A stretch of 64,000 nucleotides of DNA, taken from Chloroflexota bacterium (lineage in GTDB: Bacteria > Chloroflexota > UBA11872 > VXNJ01). The notes beneath the pieces are model-generated. The model ran no database searches, had not been told where the DNA came from, and was given only the letters and a program-made list of their open reading frames with translations. The position numbers and the translations under genes are program-made. How positions within the stretch are numbered: position 1 is the stretch's first letter; the number at the start of each line of letters is the position of its first letter. The stretch is taken from positions 879,614 to 943,613 of the forward strand of contig OZ253578.1 in NCBI GenBank assembly GCA_965263025.1, read 5' to 3'. Shown piece after piece: positions 1 through 64,000 of the stretch.

Positions 1-64
1 TGACGACTATCAGCCCTATGAGGGCAGCGATTCCGATGCACCCGATTTTGAACAGCCGCTTCAT
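1..64 (-). CDS. partial CDS: the first 21 codons of a membrane or secreted protein; the rest lies left of the window
   Basis: ATG at 64..62 has GAGGG about 6 nt upstream. Translation MKRLFKIGCIGIAALIGLIVV is a hydrophobic signal/TM segment. The ORF runs off the window edge. Confidence 0.35.
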   Translation of the reverse strand, partial: MKRLFKIGCIGIAALIGLIVV

Positions 65-272
65 AGGTGTCCCTCTCACGATGAAAGGATGCGCGGGTGT
101 CGAAACCGTCAATCTCTAAACAGCCGCAAGAGGGACGCGACACGCATCCCTTCCAAGACTGTTCAGAAGCAGCAAGACGGTTTCGACGAGTAGGAGATTA
201 ACCGGCTTTTGGGCTCGCTCAAAATTGAGGCTCAGCCTAGCGATGATCAGATTTTGTTCGGTATACTAGGAT

Positions 273-343
273 TGGAGCCGATGGGCAGAATCGAACTGCC
301 GGCGCATGGGTTACAAGGTCCTGCGCCCTCCCAGAGCAACGGC
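273..343 (-). other. degenerate tRNA-like element: T-arm, acceptor stem and CCA are intact, but the D and anticodon arms are aberrant
   Basis: The minus strand reads GCCGTTG CTCTGGGAG GGCGCAGGACCTTGTAACCCATGCGCC GGCAG-TTCGATT-CTGCC CATCGGC T CCA. The T-arm is perfect, the acceptor pairs 6/7, and the CTTGTAA loop looks like anticodon TGT. The anticodon stem does not pair canonically and the D arm is reduced to CTC/GAG. Confidence 0.4.
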
Positions 344-524
344 CAGTTGAGGGCAGGGAGTAATAGGAGAGGGGATTGTCTATTGCTCCCTGCCTCAACT
401 CAACATTACCAAGTCAATCCCAAATCTTGAAGCAATCGCCGTAAAAGTCAGTAAAGTCGGTTATAGTGCGATTAGTTGTCTGTTTCAGAATGGTAATTGA
501 AAACAAGGCATTTGGAGTCACCAG

Positions 525-650
525 ATGGCAAAGTCAAAGGGAAGTAAGCGCGAACAACTACCAGACAACCGGCCTGCGACCTTAGAGGAAGCAATCAAGG
601 CGCTGGTGACTACTCCGCCGCTAGGTGAGAAGTCCGGGAAGTCTAAATAA
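525..650 (+). CDS. small hypothetical ORF (41 aa)
   Basis: ATG is preceded by GGAG 7 nt upstream. Translation is MAKSKGSKREQLPDNRPATLEEAIKALVTTPPLGEKSGKSK. It lies in an AT-richer patch and has no recognisable family. Confidence 0.2.
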   Translation: MAKSKGSKREQLPDNRPATLEEAIKALVTTPPLGEKSGKSK

Positions 651-658
651 AGGCAATC

Positions 659-907
659 ATGGAAAAGGGACAGGCAGAAAAACTTCCACCCTTAGAAATC
701 AGCGCTAGTTTCTCAGCAGGCGCAGGTGGCATGAGTGCGAATGTAGAAGTCCACCCCAACAACAGACGCAAAGTTAGGGATTCGCTTGTTGGGCTAGCGA
801 GTTGGTCGCTTAAGCGTGCTGCGAGGTACGCTGTTAAGGAAATGATTGAAAGAGCTTTTGACAGCCTTCACCTCTTCACCCTTGGTCGCAAGCTTAAATC
901 CCCTTAG
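659..907 (+). CDS. small hypothetical ORF (82 aa)
   Basis: ORF-track entry 8 nt after the previous small ORF. It is convergent with the transposase 3' end and overlaps it slightly. No motif recognised. Confidence 0.2.
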   Translation: MEKGQAEKLPPLEISASFSAGAGGMSANVEVHPNNRRKVRDSLVGLASWSLKRAARYAVKEMIERAFDSLHLFTLGRKLKSP

Positions 908-1868
908 GCATCCGAGTCTCTACCGGCCCAATCAAATCCTTGTAGCGCAACTGCTTCCCGTCCATCTTCTGGACTAACGCGGCAATCTGATCCTTGGTGT
1001 CGAGGGAGCGGCTGTTGTGCCGTCCGGCAAACTCGTTAACGTAGCGCTCCAGGTGCTTGGCGCTCATCTTGTGGTAGGTGCCGACGTAGCCGCGCTTTAG
1101 CATCGACCAAAATGATTCCATCCCGTTTGTGTGGACCATCCCGTTGACGTACTCTTTGGCGCCGTGCCGGACAGACTCGTGGATACGCGGCAAGTGGTGA
1201 TATCCGCGCCATTCGTCTGTGTAGATAATTGCTTCCGGCGCAGTGGCCTCTTTTACAAACTGATTCAAGGAGATTGAATCAACCCCATCGACCGGCTGAG
1301 CCACGACTTGCTTTGTCAGGCGATCTTTGGCTCCAACCACTGGCGTCTTGCCAACTGTCCCGCGTCCACTCGCCGATTTCAAGCGCTTGCTGGCGTGCTT
1401 ATTCTTTTCCTTGCCGCCGATGTAGGTTTCATCTACTTCGACGATGCTAGATAGTTTGCCGTTGCTGTGACTCCACGCTTCCCGAATCCGGTGTGCGAGG
1501 TGCCAGGCTGATTTCTGCGTTATCCCCAAGTCTCGATGGAGCTTCATCGAGGAAACTCCCTTGAGGTTTGTCAGCATCAAGTAACTGGCGAGTGCCCATT
1601 TTGAGAGTGACAGATTTGAACTGTGCATGACTGTTCCGGTTTTGACTGAAAAATCCTTTTTGCAGTCATAGCAGCGGTACGGGGCAGGCTTACGGGTTGG
1701 TCGAGTCTTAACCTTTTTTGATCCGCAATTCGGGCAGCAGACGCCACCCGGCCAACGGATTTCAACAAACATCTGCTCTACTTTTTCTTCATCCGAGAAC
1801 AGCTTGACAGCTTCAAACAGCGGCATCCCGCGTCGGTGAGACTTCCCTGGGCCTTTTCGCTTTGGCAT
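894..1868 (-). mobile_element. IS1595-family (ISXO2-like) transposase gene; IS termini not resolved
   Basis: The N-terminal zinc-ribbon reads CCPNCGS...YRCYDCKKDF, followed by an HTH-like segment and a DDE domain with DETYIGGKEKNKH. ATG 1868 is preferred over TTG 1883 because GGAGGG lies 6-8 nt upstream of it. Confidence 0.85.
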
Positions 1869-2130
1869 CTCTCTACCCTCCAAATCTATATCTGATTATA
1901 CCTGAGTCGGATAGAAAAGTATATAATTCCCTCCGTTTATTTTACCGATGTACGCATTGACGCGATGAAGGCGCCAGCCCGCCGGCGATTCGCCCATTTC
2001 TCGCGGATATCGAGACGTCGCCCACGGTCATTTTGGTTTCTTTGTCGCGATTTTTGCAATATCTTGTTCAATGTATTATTGGCAATGGTTTTCTGCGAGC
2101 AAGCAGTTTAGCGGAGGGAATACGGAATAT

Positions 2131-3570
2131 ATGACTAGCAGCGTTTCGAGGCGTCGACTCCTTAAGATCGGCGCCGCCGCCGGTCTCGGCGCCGCCGCTT
2201 TAGCCATTGCCGGCTGCGGCGAGACTCAGATCGTCGAGGTCGTCAAGGAAGTGCCGATCGTCCAGGAGAAAGTCGTCGAGAGGGTCGTAACCAGAGAGGT
2301 CGAAGTCCAGAAGGTAGTCGTCCAGGAGAAGGTCGTTACAGTCGAGGCCATGCAGCCAAAGAAAGCCGCCGTGGCGCTCAAGTTCAACACCTGGTGGGGC
2401 ACCGTCGAGGAGTACGCCTCAGAGGTCGGCGAGCCGTTCATCGAGCGGAACCCGCATGTATCGATCGACTGGCAGGTCACCCCCTGGGGCGAATACTGGC
2501 AGAAGATGCAAACGCAGGCCGTCTCAAACCAGCTGCCAGACTTCTTTGGCCAGAGCGTCGCGATCAACTGGGACTGGGCCAACAAGGGTCTCGTCTTCAA
2601 TATGGGTCCGGTGATCAAGCGCGACATCGACGAATCCGAGCACTACACCGACATCTGGCAGCAGGGCAGATACCCGGTCAAGGGGCATCCGGACCAGTAC
2701 ATGATGCCCATGGAGACCGTGGTATCGCTTTTGTATTTCAACGTCGATCTGTTCGACGACGCCGGGGTCGACTATCCCCAGCAGAACTGGACGTTCAGGG
2801 ACTGGGAAGAGGCCGGAGCCCAGCTGACCAAGGTGGAGGACGGCAAGACCACCCAGTTTGGCCTGTGGGGCCAGAATTCAAACGCGTTCCTCGATGCGTT
2901 CATCAATTCGAACGACGGGGTTGTCCTGAGTCCCGATTTCAAGACCTGCGAGCTGGATGGGCCGCTGTCTGTCGAAATGATCGCCAGATGCGTGAGCTGG
3001 ATCGAGCAGGGAATCGGGCCCACGGCTGCCCAGGCGGCGGACGTCGGCGGCGGAGCCCAGCTCTTTACGACCGGGCGACTCGGGATGGACATCACCGGTA
3101 GCTGGCAAGTCGACGCGTATCTCAAATCCACCGATCTGAACTTTGACCTCATGATGGTTCCGATGGGGCCGAAAAAGAGAGTCATCTACGGTGGACCGGA
3201 TAGCTGGGCCATTTCGGCCGGCTCGCCTCACTTCGAGGATGCCTGGGAAGTTGTCAAGTTCGCCATAGGCGACGAGCGTTCGTACAACAACTTCCCGCTC
3301 GGCAGAATTGCGAGCAACATAGCCATCTCGACGAGCGAAGACTTCCAGAAGAAGGGCCGCGTTCCCGGCTACAAGTACCTGTTCGATTCCGTGCAGTACA
3401 TGAAGGGCGCGGACTTCGGTCCTTCCTGGGTTGAGTGGCGTGCAGCCTTCTCGAACGAACTCGCGCCCGCGTTCCTGGGTGAGAAGAACGCCCAGGACGC
3501 CGCGACCGCGGCAACGGAGAAAATCCAGGTCATTCTCGACAAGGTTCCCTGGCCCGCGGCAATAGAGTAG
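2131..3570 (+). CDS. sugar ABC transporter substrate-binding lipoprotein (family 1 SBP) with a Tat signal
   Basis: SRRRLLK twin-arginine motif and IAGC lipobox, then a V/E/K-rich tether (VVEVVKEVPIVQEKVVERVV...), then an SBP_bac_1-like body. ATG 2131 has GGAGGG upstream; the ORF track starts earlier at 2071. Confidence 0.85.
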   Translation: MTSSVSRRRLLKIGAAAGLGAAALAIAGCGETQIVEVVKEVPIVQEKVVERVVTREVEVQKVVVQEKVVTVEAMQPKKAAVALKFNTWWGTVEEYASEVGEPFIERNPHVSIDWQVTPWGEYWQKMQTQAVSNQLPDFFGQSVAINWDWANKGLVFNMGPVIKRDIDESEHYTDIWQQGRYPVKGHPDQYMMPMETVVSLLYFNVDLFDDAGVDYPQQNWTFRDWEEAGAQLTKVEDGKTTQFGLWGQNSNAFLDAFINSNDGVVLSPDFKTCELDGPLSVEMIARCVSWIEQGIGPTAAQAADVGGGAQLFTTGRLGMDITGSWQVDAYLKSTDLNFDLMMVPMGPKKRVIYGGPDSWAISAGSPHFEDAWEVVKFAIGDERSYNNFPLGRIASNIAISTSEDFQKKGRVPGYKYLFDSVQYMKGADFGPSWVEWRAAFSNELAPAFLGEKNAQDAATAATEKIQVILDKVPWPAAIE

Positions 3571-3653
3571 AGGTTAATTACCGTTGGCGGTTGGGCGGGT
3601 CTGGCGAGTTTCTCGTCGAGGCCCGCCCGCTGACGGCAGCGTTTATTTGAGCC

Positions 3654-4586
3654 TTGGCACTATCTGAAACTTCCCTCGCCCGGTCCCTGGCAAGACTCGG
3701 GCCGCGGCGCGGCGGCGGCCTCCACCAATGGTGGCAGGCCATGCCCTTTCTATTTCTTACTCTGGTGGGCATGGTCCTGTTTACTCATGGAGCCGTCCTG
3801 GCCGCGTTCTTCATAAGCCTCACGCGCTGGGACGCGCTAACCCCATGGGAATGGATCGGAGTATCCAACTACAAAGATCTCTTTCTCCAGGACGACCTCT
3901 TCACCCGTTCAATGGTCCAGACCGGCTACTACACCCTCGTCTCCGTGCCGCTTGGAATCGTAATCTCGCTTCTGGCCGCCGTGCTGGTGAACCAGAAGCT
4001 GAAGTTCATGACGTTCTATCGAACGGTGTTTTTCTTGCCCGGCATTACGTCAATCGTCGCGGTGGCCATGGTCTGGCTGTGGCTGTACAACCCCGATTTC
4101 GGAGTCATCAACTGGCTGCTCGGAAAGGTCGGAGTCGACGGACCAGCCTGGCTGGGCAGCACTAAGTGGGCGATGCCGGCAGTGATAATTTTCGGGATCT
4201 GGCGAGGCCTGGGTTACAACATGGTGATTCTGCTCGCCGGCCTGCAAGGCATACCAGAGGTGTATTACGAAGCCGCCGAGGTTGACGGCGCGAGCCGGTT
4301 CAGGCGCTTCTGGCACATCACCCTGCCGCTGCTTTCGCCTACGACCTTCTTTGTGCTGATCATCTCTCTGATCGGTTCGTTTCAAGTATTCGAGCAGACC
4401 TACGTGCTTACCCAGGGCGGCCCCGCCTACGCCACGATGACCATCGCCTACTACATCTTTCTACAGGCGTTCCAGTGGTTCCACATGGGCATAGCGTCGG
4501 CGCTCTCGTTTGTGCTCTTCCTGGCGGTCATGGTCGTCACGGTTATTCAATTCGCGCTGCAGCGGAAATGGGTGCATTACGAATGA
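3654..4586 (+). CDS. carbohydrate ABC transporter permease (MalF/UgpA-like)
   Basis: Multi-TM protein with the EAA loop EAAEVDGASRFRRFWHITLPLL. It sits in an operon with the SBP. The TTG start is uncertain. Confidence 0.85.
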   Translation: MALSETSLARSLARLGPRRGGGLHQWWQAMPFLFLTLVGMVLFTHGAVLAAFFISLTRWDALTPWEWIGVSNYKDLFLQDDLFTRSMVQTGYYTLVSVPLGIVISLLAAVLVNQKLKFMTFYRTVFFLPGITSIVAVAMVWLWLYNPDFGVINWLLGKVGVDGPAWLGSTKWAMPAVIIFGIWRGLGYNMVILLAGLQGIPEVYYEAAEVDGASRFRRFWHITLPLLSPTTFFVLIISLIGSFQVFEQTYVLTQGGPAYATMTIAYYIFLQAFQWFHMGIASALSFVLFLAVMVVTVIQFALQRKWVHYE

Positions 4587-4621
4587 CCGCCCGCCGATTC
4601 ACGCGCCGCCGGAGCTGTTAG

Positions 4622-5512
4622 ATGGCCGAAGCCGTAGTCAGCAGAGATCCCGACATCGTCGTACGGCACCATACGGCCTGGTTTGGCGTCGTTCGAATCT
4701 TGCGTGTCATCTCGTCATACTTCTCGCTTACGGCGCTGGGCGCCTTGATGGCCATGCCGTTTCTCTGGATGATCGTCAGTTCGTTCAAGCACGAAGGCGA
4801 CATATTCACATTCCCGCCTGTATGGATTCCCGATCCCTTCATTTGGACAAACTTCCGGGACGTAGTGAACTCGATGCCGTTCGTGCTCATGTCCTGGAAT
4901 ACGCTCTACGTTGCGATCCTCAATGTGATCGGCGCCGTGCTCGTGTGCGGACTGGCGGCTTTTGCGTTCGCACGAATGCAGTTCCCCGGTCGTGATGCCG
5001 TGTTCGTCGTACTGCTTGCCTCGATGATGGTGCCCGCTCAGGTGACCATGATCCCGGTATTCCTGGTAATGCAGAAACTGGGCTGGCTGGACACTCACTT
5101 TCCGCTCTGGGTGCCGGGTTTCACCGGCGGCGCATTCGGCACGTTCCTGCTCCGGCAGTTTTTCCTGACGCTCCCATCAGAGCTTAACGATGCGGCCCGC
5201 ATCGATGGCGCGGGAAACTGGACCATCTTCTGGCGAATCTTTCTGCCGCTGTCCAAGCCCGCGCTTGCGACGCTGTCGATATTTGTATTCCTCTACCGCT
5301 GGAACGACCTGCTGCACCCCATCATTTACCTGAACACGCCTGAGAAGATGACCCTGCCGGTCGGGTTGGCGTACTTCCGCGGCCAATATCGGACCGAGTG
5401 GGCGCTGCTGATGGCCGGCGCGCTGATGAGCGTGATACCGGTGCTCGTGCTATACGCGTCGTTCCAGAGGTATTTCGTCCGAGGCGTGGTGCTGAGCGGA
5501 ATTAAGGGCTAG
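4622..5512 (+). CDS. carbohydrate ABC transporter permease (MalG/UgpE-like)
   Basis: EAA-type loop NDAARIDGAGNWTIFWRIFLPLSKP and a C-terminal QRYFVRGVVLSGIKG typical of CUT1 permeases. Confidence 0.85.
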   Translation: MAEAVVSRDPDIVVRHHTAWFGVVRILRVISSYFSLTALGALMAMPFLWMIVSSFKHEGDIFTFPPVWIPDPFIWTNFRDVVNSMPFVLMSWNTLYVAILNVIGAVLVCGLAAFAFARMQFPGRDAVFVVLLASMMVPAQVTMIPVFLVMQKLGWLDTHFPLWVPGFTGGAFGTFLLRQFFLTLPSELNDAARIDGAGNWTIFWRIFLPLSKPALATLSIFVFLYRWNDLLHPIIYLNTPEKMTLPVGLAYFRGQYRTEWALLMAGALMSVIPVLVLYASFQRYFVRGVVLSGIKG

Positions 5513-5655
5513 AGCTGCGCCCGGGATGGGATCGTGCGGCCGGCAACGGCGGCGAATCCTGGTGTCGGCAAGAGCCGCGGCCCGCCTTTAGGTCGGCACT
5601 CGGGTAATCGAGCAAGCGTACTGACCGCGACAACCGCCGCAACGGGAGGCCGTCG

Positions 5656-7404
5656 ATGAGAGGTATCCAACCTTTAGTCATCTCCAGATTCGATGCGCAG
5701 CACCCGCATTCCAGATACCTGATCGAGATACTGGCGGCCGAAGGATTCAACTCCGTCCGGATAATGGCGCCCGAGCAGGTGCGGGAGATGCCCCGGCCCG
5801 ACGAGTCGGGCTGCGTCGTGGTCGCGCAAGTGCCGTTGGGCCGCGATCTCCGCGACGATCTGCTCACCTACATCCGGTCGGGCGGCGGAGCCGTACTGAT
5901 GCGGCCCGAAGCCGAGCTCGCACTCGCGCTCGGATTGCAGCCTCGCGGGTCCCACGCCGGCGGGTACATATGGCCCGTCGCCGAACACCCGCTTTGCCCC
6001 GCCATGCTGCCGTCCCACATGCAGTTTCATGGAGGCGCCGAGTTCTATGAAGCGTCGGGCGCGAATCCTATCGCGCTCTTCGGCAGCAAGGAGGAGGCGG
6101 GGGCCTCGCCAGCGATAGCGACCGGGACGTTCGGTCGGGGGCGGTTCGCGGTGTTCGCCTACGATCTGGCCGCCTCGACAGTCATCTTTCATCAGGGACG
6201 CCCCGAGCAGAGCAGCACCGGACCAGCGTGGCCCGGAAACCCCTCGAGCTTTTACACGCCCGCCGACATGTTCACGGGACTGCTCGATTTCGACCTGAGG
6301 CGCGTTCCGCAGGCTGACTTTCAGCAGCGAATGTTCTCGCGGGCCGTGGAGTGGGCGCACGAAGCCGCGGGGCCATTGCCGCGCCTGTGGTATTACCCTC
6401 ACGCCGCGCGGGCGTTGCAGTTCATCAACGGCGACGGCGACTCCATGCGCCACGACGAGCTGCTGGTGATGATCGATCTCATGGAAAAGTACGATGCGCC
6501 TTACGCCGCCTACCTGATGATGGACGACCACCCCAAGGTGGCTCCCGCGGAGGTTGCCGACTGGATGGGGCGCGGGCACAGCTTTGGGCAGCACGTTTGG
6601 GCAGGCCCCAGGCCATCGCCCGACGAGCTTGACGAGCGCATAACCTGGGAAACGCATCAGTTTAGAAACAGATACGGCTTTACGCCGCTGACGATCCGCC
6701 ATCACTGCGTAATCTGGACGGGATGGGTCGACACCGCCAGGTCCCTCGAACGCAACGGCGTCCGCCTGGACCTGAACTACAGAGCGGCGCACGATTATCG
6801 AGACGGCTACCTGACGGGCAGCGGCCTCCCGATGCGATTCATGGATGAAGACGGGGCCTTTATCGACGTTTACGAGCAGGAGACGCTCACCTGCGACGAC
6901 TTCATTCTCATTCACAAGAGCGCACATCCGGTCTCGACGGTTGACGAAGCGGTTGACGTTAGCAGGGGATATCTGAAAGACGCGGTCGAATCGGGTCATA
7001 CCGTTGTTCATCAATACTTCCATCCCGTCTACGCCCGGACGGACTGGGACAGGCCTTATACGCCGCCCTGGCTGGAAGGCACTCTCCAGGCAGCCAGGGA
7101 GTTCGGCGCGCCCGCGATCGGAGCCGATGACTGGGTCCACTTCAACGACAGTCGCCGCGACACGGTTATCGATCAAGTGCGGTGGGACGAAGACTCGTCC
7201 TCATTGACATTCCAGGTTGCCACGCCCGAACGAATCGACGGCCTTACGCTGTCGGTTCCCACGTCGCACGGCGGCCTGCGCGCGTCGAGAGTGCAAATCG
7301 ACGGCCAGGAGCGCGATCTGCACGTTGAGAATATCCAGGGCAAGGACTACGTTTTCGTGATCGCGTCCGAAGGCGCCGACCGCATACGGGTAAGCTACGC
7401 GTAG
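5656..7404 (+). CDS. hypothetical protein, possibly carbohydrate-active (an N-terminal GATase1-like module plus an uncharacterised core)
   Basis: 582-aa ORF with GGGAGG upstream of its ATG, directly downstream of the sugar ABC genes. No catalytic motif recognised with certainty. Confidence 0.5.
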   Translation: MRGIQPLVISRFDAQHPHSRYLIEILAAEGFNSVRIMAPEQVREMPRPDESGCVVVAQVPLGRDLRDDLLTYIRSGGGAVLMRPEAELALALGLQPRGSHAGGYIWPVAEHPLCPAMLPSHMQFHGGAEFYEASGANPIALFGSKEEAGASPAIATGTFGRGRFAVFAYDLAASTVIFHQGRPEQSSTGPAWPGNPSSFYTPADMFTGLLDFDLRRVPQADFQQRMFSRAVEWAHEAAGPLPRLWYYPHAARALQFINGDGDSMRHDELLVMIDLMEKYDAPYAAYLMMDDHPKVAPAEVADWMGRGHSFGQHVWAGPRPSPDELDERITWETHQFRNRYGFTPLTIRHHCVIWTGWVDTARSLERNGVRLDLNYRAAHDYRDGYLTGSGLPMRFMDEDGAFIDVYEQETLTCDDFILIHKSAHPVSTVDEAVDVSRGYLKDAVESGHTVVHQYFHPVYARTDWDRPYTPPWLEGTLQAAREFGAPAIGADDWVHFNDSRRDTVIDQVRWDEDSSSLTFQVATPERIDGLTLSVPTSHGGLRASRVQIDGQERDLHVENIQGKDYVFVIASEGADRIRVSYA

Positions 7405-7447
7405 CTCAAATGCGTCCGTCGAAGCCCGTCGCCTTACGGAGTGCGAA

Positions 7448-8353
7448 ATGAAGGTTCAGCTCGCCGGCACGGAACTGGAGATGGGCGGCCGCTATCTCCG
7501 GGAAATGCGGGAGTCGAGCGATCTGACGGGCCAGCCGCAGAGGTTGCGCGAACGGCTGAACGGCGACGGCTACATTCTGATTCGCGGACTCCAGAGCCGC
7601 GACCTCGTGCTCGATGCCCGCCGCGAGATACTCGAAGTTGTCGGTCAAGCGGGCGCGCTCGAACCGGGAACGCCGCTCGACGACGCCAGGATGTCCTCCC
7701 GAATAGGGGCCGACGAGAAAATCCCGGGAATGCTCGATCTGGCATCAACCCTCGGCCGGGCGGGCGCGGTCAAGCGGGTTTCCGAGTCGCCGGAGATTAT
7801 GGGATTCTTCGAACGCTTCCTTGGCGGTCCGGCAGCCACGTTCGATTACAAATGGATTCGGATCGTGGGGTCCGGACGGTCCACCAGCGTGCACTACGAC
7901 ATCGTCTACATGGGCAAGGGCACTCAGAATCTTTACACGGTGTGGTGCCCGTTCGGGGATGTCTCACTGGAACTTGGCGGACTCGCCGTCTGCGCCGGCT
8001 CGCAGAACTGGCACAAGGTCAGAGATACCTACGGGAGCATGGACGTTTACCGAGACCGAATTGACGGAAACCTCTCAAACGACCCCGTGGAACTCGTCGA
8101 CAAATACGGCGGCGAGTGGAAGACGACCTCCTACCGGGCCGGCGACGTGGTCATCTTCGGAATGTTTACCGCGCACGCTTCGCTCGCAAATCAGACCGGC
8201 AGATATCGACTGAGCATGGACAGCCGGTATCAGCTTGCCTCCGACCCTATCGACACCAGGTGGATGGGCGACAATCCGTTTGAGGACGATTCGGAAATCC
8301 TCGGCGAAACAACTGTTCCAATCGAGACGGCCCGGCGCGACTGGGGGATTTGA
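7448..8353 (+). CDS. phytanoyl-CoA dioxygenase (PhyH) family Fe(II)/2-oxoglutarate oxygenase
   Basis: HxD in SVHYDIVYMGKG, a distal His in FTAHASLAN, and PhyH-like length and layout. Confidence 0.7.
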   Translation: MKVQLAGTELEMGGRYLREMRESSDLTGQPQRLRERLNGDGYILIRGLQSRDLVLDARREILEVVGQAGALEPGTPLDDARMSSRIGADEKIPGMLDLASTLGRAGAVKRVSESPEIMGFFERFLGGPAATFDYKWIRIVGSGRSTSVHYDIVYMGKGTQNLYTVWCPFGDVSLELGGLAVCAGSQNWHKVRDTYGSMDVYRDRIDGNLSNDPVELVDKYGGEWKTTSYRAGDVVIFGMFTAHASLANQTGRYRLSMDSRYQLASDPIDTRWMGDNPFEDDSEILGETTVPIETARRDWGI

Positions 8354-8448
8354 CGCGCCGAAACGCCAGATAAGCGGCAAAATCTCGAATCGAGTGCGCT
8401 CTCGCCGACCGGGAGCGCCAAAGAAAGGCCACGTATTCAGGCGGGAAT

Positions 8449-9243
8449 ATGCGAGACGATATTCGTTTCTTTGACTGCAATTGCGCGCTAGGCCGCTACG
8501 CGGCGCCGCCCATGCCCGACTTGCCGCACACGGTCCCGCAAATCCTGGAAACGCTTGATTACTCCGGTATCGACTCGGCGGTCGTCTATCACATCGCGGC
8601 GTGGGAATACGATCCCGAATCCGGCAATCGTTTCCTCATGGAAGCGCTCAGCGGCGAGCCGCGCCTGCTGCCGCAGTGGGTGGTCCTGCCGCATCACACC
8701 GGCGAGTTTCCACCGCCCCGCGAGCTTCTCGACAACATGCTGTCGCAAGGCGTTCTAACCGCGCGGATGTTCCCATCCGAGAAGATGATGCCCCCGCAAG
8801 ATGCGGGCCACAATTTCTCGCTGGCGAGCTGGTCGGCCGGTCCGCTGCTGAGCGAGATGCAGGCGAGGCGAATGCCGCTCTTCATCGCCCGATCGCAGAT
8901 TAGCTGGGATCAGGTGCACGACCTGTGCTCCACATATCCCGACCTGCCGTTAATCCTCAGCAGCGTTCCACAGCTCAGCTTCCGCGCCAACCGGCATCTG
9001 TGGCCTCTTTGGTCGATTCACAAGAACCTGTACGTCGACACCTCCGACAACGAAGAGACCGCGCGGATCGAGCGGGTCGTGGAGAGCTTCGGTCCCGAAC
9101 GTCTTCTGTTCGGCACGGGCCTGCCGCGATATGCGCCGGGCGCGCACGTAATATCGGTCGCGCGAGCGAGGATCAGCAACGACGCCAAGAAGATCATCGC
9201 GTCTCAGAACCTCGAAAGGTTGCTGGAGGACGTCAGAAAGTGA
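8449..9243 (+). CDS. amidohydrolase-related TIM-barrel protein (Amidohydro_2-like) with a non-canonical N-terminal metal motif
   Basis: FFDCNCALG occupies the position of the usual xDxHxH strand. The C-terminal LLFGTGLP...A is typical of the family. Confidence 0.55.
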   Translation: MRDDIRFFDCNCALGRYAAPPMPDLPHTVPQILETLDYSGIDSAVVYHIAAWEYDPESGNRFLMEALSGEPRLLPQWVVLPHHTGEFPPPRELLDNMLSQGVLTARMFPSEKMMPPQDAGHNFSLASWSAGPLLSEMQARRMPLFIARSQISWDQVHDLCSTYPDLPLILSSVPQLSFRANRHLWPLWSIHKNLYVDTSDNEETARIERVVESFGPERLLFGTGLPRYAPGAHVISVARARISNDAKKIIASQNLERLLEDVRK

Positions 9244-9262
9244 GCTGCGCCCGCGCACCGGA

Positions 9263-10144
9263 ATGCGCCAACCCGCAAGCCCCGGCCCGCGGATTTTCGC
9301 GAGATGGGAGAGACGCGCCGTGACCGACAGCACGGAACCGACCGTTTCCGAAATCTTGCGTTACGGCCTGAACCACGACCTGACGATCATCGACTTTCAC
9401 ACGCACCTCGGACGGTGGTTCCACTACTGGTTCTCCGAGGACAGCGCCCATGAACTCGTGGCGCGGATGGACGATTTCGGAATAACGACGTCGGTTACGC
9501 ACCACACGCTCGGCATGGTCGGCGAATACCGCCGGGGCAACGACATCATCGGCCAGGCGATGCGGCGGTTCCCCGGACGGATCGAGGGAGCGGCGATGGC
9601 CAATCCTCACTACCCCCAGGAAATACGCCCCGAGCTGCAACGCTGTCTGGACGAGTACGACATGCGGGTCATCAAGCTGCACCCCAGCACGCACGCGTAC
9701 AAGCTGGACGGAGACGGGTATCAGCCCGTGTACGAATTCGCGAGCGATCACGGTCTGATTGTCGTGACCCATTGCGGCGCGAACGCCGAAAACGGTTCGG
9801 CGATGCAACTGGCGTCGATGGCGGCCAGATATCCCGATACCACATTCGTGGCCTACCACGTCGCGGGCGACTTCGAGAGTCTCAAGATATACGGGGAGGC
9901 CGTGCGGCCATATCCCAACTATTACGTCGAGATTTGCGGTCCGATGACGCACAACGTCCTGGAGATGCTCGTCGACGAGGTCGGCGAGGATAAGGTCCTG
10001 TTCGGTTCCGACCACATATTCATGTCCATGCCCCCCGGCATCGGAAGAGTTGCTTCTTGCCGGCTGAGCGAGGTTCAAAAGCGCAAGCTGCTGGGGCTGA
10101 ACGCGAAGCGGCTGCTCGACCGTCTGCGCGGACCCTCCGACTAA
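9263..10144 (+). CDS. amidohydrolase family protein (Amidohydro_2)
   Basis: IIDFHTHLG HxH motif, VTHCG and LFGSDH. An alternative GTG start at 9320 has GGGAGAG upstream. Confidence 0.75.
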   Translation: MRQPASPGPRIFARWERRAVTDSTEPTVSEILRYGLNHDLTIIDFHTHLGRWFHYWFSEDSAHELVARMDDFGITTSVTHHTLGMVGEYRRGNDIIGQAMRRFPGRIEGAAMANPHYPQEIRPELQRCLDEYDMRVIKLHPSTHAYKLDGDGYQPVYEFASDHGLIVVTHCGANAENGSAMQLASMAARYPDTTFVAYHVAGDFESLKIYGEAVRPYPNYYVEICGPMTHNVLEMLVDEVGEDKVLFGSDHIFMSMPPGIGRVASCRLSEVQKRKLLGLNAKRLLDRLRGPSD

Positions 10145-10743
10145 GGGCCCGGATTCAGCCGCAGACTCACGGTGGTTCCCCAGCCGACGAGATCTCGCTC
10201 CTCGATTTCGTTCTCGCAGTCGCGCTGGCGTTCGTCCCCCTGGCACAACCGAACCGCTACGGCGGCGGGATCGGTCCATTCGCCGGGAATACCCTCTAAC
10301 CAGTCGCCCAGATCAACGTTGATCCTGACCCTGGCGCGCCGAAACGCGCTCCTTCCATCCGAATGTGTCGCCGTTACGAACACAAGATTTACGTCGCCGA
10401 CCGAGGCGCCATCGAAATAAGCGGTCGTAGTCGCCAGCCCATTGCCATCCGTCGAATTTGTGAAGCTGTGCAAGAGCGGCGGGTTCGCCGGTCCCCTGAT
10501 CCGGCCAAACACTTCATAGTGAATTTCGACCCCCGACGCGGGAACCGTGGAACCATCTGCAAGCCGTTCCACAACATGCACGGTTACGAAGAGCCGGGAC
10601 CGCGGATCGATGGTCTCGCCGCACGCGCCGCCAACAACGGCTACGACCGAAAGCAGTGCAATCGATAGCGCCAGCAAAACCACGTCCGGCGCCGCCGCGA
10701 CTCGGCTGCGCCTCCCGTCAGCGACCCGCCGTCTACCGAGCAA
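10141..10743 (-). CDS. putative lipoprotein (start uncertain)
   Basis: The ORF-track entry 10141..11004 overlaps the neighbouring gene. An internal TTG at 10743 gives an Arg-rich n-region, the hydrophobic LLALSIALLSVVAVVGG and lipobox Cys (GGAC), then a beta-rich domain. Confidence 0.45.
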   Translation of the reverse strand: MLGRRRVADGRRSRVAAAPDVVLLALSIALLSVVAVVGGACGETIDPRSRLFVTVHVVERLADGSTVPASGVEIHYEVFGRIRGPANPPLLHSFTNSTDGNGLATTTAYFDGASVGDVNLVFVTATHSDGRSAFRRARVRINVDLGDWLEGIPGEWTDPAAVAVRLCQGDERQRDCENEIEERDLVGWGTTVSLRLNPGP

Positions 10744-10802
10744 ACCGCGACAAATCACCGAAAGACCCGCCGCGAACAACCGGTAAGCCGGTCTTGCTAG
10801 AG

Positions 10803-12059
10803 CTACGTGGCGACGGCGGCTTCCATTAGCTCCGCCCGGTTTGAGCTGACCTTTTCGATTGCCTCGGCAATGCCGTCCATTGCCGAGCGGTCGGCGAGCA
10901 GCACCGACTGGCCGATCCACATAGTCTCTTCGCGGCACAGCCACTCCGAGTTCGGGCAACGCATCGATCCGTAATCGACGTCGACCGCTCCCTCGCGCGG
11001 CCACGCGTCTTGAAGATCGACTTCCGGCTCAAGGAAGAGCGGTTGGTCCCGGCAGTCGCGCTTGTAACCCGTCGATACTGGCACGCCTTCGGCCGCCAAC
11101 GCCTCGGCGAACTGTTCCCGAGGAAGTCCGTCGAACGCGTCTTGCTGATATCTGAACGTGTAGATGTGATAGGAGTTTCGGGTCACGTAGGGATCGTGAC
11201 GCAGGGGGATGACTCCCTCGATCCCGCCGAGCAGCTCGTTTAGATAGTCGCCGTTGGACGAGCGATGCGCCGCCTGCTCTTCCAGAAGGTCAAGATTGGC
11301 GTCCAGCAACGCCGCTATCACTTCAGAGATCCGATAGTTCCACGACAGATAGCGAAAGACTCCCGTCCGCTCCCTGATGGAGCCTGCCCACAGATCGTGG
11401 TAGTCCACCGAATTCCAGTAGAGCGTCTCGTCGTCGGTCAATACGATTCCGCCCTCGCCGCCGGTAAGGTTCTTGGCCGGTCCGAGGCTGAAGGCGCCTA
11501 CGTCCCCGATCGTTCCCAGGCCCTTGCCGTTCCACGTTCCACCATGGGCGTGCGAGCAGTCCTCGATGACCTTGAGATTGTGTTCGCGCGCGATTTCTAG
11601 GATCGGTCCCATGTCGCACGGCAAACCACCGAAGTGCACGGTCATAATCGCCTCGGTGCGATCCGTGATAGCCGCCTTGATCTTGGACGGGTCGATATTG
11701 TACGTCTCCAGATCGACGTCAACGAAGATCGGAACGCAGCGAGCCATCAGAATGGATGTCGCGCTCGCCATGAAGGTGAAGGGCGACAGGATTACCTCCG
11801 CGCCCCGCGTGAGATTCAAGCTGCGCAAACCGACCTCAAGGGCGGCGGTCCCGCTGCTGACGGCAAGACCGTAGGCCGCCCCCTGGTACTTGGCAAAACG
11901 ATCTTCGAAACGGCGCGACCGCTCCCCGTTGCCCCGAGACCACTGATTGCCTCGCAGCACTTCCTCGACCGCTCTCATGCCGCCCGCGTCCACCATGGGC
12001 CACTTGGGCCACGATCCGCTGCAAACAGGTGTGCCGCCCGTAAGTGCCAGATTGCCCAT
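10803..12059 (-). CDS. DegT/DnrJ/EryC1/StrS family PLP-dependent aminotransferase
   Basis: GTAALEVGLRSL, FSLGPAKNLTGGEGG (PLP Lys) and family-typical length. ATG 12059 has AGGAG upstream; the track starts at TTG 12083. Confidence 0.85.
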   Translation of the reverse strand: MGNLALTGGTPVCSGSWPKWPMVDAGGMRAVEEVLRGNQWSRGNGERSRRFEDRFAKYQGAAYGLAVSSGTAALEVGLRSLNLTRGAEVILSPFTFMASATSILMARCVPIFVDVDLETYNIDPSKIKAAITDRTEAIMTVHFGGLPCDMGPILEIAREHNLKVIEDCSHAHGGTWNGKGLGTIGDVGAFSLGPAKNLTGGEGGIVLTDDETLYWNSVDYHDLWAGSIRERTGVFRYLSWNYRISEVIAALLDANLDLLEEQAAHRSSNGDYLNELLGGIEGVIPLRHDPYVTRNSYHIYTFRYQQDAFDGLPREQFAEALAAEGVPVSTGYKRDCRDQPLFLEPEVDLQDAWPREGAVDVDYGSMRCPNSEWLCREETMWIGQSVLLADRSAMDGIAEAIEKVSSNRAELMEAAVAT

Positions 12060-12486
12060 ACCGCCTGACTCCTGGGTCTTCAAAAAAGGAAACGATTTGG
12101 ACGATTATTGCACCAAACGAGGATCGGGGCGCATTGATCCCGCTCGCCTGATAAAAGCCGATATCCACATACAACTGATATGGAGTGACCGGATATCAAA
12201 TAGTTCCGGCGGTGACCGTGGCGACCGGGATCCGAGACGGGGAAGGATGGACGAGCGAGGCTGAGAGATTTTTCGGGGCTATGGCTTCGTCATTTCGGCG
12301 TTGAGCCGGAATCGAGGTTCGGACCGCCAGCGTCTCAGTCATCGCGTCTGGTGACGTGCGTCTGAAATTTCTCGCGTGCGCTCAGAATCGCGCATGGGGA
12401 TGCGGAATTACTTGGGGGATCGGAGTCTGCGGCTGGAGTGAGTTCCCGGACTGTACTTAGCCTGGGCGACTGGGCCGTTTCATCCT

Positions 12487-13587
12487 CTATGCAGTGGGCA
12501 TTTTGTCCGAAGCCAGCAAGGTGCTGAGCCGTTCCCGCAGATGGTTGCTGAGGTTGAAAATGTCATCGATCGAGTCGATGGGATGTCTAACCCTCTGGCC
12601 AGACGCATCCATGATGCCGACCTGTTTGTCTGCTGTGTTGAACCACATGCGGCAGATATTCTTACGATTATTGTCGTCCAATAGAACTGTGCAGAACGAC
12701 TTTTGATCGCGCATGGAAATGCGCTTAGAGTCTACTATGTCTCTGAGAATCGCCTTGACAACGTTGTACCCCTCAATCTCCTCGATTGTGGTGATGATCC
12801 CGCTGTCATCCTCGGCCACAACGGACGTCTCCTGGTCGGTGGTTTCTTCGGCAGGCGCGGACTCAGACGCCTGCTCCCGTTCGAGGGCGGATTTCAGTCT
12901 GTCGTTGATGCGGTCGTTAATGAACTGGTCAAACGCGCGCTTCGTGAGGTCAGCAAATTGCTCGCGAACGGCCTTCGTCCGGCGCCCTTTGTAGACTTGG
13001 GAAATAATAAACAAAACGAAGTCCTGATACGGTCGGCGAGTTTGATCCGCCAGAACCCGCTTGATCTCCTTTGTGTACATAAGGTCGGCAGCTGCTTCGA
13101 TTGTCTGGGACAAATCGAATGACTGCTTGGTGAACCGCTTAAGCTCGTCGACGGTGTGCGGTGAAAAATTCAGGATATCGAACTCAAAGAACGGTCGTTC
13201 ATCCATGCGGTTCGGCTCGTCGAGATCGGAGTAGAAGCGATAGATGACTCCGTTCGTTAGAACGCCGAACCTAGTGTCAGTAGTCGTGAAATACCGGTAG
13301 AGTTGCGAAGCGTGCTTCTCCGTTAATTCGGAGGCGACATGCTTACACTCGAACACCATAATGGATCTGCCATCTTTTATGATGGCGTAGTCGACCCGTT
13401 CGCCTTTCTTGTTGCCAACGTCAGCCGTGAACTCGGGTACGACCTCTGTCGGGTCGAACACGTTATAGCCCAACGCATTGATGAACGGCAGCACAAAGGC
13501 CGTTTTGGTGGCCTCCTCAGTTTGTGTGTGGTCGAGGAGACGTTCGACGCGGGCGGCAAGCGAGCGGAGGTGGTCAATGAGATCCAT
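12487..13587 (-). CDS. type I restriction enzyme HsdR N-terminal-like (PD-(D/E)xK) domain protein; orphan
   Basis: N-terminal TEEATKTAFVLPFINALGY...VDYAI...FECK gives a D...E-x-K nuclease core of HSDR_N type. The C-terminal EEIEGYNVVKAIL...LLDDNNRKNICRMWF module is seen in stand-alone proteins of this type. The DNA is AT-richer. Confidence 0.7.
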   Translation of the reverse strand: MDLIDHLRSLAARVERLLDHTQTEEATKTAFVLPFINALGYNVFDPTEVVPEFTADVGNKKGERVDYAIIKDGRSIMVFECKHVASELTEKHASQLYRYFTTTDTRFGVLTNGVIYRFYSDLDEPNRMDERPFFEFDILNFSPHTVDELKRFTKQSFDLSQTIEAAADLMYTKEIKRVLADQTRRPYQDFVLFIISQVYKGRRTKAVREQFADLTKRAFDQFINDRINDRLKSALEREQASESAPAEETTDQETSVVAEDDSGIITTIEEIEGYNVVKAILRDIVDSKRISMRDQKSFCTVLLDDNNRKNICRMWFNTADKQVGIMDASGQRVRHPIDSIDDIFNLSNHLRERLSTLLASDKMPTA

Positions 13588-13733
13588 AAAATTCTCCCGT
13601 TAACGCGAGAGGTCGGGCAGTTGCGATGTTACTAGCTCGTGGAAAAACACCGGATTTAAATCTTTAGATGATCAGTCAGCAGCGGCGCAAAGCAGGTGGT
13701 CGTGTCCAGAATTTGGCGGGCGTCCACGAACGG

Positions 13734-14804
13734 CTACGGAACGTCGGGCCGCCGCGTCGGGTCTTCCAGGAGATCGATGATCCCTTGCCAAATCTCGCCC
13801 GGCACCGGAATGCCCCGCGCCTCGCGCGCTCGCCTGGTCTTACGCTCGGGGTCCCCGGGCGCCATGACCTGTTCGACGCCCTCGGCGGGCCGCGACGCCC
13901 TGACCTTATTCAGGAATTCGCCCGACTTCGCCGCCGTCGCCGTATCGCCGCCGAACGTACTGGGGTCGATCGCAAAAATGGACATGCCCGAGTGCCGGAA
14001 ACTGGCGCCGCGGCGAAACATCGGACCGCCGCGCTCGGATTCGGCGTAGTCGTCGGAGGCTCCAAGAATCCGACCCAGGAATTCCACGAGCAGCGCGATG
14101 GCGTAGCCCTTGTAACCCCCAAACGAGACCAGCGCGCCGCCGTCGTAGTAGTCATCGGGATTCGTCGACGGCGCGCCGTGGCGGTCCACGATGCAGTCTT
14201 CGGGCAGCGTTTCTCCCCGGTTGCGCGCCAGCAAGACCTTGCCGCCGGCGATGGTCGTCGTGGCGAAATCGGCAATCAGCGGCGGCTCGTCGCCGCCGGG
14301 AAATCCGAACGCTATGGGGTTGGTCGCCAACAGCGCGTCGCGCCCGCCGAAGGGCACGGCCATCGGGGTTTCCTCGCCCGCGCCTCCGACCGTGATAAGG
14401 GCGGCCACGCCGCGATCCACGGCCATTTCGACATACTCTCCCACGCGTCCCGTGTGGTTGGCCTCGACAAGGTTCACCCAGGCGAGACGCTCTTTCAGCG
14501 CCTTTTCAACCGCTATGTCGAGCGCATATTTGGCGGAAACGTGACCGAATCCCCAATTACCTTTGACCAAGGCCGTGTTAGGGGTTTCCCTGGCTATCTC
14601 GGGTCTGGCCGTCGGAACCACCTGACCCTCCCGAATCGCGTTCGCATAGGCCAGGAGAAGCTGCGCGCCATGTGAATCGTGGCCGGCCAGGTTGGACGAA
14701 ATCAGCCCCTGGGCCACTCGCGCCGCCGCCGCCTCGTCGGCACCCGCATTCCGCAAGACCCGTTCGGCCACGGCCCGCAACTCGCCGGCGGACTTTACTG
14801 GCAC
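13734..14804 (-). CDS. Ldh2 family malate/L-lactate/ureidoglycolate-type dehydrogenase
   Basis: GHDSHG motif and Ldh_2-like length and layout. Confidence 0.8.
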   Translation of the reverse strand: MPVKSAGELRAVAERVLRNAGADEAAAARVAQGLISSNLAGHDSHGAQLLLAYANAIREGQVVPTARPEIARETPNTALVKGNWGFGHVSAKYALDIAVEKALKERLAWVNLVEANHTGRVGEYVEMAVDRGVAALITVGGAGEETPMAVPFGGRDALLATNPIAFGFPGGDEPPLIADFATTTIAGGKVLLARNRGETLPEDCIVDRHGAPSTNPDDYYDGGALVSFGGYKGYAIALLVEFLGRILGASDDYAESERGGPMFRRGASFRHSGMSIFAIDPSTFGGDTATAAKSGEFLNKVRASRPAEGVEQVMAPGDPERKTRRAREARGIPVPGEIWQGIIDLLEDPTRRPDVP

Positions 14805-14971
14805 GCGACCGCGATCCGAATCAGAGGGACGGCGCGGCGGCCTGACGAGAGCATGTTCACCGGGACTGGCTTTTCACACATCACCGTTTTGTATCCGGTT
14901 TGACCGTCGGCGGGTTTCGCCAGGAAGTTTAAGGGCCGAGCCTCCCTGGCGGAAACCCCGTGGACGGGAGT

Positions 14972-17893
14972 CTAACCCGGCGGCTCCACGAGCCGGAAGC
15001 CGTTCTCGGCCTCGTTTACGACGATCGTCGCGTTTGCCGGAACGTTCTCCAAAACGGTGATCTTGCCCGACGCGGGCCAGCGGATCGTTATCCGGTCAAC
15101 GCTGTCGATTTCACTACCAAGGCCAAAGTGCTCGGTGATCTCGCTTTGCCCCAGAAAGTGGCCTCGCACTCCGATCTCGCGAAGTTGGGTCGGGCCGCCC
15201 AGAATCGGACTAACCGTCACCCTGGCCCCCAGTCCCGCCCGGTTCGATTCGACCCCTTCGAGCCGCAGTCGGATCCATCCGTTCTCATTGCCGCCGTCGT
15301 TGCGATAGAGCCTTGGGGCGCCGCCCGTGTTTACGACGAACAGGTCCAGATCGCCATCGCCGTCGTAGTCGAGCGTAACGAGTCCCTTTCCCGCGGCCTC
15401 GTGATCCAGACCAATCGACCGCGCGATTTCGCGCATCGGACCCTCCCCGGCGTTTTCCCACAGCCTCATAAAGTCAAGTTGAGGATTCGCGGTGTCGCCG
15501 TGATGCATCCCGTTTACCATCGAGAGGTCGAGATCGCCGTCGTTGTCGTAATCGAAGAAGACCGCCCCCCACCCCCAGCCTCCGTCGCGCACGTCCGCGA
15601 GGTCGGTGGCGTCGCTGAACCGGCGCCCGCCTTCGTTGCGGTACAGTCGATTGCCGGTCGCGCCGCGGGGATCGCAACCCTCCGGGGTCTGGCACTCGTC
15701 GGACGCGCTGAATATCGACGTCACGAACCAGTCGAGGTCGCCGTCGCCGTCGTAATCGCCGAAGGTCGACCCCATGCCGTTCTTGTCAGACCCGACGCGC
15801 GCGGCAATGGTCCCGTCGGTGAACGTCCCGTCGCCGTTGTTCCAGAACAGTCTCGTGTGTCCATAGTCCGAGACCATCGCGAGGTCCGGCCAGCCGTCAC
15901 CGTCGAGATCGGTAAACGCCGACGCAAACGCAAAAGGCCCTCGCGAGGCCTGACCCATGCCGAGCACCTCGATGCTTGCCTCGCTCTGCGATCTAACGTC
16001 ATCCAGCACCACGCCGGCGGCGACCGTAACGTCCTCGAAGTGGCCGGGCGCGGTCGGCCCCCGGTTGCGCAGGAGCCGCGCGTGCGAGAGATCGCCGGCC
16101 GGGATGAGCGACGACGCGCCCCATTCGGTTACGTGAATGTCGACCCAGCCATCGAGATCGTAGTCCCCGACCGCGATGCTGAAGCCGCTGTGCGGCTGTT
16201 CGGTCTCGATGGCGGCGCCGCGAGACACCGCTTCCTCGGTGAAACGTCCCGCGCCGTCGTTGATGAAGAGGTAGAACCGCTTGTCGGCGATCGTGGTGAC
16301 ATACAAGTCCATATCGCCGTCGCCGTCGACGTCGAGCCACGCGGCGCCGTTCGAATGAAGATCGAACGCGTCGAGACCCGCGTTCGCCGACCAGTCTTCG
16401 AAGCGGCCGTCACCGCGATTGCGAAACAGGATGTCGGGGCCGTCGAGCCTGGTTACGTAGATGTCGGTGTGTCCGTCGCGGTCGAAGTCGGCCGCCGCCG
16501 CGCCGCCGCTCATACGCTCGGGAAAGCAGAAGTCGCCGGGACCTGATCCCTTGAGTCCTCCGTCGAGCATTGTGAACAGCGAGAGGTTGCGCACGCCGAG
16601 CAGGCACATGCCGCGCGGCTGAATGGATTGCTGCTTGTAAACAAGCCCGGCCTCCTCGGTGACGTCGGTGAACCGGACCGTTCCGGCGGCCGCGGCGGGT
16701 GTCTCCCGCTCCCCCGCCAGGGACGACAGCGGCGACGCCGCGACGTATGCCCCCATCGCGACAACCGCCAATCCGCCCGCCAGGCCCAGCGACCATGTTG
16801 CCGCTCCGAGACCCGCGACGGCGCGAACCGGCATAACCTTCGAGAGCCCCCAGAACGTGATCGGTCCACCCGCCGCGGCGGTGAAGAGAAGCGCCACCGC
16901 GGGACCAGTCCCCATGCCGATCAGCAGCAGCGCCACCACCAGGGGAATCTCGAACATCAGCGGCACGTTAATCAGGATCCCGAAGGTAGCGGCAATCGCC
17001 ACCCCCGCGAGGTTGTCCCCCAGGCAACAGGAGACAGCCTCCGGGCTGATGAACTGAATCACAAGCGCGCTCAGAAATCCGGCGATAACCATTATCGGAC
17101 CGAGTCTGACGAGGTACCGGAAGCTCGACGAAGCCCAGTCTCTGAGCCCCTCCGAAATCACCGCGGACCACGCGTCGGGCTCGGGGGCGGCGAGTTCGGT
17201 CATTGCGCCCGGTTCGGGGAGAAGTCTCCGCCGTCCCAGCATCCACGCTACCGCCGGTCCGATCAGCAAGACTCCCAGAAGACTCAGCGCTATTCGCGAT
17301 CCCGCCACGAGCGGACTGAACACGAGCGCCGTCATGACGACCGCCGGGACGTTCAGCGTGGACGAGGCCTGAACGATGGCGATCGTCTCACCGAGTCCCG
17401 CTCCGCGGCGTCGAAAGGCCGCCGAGACAGGAACGATGCACGCCGAGCAAAGCGTCATCGGCGCGCCTATGAAAAACCCCTTGAGGATCCCCCGCATGTC
17501 CTCGCGGGCGAAGCCGATACTGTCCGTCTTTGGCAGCAGAAACGCTTCGGCCAGCCCGGCTGCAAGGAATGCAAACGTCATCCCCACGGCCACCAGCCTC
17601 AGATAGGCGAGCGAAAATTCCCACCATCGAGACAGCAGCCCCGTGTCGCGATCCGCGTCGACGCAGAATCCCTGAAAGCAGCGGGCGGCCGGCGACGTTG
17701 CCGCAACCAGGTCGGCCCGAACCTCATCCAGCTTGGGAGCGCGATTGAACGCCAGGAAAACCGCCAGCAGCACGGCGAAAATTACCAGGCCGAGCACACG
17801 CTTTTTCGTAAGAAATGCGCGCGCGCTGGCCGCCATCTGCGTGCCCGAAGCGCGAACCGGCCGCTGCTGGCGCAGGCGAGAAATCAATGCCAT
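14972..17893 (-). CDS. fusion protein: a predicted permease (DUF318/ArsP-like, Cys-motif) joined to an FG-GAP/VCBS beta-propeller with an ASPIC/UnbV C-terminal domain (CRTAC1-like)
   Basis: The first ~400 aa are polytopic membrane with TLCSACIVP. After that come repeated FDxDGDGxxDLyV FG-GAP motifs and a terminal WIRLRLEGVESNRAGLGARVTV...HFGLG...ITIRWPASG (UnbV_ASPIC). Confidence 0.75.
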   Translation of the reverse strand: MALISRLRQQRPVRASGTQMAASARAFLTKKRVLGLVIFAVLLAVFLAFNRAPKLDEVRADLVAATSPAARCFQGFCVDADRDTGLLSRWWEFSLAYLRLVAVGMTFAFLAAGLAEAFLLPKTDSIGFAREDMRGILKGFFIGAPMTLCSACIVPVSAAFRRRGAGLGETIAIVQASSTLNVPAVVMTALVFSPLVAGSRIALSLLGVLLIGPAVAWMLGRRRLLPEPGAMTELAAPEPDAWSAVISEGLRDWASSSFRYLVRLGPIMVIAGFLSALVIQFISPEAVSCCLGDNLAGVAIAATFGILINVPLMFEIPLVVALLLIGMGTGPAVALLFTAAAGGPITFWGLSKVMPVRAVAGLGAATWSLGLAGGLAVVAMGAYVAASPLSSLAGERETPAAAAGTVRFTDVTEEAGLVYKQQSIQPRGMCLLGVRNLSLFTMLDGGLKGSGPGDFCFPERMSGGAAAADFDRDGHTDIYVTRLDGPDILFRNRGDGRFEDWSANAGLDAFDLHSNGAAWLDVDGDGDMDLYVTTIADKRFYLFINDGAGRFTEEAVSRGAAIETEQPHSGFSIAVGDYDLDGWVDIHVTEWGASSLIPAGDLSHARLLRNRGPTAPGHFEDVTVAAGVVLDDVRSQSEASIEVLGMGQASRGPFAFASAFTDLDGDGWPDLAMVSDYGHTRLFWNNGDGTFTDGTIAARVGSDKNGMGSTFGDYDGDGDLDWFVTSIFSASDECQTPEGCDPRGATGNRLYRNEGGRRFSDATDLADVRDGGWGWGAVFFDYDNDGDLDLSMVNGMHHGDTANPQLDFMRLWENAGEGPMREIARSIGLDHEAAGKGLVTLDYDGDGDLDLFVVNTGGAPRLYRNDGGNENGWIRLRLEGVESNRAGLGARVTVSPILGGPTQLREIGVRGHFLGQSEITEHFGLGSEIDSVDRITIRWPASGKITVLENVPANATIVVNEAENGFRLVEPPG

Positions 17894-18119
17894 CTAGCGG
17901 GCAATCCCCAAGGTCAAAATCTCATCTCAACGGGAATCCTACCGGTTATTCGATCTGGAGGAAGATAGACTCCGCGGAGCAAACTGGCACCTGTCTTTAG
18001 CTAGCGTTTTAGGTACGCGCCGATTTGGAATCTGCCCGCGCATATAGCACTATTCGGCATCAGAAGATCGGCGGCTTGAGAATTACCCTGGCCGCTCAAG
18101 GCGAGCGTGGATCGTCAAT

Positions 18120-20371
18120 ATGAATCTTGTCGGATACACCGATAGGTTAAGCGTGGCCCCGGATGAAACCATCCGGTTCATGGTCAGTTGCAATCATTCC
18201 GAATACCGGGCCGATCTGGTCCGCCTGATTCACGGCGACGAGAACCCCGCCGGCCCCGGATTCAAAGAGCGGGAAGTCGGCTCCGCGATCAACGCCCAAT
18301 ACAAAGGCCGCCACCAAGCCATTCGAAGCGGGTCCTGCGTCGTCGTGCCCGACTGTCCAGCCTTTAGCGAGCTTCGCAGCTTCACCCTCACGGCCTGGAT
18401 ATACCCGACCACACCGGAACGCGGCGAGCAGGGCCTGCTTACACGTTGGTGCACGCCAACCGGCGAGGGGTTTGGACTGTTCATCGACGGGAAGGGAAGT
18501 CTGTCCATCTGGCTGGGAGACGGTCGCGGTCGGGTGGAGCGGATCGGCACAGGCGCGCCCGTTCGAGCCCGGGACTGGTCTTTCGCCGCCTGCGGCTACG
18601 ACTCCGACGAGCGGCGCGTCTTCGTTTACGAATCGCCGGTTCGCCCCTCGCCGGTCGAGGAAGAGCGAGTCTCGGTCGAACGATCCGTAGGGCAACGGTT
18701 GACCAACGTCGCCGGCGCGCCTCTCATCATGGCCGGATGCTTCGAGGCGGAGCGGTCAGGGCGGTTGCTGACGAGCAATCACTTCAACGGCAAGATCGAC
18801 CGTCCCGGACTGTTCGACCGGGCGCTGACATCCGGGGAGCTGGAAGCTCTCGAATCTGGACGTTCGCCGCTCGAATTCGACGACTCCCTGGTGGGAGCGT
18901 GGAATTTCGGCGCCGACTTCGATTCCGACAAAGTCGCCGATACGTCCCGGAACCAGCTTCACGGACGCGCCCTAAACGTGCCAACACGCGCCGTCACGGG
19001 CTACAACTGGACAGGTTCCGAAATGGACTTCAGGCGCGCTCCCGCCGAGTACGGCGCGATTTACTTTCACGATGACGACCTCGAAGACGCGGCCTGGGAA
19101 GCGGATTTCGAGCTTACGATTCCCCCGGACCTCGAAAGCGGCGTTTACGCGGCTCGATTGCGGGCTGGCGACGATGAGGACTACCTGCCTTTCTTCGTTC
19201 GTCCTCCCAAAGGCAAGTCAACAGCCCGAATCGCCTTTCTCGCCCCTACCGTCCACTACACGGTCTACTCCAATTTCAGAGACGTGATGGCGGGACACTG
19301 GGACCCCGTTCGAGTGCCGAACGCCGACACAAGCCTGCATCTCGAGGAATATCGGTACGCCGCCGAAAACGGATTGCCCGGTCTGTACGACCTCCATTCC
19401 GACGGCTCCGGAACTAGCTGCGTTTCGAGATTGCGCCCCATTTTGAACATGCGGCCGAAATTCCGTTATCGCGTGTGGAGCGCCCCGGCGCGGTTTCCGG
19501 CCGACCTGTATCTGATCGACTGGCTCGACGCCCGCGGGTTCTCGGTCGACGTGCTCACCGACGACGATCTCCACGCCGAGGGCGCCGACCTTCTCGCTCC
19601 CTATCGGATGGTTCTGACAGGTTCCCATCACGAATACTGGACGTCTCAAATGCTCGACGCCATGCGCGCCTATCTGGATGGCGGCGGCAGACTCATGTAC
19701 ATGGGCGGCAACGGCTTTTTTGGCGTCACGTCAGTCGATCCGGCCAGACCCCACGTCTACGAAGTCCGCCGCTGGGGGACAAGCTGGCCGTTCGAAATGC
19801 CGCCCGGCGAGCGGCATCACGCCACGACCGGCGAACCTGGCGCAACCGCGGCAGGGCGCCGCAGCAAATGCTGGGCGTCGGCACGTGCGCGGCTGGATTC
19901 GACCGCGGCGCCTATTACGTGCGGCAGCCCGACAGTTTCGACCCCAGGGCCGAGTTCATCTTTGACGGCATCGAGGATAACGAACTTGTCGGCGACTTCC
20001 CGTCGCTAGTCGTTAACCACGGTCCGGCCGGATACGAAATAGACCGTCTCGACTTCAGCCTGGGAACGCCGCGCCACGCGCTGCTGCTGGCTTCGTCGAT
20101 GAACCACTCGAAGCTGTACTCCGCGATGCAAGATGAGCAACTGGCATTCCCCAGAGGAATCGACGGAGTTAAGCCGGGCTCCCCGACAGAAGAAGGAAAG
20201 ATACATCCCTTCATCCGCGCCGACATGGTCTACTTCGAAACGAAGAACGGCGGAGCTGTATTTTCGGTCGGATCGATAGCCTGGATGAGCTGCCTCTCTC
20301 ACAACGACTACGACAACAATGTGTCCCGGATCACCGAAAACGTGCTGTCTCGATTCTCTTCCCCCGAATAG
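18120..20371 (+). pseudogene. N,N-dimethylformamidase large-subunit-like protein (LamG-like plus C-terminal domains) with a frameshift near 19836-19840
   Basis: ORF 18120..20009 carries family-like sequence up to ...ERHHATTGE. The homologous continuation WRNRGRAPQQMLGVGTCAAGFD...FSVGSIAWMSCL is in the frame of ORF 19475..20371. Confidence 0.7.
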
Positions 20372-20525
20372 GCTTCGTTACCCTGGAGGTTTGCAGGCCA
20401 GGCTTTCGCGACTCGCGAGCGGCTTCGGGATATGCTTCTAACCTCGGTCGGCATGTTGGTCGGAGTGCGGAAACCCGCGCCTCGCCCACAAAGCCGTAGC
20501 GCCTGGATCGGAAAGGTTTCTCGCG

Positions 20526-21749
20526 ATGGCCGAAGAGTTTGAGAGGGGCCCAACCCGACCGGAATTTCCACTGCCGCCGCCTATTCCATTCCCGGAGCGC
20601 GGATCGCCGGAAGATGCGGTGATCGAAGATCTCGGCGAAGTAATCAGCGAGAATCCGTACGAGGTCGAAAAGAACTTCGGAGTGAGCTATGTTGGGCCGC
20701 CCCACCCCATAACCCGGCGAGCCGCCGAGGTCGCCCGCGGAACCTTCTTTGTCGAGTGGGGCCGCGTACAACAACCCGCGACCTACCGGCTGGAAAAGGA
20801 AGCCGTTCGCATGATGGCGTCGCTCTTTGGCAAGCCGGACGCCGTGGGCTTCATAACCAGCGGCGGCACCGAGTCGAATGTCTCGGCTCTGCGCCTGGCA
20901 AGAAATCTGGCCCGGAAGAAGAATCCCGAAGTCGTAATGCCTGAATCGGCCCATTACAGCTTTCGAATAGCAGCCGAACTGATGGGCATTCAGGTCAACG
21001 AGGTCGCGCTCGATTCGGACTATCGTCCTCGAATGGAAGAGATAGAGCGGGCGATCAATAGCAACACGGTCGCGCTGGTCTGCTCGGCGCCGGAAGGCCA
21101 TCTGGGTCTCGTCGATCCCGTTGCCGAGTTTGCGGAAATCGCTGAGCGGCACGGCCTGTACCTTCACGTCGACGGCGCGTTCGGCGGGTTTTTCTTGCCG
21201 TTTCTCAGCGACCTTGGCATCGAGGCCCCGGCCTTCGACTTCAAACTGCCAGGCGTCAGCTCGATCATGACCGACGGACACAAGCTGGGGCTGCTGCCGG
21301 TCGCGACCGGGTTCTTACTCGTTCGGGACGAAGCAATGCTTGACGCCATTCCCACTCAAACCACCGTCATTCACAACCTAACGGCCACCAAGCCCGGCGA
21401 TCACGCGGCCGCGGCCTGGGCGGTAATGCGGCATCTGGGCCGAGCCGGATATGCGGAATCCGCGCGCGGTCTGATTAACGTGGTCAATCTTGTCGCCGAA
21501 GGCGTTGAGCGGATAGACGGAATCCGCCTGCTGGTAAAACCAATGATCGCGGTAGTCAACATCGCTTCGGACGAGTGCGACGTAGGCAAGATCTACAACG
21601 GCCTCCGGTCACGCGGCTGGGGCGCCACGCACGGTCGGGCCGGCGCCGTGGAGACAGTTCGCCTGTCGCTTCATCCGGCTCGCGATGCAGAACATGCGCG
21701 CGGATTCGTCCGCGCGCTCGAAGAGTCCGTGCGAGAGGCGCGGCCCTAG
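20526..21749 (+). CDS. group II PLP-dependent decarboxylase (MfnA/tyrosine- or aspartate-decarboxylase-like)
   Basis: SGGTESNVSALRLAR, HVDGAFGGFFLPF, MTDGHKLGLLP (PLP Lys). Confidence 0.8.
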   Translation: MAEEFERGPTRPEFPLPPPIPFPERGSPEDAVIEDLGEVISENPYEVEKNFGVSYVGPPHPITRRAAEVARGTFFVEWGRVQQPATYRLEKEAVRMMASLFGKPDAVGFITSGGTESNVSALRLARNLARKKNPEVVMPESAHYSFRIAAELMGIQVNEVALDSDYRPRMEEIERAINSNTVALVCSAPEGHLGLVDPVAEFAEIAERHGLYLHVDGAFGGFFLPFLSDLGIEAPAFDFKLPGVSSIMTDGHKLGLLPVATGFLLVRDEAMLDAIPTQTTVIHNLTATKPGDHAAAAWAVMRHLGRAGYAESARGLINVVNLVAEGVERIDGIRLLVKPMIAVVNIASDECDVGKIYNGLRSRGWGATHGRAGAVETVRLSLHPARDAEHARGFVRALEESVREARP

Positions 21750-21811
21750 CCGATGAAAGAATCCACAGTCGTCCTCAACGCCAAAGGCGCCCGCCCAAGG
21801 GAGGTCCAGCC

Positions 21812-23032
21812 ATGACGAGTACGCCGACGATGGAGCGCAAAGCCGCCCAGCGCGTCATGAAGTCCCACGCGCTTCGTGAACGGGCCATGAAAGTCCTGGC
21901 GCGCGGTCACCAGGGCCACCGCAACCCGCACGACACGCTCGACGTGGGAGGACCGGGCTACGCGTCGCGATCGCTTGGGTCGCGAATCTGGGATGTCGAC
22001 GGCAACGAATACATCGACTACGTGATGAGCTTCGGCCCGATCGTGCTCGGGCACTCCGACCCCGAGTTCAACGAGGCAATAACACGCCGGATCGCTCGCG
22101 GCACCGTCACGAGCATTCAGGAGGCCGACGAGATCGAGCTGGCCGAAGCCCTGGTTCAGCGCGTGCCGTCGGCCGAGATGGTCTCGCTGTTCATCGGAGG
22201 ATCGTCCGCCTGCTCCGCCGCGCTACGGTATGCCCGCGCATCCACCGGCCGGACCATGGCCGTCAAGTGCGGCTACCACGGATGGCTCGACTGGAGCGGC
22301 GCGGGCGGCGAAGGCATTCCCTCGCAAGTCGCCGACCTCACAATCGAAGTCAAATACAACGATCTCGAAGCAATCGAAGCCGCGTTCGAGGCCCATCCGT
22401 CCGACATCGCCGCCGTGTTCATCGAGTCAGTGCAAGATGACGGTCCGCGCGAGGGCTATTTCGACGCGGTCCGGAATCTCGCCCATCGTTACGGCGCGGT
22501 TTTCGTCCTGGACGAGGTTAAAACGGGATTCCGCTATGCCCTGGGCGGCGCGCAGGAGTACTACGGCATCGAACCGGATCTGACGGTTTTCGGCAAGGCG
22601 CTTTCCAACGGCTATCCGGGATCGGCCGTCGTCGGACGGCGCGAGATTTTCGAGTCCGGCGACGCGCGCATGGGCGCAACCTTCCACGGTGACGGACTCT
22701 CCATAGCCGCCGCGCTTGAGACGATTCGCCGCCTTGAGCGCGACGACGGGATCGCCCATCTGTGGCGCATCGGAAGCCGGCTGAAGCAAGGTCTGAGCGA
22801 CGTATTTGCCTCCACTGGCGGCTGGATGACCGTAGCCGGGGATCCGCCCATGCTGCGCGTGCTACCGGCGGACGCTGAAGACCCGCGCGGAGCCGCCTTC
22901 TACGCCGGTATGCACTTGAGAGGCGTTTATATGATCCGTGGCGTGTGCTTCGCTTCCCTGGCGCACACCGAGTCCGACGTCGACCAGACCATCGAAGCAG
23001 CGATCGGAGCCGTCGCGAGCGCAGACGCGTAA
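21812..23032 (+). CDS. class III aminotransferase (glutamate-1-semialdehyde aminomutase-like)
   Basis: VLDEVKTGFR and FGKALSNGYP (PLP Lys). ATG 21812 has AAGGGAGG upstream. The track's longer N-terminal extension (from 21575) is Arg-rich and overlaps the previous gene. Confidence 0.85.
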   Translation: MTSTPTMERKAAQRVMKSHALRERAMKVLARGHQGHRNPHDTLDVGGPGYASRSLGSRIWDVDGNEYIDYVMSFGPIVLGHSDPEFNEAITRRIARGTVTSIQEADEIELAEALVQRVPSAEMVSLFIGGSSACSAALRYARASTGRTMAVKCGYHGWLDWSGAGGEGIPSQVADLTIEVKYNDLEAIEAAFEAHPSDIAAVFIESVQDDGPREGYFDAVRNLAHRYGAVFVLDEVKTGFRYALGGAQEYYGIEPDLTVFGKALSNGYPGSAVVGRREIFESGDARMGATFHGDGLSIAAALETIRRLERDDGIAHLWRIGSRLKQGLSDVFASTGGWMTVAGDPPMLRVLPADAEDPRGAAFYAGMHLRGVYMIRGVCFASLAHTESDVDQTIEAAIGAVASADA

Positions 23033-23291
23033 GGCCGATGTCGGAGTCGCGACCCCTGCGACAGACATCTCAAGAGCTTGCGGGATAGCGCTCGTTGAAA
23101 GTTCGGGGCGGCGGAGTCACGGCCACCGGAACCGATCGCGCAATCCGGGAATCGGCGCGCTCGTAGTGCGCTTGTCCAGCGCGGCCCTGAACGCCGCCCT
23201 CGATGCCGGGAATAAAAAGATCGGCGCCCGGACTTTGCCCGGGCGCCGATCTGATTGCGAGTTTTAGTAGCCGCTAACGCGGCGCTTTGTT

Positions 23292-23615
23292 CTAGTAGCG
23301 GTCCCCTCCATATCCACCTGATCCATATCCACCCGATCCACCCGATCCACCCGAACCTGAACGCTGCCTCGGCTGGCGCGGACGCGCTTCGTTTACAGTC
23401 AGCGGCCGCCCATCAAGGACTGTGCCGTTGAGCGACTCGACGGCGGCTCCGGCCTGATCCGAGTTGTCCATCGCCACGAACCCGAATCCGCGCGAACGTC
23501 CGGTTATCCGATCGGTCACAACCGTTGCCCGGCTAACGTCCCCAAATCGCTCAAACATCTCTCTCAACGACTCGTCACTAGTGTCGTAAGAGAGATTTCC
23601 CACATATATTTCCAT
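23292..23615 (-). CDS. RRM-type RNA-binding protein with a Gly-rich tail
   Basis: RNP2 IYVGNL, RNP1 RGFGFVAM, C-terminal SGGSGGSGGYGSGGYGG. Confidence 0.9.
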   Translation of the reverse strand: MEIYVGNLSYDTSDESLREMFERFGDVSRATVVTDRITGRSRGFGFVAMDNSDQAGAAVESLNGTVLDGRPLTVNEARPRQPRQRSGSGGSGGSGGYGSGGYGGDRY

Positions 23616-24034
23616 GCTCTATGAACTCATTTCTCCCGGTGGCTCCGCACCGCATTCGATCCCTTTCGCACCCCATAACCCTGTATGGGAACTTTGCGAA
23701 AATATCGTGATAATCCCGTCTTGTGCGTTCTTCTGCGGTGTTGAATTGAAGGAGGGTGACCCAGCTCAGCCCAGAGCCGCAACTCGCGGGCGGCCTGGAG
23801 GGGTTCCGCATAATCACTCAACGCACCGCGCCGTAGCGCAGTTCGACTGTAGGAGTGTAACATGCCTCTACTGGCCGGTGGCGCGGGGCGGGTTGGAATC
23901 GCCAAGAGAACTCGGTGGACCGCGTCGGCAGAGTCAGGTGCTACTCTGTCTGTGATGAATTCGACTCTATTCTTACGCCTTCGCCCGCGCCATGCTCCTG
24001 TAAAGTCTGGCGCCCTGCGCCAACCGTCCGACCA

Positions 24035-24964
24035 ATGAAATACCGCACGTTCGGCAAGACAGGCTGGCAGGTCTCCGAGGTCGGCATGGGGTGCTGGGGC
24101 CTCGGCGGGCAGTGGGGGCCTGTGGAAGGTGTCCAGGCTCAGGCCACCGTATTCGCGGCGCTCGATTCCGGAATCAACCTGTTCGATACGTCCGACAGCT
24201 ACGGCCCGCGCCGCAGTGAAGAGTTACTGGGCAAGGCGCTTGTCGGCCAGCGTCACCAGGCATTCATCGCAACCAAGGCAGGAAGCATCGGCGGACGAGA
24301 TGGCGAACCGCTAAATTTCGCCACGCCGGAGCACATTTATCTTTGCTGCGACGCGAGCCTTCACCGGCTGCGGACGGACTACATCGACCTCTATCAGTGT
24401 CACGTCCGGCGTCACGACAACAGGGACGTCTTCCTCGAAGCGTTCGAACGCCTTCAGGAGCGCGGCAAGATTCGATCCTACGGCGTGTCGAGCTTCTTCA
24501 CCGACGACGTGCTGGCGTTCGACGAGCATGGCCGCTGCGGAGTTGTGCAGGTTCCTTACAGCGTGGTCGAGCGAGACTATGAAAACGACGTGCTCCCGCT
24601 GTGCGCCGACCGGAACATCGGAACCCTCATTCGGGGGCCTTTGGCAAAGGGAGTATTGAGCGGCAAGTTTGCCCCGGACGCCAGATTCAACGATCAGGCG
24701 CGGATGGAATGGAATGCGGGCAAGGGGCGACGGAGTTTCGTCCAGATGGTCGAATCGGCCGGGAAGCTGTGGCCAATGGTTGACGCGTCGCGGTCAATGG
24801 CTCAAATCTCGCTCGCCTTCGCGCTTGCCAATCCAGCGGTCTCGTGCGTCATTCCCGGCGCCAAGTCACCCGGGCAAGCCACGGAAAACGCCGCCGCTTC
24901 GGACATCGAATTGACGAGCGCCGAGCTGGATCGAATCCGTGCGATCGCTCCGCCGGCAAGCTGA
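24035..24964 (+). CDS. aldo/keto reductase
   Basis: MKYRTFGKTGWQVSEVGMGCWGLGG and DTSDSYG. The start was moved to ATG 24035 (family-typical N-terminus). Confidence 0.85.
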   Translation: MKYRTFGKTGWQVSEVGMGCWGLGGQWGPVEGVQAQATVFAALDSGINLFDTSDSYGPRRSEELLGKALVGQRHQAFIATKAGSIGGRDGEPLNFATPEHIYLCCDASLHRLRTDYIDLYQCHVRRHDNRDVFLEAFERLQERGKIRSYGVSSFFTDDVLAFDEHGRCGVVQVPYSVVERDYENDVLPLCADRNIGTLIRGPLAKGVLSGKFAPDARFNDQARMEWNAGKGRRSFVQMVESAGKLWPMVDASRSMAQISLAFALANPAVSCVIPGAKSPGQATENAAASDIELTSAELDRIRAIAPPAS

Positions 24965-25003
24965 CTTGCATCCGGCGACGGCAGCCGGCGGGCGCCACGA
25001 CTG

Positions 25004-25993
25004 ATGCGCTTCGCGCGACTCGGAAACACAGGCGTCGAAATATCGAGAATCAGCCTGGGCACGGGTTTCTTCGGCGGAGCTATTCCCGAAGCGGAGTGCC
25101 TGCGGATACTGACCAGGGCGCTGGACCTCGGCATCAACGTAATCGATACGGCGGAGAAATACCTCCGGCCAACCCCCGGCGCCAGCGAAACGACTCTGGG
25201 GAGGATCCTGCGCGGCCGCCGCGACGAAGTCTTTCTCGCCACCAAGGTCGATCCAACCGGCGACCGCAGTGGTGAGCCGTCCGGCTGCGGACTCAGCCGC
25301 GCAATGGTCATAAGCGCCGTCGAAAGCAGTCTCCGGCGGTTGCAGACCGATTGTGTCGATCTCGTCTATGCGCACGCGCCTGATCCCGGAACTCCGCTCA
25401 GCGAGACGCTGTCCGCGTTCGATCATCTCATCGAGGCGGGCAAGATTCGCCACGCGGGACTCTCGAATCACCCGGCTTCCCTGGTTGCCGAGGCGCTGTC
25501 GGTGGCCGACCGCCTGGACTTGGGGCCGGTCGTCGCCACGCAGGACTTGTACAACCTGATGGAGCGCCGAAACGAAGCCGAGCTCTATCCCCTGTGCAGG
25601 CGGCGCGGTCTGGCAACCTTCGCCTACGCGCCGCTGGCCGGCGGACTCCTGACCGGAAAGTACACCCACGACATGGCCGGCGGCGATTCGGTTCCGTCGT
25701 CGTACCGGGCCGGCTACTTCGAGCGCGTCACCGACGAGTCCGGAGAAGCGTCGTCCGCGCCAAAGGTCACCGGCGGCGCGATCAGCCGCGCGGCGCGCAT
25801 AGCGAATTGGGCTGGAGAACGCGGTTACGATCCGGCTCACACCGCGCTGGCCTGGGTGCTCGGCAATCCCGACGTAACATCCGCCGTCATCGGCATAACC
25901 AGGCTTGACCAGCTCGAAAGAAACTCCGCGGGCTTCGATCTGGTCCTCTCGGATTCCGAACGAACCGAACTCTCCAACATCGCAGGCCGTTAG
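25004..25993 (+). CDS. aldo/keto reductase
   Basis: MRFARLGNTGVEISRISLGTGFFGG, IDTAEKY, GLSNH. Confidence 0.85.
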   Translation: MRFARLGNTGVEISRISLGTGFFGGAIPEAECLRILTRALDLGINVIDTAEKYLRPTPGASETTLGRILRGRRDEVFLATKVDPTGDRSGEPSGCGLSRAMVISAVESSLRRLQTDCVDLVYAHAPDPGTPLSETLSAFDHLIEAGKIRHAGLSNHPASLVAEALSVADRLDLGPVVATQDLYNLMERRNEAELYPLCRRRGLATFAYAPLAGGLLTGKYTHDMAGGDSVPSSYRAGYFERVTDESGEASSAPKVTGGAISRAARIANWAGERGYDPAHTALAWVLGNPDVTSAVIGITRLDQLERNSAGFDLVLSDSERTELSNIAGR

Positions 25994-26259
25994 CGAATCG
26001 GGTGTATGACCGATTTGTCGTGGACGGCAACGCGAAAATACCGTGATTGATAGACGACAGTGTCTAGCTCTGCTTCGGGCCTCCGCAACCGCTCCGTCTA
26101 TCTGGGTCTCCAGGAAACCAGAGTTGCCGCGGTAGCGGGGAGATACCGAACTAGACACGGCAGAGGGGAGCGGACGTCAGACGTGCTAGAAGGAGAATAT
26201 GACTTGTTCGCGACGAATATCTCAATGCAACTAGCGTTAGCCACGAATACGTTTGTCCC

Positions 26260-29200
26260 TTACAGCCCGTATACCTCTTCATCCCGCTCCCGTTCCAATT
26301 CTTGGTCGATTAGGCTAGAGGAAATATCACATCCCGCCCGCCCCACGGCGGCGATCTCCGAATCCTCAGATTCAGCCAAACCCTCAAAGTAACCGAGCTT
26401 CGTTTTTAGGTTGTCTGAATAAGGACCTGACTCTACGATCGGAACCCCAGGCCACATGATCACTCTTGCAATGCGCTCAGGTGTCCAGCCGACGGCACAA
26501 GCGACCCTGATCTTCGCCTCGGAAACGCTCCCGAAACCCGCTTCATGCACTGCGCCCGGGTGATCCATCGCCAGCAATTGCTGGAATAACGAAGGATCGT
26601 CTCCGACAAGTTCCGAGACGATCCATGCTGCGAAGAAGCATGCATCTGTCGTCTCTATAACCGACAGCGCGTCAATTCGTTGATCCGCCGAAAGGTTATT
26701 GAAGGCGTCACTTAACGTATGTTCAAGAGCATAGGCGTTTTGTAACGCGTCGGATCTGAGGAGCGAAATTAACCACTCGGCGAACAGATCCGTCTCATGC
26801 TCAAAGATATCTGAAATGAATAGATCTACTCCGGGCGCGCGCAACATTGCCGCCCGCCAGTCTTCGACGAGATCGTCCGAAACGCGCGGGCTCCTGTTGG
26901 GTTTCCAAAGATGGACTGCCGTCGTCTCCGCGACATCGGGTGAAAGATGAGCCAGCAACTGGCGAACGGTTCGTTTGGGAATCTGCCCTCGAGCAACCAG
27001 GGTAGCGAGTCCGCCACGGAATTGAGGTGCTAGATCAAGCGTCGCTTCCATTTCCTCTTCAAGCGGATCGTCCGCAGTGAGAACGACCGACATTGCCGCA
27101 AACTGCACGGTCTCCAGCGTCAGCGCGCGCAGCGTCAAAGGAAGCGCCCCTTCACGGTCCTTCAACCGCGACTCCCGCAGCAATGGCTCAACCAACATCC
27201 ACGTCAACCCCAGGTCAACCGCTCGCTCAGCCCATGCGTATGGATCAGCAGCACGTGCGGCAATCGCTTGAGTGACTGTCAGAGTTTCGTCGGGCAAAGT
27301 GCGTCCAGTTTCCGCAGCATTGCAGTTGGCATTCAGAATGAGGGGAAGAACATAGTCAGGACCACGCGGCTCAAGATCAGCGGCTAAGCGGCGTGCGGCC
27401 TCGCTCCTACGAGCCGACTCCTTTTCGAAATCGTCGGAAGATTGGTGAATTGGATAGAGCGTCGCAAACAGGTCTGGAATCCTGACGGCTACGCCAAGAT
27501 CAGCCCTGTGCGATAGCTCGCGGATGCGTATGAGAATGCCCGGATGTTCCGAGAACTTGTCAGCTAGGTCCGCGGCCATCGCCGAAGCATGTGATCGCAT
27601 AAATTCCCCTATGCGTTCGGGAGGCGACTCTGGCAAGATCGCGTAAAAGGCCCAGTTGTGCAGCATCTCGAAGAGCGATGACCAATTCTGAGGACCTTGC
27701 GCTGGAATGGCGTCCAGAACAGCCGGCCACAGTTGGACAAGCCCATCCAGACACGTACGCGATGCTAGTCCACTTGTGATGGTGAGTGACAACCCTGAAC
27801 CTGGGTCCGAGGTGGCGGAATCAAATCTTGGACTCATCGCCAAACACAATGCACGAAGCGCGGTCTGGGGATCGCCATTATCAGCCAAGTATCTCATCGC
27901 GGCTGTAGTCAGCAGCTTCCGGCGTTCGAGCTGCAAATTTTCGTAATGTGGAGCGGACTCAATCCACCGTTTTACGATTCCGAGTAGACCATCATCTGAG
28001 TCCCTTATCTGGTCATCTTCTGCGGCCTGCCTAAGGGACAGAGAAAGCGTCTCTGCTGGATTCGTCTCGAGCGAATAAGGCGCGATTTCCTTCAGCCCTT
28101 CGGGGTGTGCCGCAAGGGCGAATTGCGCCTGTCGCTCTCCAAGCCGCGAATACTGCGCAAAGTCTTTGGCTAGTCCGCTGCGGCAGAGTATCGGCTCGAT
28201 CGTATTCTTCGGGATTTGCGCGCCCATGAGGATTGCGCCAACCAGTGAGCCTACGATTGACCGCTCATCCAAGCGTTCCATCACGGGATCCAACGGGAGA
28301 TTTCGATAGGTTTCTGATGAGAAAAAAGCGTCCCCGACAATTGCGTACCGCAATTGAAACGGCCATATAGTGGCTTTCCCTGTCAGGGAGCCGGCCCGAA
28401 TCACCCCCGTGTGGCCTAAACCTGTCAATATGCGACGAACCTTGCCCATATCCAACTCAAGTATCGAACGAATATCTTCAAGTGAAACGCCGCCGTCATC
28501 CGTCAGCGCCGCGACGGCCAGAATCGTGTCCGCCTCGTCATCAATTAGGGTTCTGATTTTGTTAAGCAGCGATGCACCAGAGAAGAGCGAACCATAATCG
28601 CCGCGCGAAGCAAGATCGCATAGCGTGGCGGTCAGTCCGGGGCGGCCGCCTGACTGGTTGACAATGGTCCGCTGTAGATCGACGGGGCCGCCAATCCCAG
28701 CCGCCTTGACGATTTCCAGAACTTCGTCACGAGAGAGCAATTGCAGGTCGAGAACCGAATCGCCGCTGACACCGAGAGCTTGCAACACTCCTTCCTTGTC
28801 CCCCGGCCAAGTCACGGCGGAGATACGAAACTCGGCATGTATATCGGCTCGAATCTGCCGAACGCTGCGCAATAAATCCAGATCACCGTGAGCATCGTCG
28901 AGGACTACAACTTCCGGTGTTAACTCGCGTATGTCATTCGCAATCCTTCCTCTATCTGGATCGACCACGAACAACCAGCCGCGATCAACAAACTGCCTAA
29001 GCAGGTGCGTCTTTCCCGAAGCCGGATGTCCCGAGATGACGACGTCGCCTGAGCTCTCGACTAGCCATTGGACATCCGCATCACGTCCAACTAGGGGAAG
29101 GTCGCTCTGAAGCCGCGACGACAACGGAACGGCGGAAAGTGCGGAAGGCGCGCCGCTGAGACCAAGCAAATCACGGGTCCACTTAGGCGACCCGTACAGC

Positions 29201-29598
29201 AGATCTGCAAACGCCCGCTGCCCGTGGAGATTTACCAGTTGGAAGCCCTCGTCGTCTGCTGCCTTGCGCAAATCCTCATGCAATGACCCTGTTGCGGGTT
29301 GGCTGGTCGCAACAACCACGCGCCATGCAGCGATGCTCGAACTTTGGCGTCTATGGCTTCGAAGACTATCAACCAAATTTCGTTTGACGTTCTGCGCTGT
29401 CGTCGCGGTAAGGAAGAACGGGGCGTCAGGACTCGACGTGTCGATCCCGTCCATACCAAGGTCACGTCCGCCCTCGACTGGCGTTAAATTCGGGTAAAGG
29501 CACCGAAGAAGATCCTGCGCGCAATGCTCAAATGCCGCCGGATCCAAACATCCAGCCAAGCCGTTCAGAATTGACTTGTAGAGCGGGTCCCGTATCAC
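26260..29598 (-). CDS. STAND-like P-loop NTPase (1112 aa) with an N-terminal Mrr-like segment and a long helical C-terminal region; candidate antiviral STAND (Avs-like)
   Basis: aa ~25-70 read FEHCAQDLL...GGRDLGMDGID...FFLTATT (Mrr-cat-like G-x-D-x-G-x-DGID). Walker A is GHPASGKT (nt 29008..29031) and Walker B is VVVLDDAH. About 800 aa of helical-looking sequence follow. GTG start. The gene and its upstream region are AT-richer than the flanks. Confidence 0.65.
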   Translation of the reverse strand: MIRDPLYKSILNGLAGCLDPAAFEHCAQDLLRCLYPNLTPVEGGRDLGMDGIDTSSPDAPFFLTATTAQNVKRNLVDSLRSHRRQSSSIAAWRVVVATSQPATGSLHEDLRKAADDEGFQLVNLHGQRAFADLLYGSPKWTRDLLGLSGAPSALSAVPLSSRLQSDLPLVGRDADVQWLVESSGDVVISGHPASGKTHLLRQFVDRGWLFVVDPDRGRIANDIRELTPEVVVLDDAHGDLDLLRSVRQIRADIHAEFRISAVTWPGDKEGVLQALGVSGDSVLDLQLLSRDEVLEIVKAAGIGGPVDLQRTIVNQSGGRPGLTATLCDLASRGDYGSLFSGASLLNKIRTLIDDEADTILAVAALTDDGGVSLEDIRSILELDMGKVRRILTGLGHTGVIRAGSLTGKATIWPFQLRYAIVGDAFFSSETYRNLPLDPVMERLDERSIVGSLVGAILMGAQIPKNTIEPILCRSGLAKDFAQYSRLGERQAQFALAAHPEGLKEIAPYSLETNPAETLSLSLRQAAEDDQIRDSDDGLLGIVKRWIESAPHYENLQLERRKLLTTAAMRYLADNGDPQTALRALCLAMSPRFDSATSDPGSGLSLTITSGLASRTCLDGLVQLWPAVLDAIPAQGPQNWSSLFEMLHNWAFYAILPESPPERIGEFMRSHASAMAADLADKFSEHPGILIRIRELSHRADLGVAVRIPDLFATLYPIHQSSDDFEKESARRSEAARRLAADLEPRGPDYVLPLILNANCNAAETGRTLPDETLTVTQAIAARAADPYAWAERAVDLGLTWMLVEPLLRESRLKDREGALPLTLRALTLETVQFAAMSVVLTADDPLEEEMEATLDLAPQFRGGLATLVARGQIPKRTVRQLLAHLSPDVAETTAVHLWKPNRSPRVSDDLVEDWRAAMLRAPGVDLFISDIFEHETDLFAEWLISLLRSDALQNAYALEHTLSDAFNNLSADQRIDALSVIETTDACFFAAWIVSELVGDDPSLFQQLLAMDHPGAVHEAGFGSVSEAKIRVACAVGWTPERIARVIMWPGVPIVESGPYSDNLKTKLGYFEGLAESEDSEIAAVGRAGCDISSSLIDQELERERDEEVYGL

Positions 29599-29815
29599 GT
29601 TGGCAGTGGTTGAACCAGTCCGGCGCGAATGGCGTGGAGCCGAATCGCTCGAGTGTTATGAATATAGTTCAAGGGTTTAAATAGGAGTTTAACTCTAGAC
29701 TCTAACGCTCAATAATTCAGGCGTTCAACTGGATAAGTGATAAATCAGTAGGCGCCAACCCGCCCACCGGTCCCTCGGCAGATATACTCGCCTCGGGTAA
29801 TTAGCGGCGTTGTAG

Positions 29816-30733
29816 GTGGAGAGGGTTTCGGAAGTGGTTGTGAGTCAGACGGCGGCGAGGGCGGTAAGTCCCGCGCTTACCGAATCCGACATCGGCGCGT
29901 ACAGACGGGACGGCTGTCTGATCGTCGAAAACGTCTTTGGGGAATCGACGATCGCGCGGCTGCGGCAGGTGGTCGACGAATTCGTCGAAAAATCGCGAAG
30001 CGTCACCGAGCACGACGCCGTATTCGATCTGGAGCCCGGCCACACGGCGGAAAGACCGCTGCTGCGAAGACTCAAAAGCCCGACGCTGAACCATCCGCTG
30101 TTCGAAGAAGTCATGCGTTCGGATTTGCTGGCCGATCTCGTTGAGCCGCTGCTCGGCGACGGCGTTCGCTTTCAGGGTGACAAACTGAATATGAAAACCG
30201 CCGTGGCGGGAAGTCCGGTCGAGTGGCATCAGGACTTCGCCTTTTACCCACACACGACCGACGATCTGCTCGCGGTGGGAATCGCGCTCGACGATTCAAC
30301 CCTGGAAAACGGATGCCTGATGGGAATGTGCGGTTCTCACCTGGGGCCGGTTCTCGATCATCACCAGGACGGAGCATTCATCGGTGCGATCTCGCCGTCA
30401 CGGGAGTCCGTCAACCTGAGCGAGGCCGTACCACTCGAGATCAAGGCCGGCGACGTGACGATCCACCATACAAAGCTGTTGCACGGCTCGGCCTCAAACC
30501 GCTCGTCCGACCCGCGCCGTCTATGGCTGATTCAATACGCGGCCGTTTCCGCGTGGCCTCTCATGGGCGTGCGCGACTTCGACTTCTTCGAATGGTCGCT
30601 GATTCGAGGCGAGCCGACCAGGGAGTTCAAGGTCAAGGACCAAACGGTGCGAGTACCGCTCCCCGGCGCTGTGTACACCGGGGCCACCATATTCGAGCTG
30701 CAAACCAAAGCCAGGGACACCGTATACCGTTAG
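29816..30733 (+). CDS. phytanoyl-CoA dioxygenase (PhyH) family protein
   Basis: YRRDGCLIVENVF, WHQDFAFYP (HxD), HHTKLLHGSASN. Confidence 0.8.
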   Translation: MERVSEVVVSQTAARAVSPALTESDIGAYRRDGCLIVENVFGESTIARLRQVVDEFVEKSRSVTEHDAVFDLEPGHTAERPLLRRLKSPTLNHPLFEEVMRSDLLADLVEPLLGDGVRFQGDKLNMKTAVAGSPVEWHQDFAFYPHTTDDLLAVGIALDDSTLENGCLMGMCGSHLGPVLDHHQDGAFIGAISPSRESVNLSEAVPLEIKAGDVTIHHTKLLHGSASNRSSDPRRLWLIQYAAVSAWPLMGVRDFDFFEWSLIRGEPTREFKVKDQTVRVPLPGAVYTGATIFELQTKARDTVYR

Positions 30734-30847
30734 CCCGCCCCGCGGTGTCTGCGCCACGCGGTATTGATAGAGCAGACCGCACCCTTTTAGCCCGCGTTGA
30801 ACTGACACTACGCCCGGCCGGCAACACTTCCCGACGGGGACCGGCGT

Positions 30848-32599
30848 CTAGGCCGATTCTTTCCGCGAGCGCCGCCTGCCGCGCTCGGCTTCAGTGGCGG
30901 CAGCGTCCACTTCCATCGACTCGGGAACGATAACGACCCCGTAGTCTTCGAGGGCCGTCGCGCGGCTTATCAGTCCGTTGCACACGTCGTCCAGCACCAG
31001 CGCGGGGACGCGTTCCAGCGGATCGCCGTATCCGCCGCCGCCGGGCGTGAACAGCCGCACCACGTCACCCGGCGTCAGCATGATGTTGCTGTCCTTTGTG
31101 AGGTGCGGACTTATGTAGCGTCGGCCCTGCCGGTTGAACTCGATGTGACATTTCTTGCCGTCCGAGCCGCCTTCGATCCCGCGCGGCGCGAATTTCCCGC
31201 GATCGCCAATCGTCGAGGCGGTTCCTTCACCCCTGACGAACTCGGTCTCGATCACCGCTCCGAAGCCTCCCCGCCATTTGCCCGCGCCCGCCGACTCCTC
31301 CCGCAGCGCGAACTCTCGAATCCGCACCGGATAACGCTGCTCGTAAAGCTCAACCGGTTGAGAGCGCGCCACGCTGATAACCGGACTTCCGTAGCTCAAA
31401 CCGTCTCCATCGGCATGTCCGCCATAGCCGCCGCCGTTGAACATGTACATCACGTAGCCGCCGACCTCGCAATCCGTGCCGCCGATCGACAGGTTCGAGA
31501 TCGTCCCGAATATCCCCGCCGAAACCCGTTCGGGAATCGCCTGTCCGAGCGCTCCCATCACAACGTCGCCTACACGCTGAGACACTTCGGACGCGCAACC
31601 CGCCACGGGCCGCGGCAGCCGCGCGTTGAGAAACGTCGAATGGGGTACGTGAAACTGAATCGGCGTGAAACACCCCGAATTAACCGGGATCTCGGGGAAC
31701 ACGTGCTTGAACGCCAGAAAGCAGGCCGACTTGGTCGTGCTTATCACGCTGTTCATAGGCCCCCGGCAGGGTGGTGAGCTACCCGAAAAATCAAGCAACG
31801 CCCCGCTGCCCTCGATCGTCAGCTTCAAAGCGATTTTCAGGGGGCGGTCCTCGATTCCATCGCTATCCATAAAGTCTTCGTACTCATAAACGCCGTCGGG
31901 TATTTCCTCCAGAAACGACCGCATCTGGCGTTCGGACCGCTGTTTCAAACTCTCGATGCAGGCCCAGACCGTTTCGACGCCGTATCTGTCAAGCAGCGTG
32001 GTCAACCGGCGCTCGCCTACCGTGAAGGCCGAGAGATGGGCTTGCAGATCGCCCGATCTTTCCTCCGCCACCCTTATATTCGAGGTAATGATCCGGAAAA
32101 CGTCTTCGTCGAGCGCGCCCCGCTTGAACAGCTTTACCGGCGGAATTCGAAGCCCCTCCTGGTAGACCTCGCTCGAATTGGCGCCGAATCCTCCGGGGAC
32201 GGATCCGCCCATGTCCGGCCAGTGACCGCGATTAGCCAGATAGGCGAATAGCTCGCCGTTGTAATAGAAGGGCTTCACCATCCCAACGTCCATCAGATGG
32301 GTCCCGCCGGAGTAGGGATCGTTGACGAAGAAGATGTCCCCAGGCTCGATTCCCCGTCTGGCAACCTCCGCAATCACATGCTCGGTGGTGAACTGCATCA
32401 CGCCAATGAAAAGCGCCAGGCCCCATTTACCCTGAACGATCACCTCCCCGGTGACGGGGTGGTAAATGCCGTTGGCCAAGTCGTTGCCCTCCGAGATGAC
32501 CGGCGAAAACGCCGTCCGCTTCAACGTCCAGTCCATCTCCTCGGCGATTTCCTCGAGCGCGCCCTTCACCACCGCCAGCGTCAACGGATCGACTGTCAT
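30848..32599 (-). CDS. hyuB: hydantoinase B/oxoprolinase family protein
   Basis: N-terminal DPLTLAVVKGALEEIAEEMDWTLKRTAFSPVISEGNDL and family length. A 4-nt ATGA overlap joins it to the upstream partner. Confidence 0.85.
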   Translation of the reverse strand: MTVDPLTLAVVKGALEEIAEEMDWTLKRTAFSPVISEGNDLANGIYHPVTGEVIVQGKWGLALFIGVMQFTTEHVIAEVARRGIEPGDIFFVNDPYSGGTHLMDVGMVKPFYYNGELFAYLANRGHWPDMGGSVPGGFGANSSEVYQEGLRIPPVKLFKRGALDEDVFRIITSNIRVAEERSGDLQAHLSAFTVGERRLTTLLDRYGVETVWACIESLKQRSERQMRSFLEEIPDGVYEYEDFMDSDGIEDRPLKIALKLTIEGSGALLDFSGSSPPCRGPMNSVISTTKSACFLAFKHVFPEIPVNSGCFTPIQFHVPHSTFLNARLPRPVAGCASEVSQRVGDVVMGALGQAIPERVSAGIFGTISNLSIGGTDCEVGGYVMYMFNGGGYGGHADGDGLSYGSPVISVARSQPVELYEQRYPVRIREFALREESAGAGKWRGGFGAVIETEFVRGEGTASTIGDRGKFAPRGIEGGSDGKKCHIEFNRQGRRYISPHLTKDSNIMLTPGDVVRLFTPGGGGYGDPLERVPALVLDDVCNGLISRATALEDYGVVIVPESMEVDAAATEAERGRRRSRKESA

Positions 32600-34635
32600 G
32601 CGCGCACCCGCACTATGAGAGTTCCGCCCGGTCCCACGACCGCCGACATGCCAGGCTCGACCACTGTCGTCGAGTCAGGTTGTTCGATCACCGCTGGACC
32701 ATCGATCCGAATACCGGCGCCCAGAAGCTCGCGCTCGTAGACCGGACAATCCACGAAACCGTCTTCGAAGTAGACCGGCCTTCGGCCTATGGAGGCTTCG
32801 TCCAGGGTTGTCGATTCGGAGTCAAATCCGCTCCACTCAGCCGAACGCCGCCGCACGCCGATTACCGAGACCCTGGTTGTCACAATTCGCACGGGGCGGC
32901 CGCTTAGCTTGTTACCGTAATGCGCGGAATACTCCCGCTCGAACGCTTCGCGGATGCCGTCTCTATCGCAACGCTGCGCGGGCAGGGGCGCGCGCACCTC
33001 GTGAACCTGTCCCTCGTAGGCCATATCCGCCTGGTACGCAACATCCACGGAAGCTACGTCGACTCCTTCCCGCTCGATAAGCTCACGCCCCTCGACGACT
33101 TGCCGTTCGAGATCACTATAGAAGCCGGCGACGTCGACTTCGTCCAAACGGGCGTTTAGCGATCGGGTGAAGTCATGCCGTATGTCCGCCGTGATGCACC
33201 CCAACGCCGAAGTGATGCCCGGCCAGGGCGGGATTAGAGCCTTGGAGATTTCCAGCTCGCGCAGAACGGCGCATGCGTGCAGCGGGCCCGCCCCGCCGTA
33301 CGCGACCAGCGCAAAGTCACGCGGATCGTGTCCTCGCTCGACCGTCATGAGACGCAAGCTCGCAGCGATTCGGTCGTGAGCGACTTGAAGAATGGCCCAC
33401 GCCGCCGCCATCGTCGAAATGCCCAGCGGCTCGGCTATCGTCTTCCGAATGGCCGTCTCGGCGCCGCGTTTGTCGAAAACCCAGCCGGACTCTCTGCCGA
33501 TCGGCCGCTCCGATCCGATTCTTCCAAGCACGACGTTGGCGTCGGTCACCGTCGGCTTGGTTCCCCCCTTGTCGTAGCAGACCGGACCCGGATCGGCGCC
33601 CGCGCTGTGGGGACCGATTTGAAGAATGCCCGCCCTGTCGATCCACGCGATGCTGCCGCCGCCGGCGCCGACGGATCGAACGTCGAGCATCGTGGTGCGA
33701 ATCGGCAGGCCGTATTCGAGGTCCATGTCCTGCGCGGTTGCAACCCCTCCCCGCGCCGCGACCGCTATGTCGAGGCTGGTTCCGCCGACGTCGCACGCAA
33801 TCAGATTCTCGTCGCCCGTCGATAGTCCCACCTGCCGCGCGGCAATCACGCCGGCGGCGGGGCCCGAGAGGACGGTGTTGACCGAATAACGGCGCGCCAG
33901 ACGCTGCGACATCAAACCGCCGTTGCTCTGGACGATCAGCACGTCCCGCGCGTAGCCGCGCGACCGAAGCCTGTCGGTTAACGACCGGAGATATCGATCG
34001 ACGAGCGGCTGTACGTAACCGCTAAGAACAGCCGTGCTCGTCCTTTCGAACTCACGGATCTCAGGAAGTATCTCGGAGCTCGCGACTACGTAGGGATTCG
34101 GCCAGACTTCCTCAACCAGCTCCTTTACGAGCCTCTCATTGGACGGGTTGGCGTATGAGTGGAGAAAGCTGATGATGATCGCCTCCACGTCATTAGCCAG
34201 CAGTTCCTCGACGGCGCGGAGCACCTCGCCACGATCCGGTCGAGTCAGCACTTCCCCGCGATAGTCGGTCCGCTCCGTCACCTCCAGGCGCCGGTCTCTG
34301 GTTATCAGCGGCTCGAACCGGCCTTTGAGGCCGTACGTGTCGGGCCGGTCCCGCCGCCGCAATTCGATTACGTCGCGGAACCCCCGGGTCATCAGCAGAC
34401 CGCAGCGCGCGCCGGATCGCTCGAGGACCGCGTTGGTGGCTACGGTCGTCCCGTGTACCAGCAGGTCGATGTCCGCCGGGTCCACCGGCAAAGCGTCAAG
34501 ACCGTCAAGCAGACCCTGGGAGTGATCGTCGCGCGTAGACGGGACTTTTGCCACCCGAACGTCGCCGGTCCGATCGTCGTACAAGACGACATCGGTAAAC
34601 GTTCCGCCCACATCCACGCCGACGTGTATCGCCAA
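32596..34635 (-). CDS. hyuA: hydantoinase A/oxoprolinase family protein
   Basis: MAIHVGVDVGGTFTDVVL ASKHA-type start and family length. Translationally coupled to hyuB. Confidence 0.85.
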   Translation of the reverse strand: MAIHVGVDVGGTFTDVVLYDDRTGDVRVAKVPSTRDDHSQGLLDGLDALPVDPADIDLLVHGTTVATNAVLERSGARCGLLMTRGFRDVIELRRRDRPDTYGLKGRFEPLITRDRRLEVTERTDYRGEVLTRPDRGEVLRAVEELLANDVEAIIISFLHSYANPSNERLVKELVEEVWPNPYVVASSEILPEIREFERTSTAVLSGYVQPLVDRYLRSLTDRLRSRGYARDVLIVQSNGGLMSQRLARRYSVNTVLSGPAAGVIAARQVGLSTGDENLIACDVGGTSLDIAVAARGGVATAQDMDLEYGLPIRTTMLDVRSVGAGGGSIAWIDRAGILQIGPHSAGADPGPVCYDKGGTKPTVTDANVVLGRIGSERPIGRESGWVFDKRGAETAIRKTIAEPLGISTMAAAWAILQVAHDRIAASLRLMTVERGHDPRDFALVAYGGAGPLHACAVLRELEISKALIPPWPGITSALGCITADIRHDFTRSLNARLDEVDVAGFYSDLERQVVEGRELIEREGVDVASVDVAYQADMAYEGQVHEVRAPLPAQRCDRDGIREAFEREYSAHYGNKLSGRPVRIVTTRVSVIGVRRRSAEWSGFDSESTTLDEASIGRRPVYFEDGFVDCPVYERELLGAGIRIDGPAVIEQPDSTTVVEPGMSAVVGPGGTLIVRVRA

Positions 34636-34803
34636 TGGTCACCGGTTCCCACTGAATCTGGCAAGAGCCTCCGATCAGGTCGGAGTCCGCCGTATGTTAT
34701 GCCATCGTCAAGCGGGCCGAGCGCCAAAGGGGCGTTCTAAAGGGAATTGACTTGTAAAAGCCTTCCGGCGCGCCGCCAGCCGGCGGTTCGGATTCGCCCG
34801 CGA

Positions 34804-35424
34804 TCAGGTCGCTTTGAAGCTTACGGCTTCGCCGGTCATGGGGACGAACGCCACCGGCCCCAGATTCCGGGTGCGCAGCCCGCTCTTGCGACGCTCGGCC
34901 AGCAGTAGGTCCTGCGTCGAGCCGGCAGCCCCAATGGGCGCGACAAGACGGCCCCCCACGGCGAGCTGCCGGATAAGCGGCTTTGGAATATGGTCCGGCG
35001 CGGCTGTGACGACTATCGCTCTGTAAGGGGAGTGCTCCTCCCATCCCAGATACCCATCGCCGACAAGCAATCGAACGTCCCGATAGCCCGCTCGCGTCAG
35101 GTTTTCGGCGCCCCACTCAGCCAGCGTCGGGCTTATCTCGACGCTGAAAACCCGCGCGCCCAGCTCCGCCAGCACGGCCGCCTGATATCCCGATCCCGTG
35201 CCCACTTCAAGAACCTTGTCTTTGGATTTGATTCGCGCCGCCTCGGTCATGTGAGCTACGACCAGCGGTTGAGAAATCGTTTGGCCTGCACCGATCGGGA
35301 GCGGGCGGTTCTCGTACGCGAGCGCCAGATACTCGGGTCGAACGAACTCATCTCTCGGCACGCGTTGCATCGCCTTGAGCACGGCGCCCGACCTGACGCC
35401 GGCTCGTTTAAGCTCGCGAATCAC
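34804..35424 (-). CDS. pcm: protein-L-isoaspartate O-methyltransferase
   Basis: QTISQPLVVAHM and the LEVGTGSGYQAAVLAEL SAM motif; 206 aa. Confidence 0.9.
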   Translation of the reverse strand: MIRELKRAGVRSGAVLKAMQRVPRDEFVRPEYLALAYENRPLPIGAGQTISQPLVVAHMTEAARIKSKDKVLEVGTGSGYQAAVLAELGARVFSVEISPTLAEWGAENLTRAGYRDVRLLVGDGYLGWEEHSPYRAIVVTAAPDHIPKPLIRQLAVGGRLVAPIGAAGSTQDLLLAERRKSGLRTRNLGPVAFVPMTGEAVSFKAT

Positions 35425-35491
35425 CGTAGCCGTACTCCGTTCGGGCGATTAGACGCCGAGGGCGGTGTATCGGCGCCATTGACCCGACAAA

Positions 35492-35950
35492 CTATCCACC
35501 GGAAGCGGCTCCCCGCGGAAGCCCGGCGTCCTCATGGAGCCGCTTCCCCATGCTGACGACATCATCCACCGAATACCCGATCGCCCTGTAGAACTCGATC
35601 ACACCAGCGTTCGAGCGTCTGACTTGCAGGTTGATCTTAGGACAACGAATCGCTCTCAGGTGTCGCTCGGCTTCTTTCATTAGACGGCGCCCGAAGCCTG
35701 TCTTGCGGCAATCCGCGGCGACCGCGAGATAGTTGATCCAGCCGCGATGCCCCTCGTATCCGGCCATAACGGTAGCGACGAGCCGGGCGCCCAGTGATCC
35801 GACCAGAAACACGTCTCGTTGAACGCGCAACTTGCGGTTGATGTCCTTCACAGGGTCATTCCAGGGTACGACCAGCCCGCATTCTCGCCACAGGTCGACC
35901 ACGGCCTGCTGGTCGGACTCCCTGTAGCGCCGGATCTCCAGGTCAGTCAT
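35492..35950 (-). CDS. GNAT family N-acetyltransferase
   Basis: RGWINYLAVAADCRKTGFGRRLM (acetyl-CoA loop). ATG 35950 has GGAG upstream. Confidence 0.8.
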   Translation of the reverse strand: MTDLEIRRYRESDQQAVVDLWRECGLVVPWNDPVKDINRKLRVQRDVFLVGSLGARLVATVMAGYEGHRGWINYLAVAADCRKTGFGRRLMKEAERHLRAIRCPKINLQVRRSNAGVIEFYRAIGYSVDDVVSMGKRLHEDAGLPRGAASGG

Positions 35951-36065
35951 ACCTGTTCTCCATGCACGGTACGGCTGGCAGACAAACATCTGTCTGACAA
36001 ACTAGATCGATCCAGAGCGCCGGACGTCTTCCGACGGCGCCCATTGGCAGCCGCTCAGTTCTCGC

Positions 36066-36740
36066 CTACGCCGACGCCGGCATACCCTGTTTGAGCTGGC
36101 GAATGCCGAGACTAACGCTCCAAACCACCCAGACGAGGTAGCACGCTCTGGCGATTGTTATCGCCGTCCGGGCCATGCCGGAGTCGCTAATCGCGATAAT
36201 GAAGCCCAGCAGCGAGACGATCGAAACCGCCGCTACGATCAACGCGGCGATCTTGTTGAAATCCTCCCTGGTTGAAAGGGCAACGGCGAATAGGCCAAAC
36301 CCCAGTGCGACAGCAACGCTCGATACCAGGGTAATACCGGATCTCACGGCGAAAACAGCCTGCGCAACGGGGCCGGCAGCGTCCTCGGCGCCGGCCAGGG
36401 TAAACAACAGCCCGCTGGACATGACCCATCCGAGATTGCCGGTCAGAATCAGGGCGAGGGCGCTTCGCGATAGCGCGTCGCCTGAGCCATTGCCCCTGAC
36501 GCCGGATTGCACGACGTAGAGCCCGAATACCGTCATCACCAGACCAAGCGGCGCCACGAGCGCCGTAAGGTTAGTGAGCGCGCCATTCGACGACAGCGCC
36601 GCGACCGACGCCATCCCGTCAGTCGGATCTGCCCTTTCGATGAACAAGACGCCCGGCTGAATCAAGAAGAACACAAACGCCAGCACAGGCCCCACGATCA
36701 ACGACCAGGCTCCCAGCCTGTTCAACGATATCGTCCCCAT
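36066..36740 (-). CDS. hypothetical integral membrane protein
   Basis: 224 aa, hydrophobic throughout with about six TM-like segments by eye. No motif assigned. Confidence 0.55.
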   Translation of the reverse strand: MGTISLNRLGAWSLIVGPVLAFVFFLIQPGVLFIERADPTDGMASVAALSSNGALTNLTALVAPLGLVMTVFGLYVVQSGVRGNGSGDALSRSALALILTGNLGWVMSSGLLFTLAGAEDAAGPVAQAVFAVRSGITLVSSVAVALGFGLFAVALSTREDFNKIAALIVAAVSIVSLLGFIIAISDSGMARTAITIARACYLVWVVWSVSLGIRQLKQGMPASA

Positions 36741-37009
36741 CGTCTCCCCCTTTCTGCTTCACCGCCTAGAGCATCGCCCACAGCCGCAATTTCCGAAAAC
36801 GCTCCACAGGGCTTGGCAATGCGCAGATAATTCCCGATCATCGCGGCCCGTCATCCGCGCGCCGGCACGGACTTCCGCCCCACGTGGAGCACGGGGGCGC
36901 TCGTCGCTGGACTCACGGCCTGGGCAGTTCTCTCGTATGCAATGAATCGGCACATGCGTTTCACCTAAGTCACGTTTGCTATTTTGACTCTCGTAAATGT
37001 AAAGTTTCC

Positions 37010-38113
37010 ATGGACTGGAGGCTGTCTGTCTGCCGATCGGGGGATGCGGATTTGTTGTCGAAGCTGAGACTGCTGCTGTTGGTGCCTTGCGTCGCGCTTT
37101 TCGCGCTCGTGGCATGTGATTCCAACGGCGACGAAGAGGTTATGGCGGCAGGCCAAACGATGACCAACCGTCTCGCGACCGTGCAGGAACGCGGCACGCT
37201 AATCTGCGCAAGCCGGAACGACGTGCCGGGCTACGGCTCGCTGGACGAATCTGGCCGCAACGTAGGTTTTGACATTGATCTCTGCCGCGCGGTGGCGGCG
37301 GCCGTATTGGGTGATTCGGAAGCGATCCAGATCAACTTCATCACGGCGGCGGAACGCGGCCCGACGATCCAGTCCGGCGAGGTCGACCTGCTGGTGCGGA
37401 CCGTTACGTGGACAACCTCCCGCGATTCGCAGTGGGGCAACTACGTGCACACGATGTTCTACGACGGTCAGGGCTTTATGGTCCCCGCCGACCTGGGCAT
37501 CACGTCGGCCTACGAGCTGGGCGGCGCTTCGGTGTGCGTGACCAGCGGCACCACGACCGAGTTGAACATGTCCGACTTCTTCCGTCAGAACAACCTCGAA
37601 TACAACCCCAAGGTGTTCGAAGACACCGACGTTGTGCTTGACTCCTACAAGGAAGGTCAATGCGACGTGTTCACGAACGACCGGTCGCAGTTGGCGGCTC
37701 TCCGCAGCGCCCTGCCGAACCCGGACGACCACGTGATTCTCCCCGAGACGATCTCCGAGGAGCCGCTGACGCCCGTCGTTCCGCACGGCGACGAGCAGTG
37801 GTTCGACATTGTCAAGACCGTAATGTCCGGGCTCATCTACGCAGAGGCTTACGGAATCAACAGCGGCAACGTCGCAAGCATGGCAAGCGGCGACAACGTC
37901 AAGGCCAAGCGCCTGCTCGGAACCGAGGGAAGCTTCGGCCAGGAGACGCTGGGTCTGTCCGAGACATTCATGCAGGACGTGATATCGAGCGTGGGCAACT
38001 ACGGTCAGATATACGACCGCAACCTGGGACCGCAGGGAATCGATCTGCCTCGGGCCGGCCGCAACGACCTTTGGCTCAATGGCGGCCAGATATACGCTCC
38101 GCCGTTGCGCTGA
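37010..38113 (+). CDS. aapJ: general L-amino-acid ABC transporter substrate-binding protein
   Basis: Signal peptide with lipobox LVAC, an SBP_bac_3-type body, and gene order J-Q-M-P. The start was set to ATG 37010. Confidence 0.8.
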   Translation: MDWRLSVCRSGDADLLSKLRLLLLVPCVALFALVACDSNGDEEVMAAGQTMTNRLATVQERGTLICASRNDVPGYGSLDESGRNVGFDIDLCRAVAAAVLGDSEAIQINFITAAERGPTIQSGEVDLLVRTVTWTTSRDSQWGNYVHTMFYDGQGFMVPADLGITSAYELGGASVCVTSGTTTELNMSDFFRQNNLEYNPKVFEDTDVVLDSYKEGQCDVFTNDRSQLAALRSALPNPDDHVILPETISEEPLTPVVPHGDEQWFDIVKTVMSGLIYAEAYGINSGNVASMASGDNVKAKRLLGTEGSFGQETLGLSETFMQDVISSVGNYGQIYDRNLGPQGIDLPRAGRNDLWLNGGQIYAPPLR

Positions 38114-38231
38114 TCGGGCCTACTCAAGCGAAGAGACAGGGGGATGCGCGCGCATCCCCCTGTTTTCATAACCATGACGTTTGGTGTAATCCCGCCCGGT
38201 CCCAGGCTCTCGTGGTCCGTACATCCGACTA

Positions 38232-39404
38232 ATGAATAAGCTCCTGTACGTCCAGGGGATACCGCTGTGGCGCAATGTCGTCGTCCTGCGGTGGGTGGCG
38301 CAAATCGTTTCCGCCGTGCTGGTCGTCTCGGCCCTGACACTCTTCTTTATCAACGTGTCGCGAGAAATCGAGGCGCGGGAAATCCCCGCCGGTTTCAGCT
38401 TCCTCGACCGCGCCGCCCAGATTCCCATCGACGAAACGATCATTCCTTACCACCCGTCGGACTCCTATCTCTACGGATTCGCGGCAGCGGCCCTGAATAC
38501 GATCAAGGCGGCGCTGCTGGGTGTAGTTCTGGCGACCCTGCTCGGCATCTTGATAGGAATCGCCCGGATGTCGTCCAACTGGCTTTTGAACCGAATCGCC
38601 TTGACTTACATCGAGATATTCCGCAACATTCCTCTGCTTATTCAACTGCTGTTCTGGCTTCTCATCGTGCTCAGCCTGCCGAGAGTGCGGGAGAGCTACG
38701 TCTTCTTCGATAGGTTCTACCTCAACAACAGCGGCTTGTTTCTCCCGTGGCCGGTTCCACAGGATGGATTCTGGCCGTGGGCTCTCGCCACCGCCATCGG
38801 CGTAATCCTCGGGGTCTATGCCGCCAGACGTCTGCGCCAGCGTGAATCCGAAACTGGCAAGAAGAGCTACCCGATACTGGCCGGCGCCGCTCTTGCCATC
38901 GGCGTTAGCGTGCTCGCGCTCGTTGTTCTATCGCCCATGACAATCTCCATTCCCACGCCGGAGGGTACGTTTGGACGCCCGCAGGGCGGGGCGCAGCTCG
39001 GCGGGAGTTTCACGGCATTGCTGGTCGGGTTGGTCGTATATACATCGTCGTTCATTGCCGAGATCGTCAGAGCCGGCATTCAATCGGTCGGCAAGGGGCA
39101 GACCGAGGCGGCTCGATCCATGGGTCTGTCGACCGGATCGACCTTGCGTTACGTCACGTTTCCCCAGGCCATGCGGGTAATCATCCCGCCTACGATCAGT
39201 CAGTACCTGAACCTGACCAAGAACTCGAGCCTCGCCGCCGCGATCGGTTACCAGGACCTCGTGAGCGTGGCTAATACGATGACGCAAATCGCGCCCGCCA
39301 TTTCGTTGATTACGATGGTAATGCTTACCTATCTCGCCATGAGTCTGACCTTCTCGTTGATCGGCAACCTCTACAACCGCTCTATCAGGTTCAGCGGCAC
39401 GTGA
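38232..39404 (+). CDS. aapQ: amino-acid ABC transporter permease (large AapQ/BztB type)
   Basis: 390-aa polytopic protein with GQTEAARSMGLS...FPQAMRVIIPP (EAA loop). Confidence 0.8.
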   Translation: MNKLLYVQGIPLWRNVVVLRWVAQIVSAVLVVSALTLFFINVSREIEAREIPAGFSFLDRAAQIPIDETIIPYHPSDSYLYGFAAAALNTIKAALLGVVLATLLGILIGIARMSSNWLLNRIALTYIEIFRNIPLLIQLLFWLLIVLSLPRVRESYVFFDRFYLNNSGLFLPWPVPQDGFWPWALATAIGVILGVYAARRLRQRESETGKKSYPILAGAALAIGVSVLALVVLSPMTISIPTPEGTFGRPQGGAQLGGSFTALLVGLVVYTSSFIAEIVRAGIQSVGKGQTEAARSMGLSTGSTLRYVTFPQAMRVIIPPTISQYLNLTKNSSLAAAIGYQDLVSVANTMTQIAPAISLITMVMLTYLAMSLTFSLIGNLYNRSIRFSGT

Positions 39405-40633
39405 GCGCCGCGGTCACCGCCAACGCCATGCCCCCGCCGCCGCCGCCGCCGCCGCCGCCGGCGTCGACCGTCGGCTACAAAGGCTGGCTACGCCAGAACC
39501 TTTTCAGCTCCTGGTTCAACGGCATACTGACGTCCGTCCTTGCCGTGGCGGTGGCCTGGGTGGGGGTAAACGTCGTCGGATGGCTGATTTTCACGGCCGA
39601 TTGGGAAGTGATTACCAGCCGGGTCCCGCTCTACCTCGTGGGTCTCTATCCGTCCGAGGAGTACTGGCGACCCGAGGTTTGCCTCCTGCTGATCACCGCG
39701 CTGCTGGGGATTTCCTGGCGAATATGGGGCGGCGTGGCTCGCGTCTTCACTGTGGCGCTCGGCGCCGTCATCTTCGTGGTCTCCGCATTGCCGCAAGAGA
39801 TGACGCTGTTCAACCGGATTCTCCTGCTGCTGAATCCCGCCGCGATCGGTTTGGGCTACCTAGCCGTGGGGCGGTTCGGGTTACACCGCCCCAAACGCCT
39901 CGGCGCCATCACGATTTCGATAGTGGTCGTATCCATGCTGCTGATCCGCGGCGTCGAAGGCGTTCCCGGTCTCCCACCGGTCAATCCGCAGTACATCGGC
40001 GGGCTGATGCTGAACCTGGTGCTAGCTATCTTCGGCATCTCGATGTCCATGCCCATAGGCATCGCGCTCGCGCTGGGACGGCGCAGCGACCTGCCGGTGG
40101 TCAAGGTAGCGTGCGTAGGCTTCATCGAGATAGTCAGGGGCGTCCCCCTGATAACCCTGCTCTTTATGTCCCGGCACATCCTGCCGCTCACGCTCCCCTC
40201 CAACTTCAACATCAGCACGCTCTATCTGGCGGCCATCACCATTACGCTCTTCAGCTCGGCCTACATGGCCGAAAACGTGCGCGGCGGCATGGCCGCGGTG
40301 GCGCCGGGTCAGGCGGAAGCGGCGCGCGCGCTCGGACTGCGAGGCTGGCAGACAACCCTGCTGATCACTCTGCCGCAGGGACTCAGGAACATCATCCCGA
40401 CTATTGTCGGGCAGTTCATCAGCCTGTTCAAGGACACCAGCCTCGTCTTCTTCATCGGCATGCTGGACCTCGTCGAGATCGGCCGTTCGGCGCTTCAGGA
40501 CAGCAGCCTCGAGTTCATTGACAACGGACGCGAGGTCTACCTGTTCATCGCAGTCATGTTTTGGGTATTTACCTTCTCGATGTCTTACGTCAGCAGACGC
40601 ATTGAAGGCGCGCTCGGCGTAGGCCGGCGCTAA
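39401..40633 (+). CDS. aapM: amino-acid ABC transporter permease (AapM/BztC type) with an N-terminal poly-Pro run
   Basis: [11 protein letters not shown]...[13 protein letters not shown] loop. GTGA overlap with aapQ. An 11-Pro run lies near the N-terminus. Confidence 0.8.
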
Positions 40634-40656
40634 GCGGACCACGCGGGAGACCAACT

Positions 40657-41439
40657 ATGGCCGAAACCAGCACTCCTCCAGACTACCTCTCGATGCCGCT
40701 CGAAGAGCGCGACGACATCATCGTCTGCGAGAACGTCCACAAGTGGTTCGGCGAATTCTGCGCCGTGCGCGACGTAACCATGAGCGTCAAGCGGGGCGAA
40801 GTCCTCGTCATCTTCGGCCCGTCGGGATCGGGCAAGTCCACCTTCATCCGCATGATCAACCGCCTCGAAGAACATCAATCGGGCACGATCGTGGTTGACG
40901 ACATCGAAATGACCAACGACGTCCGCAACCTGGACGCCATACGCCGGGAAGTCGGCATGGTGTTTCAGCAGTTCAATCTCTTCCCGCACATGACCGCGAT
41001 CAACAACATCATGCTGGCGCCGCAGCGTGTGCGGCACGTCCCGAGGCGCGACGCCGAAACGATCGCGATGCAACTGCTCGAACGCGTCGGGATTCCGGAG
41101 CAGGCGCACAAATACCCCGCCGAGCTATCGGGCGGTCAGCAGCAGCGGGTAGCCATCGCCCGCGCGCTCGCCATGCAGCCGGAAATCATGCTGTTCGACG
41201 AACCCACCTCGGCGCTCGATCCGGAGATGATTAAGGAAGTGCTGGACGCAATGCGCGAGCTGGCCGCCACGGGCATGACCATGCTGTGCGTAACCCACGA
41301 GATGGGCTTCGCCCGCGAGGTCGCCGACCGCATGGCCTTCTTCGACGAAGGCATGCTCGTCGAACTGGGCACTCCAGACCAGATCTTCAACAACCCCCAG
41401 GAAGACCGCACCCGCACATTCCTGGAGCAGATTCTCTAG
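40657..41439 (+). CDS. aapP: amino-acid ABC transporter ATP-binding protein
   Basis: Walker [10 protein letters not shown], signature [15 protein letters not shown], Walker [12 protein letters not shown]. Confidence 0.9.
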
Positions 41440-41457
41440 CCCCGGCTTCGTGCAGCC

Positions 41458-41874
41458 CTACTCGGCAAATACACCGCGACGCCTGAATTCCGCCGTTACG
41501 GAGTTATGAACCGAGCGCGCCTCCGACTCCGCGCGAGCTGCGTCGGCATCGGTCGGATCTGGCCGGTCTCCCGGATATCTCGCCTCCGCTGCCTACTCGG
41601 TCAGTTCAGCCAGATCGGTATGGGTATCGCGCACGGGCCAACTGCGTGGGAGCAGGTCGCGCAGGGCGTCCAGGTCGTGTGTAAACGGGAATTCGATCCC
41701 TTCCAGTATCAGGGCCGCTTTCAGCGCCTTTTCCGCGGCTTGTTGGGCCAGCCAGCAGGCGTGACGGGGAGCGGACGGACAACTCGATAGCAGGCGCAAG
41801 GAAACGTCTAAGTCCTCTTCCGAAAACCGCAGCCAGCGGCCAGCCTCGCGTGCGGCGGGATCAAGGTCGTTCAT
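41458..41874 (-). pseudogene. HEPN domain gene (partner of MNT) interrupted by an in-frame TAG at 41593..41595
   Basis: The ORF-track entry 41593..41874 ends ...HTDLAELTE*. The same frame continues AAEARYPGDRPDPTDADAARAESEARSVHNSV... to a TAG at 41458. The stop sits where the family has Tyr (LTEYAxEARYPG). Confidence 0.7.
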
Positions 41875-42178
41875 ATACGACCGTCCCGTCGCGAAGCGCC
41901 GCGTTCAGCACGGTCCCCACCACTTGACCTCGACTTGCGATCTCATTGGGCGTGGTTACCACGATGTCCTTGCTCACCGGAAGATCTCCCAGCAACCGCC
42001 GTATCTCGACCGCAACTCGACGCTTGTCGGACACGTTTCCCATTACGACAAGCAGGTCCACGTCGCTCCACTTGCTTGCGGTACCGCGCGCCTGGGAACC
42101 AAAAAGCACGACGCGAGACGGTTGAAACCTTCCAACTATCCGGTCCACCATGGTCGAAATAATCGCTTCAGAAGTCAT
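41861..42178 (-). CDS. nucleotidyltransferase (MNT) antitoxin-type protein, copy A
   Basis: LFGSQARGTASKWSDVDLLVV (GS...DxD). A 14-nt overlap joins it to the downstream HEPN gene. Confidence 0.85.
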   Translation of the reverse strand: MTSEAIISTMVDRIVGRFQPSRVVLFGSQARGTASKWSDVDLLVVMGNVSDKRRVAVEIRRLLGDLPVSKDIVVTTPNEIASRGQVVGTVLNAALRDGTVVYERP

Positions 42179-42265
42179 ATCGATCCTGAGCCGTCCCCAA
42201 AACCTTGTACCACCCGCTATGTTAGTCCGACGAGTGCGGGGATACGTTCCACAGACAGCATGGCC
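41887..42265. repeat. direct repeat copy A (about 379 bp): MNT gene body, its upstream region and the edge of an ABC-ATPase 3' fragment
   Basis: Manual alignment to 44175..44552 shows only 2 differences in the first ~215 nt and roughly 27 differences overall. Confidence 0.85.
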
Positions 42266-42770
42266 CTCTTCGACGAAGGAATGCTCGTCGAGCTAGGCAC
42301 CCCCGAGATCTTCAACACGGCGCCGCTCGTCAGGTTGTCCGAACGGAGAGTACGCCAATAGACATCTTCATGGTGCAGCTTGCTCTCGTCTTCTTGCCGG
42401 GCATCGTTTGGGCGAGGTCCCGTTGTTATACTTCGCTCGCGATCGGCACAACATTCATATCGAGTTTCCATACTGCGGGAAGAATCGTAGCGAGGAGGAG
42501 GAAGCGAAAAATGGCACGAGAGCGTGATTCCGCTCGAAATGCGCGCGATTCTATTTCGTTTCGAGATGTTCGCCTTGAAAAGGGCGGACAGAACCCAACC
42601 CAATCCCAAATCACCGAACGTCCGCCAGCACCCGAGCCGATAGCCACTCTGCAGTCAGTTCAATCCCCTCGGCCTGCTTCGAATCAAGCGCCCTCTACTG
42701 ACGACGCCTCACCCGACTAAGCGCCGGCAGCGAAGACCGCACCCGCACGTTCCTCGAGCAGATTCTCTAG
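42260..42770 (+). pseudogene. remnant of an aapP-like ATPase 3' end, split by an insertion of ~415 bp
   Basis: 42260..42316 encodes [19 protein letters not shown] (intact gene: [20 protein letters not shown]). 42732..42770 repeats the last 12 codons plus stop ([12 protein letters not shown]) of aapP almost exactly. Confidence 0.75.
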
Positions 42771-42991
42771 CCGCAGCAATCGACCGCGCGGCTGGTCGCC
42801 CGTTGCGCCAGGGAACTATCGCGGCGTGAAAGACCCGTCGCCCACGGATCCGTTACCCTGCTTGAGACGAGGGGCGCCGATAAGATGACCAGCTCCCGCT
42901 GCTTCTGAAGCTTGCTCTCGCCATTCGACGCTGGCACAATCGCCCACTCGTAGCGAGCAGGGTTCCACACGCAGAGACAAGGATGACGTAA

Positions 42992-44071
42992 ATGAAGCTG
43001 CGACCGGCCAAAGCGTCGTTAATTCTGGCGCTGTGCGCGCTCATCCTGGCGGCGTGTGCAAGCGGCGGCGAGCGTCACGACGCCGGCGGCGGCGAGTCAG
43101 CGGCCAGGGCCGCGCAAGCGTCGACCAGCCGGATCGAAACCGTCCGGGAACGCGGGCGGTTGATTTGCGCCAGCCGTAAGGACGTGGCGGGCTTTGGATC
43201 GCTCGACGAAAACGGCCGCAACGTCGGATTCGATATCGACCTTTGCCGCGCCGTAGCGGCCGCCGTGCTCGGCGACGCCGAAGCGATCGAGATCGAATAC
43301 ATCACCGCTGCCCAACACGGCCCCACCATCCAGTCCGGCAAAGTTGACCTGCTGGTCCGAACTCTCACCCGCACAACCACCCGCGACGCGCAGTGGGGGC
43401 GCTTCTCCTACACCATGTTCTACGATGGTCAGGGCTTCCTGGCGCCCAAAGAACTGGGCGTGGAATCGGCCTACGACCTGGGCGGCGCGACAGTATGCGT
43501 AATCGGCGGCACCACCACCGAGCGCAATCTGGCCGACTTCTTCCGGCAAAACGATATGGAATATACGCCGTCCGTGCTAGAAGACACGCACGTGGCGCTG
43601 GACGCCTACAAGTCAGGGCGATGCGAGGCTTTCACGAACGACCGCTCGCAACTGGCGGCGCTCCGAACTACCCTGCCTGATCCGGGCGCCCACGTCATCC
43701 TGCCCGAGACAATCTCGGAAGAACCGCTAACGCCGATCGTGCCGCACGGCGACGAACTGTGGGGCGCGGTGGTGAACACGGTAATGGCGGGGCTGATTTA
43801 CGCCGAGGCCTACGGCGTCGCCAGCGGCAACCTCGCCGAGATGCTCAACAGCAACGACACCAGAATCAAGCGGATGCTCGGCGTCGAGGGCAGCTTTGGC
43901 CAGGACGACCTGAAACTGTCCGTAACCTTCATGCAAGACGTGATCGCGAGCGTGGGCAACTACGGCGAGATATATGACCGCAACATCGGCAAAGACGGCC
44001 TGAGCCTGCCCCGCGGCCGTAACGCGCTTTGGTTGGACGGCGGCCAGCTCTGCGCCGCCCCGCTGCGCTGA
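42992..44071 (+). CDS. amino-acid ABC substrate-binding protein; an orphan paralog of aapJ
   Basis: Lipobox LAAC. It is collinear with the 37010..38113 product over the whole mature domain (roughly 70 percent identical by eye). No permease or ATPase genes follow. Confidence 0.85.
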   Translation: MKLRPAKASLILALCALILAACASGGERHDAGGGESAARAAQASTSRIETVRERGRLICASRKDVAGFGSLDENGRNVGFDIDLCRAVAAAVLGDAEAIEIEYITAAQHGPTIQSGKVDLLVRTLTRTTTRDAQWGRFSYTMFYDGQGFLAPKELGVESAYDLGGATVCVIGGTTTERNLADFFRQNDMEYTPSVLEDTHVALDAYKSGRCEAFTNDRSQLAALRTTLPDPGAHVILPETISEEPLTPIVPHGDELWGAVVNTVMAGLIYAEAYGVASGNLAEMLNSNDTRIKRMLGVEGSFGQDDLKLSVTFMQDVIASVGNYGEIYDRNIGKDGLSLPRGRNALWLDGGQLCAAPLR

Positions 44072-44142
44072 ATCAGCCGGCGACTCAGAGCCGTAACCAG
44101 CGCCTCCACAACCAGCACCGCTACAACCAACGCCCCCTACCG

Positions 44143-44466
44143 TCATTCCGGCGTCCGCCGGAATCCAGTCCTCTCGTCGCGAAGCGCCGCGTTCAGCACG
44201 GTCCCCACCACTTGACCTCGACTTGCGATCTCATCGGGCGTGGTTACCACGATGTCCTTGCTCGCCGGAAGATCTCCCAGCAACCGCCGTATCTCGACCG
44301 CAACTCGACGCTTGTCGGACACGTTTCCCATTACGACAAGCAGGTCCACGTCGCTCCACTTGCTTGCGGTACCCCGCACCTGAGAACCGAAAAGCACGAC
44401 GCGAGACGGTTGAAACCGTCCGACTATCCGGTCCACCATCGTCGAAATAATCGCTTCAGAAACCAT
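44143..44466 (-). CDS. nucleotidyltransferase (MNT) protein, copy B; orphan with a replaced C-terminus
   Basis: Nearly identical to copy A through ...VLNAALRD, then diverges (ERTGFRRTPE). No HEPN gene is downstream. Confidence 0.7.
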   Translation of the reverse strand: MVSEAIISTMVDRIVGRFQPSRVVLFGSQVRGTASKWSDVDLLVVMGNVSDKRRVAVEIRRLLGDLPASKDIVVTTPDEIASRGQVVGTVLNAALRDERTGFRRTPE

Positions 44467-44552
44467 CGCGATCCCGAGCCGTCCCCAATCCTGATACCAC
44501 CCATTATGTTAGTCCGACGAGTGCGGAAATAGGTTCCTCAGGCAGCATGGCC
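44175..44552. repeat. direct repeat copy B (about 378 bp)
   Basis: See copy A. The left boundary abuts the hairpin ATTCCGGC-GTCC-GCCGGAAT (44145..44164). Confidence 0.85.
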
Positions 44553-44597
44553 ACTAGCGCCAGCAGCCCCTGATGCGGGCAGATCGTAAATTTCAAC

Positions 44598-45098
44598 TCA
44601 ATCAGCCAACCGATTAAGACGAATAGCCAATTCACGCTTTGAGACGGGACATCTCGGATCGTCCTGCATCGCTTTAAGCGTCGTGACGACCTGGGTTGCC
44701 GGCAAGATTCCGGCGGTATCCATTTTGTCGATGCCCCACAGGGTACCGTGATGAGGGATGCCTTCTGACCGAGCGAAGCTACGCATGACCCTGTCGTCCG
44801 TGAGGAGCTCCCATCCCTGCTGCTTAGCCAAGGCAAGAGCGAATGAATCTACCAAACTCAGGGCCTGCCGCCTCGACTGAATGGAGATTGCCATTGTTAC
44901 CCCTTCCGTATCCAGAGCTTCAACCTTGAGGCCAAAGCTGAGCAAGTCCTGTCGGCTGTACACACCCAAGTCAATTAGTTCCTCGTCGAACAGCAAGTCT
45001 GGAACCGCGAATTGGAACCTTAACTCGAACATCTTGTCCAGCAGTTCGCGCTTGGCGAACTCGATCAATACGGAACTGTCGCTGACGAGGACCTTCAC
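44598..45098 (-). CDS. PIN-domain protein (COG2405/DUF3368-like)
   Basis: MKVLVSDSSVLIEFAK (Asp7), SLVDSFALALAK, LLTDD acidic residues. It lies 13 nt downstream of the XRE-M78 gene on the same strand. Confidence 0.7.
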   Translation of the reverse strand: MKVLVSDSSVLIEFAKRELLDKMFELRFQFAVPDLLFDEELIDLGVYSRQDLLSFGLKVEALDTEGVTMAISIQSRRQALSLVDSFALALAKQQGWELLTDDRVMRSFARSEGIPHHGTLWGIDKMDTAGILPATQVVTTLKAMQDDPRCPVSKRELAIRLNRLAD

Positions 45099-45111
45099 GT
45101 CTATGCGATCC

Positions 45112-46158
45112 TCATTTACCCCCCATAATGCGCTCGATTTCGCTGATGGGCAGTCTGAGCAACTCGGCCGCCTTGGACATTGAAATCACTCTCTCTTCCA
45201 ACGCTCTCAAACAGAGACGGCGAAAGCGCCTGGGAGCCTCCGTTCGCTTAAGGCCGCGTGGCTCGTCCTTTCTCCAACCTCGTCCGATGCCGCGGAAAAT
45301 TCCCACCATCGTCGCTTTGGTGATAATTCCCAGGTCACGCATTCGCACTACCAGAGCTGCGGCGCTGACGCCGAATATGTGCTTGATCTCGAAGAGTTCG
45401 CCGAGACCGAAACTGACACGCCGGTGACCTACTTCACGCATAAGCTCTTCTCGGGGTACCAGGAAAGCACCGGCAAACCTTTGGCATGCTTTCTCGGTAG
45501 ACACTCCCGTCGGAATGTCCAGGACCATGTGGCCTAGTTCGTGAGCGATGGTCAACCGCTGACGCTCTATGGATTTCGTGGAGGAGCAGACCACTACCGG
45601 CACGTCGTCTCCATCTACACGATGGACGTGGCAGGTGAGTCCGTCCACCGACTCAGGTAGGCCCACTTTGAAGACCTTGATCCCACGTTCCTCAAGCAGT
45701 TCAGTCATATTCGAAATCGGATCGCCGCCGAGATTCCAGGCCTTGCGAACTGACATGGCGATTTGCTCGGCGTCTTCTATGGCGTCGATGCTATAAGGCG
45801 CGCCGTCGGGTCTATCCTGCCTGCCGCTATCGATGCCCAGCAGTTCCTCCAATTGGAGATAGCGATCCATGATATCGAGCACATCCGCCTCGACCGCCGC
45901 CCGCTCCCTAACCTTGGTTGAAGCCAGCTTTCTGAACTCAACAGACTCCAAAGAGACCTTCGAAGGGCTAAAGAGGTAGCTCATGGAAACGTCGAGAGCC
46001 TTTGCCAAAGCAAGCGCTACGGTTGAGCTAGGCATCATCTCGCCGCGCTCATATTTGCCGATAGCCTGGGCTGTAACGATGCCCCCAATGCGTGAGGACA
46101 ACGCCCGGAGCGATAGGCCACTGCGTTTTCTGGCGAGCTTGAGACGTTCGCTGAACAT
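45112..46158 (-). CDS. XRE-family HTH fused to an ImmA/IrrE (M78, COG2856) zinc metallopeptidase
   Basis: N-terminal LKLARKRSGLSLRALSSRIGGIVTAQAIGKYERGEMMP (HTH_3) and HELGHMVL (HEXXH). ATG 46158 has AAGGAGG upstream. Confidence 0.85.
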   Translation of the reverse strand: MFSERLKLARKRSGLSLRALSSRIGGIVTAQAIGKYERGEMMPSSTVALALAKALDVSMSYLFSPSKVSLESVEFRKLASTKVRERAAVEADVLDIMDRYLQLEELLGIDSGRQDRPDGAPYSIDAIEDAEQIAMSVRKAWNLGGDPISNMTELLEERGIKVFKVGLPESVDGLTCHVHRVDGDDVPVVVCSSTKSIERQRLTIAHELGHMVLDIPTGVSTEKACQRFAGAFLVPREELMREVGHRRVSFGLGELFEIKHIFGVSAAALVVRMRDLGIITKATMVGIFRGIGRGWRKDEPRGLKRTEAPRRFRRLCLRALEERVISMSKAAELLRLPISEIERIMGGK

Positions 46159-46172
46159 ACGCCCCTCCTTTC

Positions 46173-46211
46173 GGTTTACATTTCGTAGTATAATATACGT
46201 GTTTGTAAACC
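46173..46211. promoter_or_regulatory. putative operator: an inverted repeat GGTTTACA-N23-TGTAAACC enclosing a TATAAT box, in the divergent intergenic region
   Basis: The 8-bp arms at 46173..46180 and 46204..46211 are perfect. TATAAT is at 46189..46194. The site lies between the XRE-M78 start (46158) and the small ORF start (46235). Confidence 0.45.
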
Positions 46212-46234
46212 ACACTCAGGCACAGAGGTGTCCC

Positions 46235-46515
46235 GTGTCCCAGGGCAAGTTCGAGTTCAAGGTGAATGGTGATGAGTTCGCTGCTAAGAAACCCAACCCG
46301 ACCGCGTCGGAGATTCTAGAGATTGCCAAGAGGGCGTGCGCGTGCACGGAGTGCTGTGGATAATCGACAAGCTTCATGCGGTAGGCATTTGCGGCGATGA
46401 CCGGCTTATCGCCGCCCTGCAAGTCTGGCGCGACGCCCCGTCCGTATTCCTGCCCAAACGCGAAATCAGCCGCGGGATCGCGTTGCTGACATCGAATGAA
46501 GGAGCGATCCGATGA
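46235..46515 (+). CDS. two overlapping short ORFs (46235..46363 and 46336..46515), possibly one frameshifted beta-grasp (multiubiquitin-like) gene
   Basis: GTG 46235 has GAGG 6 nt upstream and gives MSQGKFEFKVNGDEFAAKKPNPTASEILEIAKRACACTECCG. The -1 frame from 46336 gives VRVHGVLWIIDKLHAVGICGDDRLIAALQVWRDAPSVFLPKREISRG... and ends in an ATGA overlap with the next gene. Confidence 0.4.
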
Positions 46516-47768
46516 TCGCCGTGCTCTCCAAGCCTGCAGATCAGATTGGCGTAAGTGACCTCAATGAACTGATCGACTCCGAGGTCCCCGAAAGCGATCA
46601 GATCGAGTTCAAGGAAACCCTGTCGACCAAAGACGGGTCTCCAGACAGATGGATAACTCACAGGGATAGAATTGGCGAGAAAGCACGAAACCAGATACTC
46701 GAAGAAACCGTCGCGTTCGCGAACGCCTACGGCGGCGCGCTGCTCTTGGGTATCCGAGAATCCGAGAGCAGACCACCCGTCGCCGCCGAAATCAAGCCCA
46801 TCCCACGCTGCGCAGACCTCGCCGAGCGCCTGAAGCTGAAGTTCCGCGACTGCGTCGAACCGCAGATTCCCCTGATTGAGATATTTGCCGTGCCGACCGA
46901 CGGCGATTGCGGCGTTGTTGTTATTCGTACAAGCCGCTCACGGATGGCGCCCCACCGAGTAATACCGACCGGTAAATGCCCGATCCGGCGCTCTGACAGG
47001 TGCGAGGAGATGACCATGCGAGAAATCCAGGACCTCACGCTGAACCTCTCGCGGGGACTTGAGCGACTGGAGCGGCAGCTTGAGGCGCGCTCGGAGCTCT
47101 TCGAAAAGGAGTTCGACCGCCTGACTACACCTGATGATGCATGGGGCATCCGGGCGACGGCTGCGCCGGTAGGAGAAGATATCCGATTCGACCGCGTTTA
47201 CGGCGTGGCAGATCTATGCACACCTTGGCGCGAAGTTTCATTGATCTTGGAGAATGGGAGGGAAATTCCACTTGATTTTCCAAGCTTCCATCCAAATTGG
47301 CGACCAAGACTACGTGCTGCGCGGGGGGAAGATTCGAGCGGCTCCGACACCGTCGATCTCAACATCTACCGAGAAATCCACTGCGATGGGTTGATTGAAA
47401 TCGGTCTCGTCTACTGCGAGAGATTACGAAGTGGCATGCAAAGCGTCGTTAAGTTATTCCCTTCTTGGCCGGTAGCTGTGTACGCTAATCTGATCGTCTG
47501 GGCCAATGCTGTCAGACATCAAGCATCCTCTCCATCTTCGGAATATGCCATCGATATAGAAGTGAAAAATCAATCTGACTATGTATCAGTAAGAGGATAT
47601 GACCCCGGCGCCTGGGAAGAGGCGGTCCTCAAGCACTCCACGAAGTATCCCCAGTACTCATTGGGAGAACCGAGTGAGATTCCCAATCTCATCTCTCAGT
47701 TCGAACGCGACTTCTGGAATTCCATCGGTCTGGACGTAGAGCCAAGACAGTTCGTGGTGGAGCGTTAA
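46512..47768 (+). CDS. Schlafen/AlbA_2-domain protein with an uncharacterised ~230-aa C-terminal region
   Basis: ESDQIEFKETL...ILEETVAFANAYGGALLLGI...VVVIRTSRSRMAPHRV matches the AlbA_2 (divergent AAA/Schlafen core) pattern. GAAGGAG lies upstream of the ATG. Confidence 0.7.
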   Translation: MIAVLSKPADQIGVSDLNELIDSEVPESDQIEFKETLSTKDGSPDRWITHRDRIGEKARNQILEETVAFANAYGGALLLGIRESESRPPVAAEIKPIPRCADLAERLKLKFRDCVEPQIPLIEIFAVPTDGDCGVVVIRTSRSRMAPHRVIPTGKCPIRRSDRCEEMTMREIQDLTLNLSRGLERLERQLEARSELFEKEFDRLTTPDDAWGIRATAAPVGEDIRFDRVYGVADLCTPWREVSLILENGREIPLDFPSFHPNWRPRLRAARGEDSSGSDTVDLNIYREIHCDGLIEIGLVYCERLRSGMQSVVKLFPSWPVAVYANLIVWANAVRHQASSPSSEYAIDIEVKNQSDYVSVRGYDPGAWEEAVLKHSTKYPQYSLGEPSEIPNLISQFERDFWNSIGLDVEPRQFVVER

Positions 47769-47895
47769 CAGCAGTCTTACCGGTGTTTAACAGCTCACTG
47801 TCCGTAGCTTGAAACTCCATCAACCATACGAATTCTCGCAGGCACGCGGGCCAACGCAACGAACGTAATCGGACAAACGTCGACGCTAGGTCGGG

Positions 47896-50673
47896 TTACT
47901 TCAGATTCATCGCCAGCAACTCCCCCAGCGCATCCTCGTCCGAGATACCGGCCGGCCAGTTGTAGGCGGCTGCGACGGCGGAGTCGAGGGCGGCGTGGGC
48001 GTTGGCGAGCCATTGCGGGCGCTCGTTGTAGAGGTTGGTCAGCGTGCGAGTCTTCAGTTGCTTCGCTGCCGCCTCGCCGCGGGGGACCGGGCGCCTGGGG
48101 TAGTTGGGGGCGGGTTCGTCGATCCAGTCGACCCATTCGGGTGGGTTGAGCCAGCGGTTGCGGAGTTCGACGAGGCGGCGGGCTGCCTGGGCGATGGCGA
48201 TGGCGCGCGGGTCGCTGGCGTAGCTGGCGGCGGGGAGGTCGGGCGTCAGGCCTTCGGGGAATGGGAACGTCTGGAACGTGGTGGTGGGCGTGTAACGCGG
48301 ACGGTCCTCCAGGCTGGTGCCTAGTCGCAGCGACCATGCCTCGTGAAAGCGGCTGTGCAGGATGCCGAAGGTGGTGTCGTCGTCGCGGGCGATCACCACA
48401 AGTTGCTTGTCGGGGCAGATGCGCACGTCACACCACACGAACAGGCGGTGCTTGGCGACTTGCGGCGTGGCGATGTAGCGGGAGAAGCCAGCGAGCGCTT
48501 GCCACATGCGTTTTGGTGGCTCGAAATGGCGGTACCAGTACTTGCGGCGTGCCTCGCGCGGATTTTTCTGACGCATTGGATAGACGCGCGCCTGCACCCG
48601 GCGGAATGGCTCCTCGTACAGCGCCGCCTCGCCGGCTGATATCGTCCAACCGAAGTCCACGATCCACTTGCCTGCTGGTCGCTGGGTCACGTCCCTGCCA
48701 TTCGTCCACGGCTTCAGCACGTCCGCGTTGGTCCGGCCGTTCGGGTTCGCCGGCAGACGGAGCCACTCGCGCGCCAAATCTCCCGCGATGTCGAAGGGAC
48801 CACCTTTCGTGTCGCCCTTGAACACGACGCCAGCATTCGCAGGGAGCGTCTGGACACGGGTGAGATCGATGCCGTCGCTATCCCGCCGCGCCGTCAGATC
48901 GGCGTATATCTCTTCCACGTGGTGTCCATTGAGCCGCGTTTCTGATACGAACTGGTCATCAGTGTGTGCGAAGCAGACCAGCGACACTCGCACTGCTGCC
49001 ACCTCGTTGACCCACGGCTCATCGCTCCACGCCTCGAACAAACGCCGCGTTTCGGTCGCCGCCTGGAGCACCCGTCGGCTCGCCCCGCCCCGGATGGAAT
49101 TGGTCGCGACGAGTCCCGCCCGTGTCGCTCCTCGGGCTCCTATCTGCGTATGGGCCTTGGCGAACCAGTAGCTGACCAAGTCTGCGCCGCCCGGTACGCG
49201 CCCGCTGTAGGCCCTTCGGAGTCGAGACACATAGTCTTTACCGAGCTTCCAAATCTGAAGTCCGGAACCGAGAAACGGCGGGTTTCCTATAATGACATCC
49301 GCTTCCGGCCACGCCGGTTCGCCGCCGTCCTCCGTCAGAACCGCGTCGCGGCATTCGATGGTGTCGAGCGGCTTGAGGATGGGCTTGCGCGACTCGGAAA
49401 AGCCGTTACGCCGCATCCACTGGATTTCGCCGATCCACACCGAGACGCGGGCCAGCTCGGCGGCATAGGGGTTGATCTCGATTCCCTTGACGTTGGCGGG
49501 CCCGATCTCGGGGAAGGTCAGCGGCAGGCCCATCGCGTCCGCCTCAAGTTGCACGCGGTGTTCCAGGTCTTTGAGCGCGTGCAGCGCCAGATAAAGGAAA
49601 TTGCCCGAACCGCAGGCGGGATCGAGCACCGTGAAGCCGCGCAGCCGTTCCAGACAGGCCGCGATCTCGACTTTCGCCGCTTTCCACTCGGCCAGCCAGG
49701 GACGCACGATAACGGGCTCGACGATAAGCATTACCTTGTCGCGGTCGGTGTAGTGCGCGCCCAACTGCGCCCGCTTGCGGGGGTCGAGCCCGCGTTCGAA
49801 CAGCGTGCCCAGGATCGACGGGTCGATCTCCGACCAGTCGAGATCCGCCGTCGCGAGCACCGTTTCAATCTCCGCTTGCTCGAGGGACAGCGCCGAATCG
49901 TCGTCGAACAGCCCGCCGTCGAACCAGGCCACCTCCTCAAAGCCGACCCGGCCGCCCCTGGCCATCGCGCCGAACAGGTCACGGGCAAGATCGACGAATT
50001 CACCCGGCCGGCGCCGCGCTTGCTCCAGCATCCGCGTGAACATGCCGTCAGGCAGCAGACCAACGTCCTCGGCGAACATGCAGAACACGAGCCGGTTGAC
50101 GAAATGCGCCACGACCCGCGGATCGTGGCCTCGCTCCCGCAATCCCTGGGCAAGCGAGGCGAAGGCCGCCGCCGCCCGCTCGGTGAGCGCCTGCCGCGTT
50201 TCGCCGGGCCGCAGGCGCTCCGGGTCCGAGAGCGCCCACTTGAGCTTGTTACGCACTGCCGCGTCGGCGAGATCGTCCAGCCCAAACTCGTGGACCCGGC
50301 TGACGCTGTTGGTCCAGTGGGTGTAGATGCGGAACCGCAGCATGTCCGAGACGATCAGCAGCGGCGGGTTCTCCAGCGCCAGCGCATATTGTCTGAGCTG
50401 TGTGAACGCGGCGTCCAGGTTGGCGCGTTTGCCCTTGTACTCCCAGACAAAGTGATGCCGCTTCCAAACGTCGGCCCAGCCGTCGCCGCCGGTTTCCTTG
50501 CGCGCGCCGCGCTCGAAGCAGTAATGCTCGCCGGTCGGGTCGGCTTCGGCGGGGGTTGGCTCGTCCAGCAGCCGGCACAGGTCGATGAAGTGCTCCTGCG
50601 CCGCCGAGCGCTCCTTCAGCTCCGACGCGCGCCACTTGGCGATGAACCGGTATGGGGTCATATCGTCACCCAC
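47896..50673 (-). CDS. MmeI-family type IIL restriction-modification enzyme (fused endonuclease and N6-adenine methyltransferase)
   Basis: N-terminal WADVWKRHHFVWEYKGK (D...EXK), LVFCMFAEDVGLLP, LGAHYT, LDPACGSGNFLYLAL (SAM motif I), IIGNPPFLGS (motif IV), and a C-terminal FPFP...LTNLYN; 925 aa. The start may be ATG 50661. Confidence 0.85.
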   Translation of the reverse strand: MGDDMTPYRFIAKWRASELKERSAAQEHFIDLCRLLDEPTPAEADPTGEHYCFERGARKETGGDGWADVWKRHHFVWEYKGKRANLDAAFTQLRQYALALENPPLLIVSDMLRFRIYTHWTNSVSRVHEFGLDDLADAAVRNKLKWALSDPERLRPGETRQALTERAAAAFASLAQGLRERGHDPRVVAHFVNRLVFCMFAEDVGLLPDGMFTRMLEQARRRPGEFVDLARDLFGAMARGGRVGFEEVAWFDGGLFDDDSALSLEQAEIETVLATADLDWSEIDPSILGTLFERGLDPRKRAQLGAHYTDRDKVMLIVEPVIVRPWLAEWKAAKVEIAACLERLRGFTVLDPACGSGNFLYLALHALKDLEHRVQLEADAMGLPLTFPEIGPANVKGIEINPYAAELARVSVWIGEIQWMRRNGFSESRKPILKPLDTIECRDAVLTEDGGEPAWPEADVIIGNPPFLGSGLQIWKLGKDYVSRLRRAYSGRVPGGADLVSYWFAKAHTQIGARGATRAGLVATNSIRGGASRRVLQAATETRRLFEAWSDEPWVNEVAAVRVSLVCFAHTDDQFVSETRLNGHHVEEIYADLTARRDSDGIDLTRVQTLPANAGVVFKGDTKGGPFDIAGDLAREWLRLPANPNGRTNADVLKPWTNGRDVTQRPAGKWIVDFGWTISAGEAALYEEPFRRVQARVYPMRQKNPREARRKYWYRHFEPPKRMWQALAGFSRYIATPQVAKHRLFVWCDVRICPDKQLVVIARDDDTTFGILHSRFHEAWSLRLGTSLEDRPRYTPTTTFQTFPFPEGLTPDLPAASYASDPRAIAIAQAARRLVELRNRWLNPPEWVDWIDEPAPNYPRRPVPRGEAAAKQLKTRTLTNLYNERPQWLANAHAALDSAVAAAYNWPAGISDEDALGELLAMNLK

Positions 50674-50949
50674 GGAACCGGCCTTCTATCGGGAAAGTGC
50701 AAGATGTAACTAGCGATTGTTCAGCGTTTACAAACCGCGCCCCACACGAGCAAGATCGTCATACACGGTCTGGTGATTGTCCGACGCATTCGCGCACATG
50801 CGTGAGGACACATGGGTGCTGATCGTGTTCTTCTTGAACCTGGTTCGGCGTTTCCGCATCTCCTCAATCACGTCTTTCGGGCGAAAAGGGTCATGTCCAT
50901 TAGAAACTAGCGCTCTCGCGGGGACTATTAAGGAGGTTAGCCAGAGGAG

Positions 50950-51348
50950 CTAGGGGGGCGAATGAATGTACTTGCTGTTTAGCGTAAACGAGCCGCCTTG
51001 TAATGTGAGGATATAGTGCTCTAGAAAATCCATACCAAGTAATACGTCAAAGTTGTGAGGTTGGAACGGCAACTCGCAAACTTCGAACTTTCGGCTGGTT
51101 ATCCATTGTATGCCGACGTCTGCTGAAGTGAGGGGGACTCCGAGGTGGGTTCGGTATCGGCGCGTCGGGACAGGCTTGCCAGTCGCTGGAATAATATCGA
51201 CGTAGCCAAAGGACCGCAAGACGACCTCTTTCACGACTTTCGGAGAGATCATCGTTCGTTGTGACCCAGTATCCAGCAGGGCAATATAACTATGTTCGTC
51301 CTCAGGGTTCCCGACGATGACTTCTAGGAGTATTTGTCTATCTACGAC
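50950..51348 (-). CDS. retropepsin-like clan AA aspartic protease; the N-terminus including the catalytic DTG lies upstream of the first start codon (51252)
   Basis: The track ORF 50950..51252 contains LLGMDFLEHY. The same frame upstream reads VVDRQILLEVIVGNPEDEHSYIALLDTGSQRT with no ATG/GTG/TTG back to a TAA at 51442..51444. Confidence 0.65.
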   Translation of the reverse strand, partial: VVDRQILLEVIVGNPEDEHSYIALLDTGSQRTMISPKVVKEVVLRSFGYVDIIPATGKPVPTRRYRTHLGVPLTSADVGIQWITSRKFEVCELPFQPHNFDVLLGMDFLEHYILTLQGGSFTLNSKYIHSPP

Positions 51349-51365
51349 TGAGCCGACAAGGTTGG

Positions 51366-51632
51366 CTATTCTCTTATGCCTATCTTGGGAGGGTTGACAA
51401 ACATCGTGAAGAAACCGAGGTTGATTGGCTTCTCTCCGACATTAACGAGAGAGAAGTCCCCCAACCCAAATTTGTCGCATCCGATCTTGTAAGCGTCTTC
51501 ATCGTCGTTATAGACCTCCACGACGTTGCCATCGTGCATGAGGACTGTGCGACCCATATACCTCCTCTCCATTTGATCTTGGACTTTCTCATAAGCCGCT
51601 TGGTTTATATCAAGCTGACTCTCGACTGTCAT
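51366..51632 (-). CDS. small DUF5678-like protein (88 aa), upstream partner of the retropepsin-like gene
   Basis: GRTVLMHDGNVVEVYNDDEDAYKIGCDKFGLGDFSLVNVG resembles the small proteins commonly paired with prokaryotic retropepsin-like proteases. AT-rich DNA. Confidence 0.55.
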   Translation of the reverse strand: MTVESQLDINQAAYEKVQDQMERRYMGRTVLMHDGNVVEVYNDDEDAYKIGCDKFGLGDFSLVNVGEKPINLGFFTMFVNPPKIGIRE

Positions 51633-51946
51633 TTCGCCTCTCCTTCCGATTTTAGATACGCTACATCTAATTTTACTTCTTCATATTCTTAGTCTTAATA
51701 GCCCCCGCTCTCGCCACCATCAATACTTCTTCTCTACACGTCGTCAACTGACACCCTGTGCCATAGCAACCAGTTCTAACCCCGAGAAAAGTCTACTAGC
51801 CAACCCCCCACGCCCACGGTTGTCTGCCCGAAGACACTTGACCTGCGCCCGCAACTTGACAATAATCCGCAGACCGTGCGTGGAGGCAAACGGATCGGCT
51901 GGACCCTCTGGCGCGGTTTTTCGATTTAAATGGTCCACTCAACGAG

Positions 51947-52606
51947 TTGACAAAGGTAATGCCGGCAGACTCTCCCGACGAACTGACCAGCCTCTGGCTG
52001 GCGACGACGATCTACGAACTTGGCGGGATTCAGTTCGGCGACTTCACAATCGGTCGAAGCACCGTCAACTCGCCGGTGTTCCTCAATCCCAAGGTCCTCG
52101 TCAGCAATCCGCGGGCGCTGCGGACCGCCGCCAACCTCATCAACGCCGAAACGGCATCCCGCGCCGCCATGTTGCATCCGCATTGCGGCCCGTTCGACCT
52201 GCTGGCCGGAGTCCCGCTTGGGGGATTGCACGTCGCAACCGCCTTCTCGCTCATCGCGGATCAGCCCATGATTTATGTCAACCCGGGCGGAGCCCGCGAC
52301 GCATCACGGATCGAAGGCCGGTACTTGCCCGGTCAATCGGTTCTGATAGTCGACGATCTGATCACCACCGGAGGATCGGTGATCGCCACGGCCGAAGCGC
52401 TGCGGAGCGCGGGGCTAACGGTCACTGACGCCGTTGTGCTGATCGACCGCGATCAGGGCGCCGACCGCCGGCTTCACTCCCATCAAATAAATCTGATACC
52501 CATCCTGAAACTCACCACCATTCTCAACTTCTACATGTCCGAAGGGTGGATAAGCGAGGACCAGTTTAAAAGGAGCCTGGACTACATACGGAGCAATCGG
52601 GCCTAA
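51947..52606 (+). CDS. pyrE: orotate phosphoribosyltransferase
   Basis: GIQFGDFTIGRSTVNSPVFLNPK and the PRPP loop VLIVDDLITTGGS. The start may be ATG 51959. Confidence 0.8.
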   Translation: MTKVMPADSPDELTSLWLATTIYELGGIQFGDFTIGRSTVNSPVFLNPKVLVSNPRALRTAANLINAETASRAAMLHPHCGPFDLLAGVPLGGLHVATAFSLIADQPMIYVNPGGARDASRIEGRYLPGQSVLIVDDLITTGGSVIATAEALRSAGLTVTDAVVLIDRDQGADRRLHSHQINLIPILKLTTILNFYMSEGWISEDQFKRSLDYIRSNRA

Positions 52607-52643
52607 ATCGGGGGGCTGAGGCCATTGCGCCCACCTATCCAAA

Positions 52644-53804
52644 ATGGATACGTACGTGGCGGGCCGCGGCAGACATCGCGGATATTCGACAGTCAAGTTC
52701 GAACGGGTTCTTTGCGCCCCCGCCGCGCAGACTCGAAACGGCGGCGAAAAGTCCCGGGCCGATCTGTCGCCGCCGCTCTTCAACGAAACCCTGCGAGGAA
52801 GCGGGAACAGCCGGTGGTCGTCCAATCGCTCGGAGACTGTTCCGCTCCTGATCTCCGCCCTGATCATTGGAGCCCTGTTCGCCGTAGCGCTGTCAGTCTG
52901 TACTCTGGCGAATAATCAACCGTCTGAGCCTGCGATCGAAAGCAGCGCGCCGGCGACGACATCAACCGCGGCGGCGGCGGAAGTAGTTTCCGAACCGGCG
53001 GTCAGATCGGGCGTCGACCGTCTGTTCGTCTCGAATGAAGGACTGCCGCCCTCGCCAATAGTCACCGCCGACGCGTACCTGCTCGTCGATCTGGGTACGG
53101 GCGAGATTCTCGCCGAGCGGAACTCCGGGCGCAGAGTTGCCATTGCGAGCTTGACCAAGATCGCCACCGCTCTCGCGATGCTCTCGCTGGCGCCGCCCGA
53201 TCAGATTGTCGAGATCCTTCCCGCGGCGGCGGCCATGCCCCCCAACAGGATGGGATTGTTACCCGGCGACCGGCTGTCAGTTGAGGAATTGCTATACGGG
53301 TTATTGCTCGATTCCGGCAACGACGCCGCTTACGCGCTGGCGGACGGCGTGGGCGGCGTAGACGGGCTCGTTGCAAAAATGAACTCGGTGGCCGCCGAGC
53401 TCGGATTGCGCGATACCCGCTTCGCCAATCCCGCGGGCTTCGACGATCCGAACAATTACTCAACCGCCCGTGACCTGTTCGCGCTGACCGAATTCGCCCT
53501 CGATTCGCAACCGTTGATTCGCGAAATCGTGGCAACGAACCGGAAGGTTATCGAAAGCAGCGCACAGCATGGCTGGTACGCGCCCACCAACCTGAACCGG
53601 CTCTTGACCGAGTATCCGGGGACATTCGGCGTTAAGCCGGGGTGGACCGGCGATTCGGGCTATGCGCTCGTGGCGGGGTCGAAGCAGAATGGCCGGACGC
53701 TAATTGCGATTGTCCTCGGCGCGGATCGGCACTTTAACGACGCAGCCTTGCTTCTGGACTTTGGATTCGGCGTTTACAACTCACGCCCCGCGCCGAGGGG
53801 GTGA
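52644..53804 (+). CDS. D-alanyl-D-alanine carboxypeptidase (peptidase S11, PBP5/6-like)
   Basis: An N-terminal TM, SxxK (ASLTK), SxN (DSGND) and a KTG-like KPGWTG. Confidence 0.8.
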   Translation: MDTYVAGRGRHRGYSTVKFERVLCAPAAQTRNGGEKSRADLSPPLFNETLRGSGNSRWSSNRSETVPLLISALIIGALFAVALSVCTLANNQPSEPAIESSAPATTSTAAAAEVVSEPAVRSGVDRLFVSNEGLPPSPIVTADAYLLVDLGTGEILAERNSGRRVAIASLTKIATALAMLSLAPPDQIVEILPAAAAMPPNRMGLLPGDRLSVEELLYGLLLDSGNDAAYALADGVGGVDGLVAKMNSVAAELGLRDTRFANPAGFDDPNNYSTARDLFALTEFALDSQPLIREIVATNRKVIESSAQHGWYAPTNLNRLLTEYPGTFGVKPGWTGDSGYALVAGSKQNGRTLIAIVLGADRHFNDAALLLDFGFGVYNSRPAPRG

Positions 53805-54052
53805 GGTTGCCAACACCTCGGAGCCGGAAAAAGCGGTACACAGACCCAGGCATCCGGAGCGTGATATTCGCGGGTGAATCCGGCGCGTCCGCAAGTCGTC
53901 GGAGCGGCCTGTCATACTAATGACCATGGGCGCCGCGGGTCGTTGTATAATCGCCGTTAGCCGAGCGCGCAGTTCGCTGGCTGTCTGAATAAACTCGAAC
54001 CAAATCGTTCGTTGTAGTGTTTTCCCGAATTGGGAAGCGAGAGGAGAAGGTC

Positions 54053-54334
54053 TTGCCGTTCATAGGTGGCGTAGGTCCGCTTGAATGGATAATCATCCTG
54101 GTTATCGTGATCATCATTTTCGGCGTGGGCCGTCTCCCAACAGTCGGTGGCGCGCTCGGTAAGAGCATCAGGGAATTCCGAGAACAAGCCAGACCGGAGG
54201 ATATGGAGGACGACGAGGAGGACGGGGAAGCATCTGAAGACGACGAGAACGCGGACGACTCTGGCGAGACCGCGGACGATGAGAAATCGTCATCGGCTGG
54301 TTCCGGTTCCTCCAGCGCCGGTACTTCCAGGTAG
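54053..54334 (+). CDS. tatA: twin-arginine translocase TatA/E family protein
   Basis: [43 protein letters not shown] and an acidic tail. TTG 54053 has GAGGAGAAGG upstream. Confidence 0.85.
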
Positions 54335-54399
54335 ACCGACTAACCGGCGCCGGCTACAAAGACAAAAGGTCGGCGAATTGGCGGAGCTGGCGGGCCGCT

Positions 54400-54963
54400 C
54401 TAGGTGATCCGGCGCAGCCCGGCGGGTAGAAATTGCAGCCAGGCGCGGTCGATCCGCCCGCTGGCCCGCTGCAATATCAGCTTTTCGACGGTGAGCGCCG
54501 GCCGACTCGGGATCTGGTTCAATCGCATCCCCGCGTCTCGCGGCGTCCGCCCGCCCTTTTTGCGATTGCACGACTGACAGGCGCTCACCAGATTTTCCCA
54601 GCGGCGCTTGCCGCCCAGACGGCGAGGCATCACGTGATCGATGGTCAGTTGCGCCTGGACCTCGCCGCAATACTGGCAAGCGTAGCCGTCGCGGGCGAAG
54701 ATCTCCCGGCGAGTCAGCTTTACGTTAGGCGTCGGCCGCCGGACGTAGTACTTGAGCTTGATGACCGAAGGACGGACCAGCCTGGCGGTCGAGGTTCTGA
54801 TGTTTCGCGCGTACCGCTCCAGAACCTCGGCCTTGCCCTTTTCGACGAGAACGAAAGCGCGTCGAAAATGACAGATATTCAGAGGCGAATAATCTTGATT
54901 GAGAACTAATACCTGCAACGTCCGCGTCCAGACACTTGAATTGCCGGCGACGAATAATGTCAC
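54400..54963 (-). CDS. HNH endonuclease
   Basis: YACQYCGE...LTIDHVMPRRLGG...NLVSACQSCNRKKG. Confidence 0.85.
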   Translation of the reverse strand: MTLFVAGNSSVWTRTLQVLVLNQDYSPLNICHFRRAFVLVEKGKAEVLERYARNIRTSTARLVRPSVIKLKYYVRRPTPNVKLTRREIFARDGYACQYCGEVQAQLTIDHVMPRRLGGKRRWENLVSACQSCNRKKGGRTPRDAGMRLNQIPSRPALTVEKLILQRASGRIDRAWLQFLPAGLRRIT

Positions 54964-55039
54964 ACAACCGTAATATTACCTATCCGGCTATTTGAATTCC
55001 TCATGAGCAGAGCGTTGCTGTTTCGCCCAGGACCGTACG

Positions 55040-55672
55040 TTGCGTATTCGAATTAGGTTCAGCAAGAGCGGGACCGCTCGCTATCTTTCGCACGCCGACA
55101 CGGTTCGCGCCTGGGAGAGGGCCTTCCGGCGCGCCCGGCTTCCGCTCGCTTACTCACAAGGGTTCTCGCCAGGTCCGCAGCTGAGGTTCGGCCCGCCGCT
55201 GCCCGTAGGTTACGAAGCCCGCGGAGAGCTACTGGATGCGGACCTTGAAGAAGCAGTTCCGCTGGAGTCCATAACGTCGGGTCTCGAAAAGTCCCTTCCC
55301 GCGGGGCTCGCCGCGATTGCCGCCGAGTTCGTACCCATAACCAAGACCAGTCTCATGTCCGCGGCGCGGGCCGCTGACTACAAAACGCTGATTAGGAATC
55401 CGCCCCCGGACCTTGCCGACCGGATCGCCCGTTTCTTGGACCGCGACAGCGTCCAGATCCAGATAGCTCGCGGCAAGAAAGTCCGGGAGATCGACGCGAG
55501 GCGCGCCGTCATACATCTGGAAGCGGCTGCCCGAGACACTCTCGACATGCGGCTAATGCTGGGCCACGGCGCCGCTTGCCGCCCCGAAGACATCGCAGCC
55601 GTACTCGACCTGGAAGTCGAGCGGACTCAACGCCTGAGCGTCGTATACGAATTCCCCAGCATCTCGAAGTAA
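55040..55672 (+). CDS. DUF2344 (radical-SAM-linked) family protein
   Basis: IRIRFSKSGTARYLSHADTVRAWERAFRRARLPLAYSQGFSPGP is the family signature N-terminus. TTG start. Confidence 0.75.
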   Translation: MRIRIRFSKSGTARYLSHADTVRAWERAFRRARLPLAYSQGFSPGPQLRFGPPLPVGYEARGELLDADLEEAVPLESITSGLEKSLPAGLAAIAAEFVPITKTSLMSAARAADYKTLIRNPPPDLADRIARFLDRDSVQIQIARGKKVREIDARRAVIHLEAAARDTLDMRLMLGHGAACRPEDIAAVLDLEVERTQRLSVVYEFPSISK

Positions 55673-55676
55673 GTTC

Positions 55677-56711
55677 GTGTACGACCAGGATCGGGTTCCC
55701 GACCTTGTTTGTAGCTTGTTGCCGGGAGCCGTCGCGACCGACGTGCGGCCTGTCGCGTCAGGCGCCAGCCGGCCGCCTGGCGTCTACAAGGCGACGCTAG
55801 GCGGCGGAGAGGCGATAGCGGTGAAACTTGCCCCCGGCCCTTCACCTGGGAGCGTTGCGCGAAACACGATCGCCGCCGAGGCCGCGGTCCTTCGCAGACT
55901 TGGCTCCTTTGGATGCAACGTCCCGCGCGTCGTGGGCTTCGACGCAACCCGGGGAGCGCTCGCCACTGAATGGCTTGAGGGGCCCACGCTGGAGCGCAAA
56001 CTCGCCGTCGACGGCCCCGACTCAGTAGACGTCGAAGAAGTGATGCGCGAGTTTCTCGCGATCGAGGTCTGCATCGATTCGGCGCGGAAAGGGTTGGGGG
56101 AGGCCAGAAGCGAGTCGGCGCGGAATGCGCTCGTTGGCGAAACCGAATCAGTGTTCGAATCGGTAAGATCGGCAGCTCGCGCCGTGGCCGCGGCCTCGGG
56201 GCGCGCGCCTTCCACGGCGCAAGACGCAGCGGTGGAACTCCAGCGCCAGGTGTGCGCGGGCGTCTGGACGATCGGGTCGCGCGACTACAACGCCTCGAAC
56301 ATCATGTTCTGTCCGCGCGGGCCTTTTTTCGTCGATTTTTCAGCAATCGGGGGCGACTGGCCGGAGCGGCGCATGGTGGGATATCTGATCGCCACAGGCG
56401 CCGGCCGCGAGGCGGGAAACTTCGTTACCGCGCTTGACCAGCGCGCGGGGCGGATCTACGAGCGGCTCGGCGCAGACGTCTGGGAGGGACACGCTGCGGG
56501 AGCGTTACTCGACGCGCACTTTCTGGCCGCCGCGCTCTATTCGATTGAACGTCTGCAACGCGCGCTGACAACGCCCGAGCGGCCAGCGTCCCGCATACTT
56601 CTGGAAGCCTGGCCCAATCCCGACGACCGGTTATCCCGCCTCCGCGACCTCGCGCAAACCCGGCTGTATCCCAATCCGACCGCCGACAGGCTGCGAAGCG
56701 CCCTCGGTTAA
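55677..56711 (+). CDS. phosphotransferase/kinase-like protein (APH/ChoK fold)
   Basis: VYKATLGGGEAIAVKL (Lys strand), SRDYNASNIMF (D....N catalytic loop) and FFVDFS (DFG-like). Confidence 0.55.
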   Translation: MYDQDRVPDLVCSLLPGAVATDVRPVASGASRPPGVYKATLGGGEAIAVKLAPGPSPGSVARNTIAAEAAVLRRLGSFGCNVPRVVGFDATRGALATEWLEGPTLERKLAVDGPDSVDVEEVMREFLAIEVCIDSARKGLGEARSESARNALVGETESVFESVRSAARAVAAASGRAPSTAQDAAVELQRQVCAGVWTIGSRDYNASNIMFCPRGPFFVDFSAIGGDWPERRMVGYLIATGAGREAGNFVTALDQRAGRIYERLGADVWEGHAAGALLDAHFLAAALYSIERLQRALTTPERPASRILLEAWPNPDDRLSRLRDLAQTRLYPNPTADRLRSALG

Positions 56712-56753
56712 ACTTTCGGCAGGCGCTGGCAAGTCAATTTACGGAGACCTCAA

Positions 56754-57008
56754 TTGGCCGAAGAACCATTCAGGCCCCGACCTCGCGACTATGTAATCAG
56801 TTCCGTTCCCTGGATCGCGCGAATGTCCGACAAGGCGCAGGCCCAGTTTGACGGATCAATCGGCGACTACATATATCCGTGACCAATTGACCTTCGGGTG
56901 CTCGGTGAGCTAACCCTAACGGCAGAAGAGTTTACGGATCTCGTGGTCAATGCCGAGTCGGAGCACGAACTGGCGGCCAGGATCGCCGCAATAAAGCTGG
57001 GCGGATAG
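56754..57008 (+). pseudogene. DUF5069-like ORF with an in-frame TGA (56880..56882) at the conserved Cys position; either a pseudogene or a selenoprotein candidate
   Basis: TTG start. Translation is AEEPFRPRPRDYVISSVPWIARMSDKAQAQFDGSIGDYIYP-TGA-PIDLRVLGELTLTAEEFTDLVVNAESEHELAARIAAIKLGG. The family motif as I recall it is Y-x-[FY]-x-C-P-[LI]-D. Confidence 0.55.
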
Positions 57009-57187
57009 ACTCCGCCGCTTCAGAACACAGGCCGTCAGGACTCCAGAAGCAGACGTTCCGACGACCGCCCCCACTTCGGTCGCCTGACTGGCAAGCCGAC
57101 CTCGCCTGGAGCCTTTGCGCCCGGCACGGCCCCAATTCCGCAGAGCCTGGCAACCCGACAGGGATGCTCCGTTGCTACAATTCCAAC

Positions 57188-57260
57188 GGCCCGCTAGCTC
57201 AATTGGCAGAGCAACGGATTCTTAATCCGTGAGTTCTGGGTTCGATTCCCAGGCGGGTCA
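57188..57260 (+). tRNA. tRNA-Lys (anticodon CTT)
   Basis: Manual cloverleaf: acceptor GGCCCGC/GCGGGTC, D arm GCTC-AATTGGCA-GAGC, anticodon arm ACGGA-TTCTTAA-TCCGT, variable loop GAGTT, T arm CTGGG-TTCGATT-CCCAG, discriminator A. Confidence 0.95.
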
Positions 57261-57717
57261 CCCTATTTCACAGAGTCGGCTGTCGTAACTTTAAACGTCG
57301 GTAAAACGGCCCCAGGACGACATTTGCCAACATTCCGCAAACCTACGGACTCACCTGCGACGTAACGCGCCGTCGTGCCTTCGCAAGGGTCGGCCCGGAA
57401 CGGGATGGTGATCAGCTAACGCGCCGGGGTTGCGGCAATGGCCCGGCCTTGACGCGACGCTCGTGGGCGAGCCAGATCCCCTACATGGCGTCCGCACGGC
57501 TCCTCGATGTCCTTGAGGCGTTGGGTCTAACGGGCTTTGCCATCAGCCATTAGGTCCGAGGCAGGCATCGGCAGCGAGGGATGCAGCAAGCCGCCAACCC
57601 CGGTCGCGGATTCGACCGCGCGGTCCAAGCGCCGGATGTTACCTGACGCCGACCGTCGACGGGAGACCGCTCGACGCGGCCAGCGCCCTCGGCCGGCAGA
57701 CCCTGGGTAGCGAGTCC

Positions 57718-59841
57718 CTAGGCCAGTTCCAGAGTCACGCACTCAGCCACGGGGACTTCCGACACAAGGATGTTCGCCCGTCCCTCCGCTTGTGTGAACT
57801 CTACTTTCTGTCCGGAAGCGGTGACTACACGGGAAACCCGCTTCCCCTGGGTTGCGATGCTGAGCTCCAGGTTCGATACAGGCACCACGTAGCGGATGCT
57901 CCCGCCTTGAAGAGCTCCGCGGGCCAGCGGATGGGTGGTCTTGTTCACGAGCACGAGCACCAGACGGCTGCCATCGTCGCTCTCGTTTAGAGATAGCTGG
58001 ACGGTTGGCGGAACGTGGCAGGTCTCGACGGGAACGTCACCACCAGCCCACGCGACCACGTTGCGATATAAGCGGTCGATGTCGTAGCACTCGACGCGGT
58101 TACGCTCAGGCTCCAGCGGCGCGGCCACGTAGGCGACGCGCCCCTGCATCTCACGCAGCGTCACTAGAGGGGTGCGCGGTTCTCCGGGGAAAAGCCCGCG
58201 CCGATTGTACGGTTGCATGTTCACGAGCTTCTGGTCGGAGTCAAGGATGGTGGCGGCGATCATGGTTCGGTCAAGGGCGTCGATACTCACAAAGGGCGCC
58301 CGAAAATGCAGGAGCCGTTCCTCGATTCCCTCGGCGATAGGAGTGTCATCATTCGGACGGAAGTACCAGAAATAGCCGCGCCCGGGAGCCAGGTCCACGC
58401 TCGGAATGTAGACCTGCGAGTCCATCGACGGATACGAGGTATCCATATCCCACGCCACGATCTTGCTCCGGCGAATTCCCGCCAGCGCGGCGAACCAGTC
58501 GTTCGCTCGCATTTGACCTCTATCGTCAAACATGCCCGCCCGATAAGTCGCCACCAGGCCCCCACCGTTCTGAACGAATGCCGTTACCGCTTCCGCCGTC
58601 GCATCACTCACGTATGCCGTGTTCGGCATCACCAGGACCTTGTAGCCCTCCAGTCCACCGCTCTGAACAGACTTCTCAGTTATGAATTCCAGCGGGATCT
58701 GCTGCTCTGCCAGAACCTCGAAGGTTCCCTCGAACGAAGGCACGAAGTCGTCAGGGGCAAATTCTTCCGAAGCGCGCGAATGCAGTACGGCCGCGTACTT
58801 GACGTGGTGCGAATCCTTCAGCGCGTCCGTCGTCCATCGAACCTGCCGCATGGCCTCCTTCATGTCCTCGTACCGGTTCTTGTTGTCGTCTGTGGCGTTC
58901 AGGTCCAACAGCGTCGCCGAGCAGCCGGACGCCACCGTATCCATGAGAGCCATGTGTGTACTCTCCACGGAACGGAAGGTCGCGTGGTGATGATAGGAGT
59001 AGGAGTAATTGCCCCAAACCGGCTTCTGCCCATAGGCCCTCATGAGTCGGTGCGCAATCGCCACCTCGTTGACATCGGTTGTGATGTGACGCTCTCCGAA
59101 GAGGCCGTCGACGAATTCGCCGCACTCTTCCGCCATGCCGCCGAACAGCCAGTTTTGAATGTAAAACGCTTCAGGCCGAATGTTGTCGAACGCGCGCTGG
59201 ATGCGCCGGCAGAAATGCCGGGCGTTGCGGATCTGGAAATCCCGTAAAACCCGCTGCGCCTCCGGGTCCTCGACGATCGGCTGATCGTAGTAGCTGCCCC
59301 GATGGGGGAAGCGCGGCATCTCCCGGTCGTAGGTGCGACGAAACTCCTCTCGACAGTAGATGCAATAGCAGGTCGATTGCACGCCTCGGCCCGCTGTGAG
59401 CTGGTCGTAGAGCATCCCGTCCACCGGGTATCTGGTCAGCGCCTCTCGGGTCAGGGCTTCGGCGAAGTCTCCAAAGGGAGAGCTGTAGCAAAGAACCTGG
59501 TCTCCCTTGTCTTCCCAATCCTTGACGATCCAGTCCGGGTGCTCGAGCAGCTGGACGGTGTTCGGGCCGCTGGTGGTCATCCAGTAGGGAATAACTTTCA
59601 AGCCCGCCGCGTGACCATCCTCGCAGAGCTGGCCTAGCACGTCGTCTTCCATGTCGGGCACGGGCGGTGCGATATCGCTCCGAAACGCCATATAACCGCC
59701 AATATGGATCCCGAAAATGACGAATTCGGCGCCAAATTCCCGGGCGCGCTCGATGACGGACTCGCGCACCCACTGACGGGTCATGGGCCGTCCGTGCCGG
59801 GGCCACGTCCAAAAACCGGTAGCCCGCTCGTACCATTCCAT
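57718..59841 (-). CDS. putative glycoside hydrolase (GHL6/GH42-like TIM barrel plus a GH42M/GATase1-like domain)
   Basis: 707 aa, adjacent to the sugar ABC operon. VLVMPNTAYVSDATAEAVTAFVQNGGGLVATY resembles the beta-galactosidase trimerisation-type domain. The assignment is tentative. Confidence 0.5.
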   Translation of the reverse strand: MEWYERATGFWTWPRHGRPMTRQWVRESVIERAREFGAEFVIFGIHIGGYMAFRSDIAPPVPDMEDDVLGQLCEDGHAAGLKVIPYWMTTSGPNTVQLLEHPDWIVKDWEDKGDQVLCYSSPFGDFAEALTREALTRYPVDGMLYDQLTAGRGVQSTCYCIYCREEFRRTYDREMPRFPHRGSYYDQPIVEDPEAQRVLRDFQIRNARHFCRRIQRAFDNIRPEAFYIQNWLFGGMAEECGEFVDGLFGERHITTDVNEVAIAHRLMRAYGQKPVWGNYSYSYHHHATFRSVESTHMALMDTVASGCSATLLDLNATDDNKNRYEDMKEAMRQVRWTTDALKDSHHVKYAAVLHSRASEEFAPDDFVPSFEGTFEVLAEQQIPLEFITEKSVQSGGLEGYKVLVMPNTAYVSDATAEAVTAFVQNGGGLVATYRAGMFDDRGQMRANDWFAALAGIRRSKIVAWDMDTSYPSMDSQVYIPSVDLAPGRGYFWYFRPNDDTPIAEGIEERLLHFRAPFVSIDALDRTMIAATILDSDQKLVNMQPYNRRGLFPGEPRTPLVTLREMQGRVAYVAAPLEPERNRVECYDIDRLYRNVVAWAGGDVPVETCHVPPTVQLSLNESDDGSRLVLVLVNKTTHPLARGALQGGSIRYVVPVSNLELSIATQGKRVSRVVTASGQKVEFTQAEGRANILVSEVPVAECVTLELA

Positions 59842-59995
59842 GCCGCGATGTCCTTTCCTTACCGGGAAGAAGTTCCCCAGAGCTGGTTAGCGCTGTTCTC
59901 GAAGCGGGACTCCGGAGCCCATCCCCAACGCCGTCTTGGCTATCCGTCCGCGAGGCCGCAGATCCCGGCGATCTTGCCTTCCCGCCGGCCTCCAG

Positions 59996-60907
59996 TCATC
60001 CCTTCAGCCCGGTCAGCACGATCCCTCTGACGAAATATCGCTGCGTGAGCATAAAGACGACGATGGGCGGGATAACCGCGACAACCGAGGCCGACATCAG
60101 CGAAACGATGTCCATGGTGTATTGCCCCCTGAAAAAGGCAAGTCCTACCTGGACTGTGTAGTTATCGTTCGACTGTAGGTAGATAACGGGACCCAGCAGG
60201 TCATTCCACGATCCCAGAAATACCAGAATGGCAACCGTGGCCAGCACCGGTTTGGCCAGGGGCATAAATATCTTCCAGAAGATCATGGGCGGATTGGCGC
60301 CGTCGATCTTCGCGGCGTCCACCAGCTCCGAGGGAAGCGTCTTGAAGTACTGGCGCATGAGGAAGATCGCGAAGGCGGTGCCAGTCCAGTGCGGGACCCA
60401 GAGGGGATACCAGGAGTCGTACCATCCAAACGACTTGAACAGAATGAACTGCGGAATCAGGGTTACTTGAGGGGGCACCATCAGCGTCGCCAGCATCACG
60501 ATGAACAGAATGTCACGCCCCGGAAAGCGCATTCGCGCAAAGACATACCCCGCTATCGAAGATGACAAGACGGTTCCAGCCATAGACAGGACGGCGATTA
60601 TGGTGCTGTTAAGAAAATAGCGACCGAAGGAACTCTGCGAGAGGGCGTTAGGGAAGTTGTGGAGTTGCAGCGGCCACTCGGGAAACATTCGCGGCGGCCA
60701 GTCGAACAGCCCATACCCGCCCTTCTCCTGGAGCGCCAGGTTCAACATGTAGTAGAACGGAACACTGGACACAAAAGCCGCGATCAAAAGTCCGAGCGTG
60801 GCCGCAATTCGTTTGATCCTCGCGGCCGCCGTCGGCTCGGTGGCGATTGTGCTGACCGGCTGAGGCTGAATCTGCCTGGGCGCCGGCTGGTATCCCGTCG
60901 AAGCCAT
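59996..60907 (-). CDS. carbohydrate ABC transporter permease (MalG-like)
   Basis: VDAAKIDGANPPMIFWKIFMPLAKP EAA loop and a C-terminal QRYFVRGIVLTGLKG. Confidence 0.85.
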   Translation of the reverse strand: MASTGYQPAPRQIQPQPVSTIATEPTAAARIKRIAATLGLLIAAFVSSVPFYYMLNLALQEKGGYGLFDWPPRMFPEWPLQLHNFPNALSQSSFGRYFLNSTIIAVLSMAGTVLSSSIAGYVFARMRFPGRDILFIVMLATLMVPPQVTLIPQFILFKSFGWYDSWYPLWVPHWTGTAFAIFLMRQYFKTLPSELVDAAKIDGANPPMIFWKIFMPLAKPVLATVAILVFLGSWNDLLGPVIYLQSNDNYTVQVGLAFFRGQYTMDIVSLMSASVVAVIPPIVVFMLTQRYFVRGIVLTGLKG

Positions 60908-60919
60908 CCAGTCGTTCGC

Positions 60920-61849
60920 CTACTCGTAAAAGACCCAGTAGCGCTGCATGCGCCACTGGATCATCGTGACGATGAACACGATTACGAACATCAAGTATGC
61001 CAATGCGGAGGCATAACCCATATAGAAGTAAGCAAAACCCTCCTGGTATATGAGGAGGGCTAACGTCAGAGTGGCATTGCCCGGCCCTCCACCCGTGATA
61101 ACGAAGGTCGATACGAATACCTGGAATGAGCCGATGACTCCGAGGATCATTAGAAAAAGCGCCATCGGAGTAAGCATCGGAATGGTGACGTGTCTGAACT
61201 TCCCCCACCAGCCTGCCCCATCGATGGACGCCGCCTCATACAGGTGAACGGGAATGCCCTGAAGAGCCGAAAGCCAGAACATCATCAAGACGCCCAGGCC
61301 GCCCCAAACACCCATCATGATGATCGAGCCGAGGGCGCGCTCATATCCCCACCAGTCAACAGGCCGAAAGCCCACCAATCCGAGAAGGTAGTTTGCGATG
61401 CCTAACTTGCTTAGAACGATCTGCCACATGATGGCCGTGGCGACGCCGCTGGTTACGACCGGAATGAAGAACGCCGCCCTGTACCACACGATCCCCCTGA
61501 TCTTCTGATTCAATGCGATGGCGATGAACAGTGCGAAGGTCATTGTGATCGGGACGTAGGCCGCCACGTAGTAGGCCGTGTTGCGGAAAGCAGCCTGGAC
61601 GTCCCTGTCCCCAAACGCGCGAGTGTAGTTCTCGAATCCAGCCGGAATTGGGGGACGCAAGAGGTCGTAATGAGTGAAACTGAGGACGAGCGCCGCAATT
61701 ACGGGGCCGGCCGTAAACAGCAGCAAATTGACCAGATAGGGGATGAGCAGAACATACGCCCAGATCCCCTCATTGACGTTGGACTTCGAGAGGATTCGAG
61801 TCAGCCTTTTATAGGCTCTCGGGCGCTCAGTCCTTGCAGCTAATACCAT
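60920..61849 (-). CDS. carbohydrate ABC transporter permease (MalF-like)
   Basis: EAASIDGAGWWGKFRHVTIPMLTP EAA loop. Confidence 0.85.
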   Translation of the reverse strand: MVLAARTERPRAYKRLTRILSKSNVNEGIWAYVLLIPYLVNLLLFTAGPVIAALVLSFTHYDLLRPPIPAGFENYTRAFGDRDVQAAFRNTAYYVAAYVPITMTFALFIAIALNQKIRGIVWYRAAFFIPVVTSGVATAIMWQIVLSKLGIANYLLGLVGFRPVDWWGYERALGSIIMMGVWGGLGVLMMFWLSALQGIPVHLYEAASIDGAGWWGKFRHVTIPMLTPMALFLMILGVIGSFQVFVSTFVITGGGPGNATLTLALLIYQEGFAYFYMGYASALAYLMFVIVFIVTMIQWRMQRYWVFYE

Positions 61850-61972
61850 TTCCCCACGATTTGGCCTTCAAATGGAATTGCAAAAGGCGGTCTTGCCTGC
61901 CAGCAAGCACGCTGCCGGTCCGGCGGGGCCCTTTGTTCTCCTCGGCCCCGCCGAACGGGACCGAGTCGATAC

Positions 61973-63550
61973 CTAATACAGAGGGTTAAGTTTGAAGAAT
62001 CGGTCTATAACGTCCTGGGTCTCCTCGTGGGCCAGCGCCATGGCGTCTTCGACGCTCAACCGGTTGTAGGAAGCCTCGTCATTGGCCTTGTTGAACGCTC
62101 CGTACCACTCGCCGAAGAACGGGTTTGGATGCATGGGACGACCGTAATCCTCTTCGATCACGTGGAAGTACGGGCTAATGTCGCGAGGATAGTGATCGCG
62201 TTTCTGAACTTCGGGAAGTTTCCAGGTCGTCTTGTCGGGGCATAGACCGTAGTTTGCCACCGTGTATATGCCAATACTCGACGGCACGTCGGTGACGGAG
62301 AAGACGGCAAAGACCCAGGCTTCCTCGGCCTTCTGGGTGCCCTTCGCGATCATCATCTGGTGGCCGGTTGCACACGCGCCAAGCTGTTTGCCCAACGGAT
62401 GCACCATCGCCTTGATCTCATACTTGGCCTGGTCAGGCGCAGGGTAAGGCGCCTCCTGGCCGAGGATATGGCCCTTCGCCATGGCCGCCCCGCTGACGAA
62501 CGTTATGTCGTACTCGCTTCCGAATCCCGTTATCTGGTCCCTGGTCGGAGCGATCTGGTACTTCCAGACGTGATCATGCACCCACTGCATGGCCTCGATC
62601 GTCGCCGGCAAGTCAAGCCCCGACGTCGTGGTGTCGGGACTGAGCATCTCCCCGCCGTTCTCGCTTATGGCGGGTATCCATTCGGAGTGAATGGCCTGCT
62701 TTAGATAAAGGCCCCACTGCTCGACATTCTCCACATCGAAGCCGGATTGACCGGGGTGCCGGTTCTGCTTGTCCCAGGTCATCTTCTGGAAGTTCTCGAT
62801 CCACTCGTCCCATGTCCATGGGCTGTCATCATCGGGCGCCTCGACGCCCACGCTCTCGAATAGCTCCGCGTTGTAGAGAACGGAAGTCGGGTTGACCATG
62901 CGGTTCACACCGTAGATCTTCCCAACCCGATTATCGACGCTGCCGGCGCGGTCAGCCAGATTCTCGAGCAAGTGACCATCGCGTTTATAGAAGTCGTCCA
63001 ACGGCATGATCGCTCCGCGGGCCGAGTATGCAGGCAGCAATACATCGTCCATCACTATCAGATCTGGAACAGCGTCTGCCGCCATCAACGTATTTATCTT
63101 CGTTAGGTACTCGCCCCAAGGCTTACCTTCCGGTACGACGGTGATGTGGGGATACTCTCCGCTAAACCTCGGGATCACGATATCTTCGATGTGCGTGACG
63201 GCGCCCGGAGCGTTGGCGATATAAAACCAATCGAAGCTGACCTGCGCGGGCTTGGTCGGAGCGGCCGTGACAATTTTCTCAACTATCGTTTCTTTTTCGA
63301 CGATCTGAGTGACGATCCTCTCGACCTCGACTTCGACCTCTTTCTCTACGACTCTATCTTTTTCGACTTCGACGATCTGGGTGACGATCTTCTGGACCGG
63401 CACCTCCTTGATGACCTCTTGAATCTTCGTTTCGGTGACGATCTGTGTCTCGCCGCAACCAGCCAAAGCCGCCGCCGATGCGGTGATCGCACTTCCAAGA
63501 GCTGCTGCCTTTAGAACTCGTCGCCTCGTCAAGGTCTTTGCGAAACCCAT
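61973..63550 (-). CDS. sugar ABC transporter substrate-binding lipoprotein with a Tat signal
   Basis: TRRRVLK, lipobox LAGC and an E/K/V/I-rich tether (KEVPVQKIVTQIVEVEKDRVVEKEVEVEVERIV...). The start was set to ATG 63550. Confidence 0.85.
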   Translation of the reverse strand: MGFAKTLTRRRVLKAAALGSAITASAAALAGCGETQIVTETKIQEVIKEVPVQKIVTQIVEVEKDRVVEKEVEVEVERIVTQIVEKETIVEKIVTAAPTKPAQVSFDWFYIANAPGAVTHIEDIVIPRFSGEYPHITVVPEGKPWGEYLTKINTLMAADAVPDLIVMDDVLLPAYSARGAIMPLDDFYKRDGHLLENLADRAGSVDNRVGKIYGVNRMVNPTSVLYNAELFESVGVEAPDDDSPWTWDEWIENFQKMTWDKQNRHPGQSGFDVENVEQWGLYLKQAIHSEWIPAISENGGEMLSPDTTTSGLDLPATIEAMQWVHDHVWKYQIAPTRDQITGFGSEYDITFVSGAAMAKGHILGQEAPYPAPDQAKYEIKAMVHPLGKQLGACATGHQMMIAKGTQKAEEAWVFAVFSVTDVPSSIGIYTVANYGLCPDKTTWKLPEVQKRDHYPRDISPYFHVIEEDYGRPMHPNPFFGEWYGAFNKANDEASYNRLSVEDAMALAHEETQDVIDRFFKLNPLY

Positions 63551-63719
63551 TACACGCCCCCAATCGCCGTACACATTAGAAAACCCAGCACCTCTGAAGA
63601 TGCATTCAGAACCAAGCCTGAGCGCAATCTACGCCTGCATCAATTAGAAGTCAATGCAGCTCGGTGGACCAGCACATGCGAGACAGTGGCATCGTTTCCG
63701 TCGACAGGTACTGGTTGGA

Positions 63720-64000
63720 TCACATGCCAATGCCGAGGAATTGGGTGGGGGGCTTGTAATAGAGGGGTTCGCGAGGGCGCACGCGGCTATAGAGCCACGC
63801 CCATTTCACCAGCCTTTTGCCGCCACCGGCAATCTGCAACGCGGCCGGGATGCGGCCCGCGTTTCCGTGCAAGTCCGCGAGATCTGTAAAGGCGGCCATC
63901 GCAGGCAGGCTTCGGAATCTGTGCCAAATAGTTATCATCAAAAAGCCAAATCGCGTTGCCTGGCTCGGTCGACTACGGCGTAACAACCACACGCCCGCCC
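63720..64000 (-). CDS. unassigned ORF, probably the C-terminal part of a gene that starts beyond the window
   Basis: The frame is open to the window edge and codon usage looks native. No motif recognised. Confidence 0.2.
   Translation of the reverse strand, partial: AGVWLLRRSRPSQATRFGFLMITIWHRFRSLPAMAAFTDLADLHGNAGRIPAALQIAGGGKRLVKWAWLYSRVRPREPLYYKPPTQFLGIGM

What the first reader, a model, noticed from the sequence alone, without database searches (positions are those of the whole stretch)
26160..29815. Solitary 1112-aa STAND-like NTPase with an Mrr-like N-terminal segment: candidate single-gene antiviral sensor
The protein has three parts. (1) An N-terminal domain of ~150 aa contains FEHCAQDLL...GGRDLGMDGID...FFLTATT. 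This resembles the Mrr catalytic-domain strand pattern but lacks an obvious Q/E-x-K, so it may be a divergent or different effector fold. (2) A P-loop NTPase has GHPASGKT and VVVLDDAH. (3) About 800 aa of helical-looking sequence follow. This effector-NTPase-sensor layout matches antiviral STAND (Avs-like) and related NLR-type defence proteins. The gene and its very AT-rich 200-bp upstream region are compositionally distinct. It sits alone, inserted between aldo-keto reductases and a PhyH gene, consistent with horizontal acquisition. The N-terminal domain and the sensor region may be undescribed variants.
Basis: partly seen in the sequence, partly recalled or inferred. Interest (0 to 1): 0.7.

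Follow-up and report, generated by a model that had tools for sequence, protein, structure and literature searches.

The report
Avs-like STAND sensor, lysine-less Mrr domain
This is a real, single 1112-residue gene built like the known bacterial antiviral "Avs" receptors (nuclease-fold head, ATP-driven switch, long helical sensor); it belongs to a large unnamed family whose nuclease-like head has lost the usual catalytic lysine in every member examined, so how it acts is unclear.

Summary
The ORF is real: window 26260-29598, minus strand, 1112 aa, GTG start. The public gene call starts 48 codons too late. Confident AlphaFold models show three parts: an Mrr-family PD-(D/E)xK fold (aa 1-150), a P-loop module with helical and winged-helix domains (171-430), and a ~680-aa alpha-solenoid. 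The best fold matches are Avs3 and Avs4 (E ~1e-9). The family is large (at least 1,340 representatives at 50% identity), uniformly ~1,110 aa, and unnamed. It has no above-threshold Pfam match, and no PADLOC AVAST model matches.

Homologues sit at different loci, often beside RM, GmrSD, McrB, HEPN, toxin-antitoxin or integrase genes. Here the gene has foreign composition (GC3 0.58 vs 0.71-0.76) and sits among metabolic genes.

The Mrr motifs F-E and D-x-G-x-D are invariant, but Q-x-K is (V/I)-x-T. Thr66 replaces the critical Lys in 184 of 185 members, yet this is the most conserved domain.

Caveat: by sequence profile the NTPase aligns better with AAA+ RuvB than with STAND MalT. The STAND label rests on architecture, fold and motifs.

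Verdict: a new family of a known kind (Avs-like NLR) with a non-canonical effector. The defence role is inferred.

The parts
26260..29598 (-). Complete gene, 1112 aa plus stop codon, GTG start at 29598
   Evidence: Homologues at ~30% identity align from residue 1 (MIRDPxY...), which supports the GTG start over the public call at M49.
29149..29598 (-). N-terminal Mrr-family PD-(D/E)xK-fold domain, aa 1-150 (alpha-alpha-beta-beta-beta-alpha-beta-alpha-beta-alpha-alpha)
   Evidence: AF2 model pLDDT 86, pTM 0.80. Foldseek: MspJI 4f0q E 2e-3 and Avs4 8dgf E 3e-3, both probability 1.0. hhalign to EcoKMrr. Mrr_cat weak in 16 of 28 members. PADLOC Aga_REase-TIR matches aa 17-115 in 12 of 43 members. 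Most conserved domain, 47% mean pairwise identity.
29527..29532 (-). Mrr motif I, F23-E24
   Evidence: F23 173/173; E24 165/173 with Gln in 8. Motif definition from PMC2790908.
29449..29463 (-). Mrr motif II, D46-x-G48-x-D50 (catalytic Asp D50 plus the Mrr-specific supplementary Asp D46)
   Evidence: D46 174/174, G48 175/175, D50 185/185. Aligns to GDGGID of EcoKMrr. D-x-G-x-D is a synapomorphy of Mrr enzymes.
29401..29409 (-). Position of Mrr motif III (Q-x-K), here T64-A65-T66; family consensus (V/I)-x-T
   Evidence: T66 184/185; position 64 is V/I in 163/186. D50-to-T66 spacing is 16, the same as LlaGI D78-to-K94. No position in aa 1-150 has K+R at 85% or more.
29377..29379 (-). Invariant N74 at the start of the helix after beta-3
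   Evidence: 185/185. Role unknown.
28699..29088 (-). P-loop nucleotide-binding domain, aa 171-300: G171-R172 motif, Walker A G190-T197 (29008-29031), Walker B V230-H237 (28888-28911) with invariant D234-D235, invariant R250 and W264
   Evidence: AF2 shows a five-stranded core. Sub-threshold Pfam hits: AAA_16 32/43, nSTAND3 20/43, nSTAND5 8/43.
28543..28698 (-). Helical (lid) domain, aa 301-352, with Q315...G318-(R/K)319-P320-G321-L322 'GxP' motif (28630-28656)
   Evidence: Q315 185/186, P320 181/186, G321 186/186. Helices 306-349.
28309..28542 (-). Winged-helix domain, aa 353-430
   Evidence: AF2: H354-364, H373-380, H384-395, strand 408-411, H414-425. Aligns to the RuvB winged-helix domain in hhalign.
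26263..28308 (-). C-terminal alpha-solenoid, presumed sensor, aa 431-1112, with one beta-hairpin pair at aa 591-611 and invariant W624
   Evidence: AF2 pLDDT mostly above 85. Foldseek matches to Avs3/Avs4 over the full length and to CAND1, karyopherin and HEAT/ARM solenoids. Least conserved region, 27.5% mean pairwise identity.
29599..29815 (.). Divergent spacer between the STAND gene and PhyH, with an AT-rich core at about 29651-29750; presumed promoter region
   Evidence: 50% GC overall and 34% in the core, the lowest in the window. The only sigma-70-like match is on the + strand (29689-29716) and is no more than chance would give.
25994..26259 (.). Downstream spacer (convergent with AKR2), no recognisable terminator or insertion scar
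   Evidence: No Rfam match in 25000-31000.

Best explanation
The gene encodes a single-polypeptide, NLR-like (Avs-like) intracellular receptor acquired horizontally. Inferred mechanism, by analogy with solved Avs3, Avs4 and Avs7: the C-terminal alpha-solenoid binds a foreign (most likely phage) protein. This releases autoinhibition of the NBD-HD-WHD module, which binds ATP and oligomerises. Oligomerisation brings the N-terminal Mrr-family domains together, and they deliver the output, most likely an attack on or tight binding of DNA that aborts infection. Shown here: the three-domain anatomy, the fold relationships, the family-wide conservation pattern, the foreign composition, and the non-syntenic, often defence-linked neighbourhoods. 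Inferred: ligand, oligomerisation and output. The effector is not a canonical Mrr nuclease. Motifs I (F-E) and II (D-x-G-x-D) are invariant, but the motif III Lys is an invariant Thr. The output is therefore either Lys-independent metal-dependent hydrolysis or a non-catalytic activity of a still strongly constrained site.
For: Architecture and fold: full-length AF2 model pLDDT 89.3, pTM 0.77. Foldseek top hits are Avs3 8dgc E 1.8e-9 and Avs4 8dgf E 4.2e-9, then Apaf-1 at about 4e-4. The N-domain alone hits MspJI and the Avs4 nuclease domain. Mrr homology: hhalign to EcoKMrr aligns FE, GDGGIDG and ITTS. STAND-type motifs: GR upstream of Walker A, invariant DD Walker B, GxP (P320/G321), a winged helix, no Arg finger and no pre-sensor-1 hairpin. 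NLR-like conservation gradient: effector 47%, NBD 43.5%, WHD 37%, sensor 27.5%. Family size and uniform architecture: 1,340 representatives at E<=1e-30, and the best 150 listed are near-full-length matches. Mobility and defence context: a type IIG-like RM gene is adjacent in L001. HEPN_RiboL-PSP, GmrSD_C, an integrase and a resolvase are in L004. McrB_N, a DNA methylase, two GmrSD genes and a transposase are in L006. HEPN_Apea, recombinases and a transposase are in L007. TA islands are in L002 and L005. Foreign composition in the window: GC3 0.578 vs 0.71-0.76. Mechanistic precedent: Avs4 and Avs8 carry Mrr effectors and degrade DNA on trigger binding (PMC13581612).
Against: No experimental data exist for any member. 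No PADLOC AVAST or PD-lambda-4 model matches convincingly (0/43 and 1/43 at E 0.002), and all Pfam hits are below the gathering thresholds. The motif III Lys, whose Ala substitution kills LlaGI, is absent family-wide, and no basic residue is conserved in the domain. By sequence profile the NTPase aligns to RuvB (probability 91%, 209 columns) but to MalT only at the P-loop, and the STAND sensor-1 Arg is replaced by an invariant Trp264. In this genome the gene lies among metabolic genes and is fixed in all conspecific assemblies. Two or three homologue neighbourhoods show no defence genes. No relatives were found on plasmids, phages or viral contigs.
Confidence: 0.6

Rival explanations
1. It is the same NLR-like sensor, but the Mrr-derived head is a pseudo-nuclease. 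It would bind metal or DNA, or mediate oligomerisation, without cutting. The output would then come from something else, such as DNA clamping, sequestration of the trigger, or a partner. In one sub-clade the partner could be the co-travelling small 3-TM membrane protein.
For: The motif III Lys is replaced by Thr and Gln by Val/Ile in essentially all members, and no conserved basic residue exists in aa 1-150. K94A abolishes LlaGI cleavage, and motif III mutation is read as inactivation in LlaGI-like genes. A homologous ~140-aa 3-TM protein lies immediately upstream in five loci from at least two different neighbourhoods. Avs8 is likewise a two-gene operon with an uncharacterised partner.
Against: The domain is the most conserved part of the protein. 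Its acidic residues D46 and D50 are invariant and E24 is 95% conserved, which is what catalysis or metal binding predicts and is more than a scaffold needs. PD-(D/E)xK enzymes with the Lys replaced by other residues are known to be active (stated in PMC2790908). The TM partner is absent from the window, from its closest relatives (65% identity) and from distant branches, so it cannot be the general output.
Confidence: 0.25
2. It is a non-defence STAND or AAA+-type signalling or housekeeping ATPase, for example a regulator that uses a nuclease-fold domain to bind DNA, which happens to be compositionally atypical.
For: In this genome it sits between metabolic genes and is present at the same site in every conspecific assembly, with only 2 SNPs. 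Some homologue neighbourhoods are purely metabolic. Defence and non-defence STAND clades are interspersed in the superfamily tree (PMC13581612). No defence HMM matches.
Against: Homologues are not syntenic across genera and repeatedly neighbour RM, GmrSD, McrB, HEPN, TA, integrase and transposase genes. GC3 is 0.15 below the neighbours. No HTH or other regulatory output domain is present. The best structural matches are antiviral Avs3 and Avs4. The family has the patchy distribution typical of accessory genes.
Confidence: 0.1
3. The NTPase is a classical AAA+ (RuvB/Cdc6-like) motor rather than a STAND switch, so the protein would act as a hexameric remodelling or translocating machine coupled to a nuclease-fold domain.
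For: hhalign of the family NTPase module against RuvB gives probability 91% and E 1e-6 over 209 columns covering the core, lid and winged helix, whereas MalT aligns only over 48 P-loop columns. Profile hits in PDB sequences are to p97, Clp and FtsH Walker A segments. Foldseek lists Hsp104, RuvB and Cdc6 at 6e-4 to 2e-3.
Against: Walker B is DD in 186/186 members, not DE. No conserved Arg sits at the RuvB Arg-finger position, and no Arg follows the GxP Pro (sensor 2). The pre-sensor-1 hairpin is missing, since R250-A261 is 12 residues in 176/186 members. An N-terminal effector with a C-terminal ~680-aa solenoid is the STAND layout. Avs3 and Avs4 beat all AAA+ hits by five or more orders of magnitude, and Apaf-1 ranks above RuvB. 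nSTAND3, nSTAND5 and AAA_16 are the commonest Pfam hits.
Confidence: 0.05

Closest known systems
Avs4 (antiviral STAND type 4; EcAvs4, PDB 8DGF)
   Same: Same order of parts: N-terminal Mrr-type PD-(D/E)xK domain, STAND NTPase, then a long helical-repeat sensor in one polypeptide. It is the second-best full-length fold match (E 4.2e-9), and its nuclease domain is a top match of the isolated N-domain.
   Different: There is no detectable sequence-profile relationship, since the PADLOC AVAST models are silent. The window protein is ~400 aa shorter. Avs4's Mrr domain is an active nuclease effector, whereas this family lacks the motif III Gln and Lys. The trigger here is unknown, while Avs4 senses portal.
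Avs8 / PD-lambda-4 (Mrr nuclease + P-loop NTPase, senses HK97-fold major capsid protein)
   Same: Mrr-family N-terminal domain fused to a P-loop NTPase and a sensor. It is defence-associated. It has a partner gene of unknown function, reminiscent of the 3-TM partner in one sub-clade here.
   Different: Only 1 of 43 family members touches PD-Lambda-4_A, at E 0.002. Avs8A degrades dsDNA with Mg2+ and ATP. The window's gene is solitary.
Avs3 (SeAvs3, PDB 8DGC) and Avs7
   Same: Best overall fold match (E 1.8e-9). They share the nuclease-STAND-TPR logic and effector activation by tetramerisation.
   Different: The effector in Avs3 and Avs7 is a Cap4-type nuclease, not Mrr. Avs3 is much larger (~2,000 aa).
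Mrr-family type IV/ISP restriction nuclease domains (EcoKMrr, MspJI, LlaGI)
   Same: Same fold, with motif I (F-E), motif II (D-x-G-x-D) and the (T/S)-rich beta-4 strand (ITTS vs VATS) conserved.
   Different: Motif III Q-x-K is (V/I)-x-T. The family adds an invariant Asn74. The domain is fused to an NTPase switch rather than to a DNA-modification reader.
Mrr domain of short-pAgo-associated Mrr-TIR-APAZ proteins (PADLOC Aga_REase-TIR-PNTD1-PNTD2)
   Same: This is the closest REase-domain profile in PADLOC. Twelve of 43 members match it over aa ~17-115 against profile positions 7-106, best E 3.7e-5.
   Different: The match is weak and confined to the domain, and the rest of the architecture is unrelated. 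The catalytic status of that Mrr domain was not found in the literature read.
Apaf-1 / NB-ARC STAND module
   Same: NBD-HD-WHD arrangement. Foldseek gives E ~4e-4 and probability 1.0 over ~510-570 columns. Shares the DD Walker B and a GxP-type motif.
   Different: There is no sensor-1 Arg (Trp264 instead) and no MHD-type His. The sensor and effector are different.

Membership tests
STAND NTPase superfamily (as defined by Leipe, Koonin & Aravind 2004; definition from own knowledge) | Modular layout: effector domain, then NBD followed by a helical domain and a winged-helix domain, then C-terminal superstructure-forming repeats | tested here: met
   AF2 full-length model. Foldseek top hits are Avs3/Avs4, then Apaf-1.
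STAND NTPase superfamily | Walker B with two acidic residues of the hhhhDD type, and a GxP motif in the helical domain | tested here: met
   D234-D235 186/186, P320 181/186, G321 186/186.
STAND NTPase superfamily | Conserved sensor-1 Arg after strand beta-4 (TTR / hhhSR type) | tested here: not met
   The strand reads A261-x-x-W264-P-G. W264 is invariant and no Arg is present.
STAND NTPase superfamily | Above-threshold match to a curated STAND profile, or closer profile similarity to STAND than to AAA+ | tested here: inconclusive
   nSTAND3 scores 17.2 bits against a cutoff of 27.2 in the window protein, and matches weakly in 20/43 members. AAA_16 matches 32/43, nSTAND5 8/43 and NACHT 1/43. 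hhalign prefers RuvB (probability 91%) to MalT (P-loop only).
Avs / AVAST antiviral STANDs (Avs1-5 as modelled in PADLOC 2.0; Avs8 = PD-lambda-4) | Sequence-profile match to the family models | tested here: not met
   PADLOC gives 0 hits for the window protein. No AVAST model appears among the hits of 43 members. PD-Lambda-4_A matches 1/43 at E 0.002. Avs6-21 and the 589 STAND clades of PMC13581612 could not be tested because the supplementary tables are not held.
Avs / AVAST antiviral STANDs | Fold-level similarity of the whole protein to solved Avs structures | tested here: met
   8dgc E 1.8e-9 and 8dgf E 4.2e-9, both probability 1.0. Global TM is only ~0.2 because the domain orientations differ.
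Avs / AVAST antiviral STANDs | Association with defence islands or mobile elements | tested here: inconclusive
   About 4 of 9 independent neighbourhoods have RM, GmrSD, McrB or HEPN genes within 5 kb, and more have TA or integrase genes. The sample is small and the criteria are Pfam-based, so this is not a formal enrichment test.
Avs / AVAST antiviral STANDs | Phage protection and activation by a phage protein | not testable with these tools
   Needs experiments.
Mrr-family PD-(D/E)xK nuclease domain (Pfam Mrr_cat; motifs I-III of Smith et al. 2009, PMC2790908) | Alpha-beta-beta-beta-alpha-beta restriction-endonuclease fold | tested here: met
   AF2 N-domain model. Foldseek hits to MspJI, Avs4, MUS81/XPF, BstEII and McrC.
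Mrr-family PD-(D/E)xK nuclease domain | Motif I F-E and motif II D-x-G-x-D (the supplementary Asp is Mrr-specific) | tested here: met
   F23 and E24; D46, G48 and D50 are invariant. They align to EcoKMrr. Definition.
Mrr-family PD-(D/E)xK nuclease domain | Motif III Q-x-K with the catalytic Lys | tested here: not met
   (V/I)64-x-T66, with T66 in 184/185 members. No conserved K/R in aa 1-150.
Mrr-family PD-(D/E)xK nuclease domain | Pfam Mrr_cat gathering threshold | tested here: not met
   The window N-domain scores 12.2 bits against a cutoff of 21. Sixteen of 28 members match weakly, best E 0.0032.
Classical AAA+ ATPases (RuvB/Clp/p97 type) | Walker B DE with catalytic Glu, an Arg finger, a sensor-2 Arg; for the RuvB clade, a pre-sensor-1 beta-hairpin | tested here: not met
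   Walker B is DD and invariant. No conserved Arg lies opposite RuvB's LRDRFG. GRPGL aligns opposite GTPR. The R250-A261 loop is fixed at 12 residues.

The most novel reading that the evidence does not exclude
The family would represent a distinct effector type for NLR-like immunity. It is an Mrr-derived domain that keeps the metal-binding half of the nuclease site (E24, D46, D50) but has replaced the general-base Lys with an invariant Thr and added an invariant Asn. Three readings remain open. It may catalyse a Lys-independent or different phosphoryl-transfer reaction. Its active site may be completed only in trans on oligomerisation. Or it may act without cleavage, for example as a DNA or metal clamp. 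In any of these cases a very large (>1,300 clusters), unannotated STAND family found so far in Chloroflexota and Actinomycetota would work differently from Avs4 and Avs8.
Probability: 0.3. Interest if true: 0.65.

Novelty: new member of a known kind. Interest (0 to 1): 0.45.

Why it matters
Antiviral STAND/NLR-like receptors are now known to form about 90 or more families that sense core phage proteins, but nearly all characterised ones come from Proteobacteria. This gene flags a large family that no source names, that has no above-threshold Pfam match, and that no PADLOC AVAST model matches. The only organism labels seen are Chloroflexota and Actinomycetota, and most members come from metagenomes. 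It therefore widens the catalogue for phyla whose phage defence is poorly studied.

The effector is the more specific point. The family keeps the Mrr signature motifs but has dropped the catalytic Lys, while conserving this domain more strongly than any other part of the protein. That makes a clean natural test of whether Mrr-type effectors can work without the Lys, or whether they have been repurposed. The T66K and T66A mutants are simple to make.

There is also a practical consequence. The public annotation starts the gene 48 codons late, which removes motif I and part of motif II. Automated domain scans of the deposited protein will therefore miss the effector.

Tried and rejected
- Single-sequence and profile searches against PDB sequences gave only generic Walker A matches. 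For the N-domain profile they gave expression-tag artefacts (MASMTGGQQMGRD...), which I discarded.
- Single-protein PADLOC and NCBIfam scans gave nothing.
- The search for related loci with alignment A1 failed because no stretch was conserved enough. With the single protein it found only one species-representative genome, a Chloroflexota MAG.
- The empty-site test through PhyH relatives in metagenomes failed. The closest relatives are at most 57-60% identical over the best segment, none keeps the AKR-PhyH-hydantoinase neighbourhood, and none carries a STAND hit, so the test is uninformative.
- The empty-site test through exact AKR2 look-up returned only conspecific assemblies, all of which carry the gene.
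- Repeating the large protein search with the diverse alignment A4 returned the same 56 proteins.
- Searching with the N-domain profile returned only truncated members of the same family and no new architecture.
- Cluster look-ups gave no names or organisms beyond 'hypothetical protein'.
- No flanking direct or inverted repeats suggest a transposon or integration scar, and there are no Rfam hits.
- Promoter and terminator scans were at chance level.
- There were no matches in plasmid, phage or viral-contig collections.
- The supplementary tables of the 2026 STAND census are not held, so placement among its 589 clades could not be checked.
- I considered and rejected a general two-gene system, because the small TM partner is restricted to one sub-clade.
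- I considered and rejected RuvB-clade AAA+ membership (see rivals).
- The mad8, PDC and PtuA PADLOC hits are P-loop-only similarity.

Full report
**1. Observation**

The window contains one long ORF on the minus strand, 29598 to 26260, of 1112 codons with a GTG start.

The neighbours are two aldo-keto reductases on one side. On the other side are a PhyH-family dioxygenase and then hydantoinase B and A, so the setting is entirely metabolic.

The gene is compositionally foreign. Its GC is 0.561 and its GC3 is 0.578, against GC3 0.71-0.76 for each neighbour. Only 3% of equal-length windows in the 64 kb have lower GC.

The 217-bp upstream spacer is 50% GC overall, so 'very AT-rich 200 bp' overstates it. 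Its ~100-bp core (about 29651-29750) is 34% GC, the lowest value in the whole window.

There are no flanking repeats, structured RNAs or convincing promoter or terminator matches.

**2. True start**

The identical public protein (P0001) is 1064 aa, which means it starts at Met49 inside the GMDG motif. All conspecific assemblies carry the same call.

Homologues down to ~30% identity align from residue 1 (MIRDPxY...FERCA...). The GTG at 29598 is therefore the real start. The deposited annotation removes motif I and part of motif II of the N-terminal domain.

**3. Family**

The word-indexed search found 57 relatives, all unnamed. The exhaustive profile search found far more: 2,528 representatives (50% identity clusters) at E<=1e-3 and 1,340 at E<=1e-30. 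The best 150 listed are near-full-length matches; most are ~1,100-1,140 aa, and a few are truncated or start at profile position 49.

The only organism labels seen are Chloroflexi/Chloroflexota MAGs, a Pseudonocardiaceae MAG, and Streptomyces for truncated copies. There are no relatives on plasmids, phages or viral contigs.

**4. Anatomy**

AlphaFold2 models built with the family alignment are confident. The N-domain model has pLDDT 86 and pTM 0.80. The full-length model has pLDDT 89.3 and pTM 0.77. The parts are:

- **aa 1-150:** an alpha-alpha-beta-beta-beta-alpha-beta-alpha-beta-alpha-alpha domain.
- **aa 171-300:** a five-stranded P-loop core.
- **aa 301-352:** a four-helix lid.
- **aa 353-430:** a winged helix.
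- **aa 431-1112:** an alpha-solenoid with a single beta-hairpin pair at 591-611.

Mean pairwise identity across 186 members falls from 47% (N-domain) through 43.5% (NBD), 43% (lid) and 37% (winged helix) to 27.5% (solenoid). This is the gradient expected for a receptor with a conserved output and a diversifying sensor.

**5. N-terminal domain**

Foldseek places the N-domain with MspJI (E 2e-3) and the nuclease domain of Avs4 (E 3e-3), both at probability 1.0. MUS81/XPF, BstEII and McrC follow, and all are PD-(D/E)xK folds. Pfam Mrr_cat matches 16 of 28 members weakly.

hhalign against genuine EcoKMrr aligns three segments:

- F-E.
- VGGTGDGGIDG with VEGGRDLGMDG.
- FITTSGFT with VVATSQPAT.

Smith et al. 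2009 (PMC2790908) define the Mrr motifs as follows:

- Motif I is F-E.
- Motif II is D-x-G-x-D, where the extra Asp is a synapomorphy of Mrr enzymes.
- Motif III is Q-x-K.

In LlaGI, D74A, D78A and K94A are each completely inactive.

In this family F23, D46, G48 and D50 are invariant, and E24 is 95% conserved. The motif III position is (V/I)64-x-T66, and it lies the same 16 residues after the catalytic Asp as in LlaGI. T66 is present in 184 of 185 members and N74 in 185 of 185. No position in aa 1-150 reaches 85% Lys+Arg.

The domain is therefore an Mrr-family homologue that fails one defining catalytic feature. That loss is an ancient, fixed family trait under strong constraint, not decay in this one gene.

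The closest REase profile in PADLOC is the Mrr domain of the short-pAgo-associated Mrr-TIR-APAZ protein. It matches 12 of 43 members over aa 17-115, best E 3.7e-5.

**6. NTPase module**

The conserved features are:

- G171-R172 upstream of Walker A.
- Walker A GxPxxGKT.
- Walker B hhhhD234-D235-A-H, invariant in 186 of 186.
- R250, W264 and R290.
- Q315...G-(R/K)-P320-G321-L.
- R417 in the winged helix.

Pfam gives only sub-threshold hits: AAA_16 in 32 of 43 members, AAA_22 in 28, nSTAND3 in 20, nSTAND5 in 8, AAA in 7 and NACHT in 1.

Full-length Foldseek puts Avs3 (8dgc, 1.8e-9) and Avs4 (8dgf, 4.2e-9) first. Apaf-1 follows at about 4e-4, then Hsp104, RuvB and Cdc6 at 6e-4 to 2e-3, and HEAT/ARM solenoids for the C-terminus.

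As a control I ran hhalign with the family's aa 160-440 profile against three E. coli proteins:

- **RuvB (AAA+):** probability 91%, E 1e-6, over 209 columns.
- **MalT (STAND):** only 48 P-loop columns.
- **ZnuC (ABC):** only the P-loop.

This is real evidence against a tidy STAND label, and I report it as such. The same alignment, however, shows that RuvB's pre-sensor-1 hairpin is absent. The R250-A261 loop is fixed at 12 residues in 176 of 186 members. RuvB's Arg-finger segment has no conserved Arg opposite it. RuvB's sensor-2 GTPR lies opposite GRPGL.

Taken together with the DD Walker B and the effector-NTPase-solenoid layout, I classify the module as STAND-type. Two deviations remain: there is no sensor-1 Arg, and there is residual profile affinity to RuvB-like AAA+.

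**7. Genomic context**

Within the species the gene is fixed at this site, with only 2 SNPs. Across the family it is not syntenic. The neighbourhoods seen were:

- **P0011 and P0021:** a variable island with RHH, ParE, HigB, HTH_3, Uma2 and Fic genes. In P0011 a convergent type IIG-like RM enzyme is also present.
- **P0003:** integrase, resolvase, HEPN_RiboL-PSP, GmrSD_C and transposase fragments.
- **P0002:** recombinases, integrase, HEPN_Apea and a transposase.
- **P0057:** McrB_N, a DNA methylase, two GmrSD genes, a resolvase and a transposase.
- **P0013:** PIN/PhdYeFM and HEPN_Toprim_N.
- **P0069:** a bpMoxR/VWA cluster.
- **P0054:** an integrase fragment.
- **P0004 and P0045:** metabolic genes only.

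About four of nine independent neighbourhoods have bona fide restriction or HEPN genes within 5 kb. That is far above the ~1.5% background quoted by Lee et al. 2026. My sample is small and the criteria differ, so this is supportive rather than formal evidence.

**8. Mechanism**

By analogy with the solved Avs3, Avs4 and Avs7 complexes and with Avs8 biochemistry, I propose the following. The solenoid binds a foreign protein. The NBD-HD-WHD module binds ATP and oligomerises. The clustered Mrr-derived domains then deliver the output.

The anatomy, conservation, fold relationships, composition and context are shown here. The ligand, the oligomerisation and the output are inferred.

The output step is the weak point. 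The Lys whose mutation kills LlaGI is absent. Yet E24, D46, D50, T66 and N74 are better conserved than anything else in the protein, which argues for a working metal-binding or catalytic site. The LlaGI paper notes that the Lys is exchanged for an acidic residue in some active type II enzymes.

I give the overall Avs-like defence model 0.6 confidence. Within that model, an active non-canonical hydrolase and a pseudo-nuclease remain comparably likely, so the pseudo-nuclease is listed as a rival at 0.25.

**9. Comparison with the known, and novelty**

Effector-STAND-TPR receptors with Mrr effectors are established (Avs4, Avs8). A 2026 census lists 589 STAND clades, 198 of them defence-associated, and 684 sensor clusters. 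The kind is therefore known.

No PADLOC 2.0 AVAST model matches the family, it has no above-threshold Pfam match, and no source names it. I could not check it against the census tables, which are not held. I rate it a new member of a known kind.

The family-wide Lys-to-Thr effector is the one feature that could raise it to a real variant. I put that at probability ~0.3.

**10. Other things seen**

- A ~140-aa predicted 3-TM protein travels immediately upstream of the STAND gene in five loci of one sub-clade, but it is absent from the window.
- The orthologue in the Chloroflexota MAG OZ253558.1 is split into two ORFs.
- The window has a genuine defence island about 15 kb away, at 44.6-50.7 kb. 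It holds a PIN protein, an HTH-ImmA/IrrE protein, a Schlafen/AlbA_2 protein and an MmeI-type RM enzyme.

Noticed in passing
window 29455-29598 (codons 1-48 of the gene): The public gene call for this protein (P0001, 1064 aa, and the same call in three conspecific assemblies) starts at Met49. This cuts off motif I (F23-E24) and Asp46 of the Mrr-like domain. Several family representatives in the big search also begin at profile position 49, so the mis-call is recurrent.
   Followed up: yes
L001 8638-9060, L002 9536-9958, L003 7437-7877, L005 59-499, L008 9427-9864: A small (140-146 aa) predicted three-TM protein with no Pfam match lies immediately upstream on the same strand as the STAND gene in five loci from at least two different neighbourhoods. 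The copies are 68-91% identical to each other. It is absent from the window, from the 65%-identity relatives and from distant branches. It may be a sub-clade-specific partner or effector.
   Followed up: partly
L008 9992-13377 (Chloroflexota MAG OZ253558.1): The 60%-identical orthologue is split into two overlapping ORFs (9992-11866 and 11833-13377). This is either a frameshifted pseudogene or an assembly error.
   Followed up: no
window 44598-50673: The window's second low-GC stretch is a genuine defence island. It holds a PIN-domain protein (44598-45098-), an HTH_3 + ImmA/IrrE M78 peptidase protein (45112-46215-), a Schlafen/AlbA_2 protein (46512-47768+) and a 925-aa MmeI-family type IIL restriction-modification enzyme (47896-50673-). 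It lies about 15 kb from the STAND gene.
   Followed up: partly
window 27766-27828 (aa 591-611) and aa 624 / 649: The only beta structure in the ~680-aa solenoid is a hairpin pair at aa 591-611. It is followed by an invariant Trp624 and a nearly invariant Trp649. This could be a ligand-binding or autoinhibitory element.
   Followed up: no
window 23292-23615 (minus strand): A 107-aa RRM_1 RNA-binding protein gene also has low GC3 (0.583) compared with its neighbours. The 23250-24000 stretch has strongly negative GC skew.
   Followed up: no
window 1-400 and about 1850-2050, 51590-51700: Further AT-rich stretches: 3.3-kb windows starting at 1-400 have the lowest GC in the window, and 100-bp minima of 0.35-0.39 occur at about 1860, 2030 and 51600. 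I did not examine them.
   Followed up: no
L090 1-7758 (contig carrying P0069): A distant family member sits next to a bpMoxR AAA + VWA/DUF58 cluster (a MoxR-vWA type conflict system by Pfam naming) and a TatD DNase. The 144-aa ORF just upstream of the STAND gene has no Pfam match.
   Followed up: no
family NTPase module, aa 160-440: hhalign aligns the module to E. coli RuvB across the core, lid and winged helix (probability 91%) but to MalT only at the P-loop. The family may therefore sit near the STAND / AAA+ boundary and could be informative for the evolutionary relationship of the two classes.
   Followed up: partly

Follow-up and report, generated by a model that had tools for sequence, protein, structure and literature searches.

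Our analysis indicates that the interval studied here, part of a 64-kb stretch of DNA (the window), is the junction of two independent, horizontally mobile immune modules within a hypervariable defence hotspot of what is probably a marine or sponge-associated Chloroflexota genome, where a prokaryotic Schlafen gene (pSlfn) was probably captured as cargo; this is the reading we favour, with some reserve. Both halves are known kinds of mobile immune module and their combination is new. Module A (44598-46211, 1.6 kb) consists of an operator with its promoters, a gene for an XRE-HTH/M78 fusion protein and a PIN-DUF3368 gene, and module B (46489-50675) consists of the pSlfn gene and a convergent gene for an MmeI-type restriction enzyme (Table 1). 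In the first-pass annotation, the regulator, the PIN protein, a mini-protein and the pSlfn (AlbA_2) protein were taken together as a candidate undescribed defence module. The genes and the inverted repeat described there are real, but the single dedicated four-part defence system is rejected: the XRE-M78/PIN/pSlfn arrangement is local and does not represent a dedicated system.

Table 1. Features at the junction of the two modules (window coordinates)
Feature	Position	Strand	Description
Segment absent from sister locus L077	44538..46488		Contains the cassette and both relics
PIN-DUF3368 gene (VapC-like)	44598..45098	-	166 aa; second gene of cassette; Pfam PIN, E 2.5e-6
XRE HTH-M78 (ImmA/IrrE-type) zinc peptidase fusion	45112..46158	-	348 aa; HTH_3, E 1.7e-13; Peptidase_M78, E 5.5e-11
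Operator-like inverted repeat GGTTTACA-N23-TGTAAACC	46173..46211		Arms 46173-46180 and 46204-46211; unique in window
TATAAT -10 box	46189..46194	+	Faces AlbA_2 side, centred between arms; fixed 8 nt from arm
mini-ORF1	46235..46363	+	42 aa; GTG start after AGAGG, TAA stop; orphan
PIN-DUF3368 3' relic	46300..46470	+	Matches PIN residues 102-158 only
ORF2 (ATGA-overlapping open frame)	46336..46515	+	59 aa; BLASTP to C-terminus of neighbouring PIN, E 9e-9
pSlfn	46512..47768	+	418 aa; Pfam PF04326 SLFN_AlbA_2 at aa 27-168, E 3.9e-12
MmeI-family type IIG restriction-methyltransferase	47896..50673	-	925 aa; convergent with pSlfn; PADLOC REase_MTase_IIG, E 1.4e-284

The regulator and the PIN gene

The fusion of an XRE HTH to a HEXXH metallopeptidase, proposed earlier for the minus strand, was borne out by both Pfam matches and by a HELGH motif at aa 206-210 (nt 45529-45543). 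The gene starts at ATG 46158 with an AGGAGG ribosome-binding site 5 nt before the ATG, and its reading frame is followed after 13 nt by the PIN start, so that the PIN-domain gene and the spacing given for it were also confirmed. In PADLOC, the regulator matched RmrA models over its full length (aa 3-345, up to 3.6e-55), capP at aa 130-277 (2.8e-14) and capH at aa 2-98 (8.3e-5), while the NCBIfam spr1629 repressor/antitoxin family matched at 1.5e-26, below the family cutoff. Pfam matched no GAF domain in this protein; the stretch behind the peptidase is only about 70 aa long and has a weak HTH-like match at aa 310-345. For the PIN protein, the acidic residues D7, E40, D84 and D102 were conserved among 16 homologues, and the homologues carry precomputed PIN and DUF3368 matches. 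PADLOC matched it to PDC-S70 models only (5.4e-7) and to none of the RmrT models. In every homologue locus where the upstream sequence was covered, an XRE-M78 gene lies directly upstream of the PIN gene.

This architecture resembles the CapH/CapP regulators, which likewise combine an XRE-type HTH repressor with an M78 zinc peptidase (HEXXH). Defence operons of diverse kinds have CapH/CapP-like genes upstream of them on the opposite strand, CapH and CapP are fused in one protein in 15 CBASS systems, and a CapH-CapP fusion with a vapC-like gene beside DISARM has already been published (Lau et al., 2022, bioRxiv 10.1101/2022.04.27.489752). The VapC-like PIN gene next to a fused form is thus a further likeness. 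However, known CapP runs from peptidase to HTH to a C-terminal GAF domain, whereas the window regulator is a single polypeptide without a detected GAF domain; its cassette always carries a co-transcribed PIN-DUF3368 gene, and in the window it has a Schlafen gene for cargo. In CapH/CapP systems the repressor binds the promoter region of the associated operon and is cleaved by the peptidase once ssDNA or DNA damage has activated it; the window regulator is predicted to act in a similar way. In ImmR/ImmA of ICEBs1 and IrrE/DdrO of Deinococcus, DNA damage similarly leads an M78-family metallopeptidase to inactivate an HTH repressor, but these are two separate proteins, which control mobile-element or DNA-repair genes and have no PIN partner.

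A conserved operator-like element and exchangeable cargo

The 76-bp divergent gap (46159-46234) holds the inverted repeat around TATAAT that had been pointed out before, and the coordinates were confirmed. The pattern has a single occurrence in the window, and 100 shuffles yielded none. Its suggested role as an operator gained far stronger conservation than the window alone could show: GTTTACA-N23-TGTAAAC was identical, and present once each, in all 29 related loci with covered sequence upstream of XRE-M78, always 15-17 nt from the XRE start, and it occurred in none of the remaining 161 loci. The outer repeat edge (46211) is also the boundary of the cassette. In pairwise comparisons of lineages with different cargo, DNA homology starts 0-4 nt beyond the operator and stops at the PIN stop codon.

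Within the operator-like element, a putative extended -10 promoter points away from the regulator, at the AlbA_2 gene. The box kept its distance from the arm in every lineage with divergent cargo (TATAAT, TACAAT, TATCAT, TATTAT or GAATAT), mostly with TGn before it, and it was degenerate (CATTAA) in the single lineage without such cargo. In the window itself AG stands upstream of the box, not TG. The -10 in the direction of the regulator (CGAAAT) is weak. The promoter rules of this host may differ from those assumed here.

In 9 of 10 contexts the outward promoter faces swappable defence cargo, with five CBASS variants, TIR genes and others. The divergent cargo comprised SMODS-E2-patatin, ThsB_TIR, patatin-SMODS, a thymidylate-kinase/HMUDK_hel gene with a ThyA-like gene and TIR, QueC-SMODS-Cap17-like, patatin-SMODS-ThiF, a 173-aa gene with DUF4238, and pSlfn in this window. 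The earlier analogy with CapH/CapP was strengthened by these contexts, in which the same regulator-PIN cassette lies upstream of and opposite to CBASS, TIR or other defence genes, CBASS being the commonest cargo among the loci examined here. At the chromosomal site of the window, L079 carries the cassette with other cargo and L080 carries it with CBASS replacing pSlfn.

Alternatively, module A could be no more than a type II toxin-antitoxin or defence pair of the RosmerTA kind, in which the PIN protein is the toxin and the XRE-M78 protein the autoregulating antitoxin. pSlfn would then be unaffected by the cassette and would lie beside it only through the clustering of defence genes in islands. 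RosmerTA (RmrT/RmrA) are anti-phage toxin-antitoxin systems with toxin neutralisation (Millman et al., 2022; Ernits et al., 2023, PMC10440598), and the window pair, compared with them by its sequence, shares the HTH and ImmA-type protease antitoxin architecture beside a putative toxin, with the full-length RmrA match already given. The match to the NCBIfam repressor/antitoxin family is in line with this, as is the association of ImmA/RmrA antitoxin nodes with PIN-like domains in NetFlax. Furthermore, the L187-190 lineage has the cassette but no divergent cargo, indicating that the cassette can stand alone as a plain toxin-antitoxin pair would, and pSlfn is independent of the cassette elsewhere. 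However, none of the RmrT models matched the PIN-DUF3368 partner of the window, and defence cargo lies divergently in nearly all contexts, with CBASS in five of them, as for CapH/CapP. The outward canonical extended -10 goes strictly with the cargo, being kept in the lineages that have it and lost in the one that does not, and the cassette edge falls just past the operator. We therefore regard a pair without bearing on pSlfn as rather unlikely.

The Schlafen-type gene and its MmeI neighbour

An N-terminal Schlafen/AlbA_2 domain had been assigned to the 418-aa protein, and the PF04326 match agrees with it. The catalytic Ex4ExK motif is intact (ESDQIEFK, aa 27-34; E27-x4-E32-x-K34, nt 46590-46613), and E27, E32, F33 and K34 were invariant in 26 homologues (alignment A1). 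Behind the nuclease domain come a long helix (aa 169-203) and, at the C-terminus, a further domain of about 215 aa. Foldseek matched the N-terminal domain to 3lmm, 2kyy, SLFN11, SLFN13 and SLFN14, and positions 16-85 of the family profile aligned to residues ~185-263 of SLFN13 and SLFN14, though with weak E-values. It had been noted that the C-terminal half could not be assigned, and this was upheld: its model was confident (pLDDT 90.6, pTM 0.89), and no match was found in Pfam, PDB or BFVD. Two other proteins, one HEAT+SIR2_2 and one ADP_ribosyl_GH+DNA_processg_A, end in the same domain. Since it is also fused to such SIR2-type and ADP-ribosylglycohydrolase proteins, it is probably a sensor.

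In 2026 the pSlfn family was shown to defend bacteria against phage, with a catalytic motif defined as Ex4(E/D)xK and with its known members functioning as single genes (Perez Taboada et al., 2026, PMC13056530). The window protein shares with them the PF04326 nuclease domain with this motif, a fused C-terminal domain of a variable type, the single-gene form and a defence-island location, its neighbours being MmeI, NACHT, Mrr, AbiE and methylase genes. It differs in its unmatched C-terminal domain, which may belong to the 'unannotated' or 'TBP-like' classes of that study, in the occurrence of its family mainly in sponge or marine metagenome-assembled genomes, and in the recurrent convergent MmeI neighbour. 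Trigger-activated tRNA cleavage and phage protection are expected of such proteins; the window protein, with its intact Ex4ExK site, is predicted to be a tRNA-cleaving nuclease.

The five MmeI Pfam domains (N-terminal, helicase-spacer, methyltransferase, TRD and C-terminal) lie in one polypeptide, all above cutoff except MmeI_C (22.5 bits; cutoff 27). Conceivably, pSlfn works together with the MmeI-type enzyme as a functional unit of two genes, for example as a back-up that senses phage countermeasures against the restriction enzyme, the cassette being incidental. The next gene after pSlfn is a convergent MmeI orthologue of 66-78% identity at 16 of 56 loci, which span Chloroflexota, Alphaproteobacteria, Nitrospirales and Bryobacterales (taxa according to the sequence records), and the whole 4.2-kb unit (46489-50675) is also present in L078, in a different genomic context. 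However, the remaining 40 loci have no MmeI, pSlfn was encoded at none of 80 related MmeI loci from JGI metagenomes (49 of them with at least 1.5 kb of downstream flank), and known pSlfn proteins are single-gene systems. The two genes are convergent and thus do not form an operon. A functional unit of this kind is in our view improbable.

Independence of the two modules and relics between them

In the first-pass annotation, a lack of conserved linkage between AlbA_2 homologues and the mini-ORF or the regulator was named as grounds for refutation. This is what the co-occurrence check showed: of 69 pSlfn loci, not one had an XRE-M78 or PIN gene, and linkage to the mini-ORF was not conserved either. 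In sister locus L077, the same pSlfn gene occupies this chromosomal site together with MmeI, and the cassette is missing: in blastn, window positions 44172-44537 corresponded to 7549-7914 of L077 and 46489-50675 to 7978-12225.

What was described as one short ORF ending in the ATGA overlap is a pair of ORFs that overlap in different frames, and the beta-grasp-like fold and translational coupling attributed to it did not survive. mini-ORF1 had no Pfam or PADLOC match, and its relatives among 5.8 billion protein clusters were limited to itself and a 44-aa ORF of L080, which sits upstream of the CBASS operon there; it is probably either a fossil of an earlier cargo or a leader. The PIN relic aligned solely to the C-terminal third of the PIN family (57 aa at 37% identity in tblastn, E 3e-10), and stop codons interrupt the frame upstream of it. 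By its sequence, ORF2 is what remains of the 3' end of a PIN gene and continues into the leader of pSlfn itself. The ATGA, like the 23 nt that precede it, belongs to the leader and ribosome-binding site of pSlfn, which are common to L077 and L078; because no upstream ORF is present at the shared leader in either locus, the ATGA overlap is incidental.

These observations bear on the view that XRE-M78, PIN, mini-protein and AlbA_2 make up one dedicated, previously undescribed multi-gene system with the AlbA_2 protein and the mini-protein as effector. Physical adjacency in the window and the position of the operator between both gene sets speak for it. However, the other components are missing from all pSlfn loci surveyed, sister loci have either half alone, the two mini-ORFs are a piece of a PIN pseudogene and an orphan, and both halves are of kinds already described, which leaves this view with hardly any credence.

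A proposed regulatory scheme and its meaning

For the favoured junction of two modules, we propose a scheme whose regulatory steps are all deduced from sequence. The HTH part would bind GTTTACA-N23-TGTAAAC as a dimer and repress two promoters at once, namely its own, with the -35 TTTACA in the outer arm, and the outward extended -10 between the arms. If the switch works as in CapH/CapP and ImmR/ImmA, the peptidase would be activated by a signal of damage or infection, the repressor would be cleaved, and the PIN gene and whatever sits past the operator would be induced. In the window, the putative outward promoter faces pSlfn at a distance of about 300 nt across two gene relics. The native upstream region of pSlfn was replaced and only 23 nt of it is kept, so that the gene was probably captured as the regulated cargo of the cassette. 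No sigma-70-like promoter or plus-strand terminator was found in 46212-46511, and the cassette promoter may control pSlfn now. The pSlfn protein itself would act as a single-gene Schlafen-type defence, with the predicted nuclease joined to a trigger-sensing C-terminal domain.

There are points against this scheme. The relic stretch between operator and pSlfn could harbour an unrecognised promoter, pSlfn works elsewhere without an XRE-M78 regulator, the role of the PIN gene is left unexplained by the regulator model, the L187-190 cassette has no divergent cargo, and PADLOC ranks the regulator as RmrA, the RosmerTA antitoxin, far above capP or capH.

A wider reading, which we put forward tentatively as possible though not the probable one, is that the operator/XRE-M78/PIN cassette is a portable plug-in control unit, whose operator-clamped outward promoter would bring whichever defence gene recombines up to the outer repeat arm under damage- or infection-responsive control, while the PIN protein would act in addiction or abortive infection. 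If this is true, the genes beyond the operator would be a ready catalogue of defence cargo, some of it undescribed, such as the present clade of pSlfn, whose C-terminal sensor would be novel, the thymidylate-kinase/ThyA-like/TIR operon and the pair of the 173-aa gene and DUF4238.

Regulator, PIN gene and operator

ORF, Pfam and repeat checks of the window agreed with the ORF and repeat positions of the first-pass annotation, which had grouped a fused XRE-M78 regulator, a PIN gene, a mini-ORF and an AlbA_2 gene into one candidate undescribed defence module. The start ATG of the XRE-M78 gene is preceded by AGGAGG, and the HELGH motif of its product lies at aa 206-210. The best PADLOC model of this protein was RmrA, the RosmerTA antitoxin (3.6e-55, full length); matches to capP and capH were weaker, each on its matching half. 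The four acidic PIN residues of the 166-aa protein are conserved among its homologues, which carry precomputed PIN and DUF3368 matches. In PADLOC it matched the candidate family PDC-S70 only, and no RmrT model. The module interval has 55% G+C compared with 60-67% in the flanks. An Rfam search of 44000-48200 found no structured RNA or riboswitch at E<=1. Phage carriage of the regulator-PIN cassette was considered and rejected, with 1 match among 2.9 million viral contigs.

Features of the window at and around the regulator-PIN genes
Feature	Position	Strand	Remarks
PIN protein, 166 aa	44598-45098	minus	13 nt downstream of the XRE-M78 gene
XRE-M78 fusion, 348 aa	45112-46158	minus	HTH_3 1.7e-13; Peptidase_M78 5.5e-11
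Inverted repeat, GGTTTACA N23 TGTAAACC	46173-46180 and 46204-46211		within the 76 bp that precede the first ORF of the plus strand
TATAAT	46189-46194		between the repeat arms
ORF1, 42 aa	46235-46363	plus
ORF2	46336-46515	plus	frame ending in ATGA
AlbA_2 protein (pSlfn), 418 aa	46512-47768	plus	SLFN_AlbA_2 domain, aa 27-168
MmeI-type IIG enzyme	47896-50673		convergent with pSlfn, directly downstream

The perfect inverted repeat around TATAAT, proposed earlier from the divergent gap, is present there, occurs once in the window and appeared in 0 of 100 shuffles. Across our collection of numbered loci from other genomes and metagenomes, GTTTACA-N22-25-TGTAAAC was perfectly conserved 15-17 nt before the regulator start in all 29 loci having that region and was found in 0 of the 161 others. 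The spacer between the arms diverges among lineages, with the exception of a hexamer at a distance of 8 nt from the outer arm. In the direction of the cargo this hexamer reads TATAAT, TACAAT, TATCAT, TATTAT or GAATAT, usually with TGn in front, and is by E. coli-type consensus a predicted extended -10 promoter directed away from the regulator. By the same consensus, a regulator-ward -35 (TTTACA) lies within the outer arm, and a weak to good -10, 18 nt downstream of it, ends in the inner arm.

Extent of the cassette and its cargo

Genomic contexts were collected by looking up nine PIN homologues (66-85% identical), which gave about 40 loci, a sample leaning heavily on a few sponge-associated metagenome projects. 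A 347-351-aa XRE-M78 gene preceded PIN in every one of these loci with upstream sequence. The genes beyond the regulator start were variable and formed 10 contexts, 9 of them with a divergent neighbour. This cargo comprised SMODS-E2-patatin, ThsB_TIR, patatin-SMODS, an operon of thymidylate-kinase/HMUDK_hel, ThyA-like and TIR genes, QueC-SMODS-Cap17-like (in two different flanking contexts), patatin-SMODS-ThiF, a 173-aa gene with DUF4238 and, in the window, the AlbA_2 gene. In the tenth context (L187-L190) the upstream genes are co-directional with the regulator. The operator of these four loci (2889-2925) has intact arms and, with CATTAA as its hexamer, a degenerate outward -10 box (TGGCATTAA). 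As the sole cassette lineage without divergent cargo, they form a natural control for the outward-promoter idea.

When lineage pairs differing in cargo were compared by blastn, homology began 0-4 nt outside the outer arm and ended at the PIN stop codon. Because the pairwise homology has these limits, the conserved unit consists of operator, regulator and PIN, about 1.61 kb (44598-46211 in the window). The main rival explanation, that the cassette is a Rosmer-like toxin-antitoxin pair with autoregulation only, is favoured by the RmrA match and by the lineage without cargo. Against it speak the position of this boundary, the conservation of the outward -10 box and the predominance of CBASS among the cargo.

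Two of the cargo contexts deserve a description of their own. In L094-L099 the operon divergent from the cassette (about 300-3572, minus) has genes for a 565-aa fusion of thymidylate-kinase and HMUDK_hel, a 353-aa protein resembling thymidylate synthase, a protein of 165 aa and a ThsB_TIR protein. It is possibly a defence operon of an undescribed type that modifies or depletes nucleotides; DUF6791+ThiF and BubE genes lie downstream of PIN. In L079, the cargo position adjoining the cassette holds the 173-aa protein (5304-5825, minus) and the DUF4238 protein (4316-5197, plus), for which no NCBIfam family match was found.

Small ORFs ahead of the AlbA_2 gene

Plus-strand ORFs do exist ahead of the AlbA_2 gene, but the single short ORF described in the first-pass annotation merged two overlapping frames. 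ORF1 had no Pfam or PADLOC match, and a search of 5.8 billion clusters gave one relative only, the 44-aa ORF that L080 has in the equivalent position, ahead of a CBASS operon; on these grounds the beta-grasp identity suggested for the mini-protein was rejected, as was a multiubiquitin identity. ORF2 is the fossil of a second PIN-DUF3368 gene: by tblastn, 46300-46470 aligned with PIN residues 102-158 at 37% identity (E 3e-10), and stop codons lie upstream. The final 23 nt of its frame, ATGA included, are the ribosome-binding-site region of the AlbA_2 gene itself, and L077 and L078 have the same 23 nt without an upstream ORF; the translational coupling proposed from the ATGA overlap was rejected on this ground. 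Since ORF1 is unmatched, ORF2 is a PIN fossil and the ATGA belongs to the AlbA_2 leader, nothing that we found supports a beta-grasp protein or coupling.

The Schlafen protein and its C-terminal domain

Full-length homologues of the AlbA_2 protein number more than 800. When 26 of them were aligned, E27, E32, F33 and K34 (ESDQIEFK) proved invariant; they correspond to the Ex4(E/D)xK catalytic motif defining prokaryotic Schlafen (pSlfn) nucleases. Work published in 2026 showed that such nucleases act against phage as single-gene effectors, with a variety of sensor domains fused to them, and 17% of Slfn fusions have unannotated partner domains (PMC13056530). In the AlphaFold model (pLDDT 84.5), AlbA_2/Schlafen structure matches were confined to the N-terminal 170 residues; the family profile aligned with SLFN13 and SLFN14 around residues 185-263 with weak E-values. 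The pSlfn-clade homologues (L001-L058) come almost throughout from sponge-associated or marine metagenome-assembled genomes of Chloroflexota, Latescibacterota, Alpha- and Gammaproteobacteria, Nitrospirales, Nitrospinota, Acidobacteriota, Poribacteria and Bacteroidota, a range of taxa that implies wide horizontal spread within the sponge/marine community.

The C-terminal half had been called unassignable, and our searches agreed. Its 219 residues modelled alone gave a confident fold (pLDDT 90.6, pTM 0.89), for which Foldseek returned no significant match in PDB (best E 0.018, probability 0.13) and only low-probability matches in BFVD, a few of them TBP-like (TM about 0.25); phmmer against PDB was likewise without a match. 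When the domain served as query in an exhaustive HMMER search, 282 cluster representatives were obtained. The majority were pSlfn fusions of 420-445 aa, and two large proteins carried the domain at their C-terminus, one behind HEAT and SIR2_2, the other behind ADP-ribosylglycohydrolase and DNA_processg_A. Many entries of 255-275 aa resembled a stand-alone domain and were rejected as artefacts; their starts are internal Met codons of split or frameshifted pSlfn genes. In the alignments compared, the C-terminal half diverged faster than the nuclease half. A sensor role would fit this domain, because it recombines with different effectors and outpaces the nuclease half in divergence.

Linkage and sister loci

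Co-occurrence of the AlbA_2 gene with the other three genes did not hold. In 76 genome loci with AlbA_2 homologues, mostly from sponge/marine metagenome-assembled genomes of many phyla, phmmer detected no XRE-M78, PIN or mini-ORF homologue (0 of 76), even at E<1 with filters off. The sole recurrent neighbour was an orthologous convergent MmeI-type IIG gene, placed directly downstream like that of the window (16 of the 56 loci with full-length pSlfn). A reciprocal scan of 80 related MmeI loci in JGI metagenomes, 49 of which have enough downstream flank, found pSlfn in none, and MmeI was therefore ruled out as an obligate partner. As MmeI relatives occur without pSlfn, the pairing is more suggestive of co-transfer than of dependence.

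Three sister loci are flanked as the window is, by an ABC transporter with MNT on one side and Pribosyltran, Peptidase_S11 and HNH on the other. In L077, which lacks the cassette, MNT-HEPN is followed by pSlfn and MmeI. L079 contains an MmeI relic and the cassette, the latter with different cargo. In L080 the cassette is accompanied by ORF1, by a CBASS operon in the position of pSlfn in the window, and by a split MmeI. The modules at these loci thus assort freely. Relative to L077, 44538-46488 is extra in the window, and the pSlfn-MmeI unit (46489-50675) also occurs in L078 in a different context.

Other traces of rearrangement were seen at this hotspot. Of the MmeI-type gene, which the window has in intact form, L079 retains a C-terminal relic of 94 aa (3998-4282), and in L080 the gene is broken into two ORFs (1-2443), which indicates ongoing gene decay. 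The MNT segment is duplicated in the window (41884-42265 and 44172-44552; 95% and 84% identity), with the HEPN-partner region kept by the first copy and missing from the second, and short copies of the ABC-ATPase 3' end (41326-41446 vs 42254-42306 and 42732-42777) are scattered between the two. From this pattern, the 3' end of the ABC transporter operon seems to have undergone insertion or rearrangement repeatedly. Upstream of MmeI, a low-GC patch (49-51% G+C) that is not common to L077 holds minus-strand ORFs of 100 aa (50950-51252) and 88 aa (51366-51632), which may be another small inserted two-gene module.

Discussion

Regulatory capture is our best reading of a cassette lying beside pSlfn, and all its steps are inferences. 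The cassette would act as a fused CapH/CapP-like switch, its operator clamping two overlapping promoters; once the repressor is cut by its own M78 domain, PIN would be induced together with the outward transcript, which in the window would run through both relics into pSlfn. Once expressed, pSlfn may sense a phage component through its C-terminal domain and release tRNA cleavage, as other pSlfns do. In the window pSlfn has lost its native upstream region, and between operator and pSlfn we found no further sigma-70-like promoter by E. coli-type consensus and no plus-strand terminator.

Each half of the locus belongs to a described kind: capH/capP are encoded on the opposite strand from, and upstream of, defence operons that include CBASS, a published example being a CapH-CapP fusion with a vapC-like gene beside DISARM (Lau et al., bioRxiv 10.1101/2022.04.27.489752), ImmA/RmrA antitoxin nodes are paired with PIN-like domains (Ernits et al., PMC10440598), and pSlfns are known effectors (PMC13056530). 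The pairing had been regarded as undescribed, yet it is not one new four-gene system, and its coupled mini-protein is a pseudogene fragment; a false lead is thereby removed. What is new is the AlbA_2 gene as cargo of the regulator-PIN cassette, the sharply delimited cassette itself with its invariant operator and predicted nested outward promoter, and the uncharacterised C-terminal domain common to pSlfn, SIR2-type and ADP-ribosylglycohydrolase proteins. This domain has a confident fold and no structural relative, and its presence on the latter two kinds of protein as well makes it a candidate for a new domain of phage sensing. The occurrence of the pSlfn family across many sponge/marine symbiont phyla points to active immune-gene exchange there. 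The unusually clean limits of the cassette, and the invariance of the operator around its putative outward promoter, make it a tractable model for the movement of CapH/CapP-type switches among CBASS, TIR, Schlafen and other immune genes, and a practical genomic marker for the discovery of new cargo.
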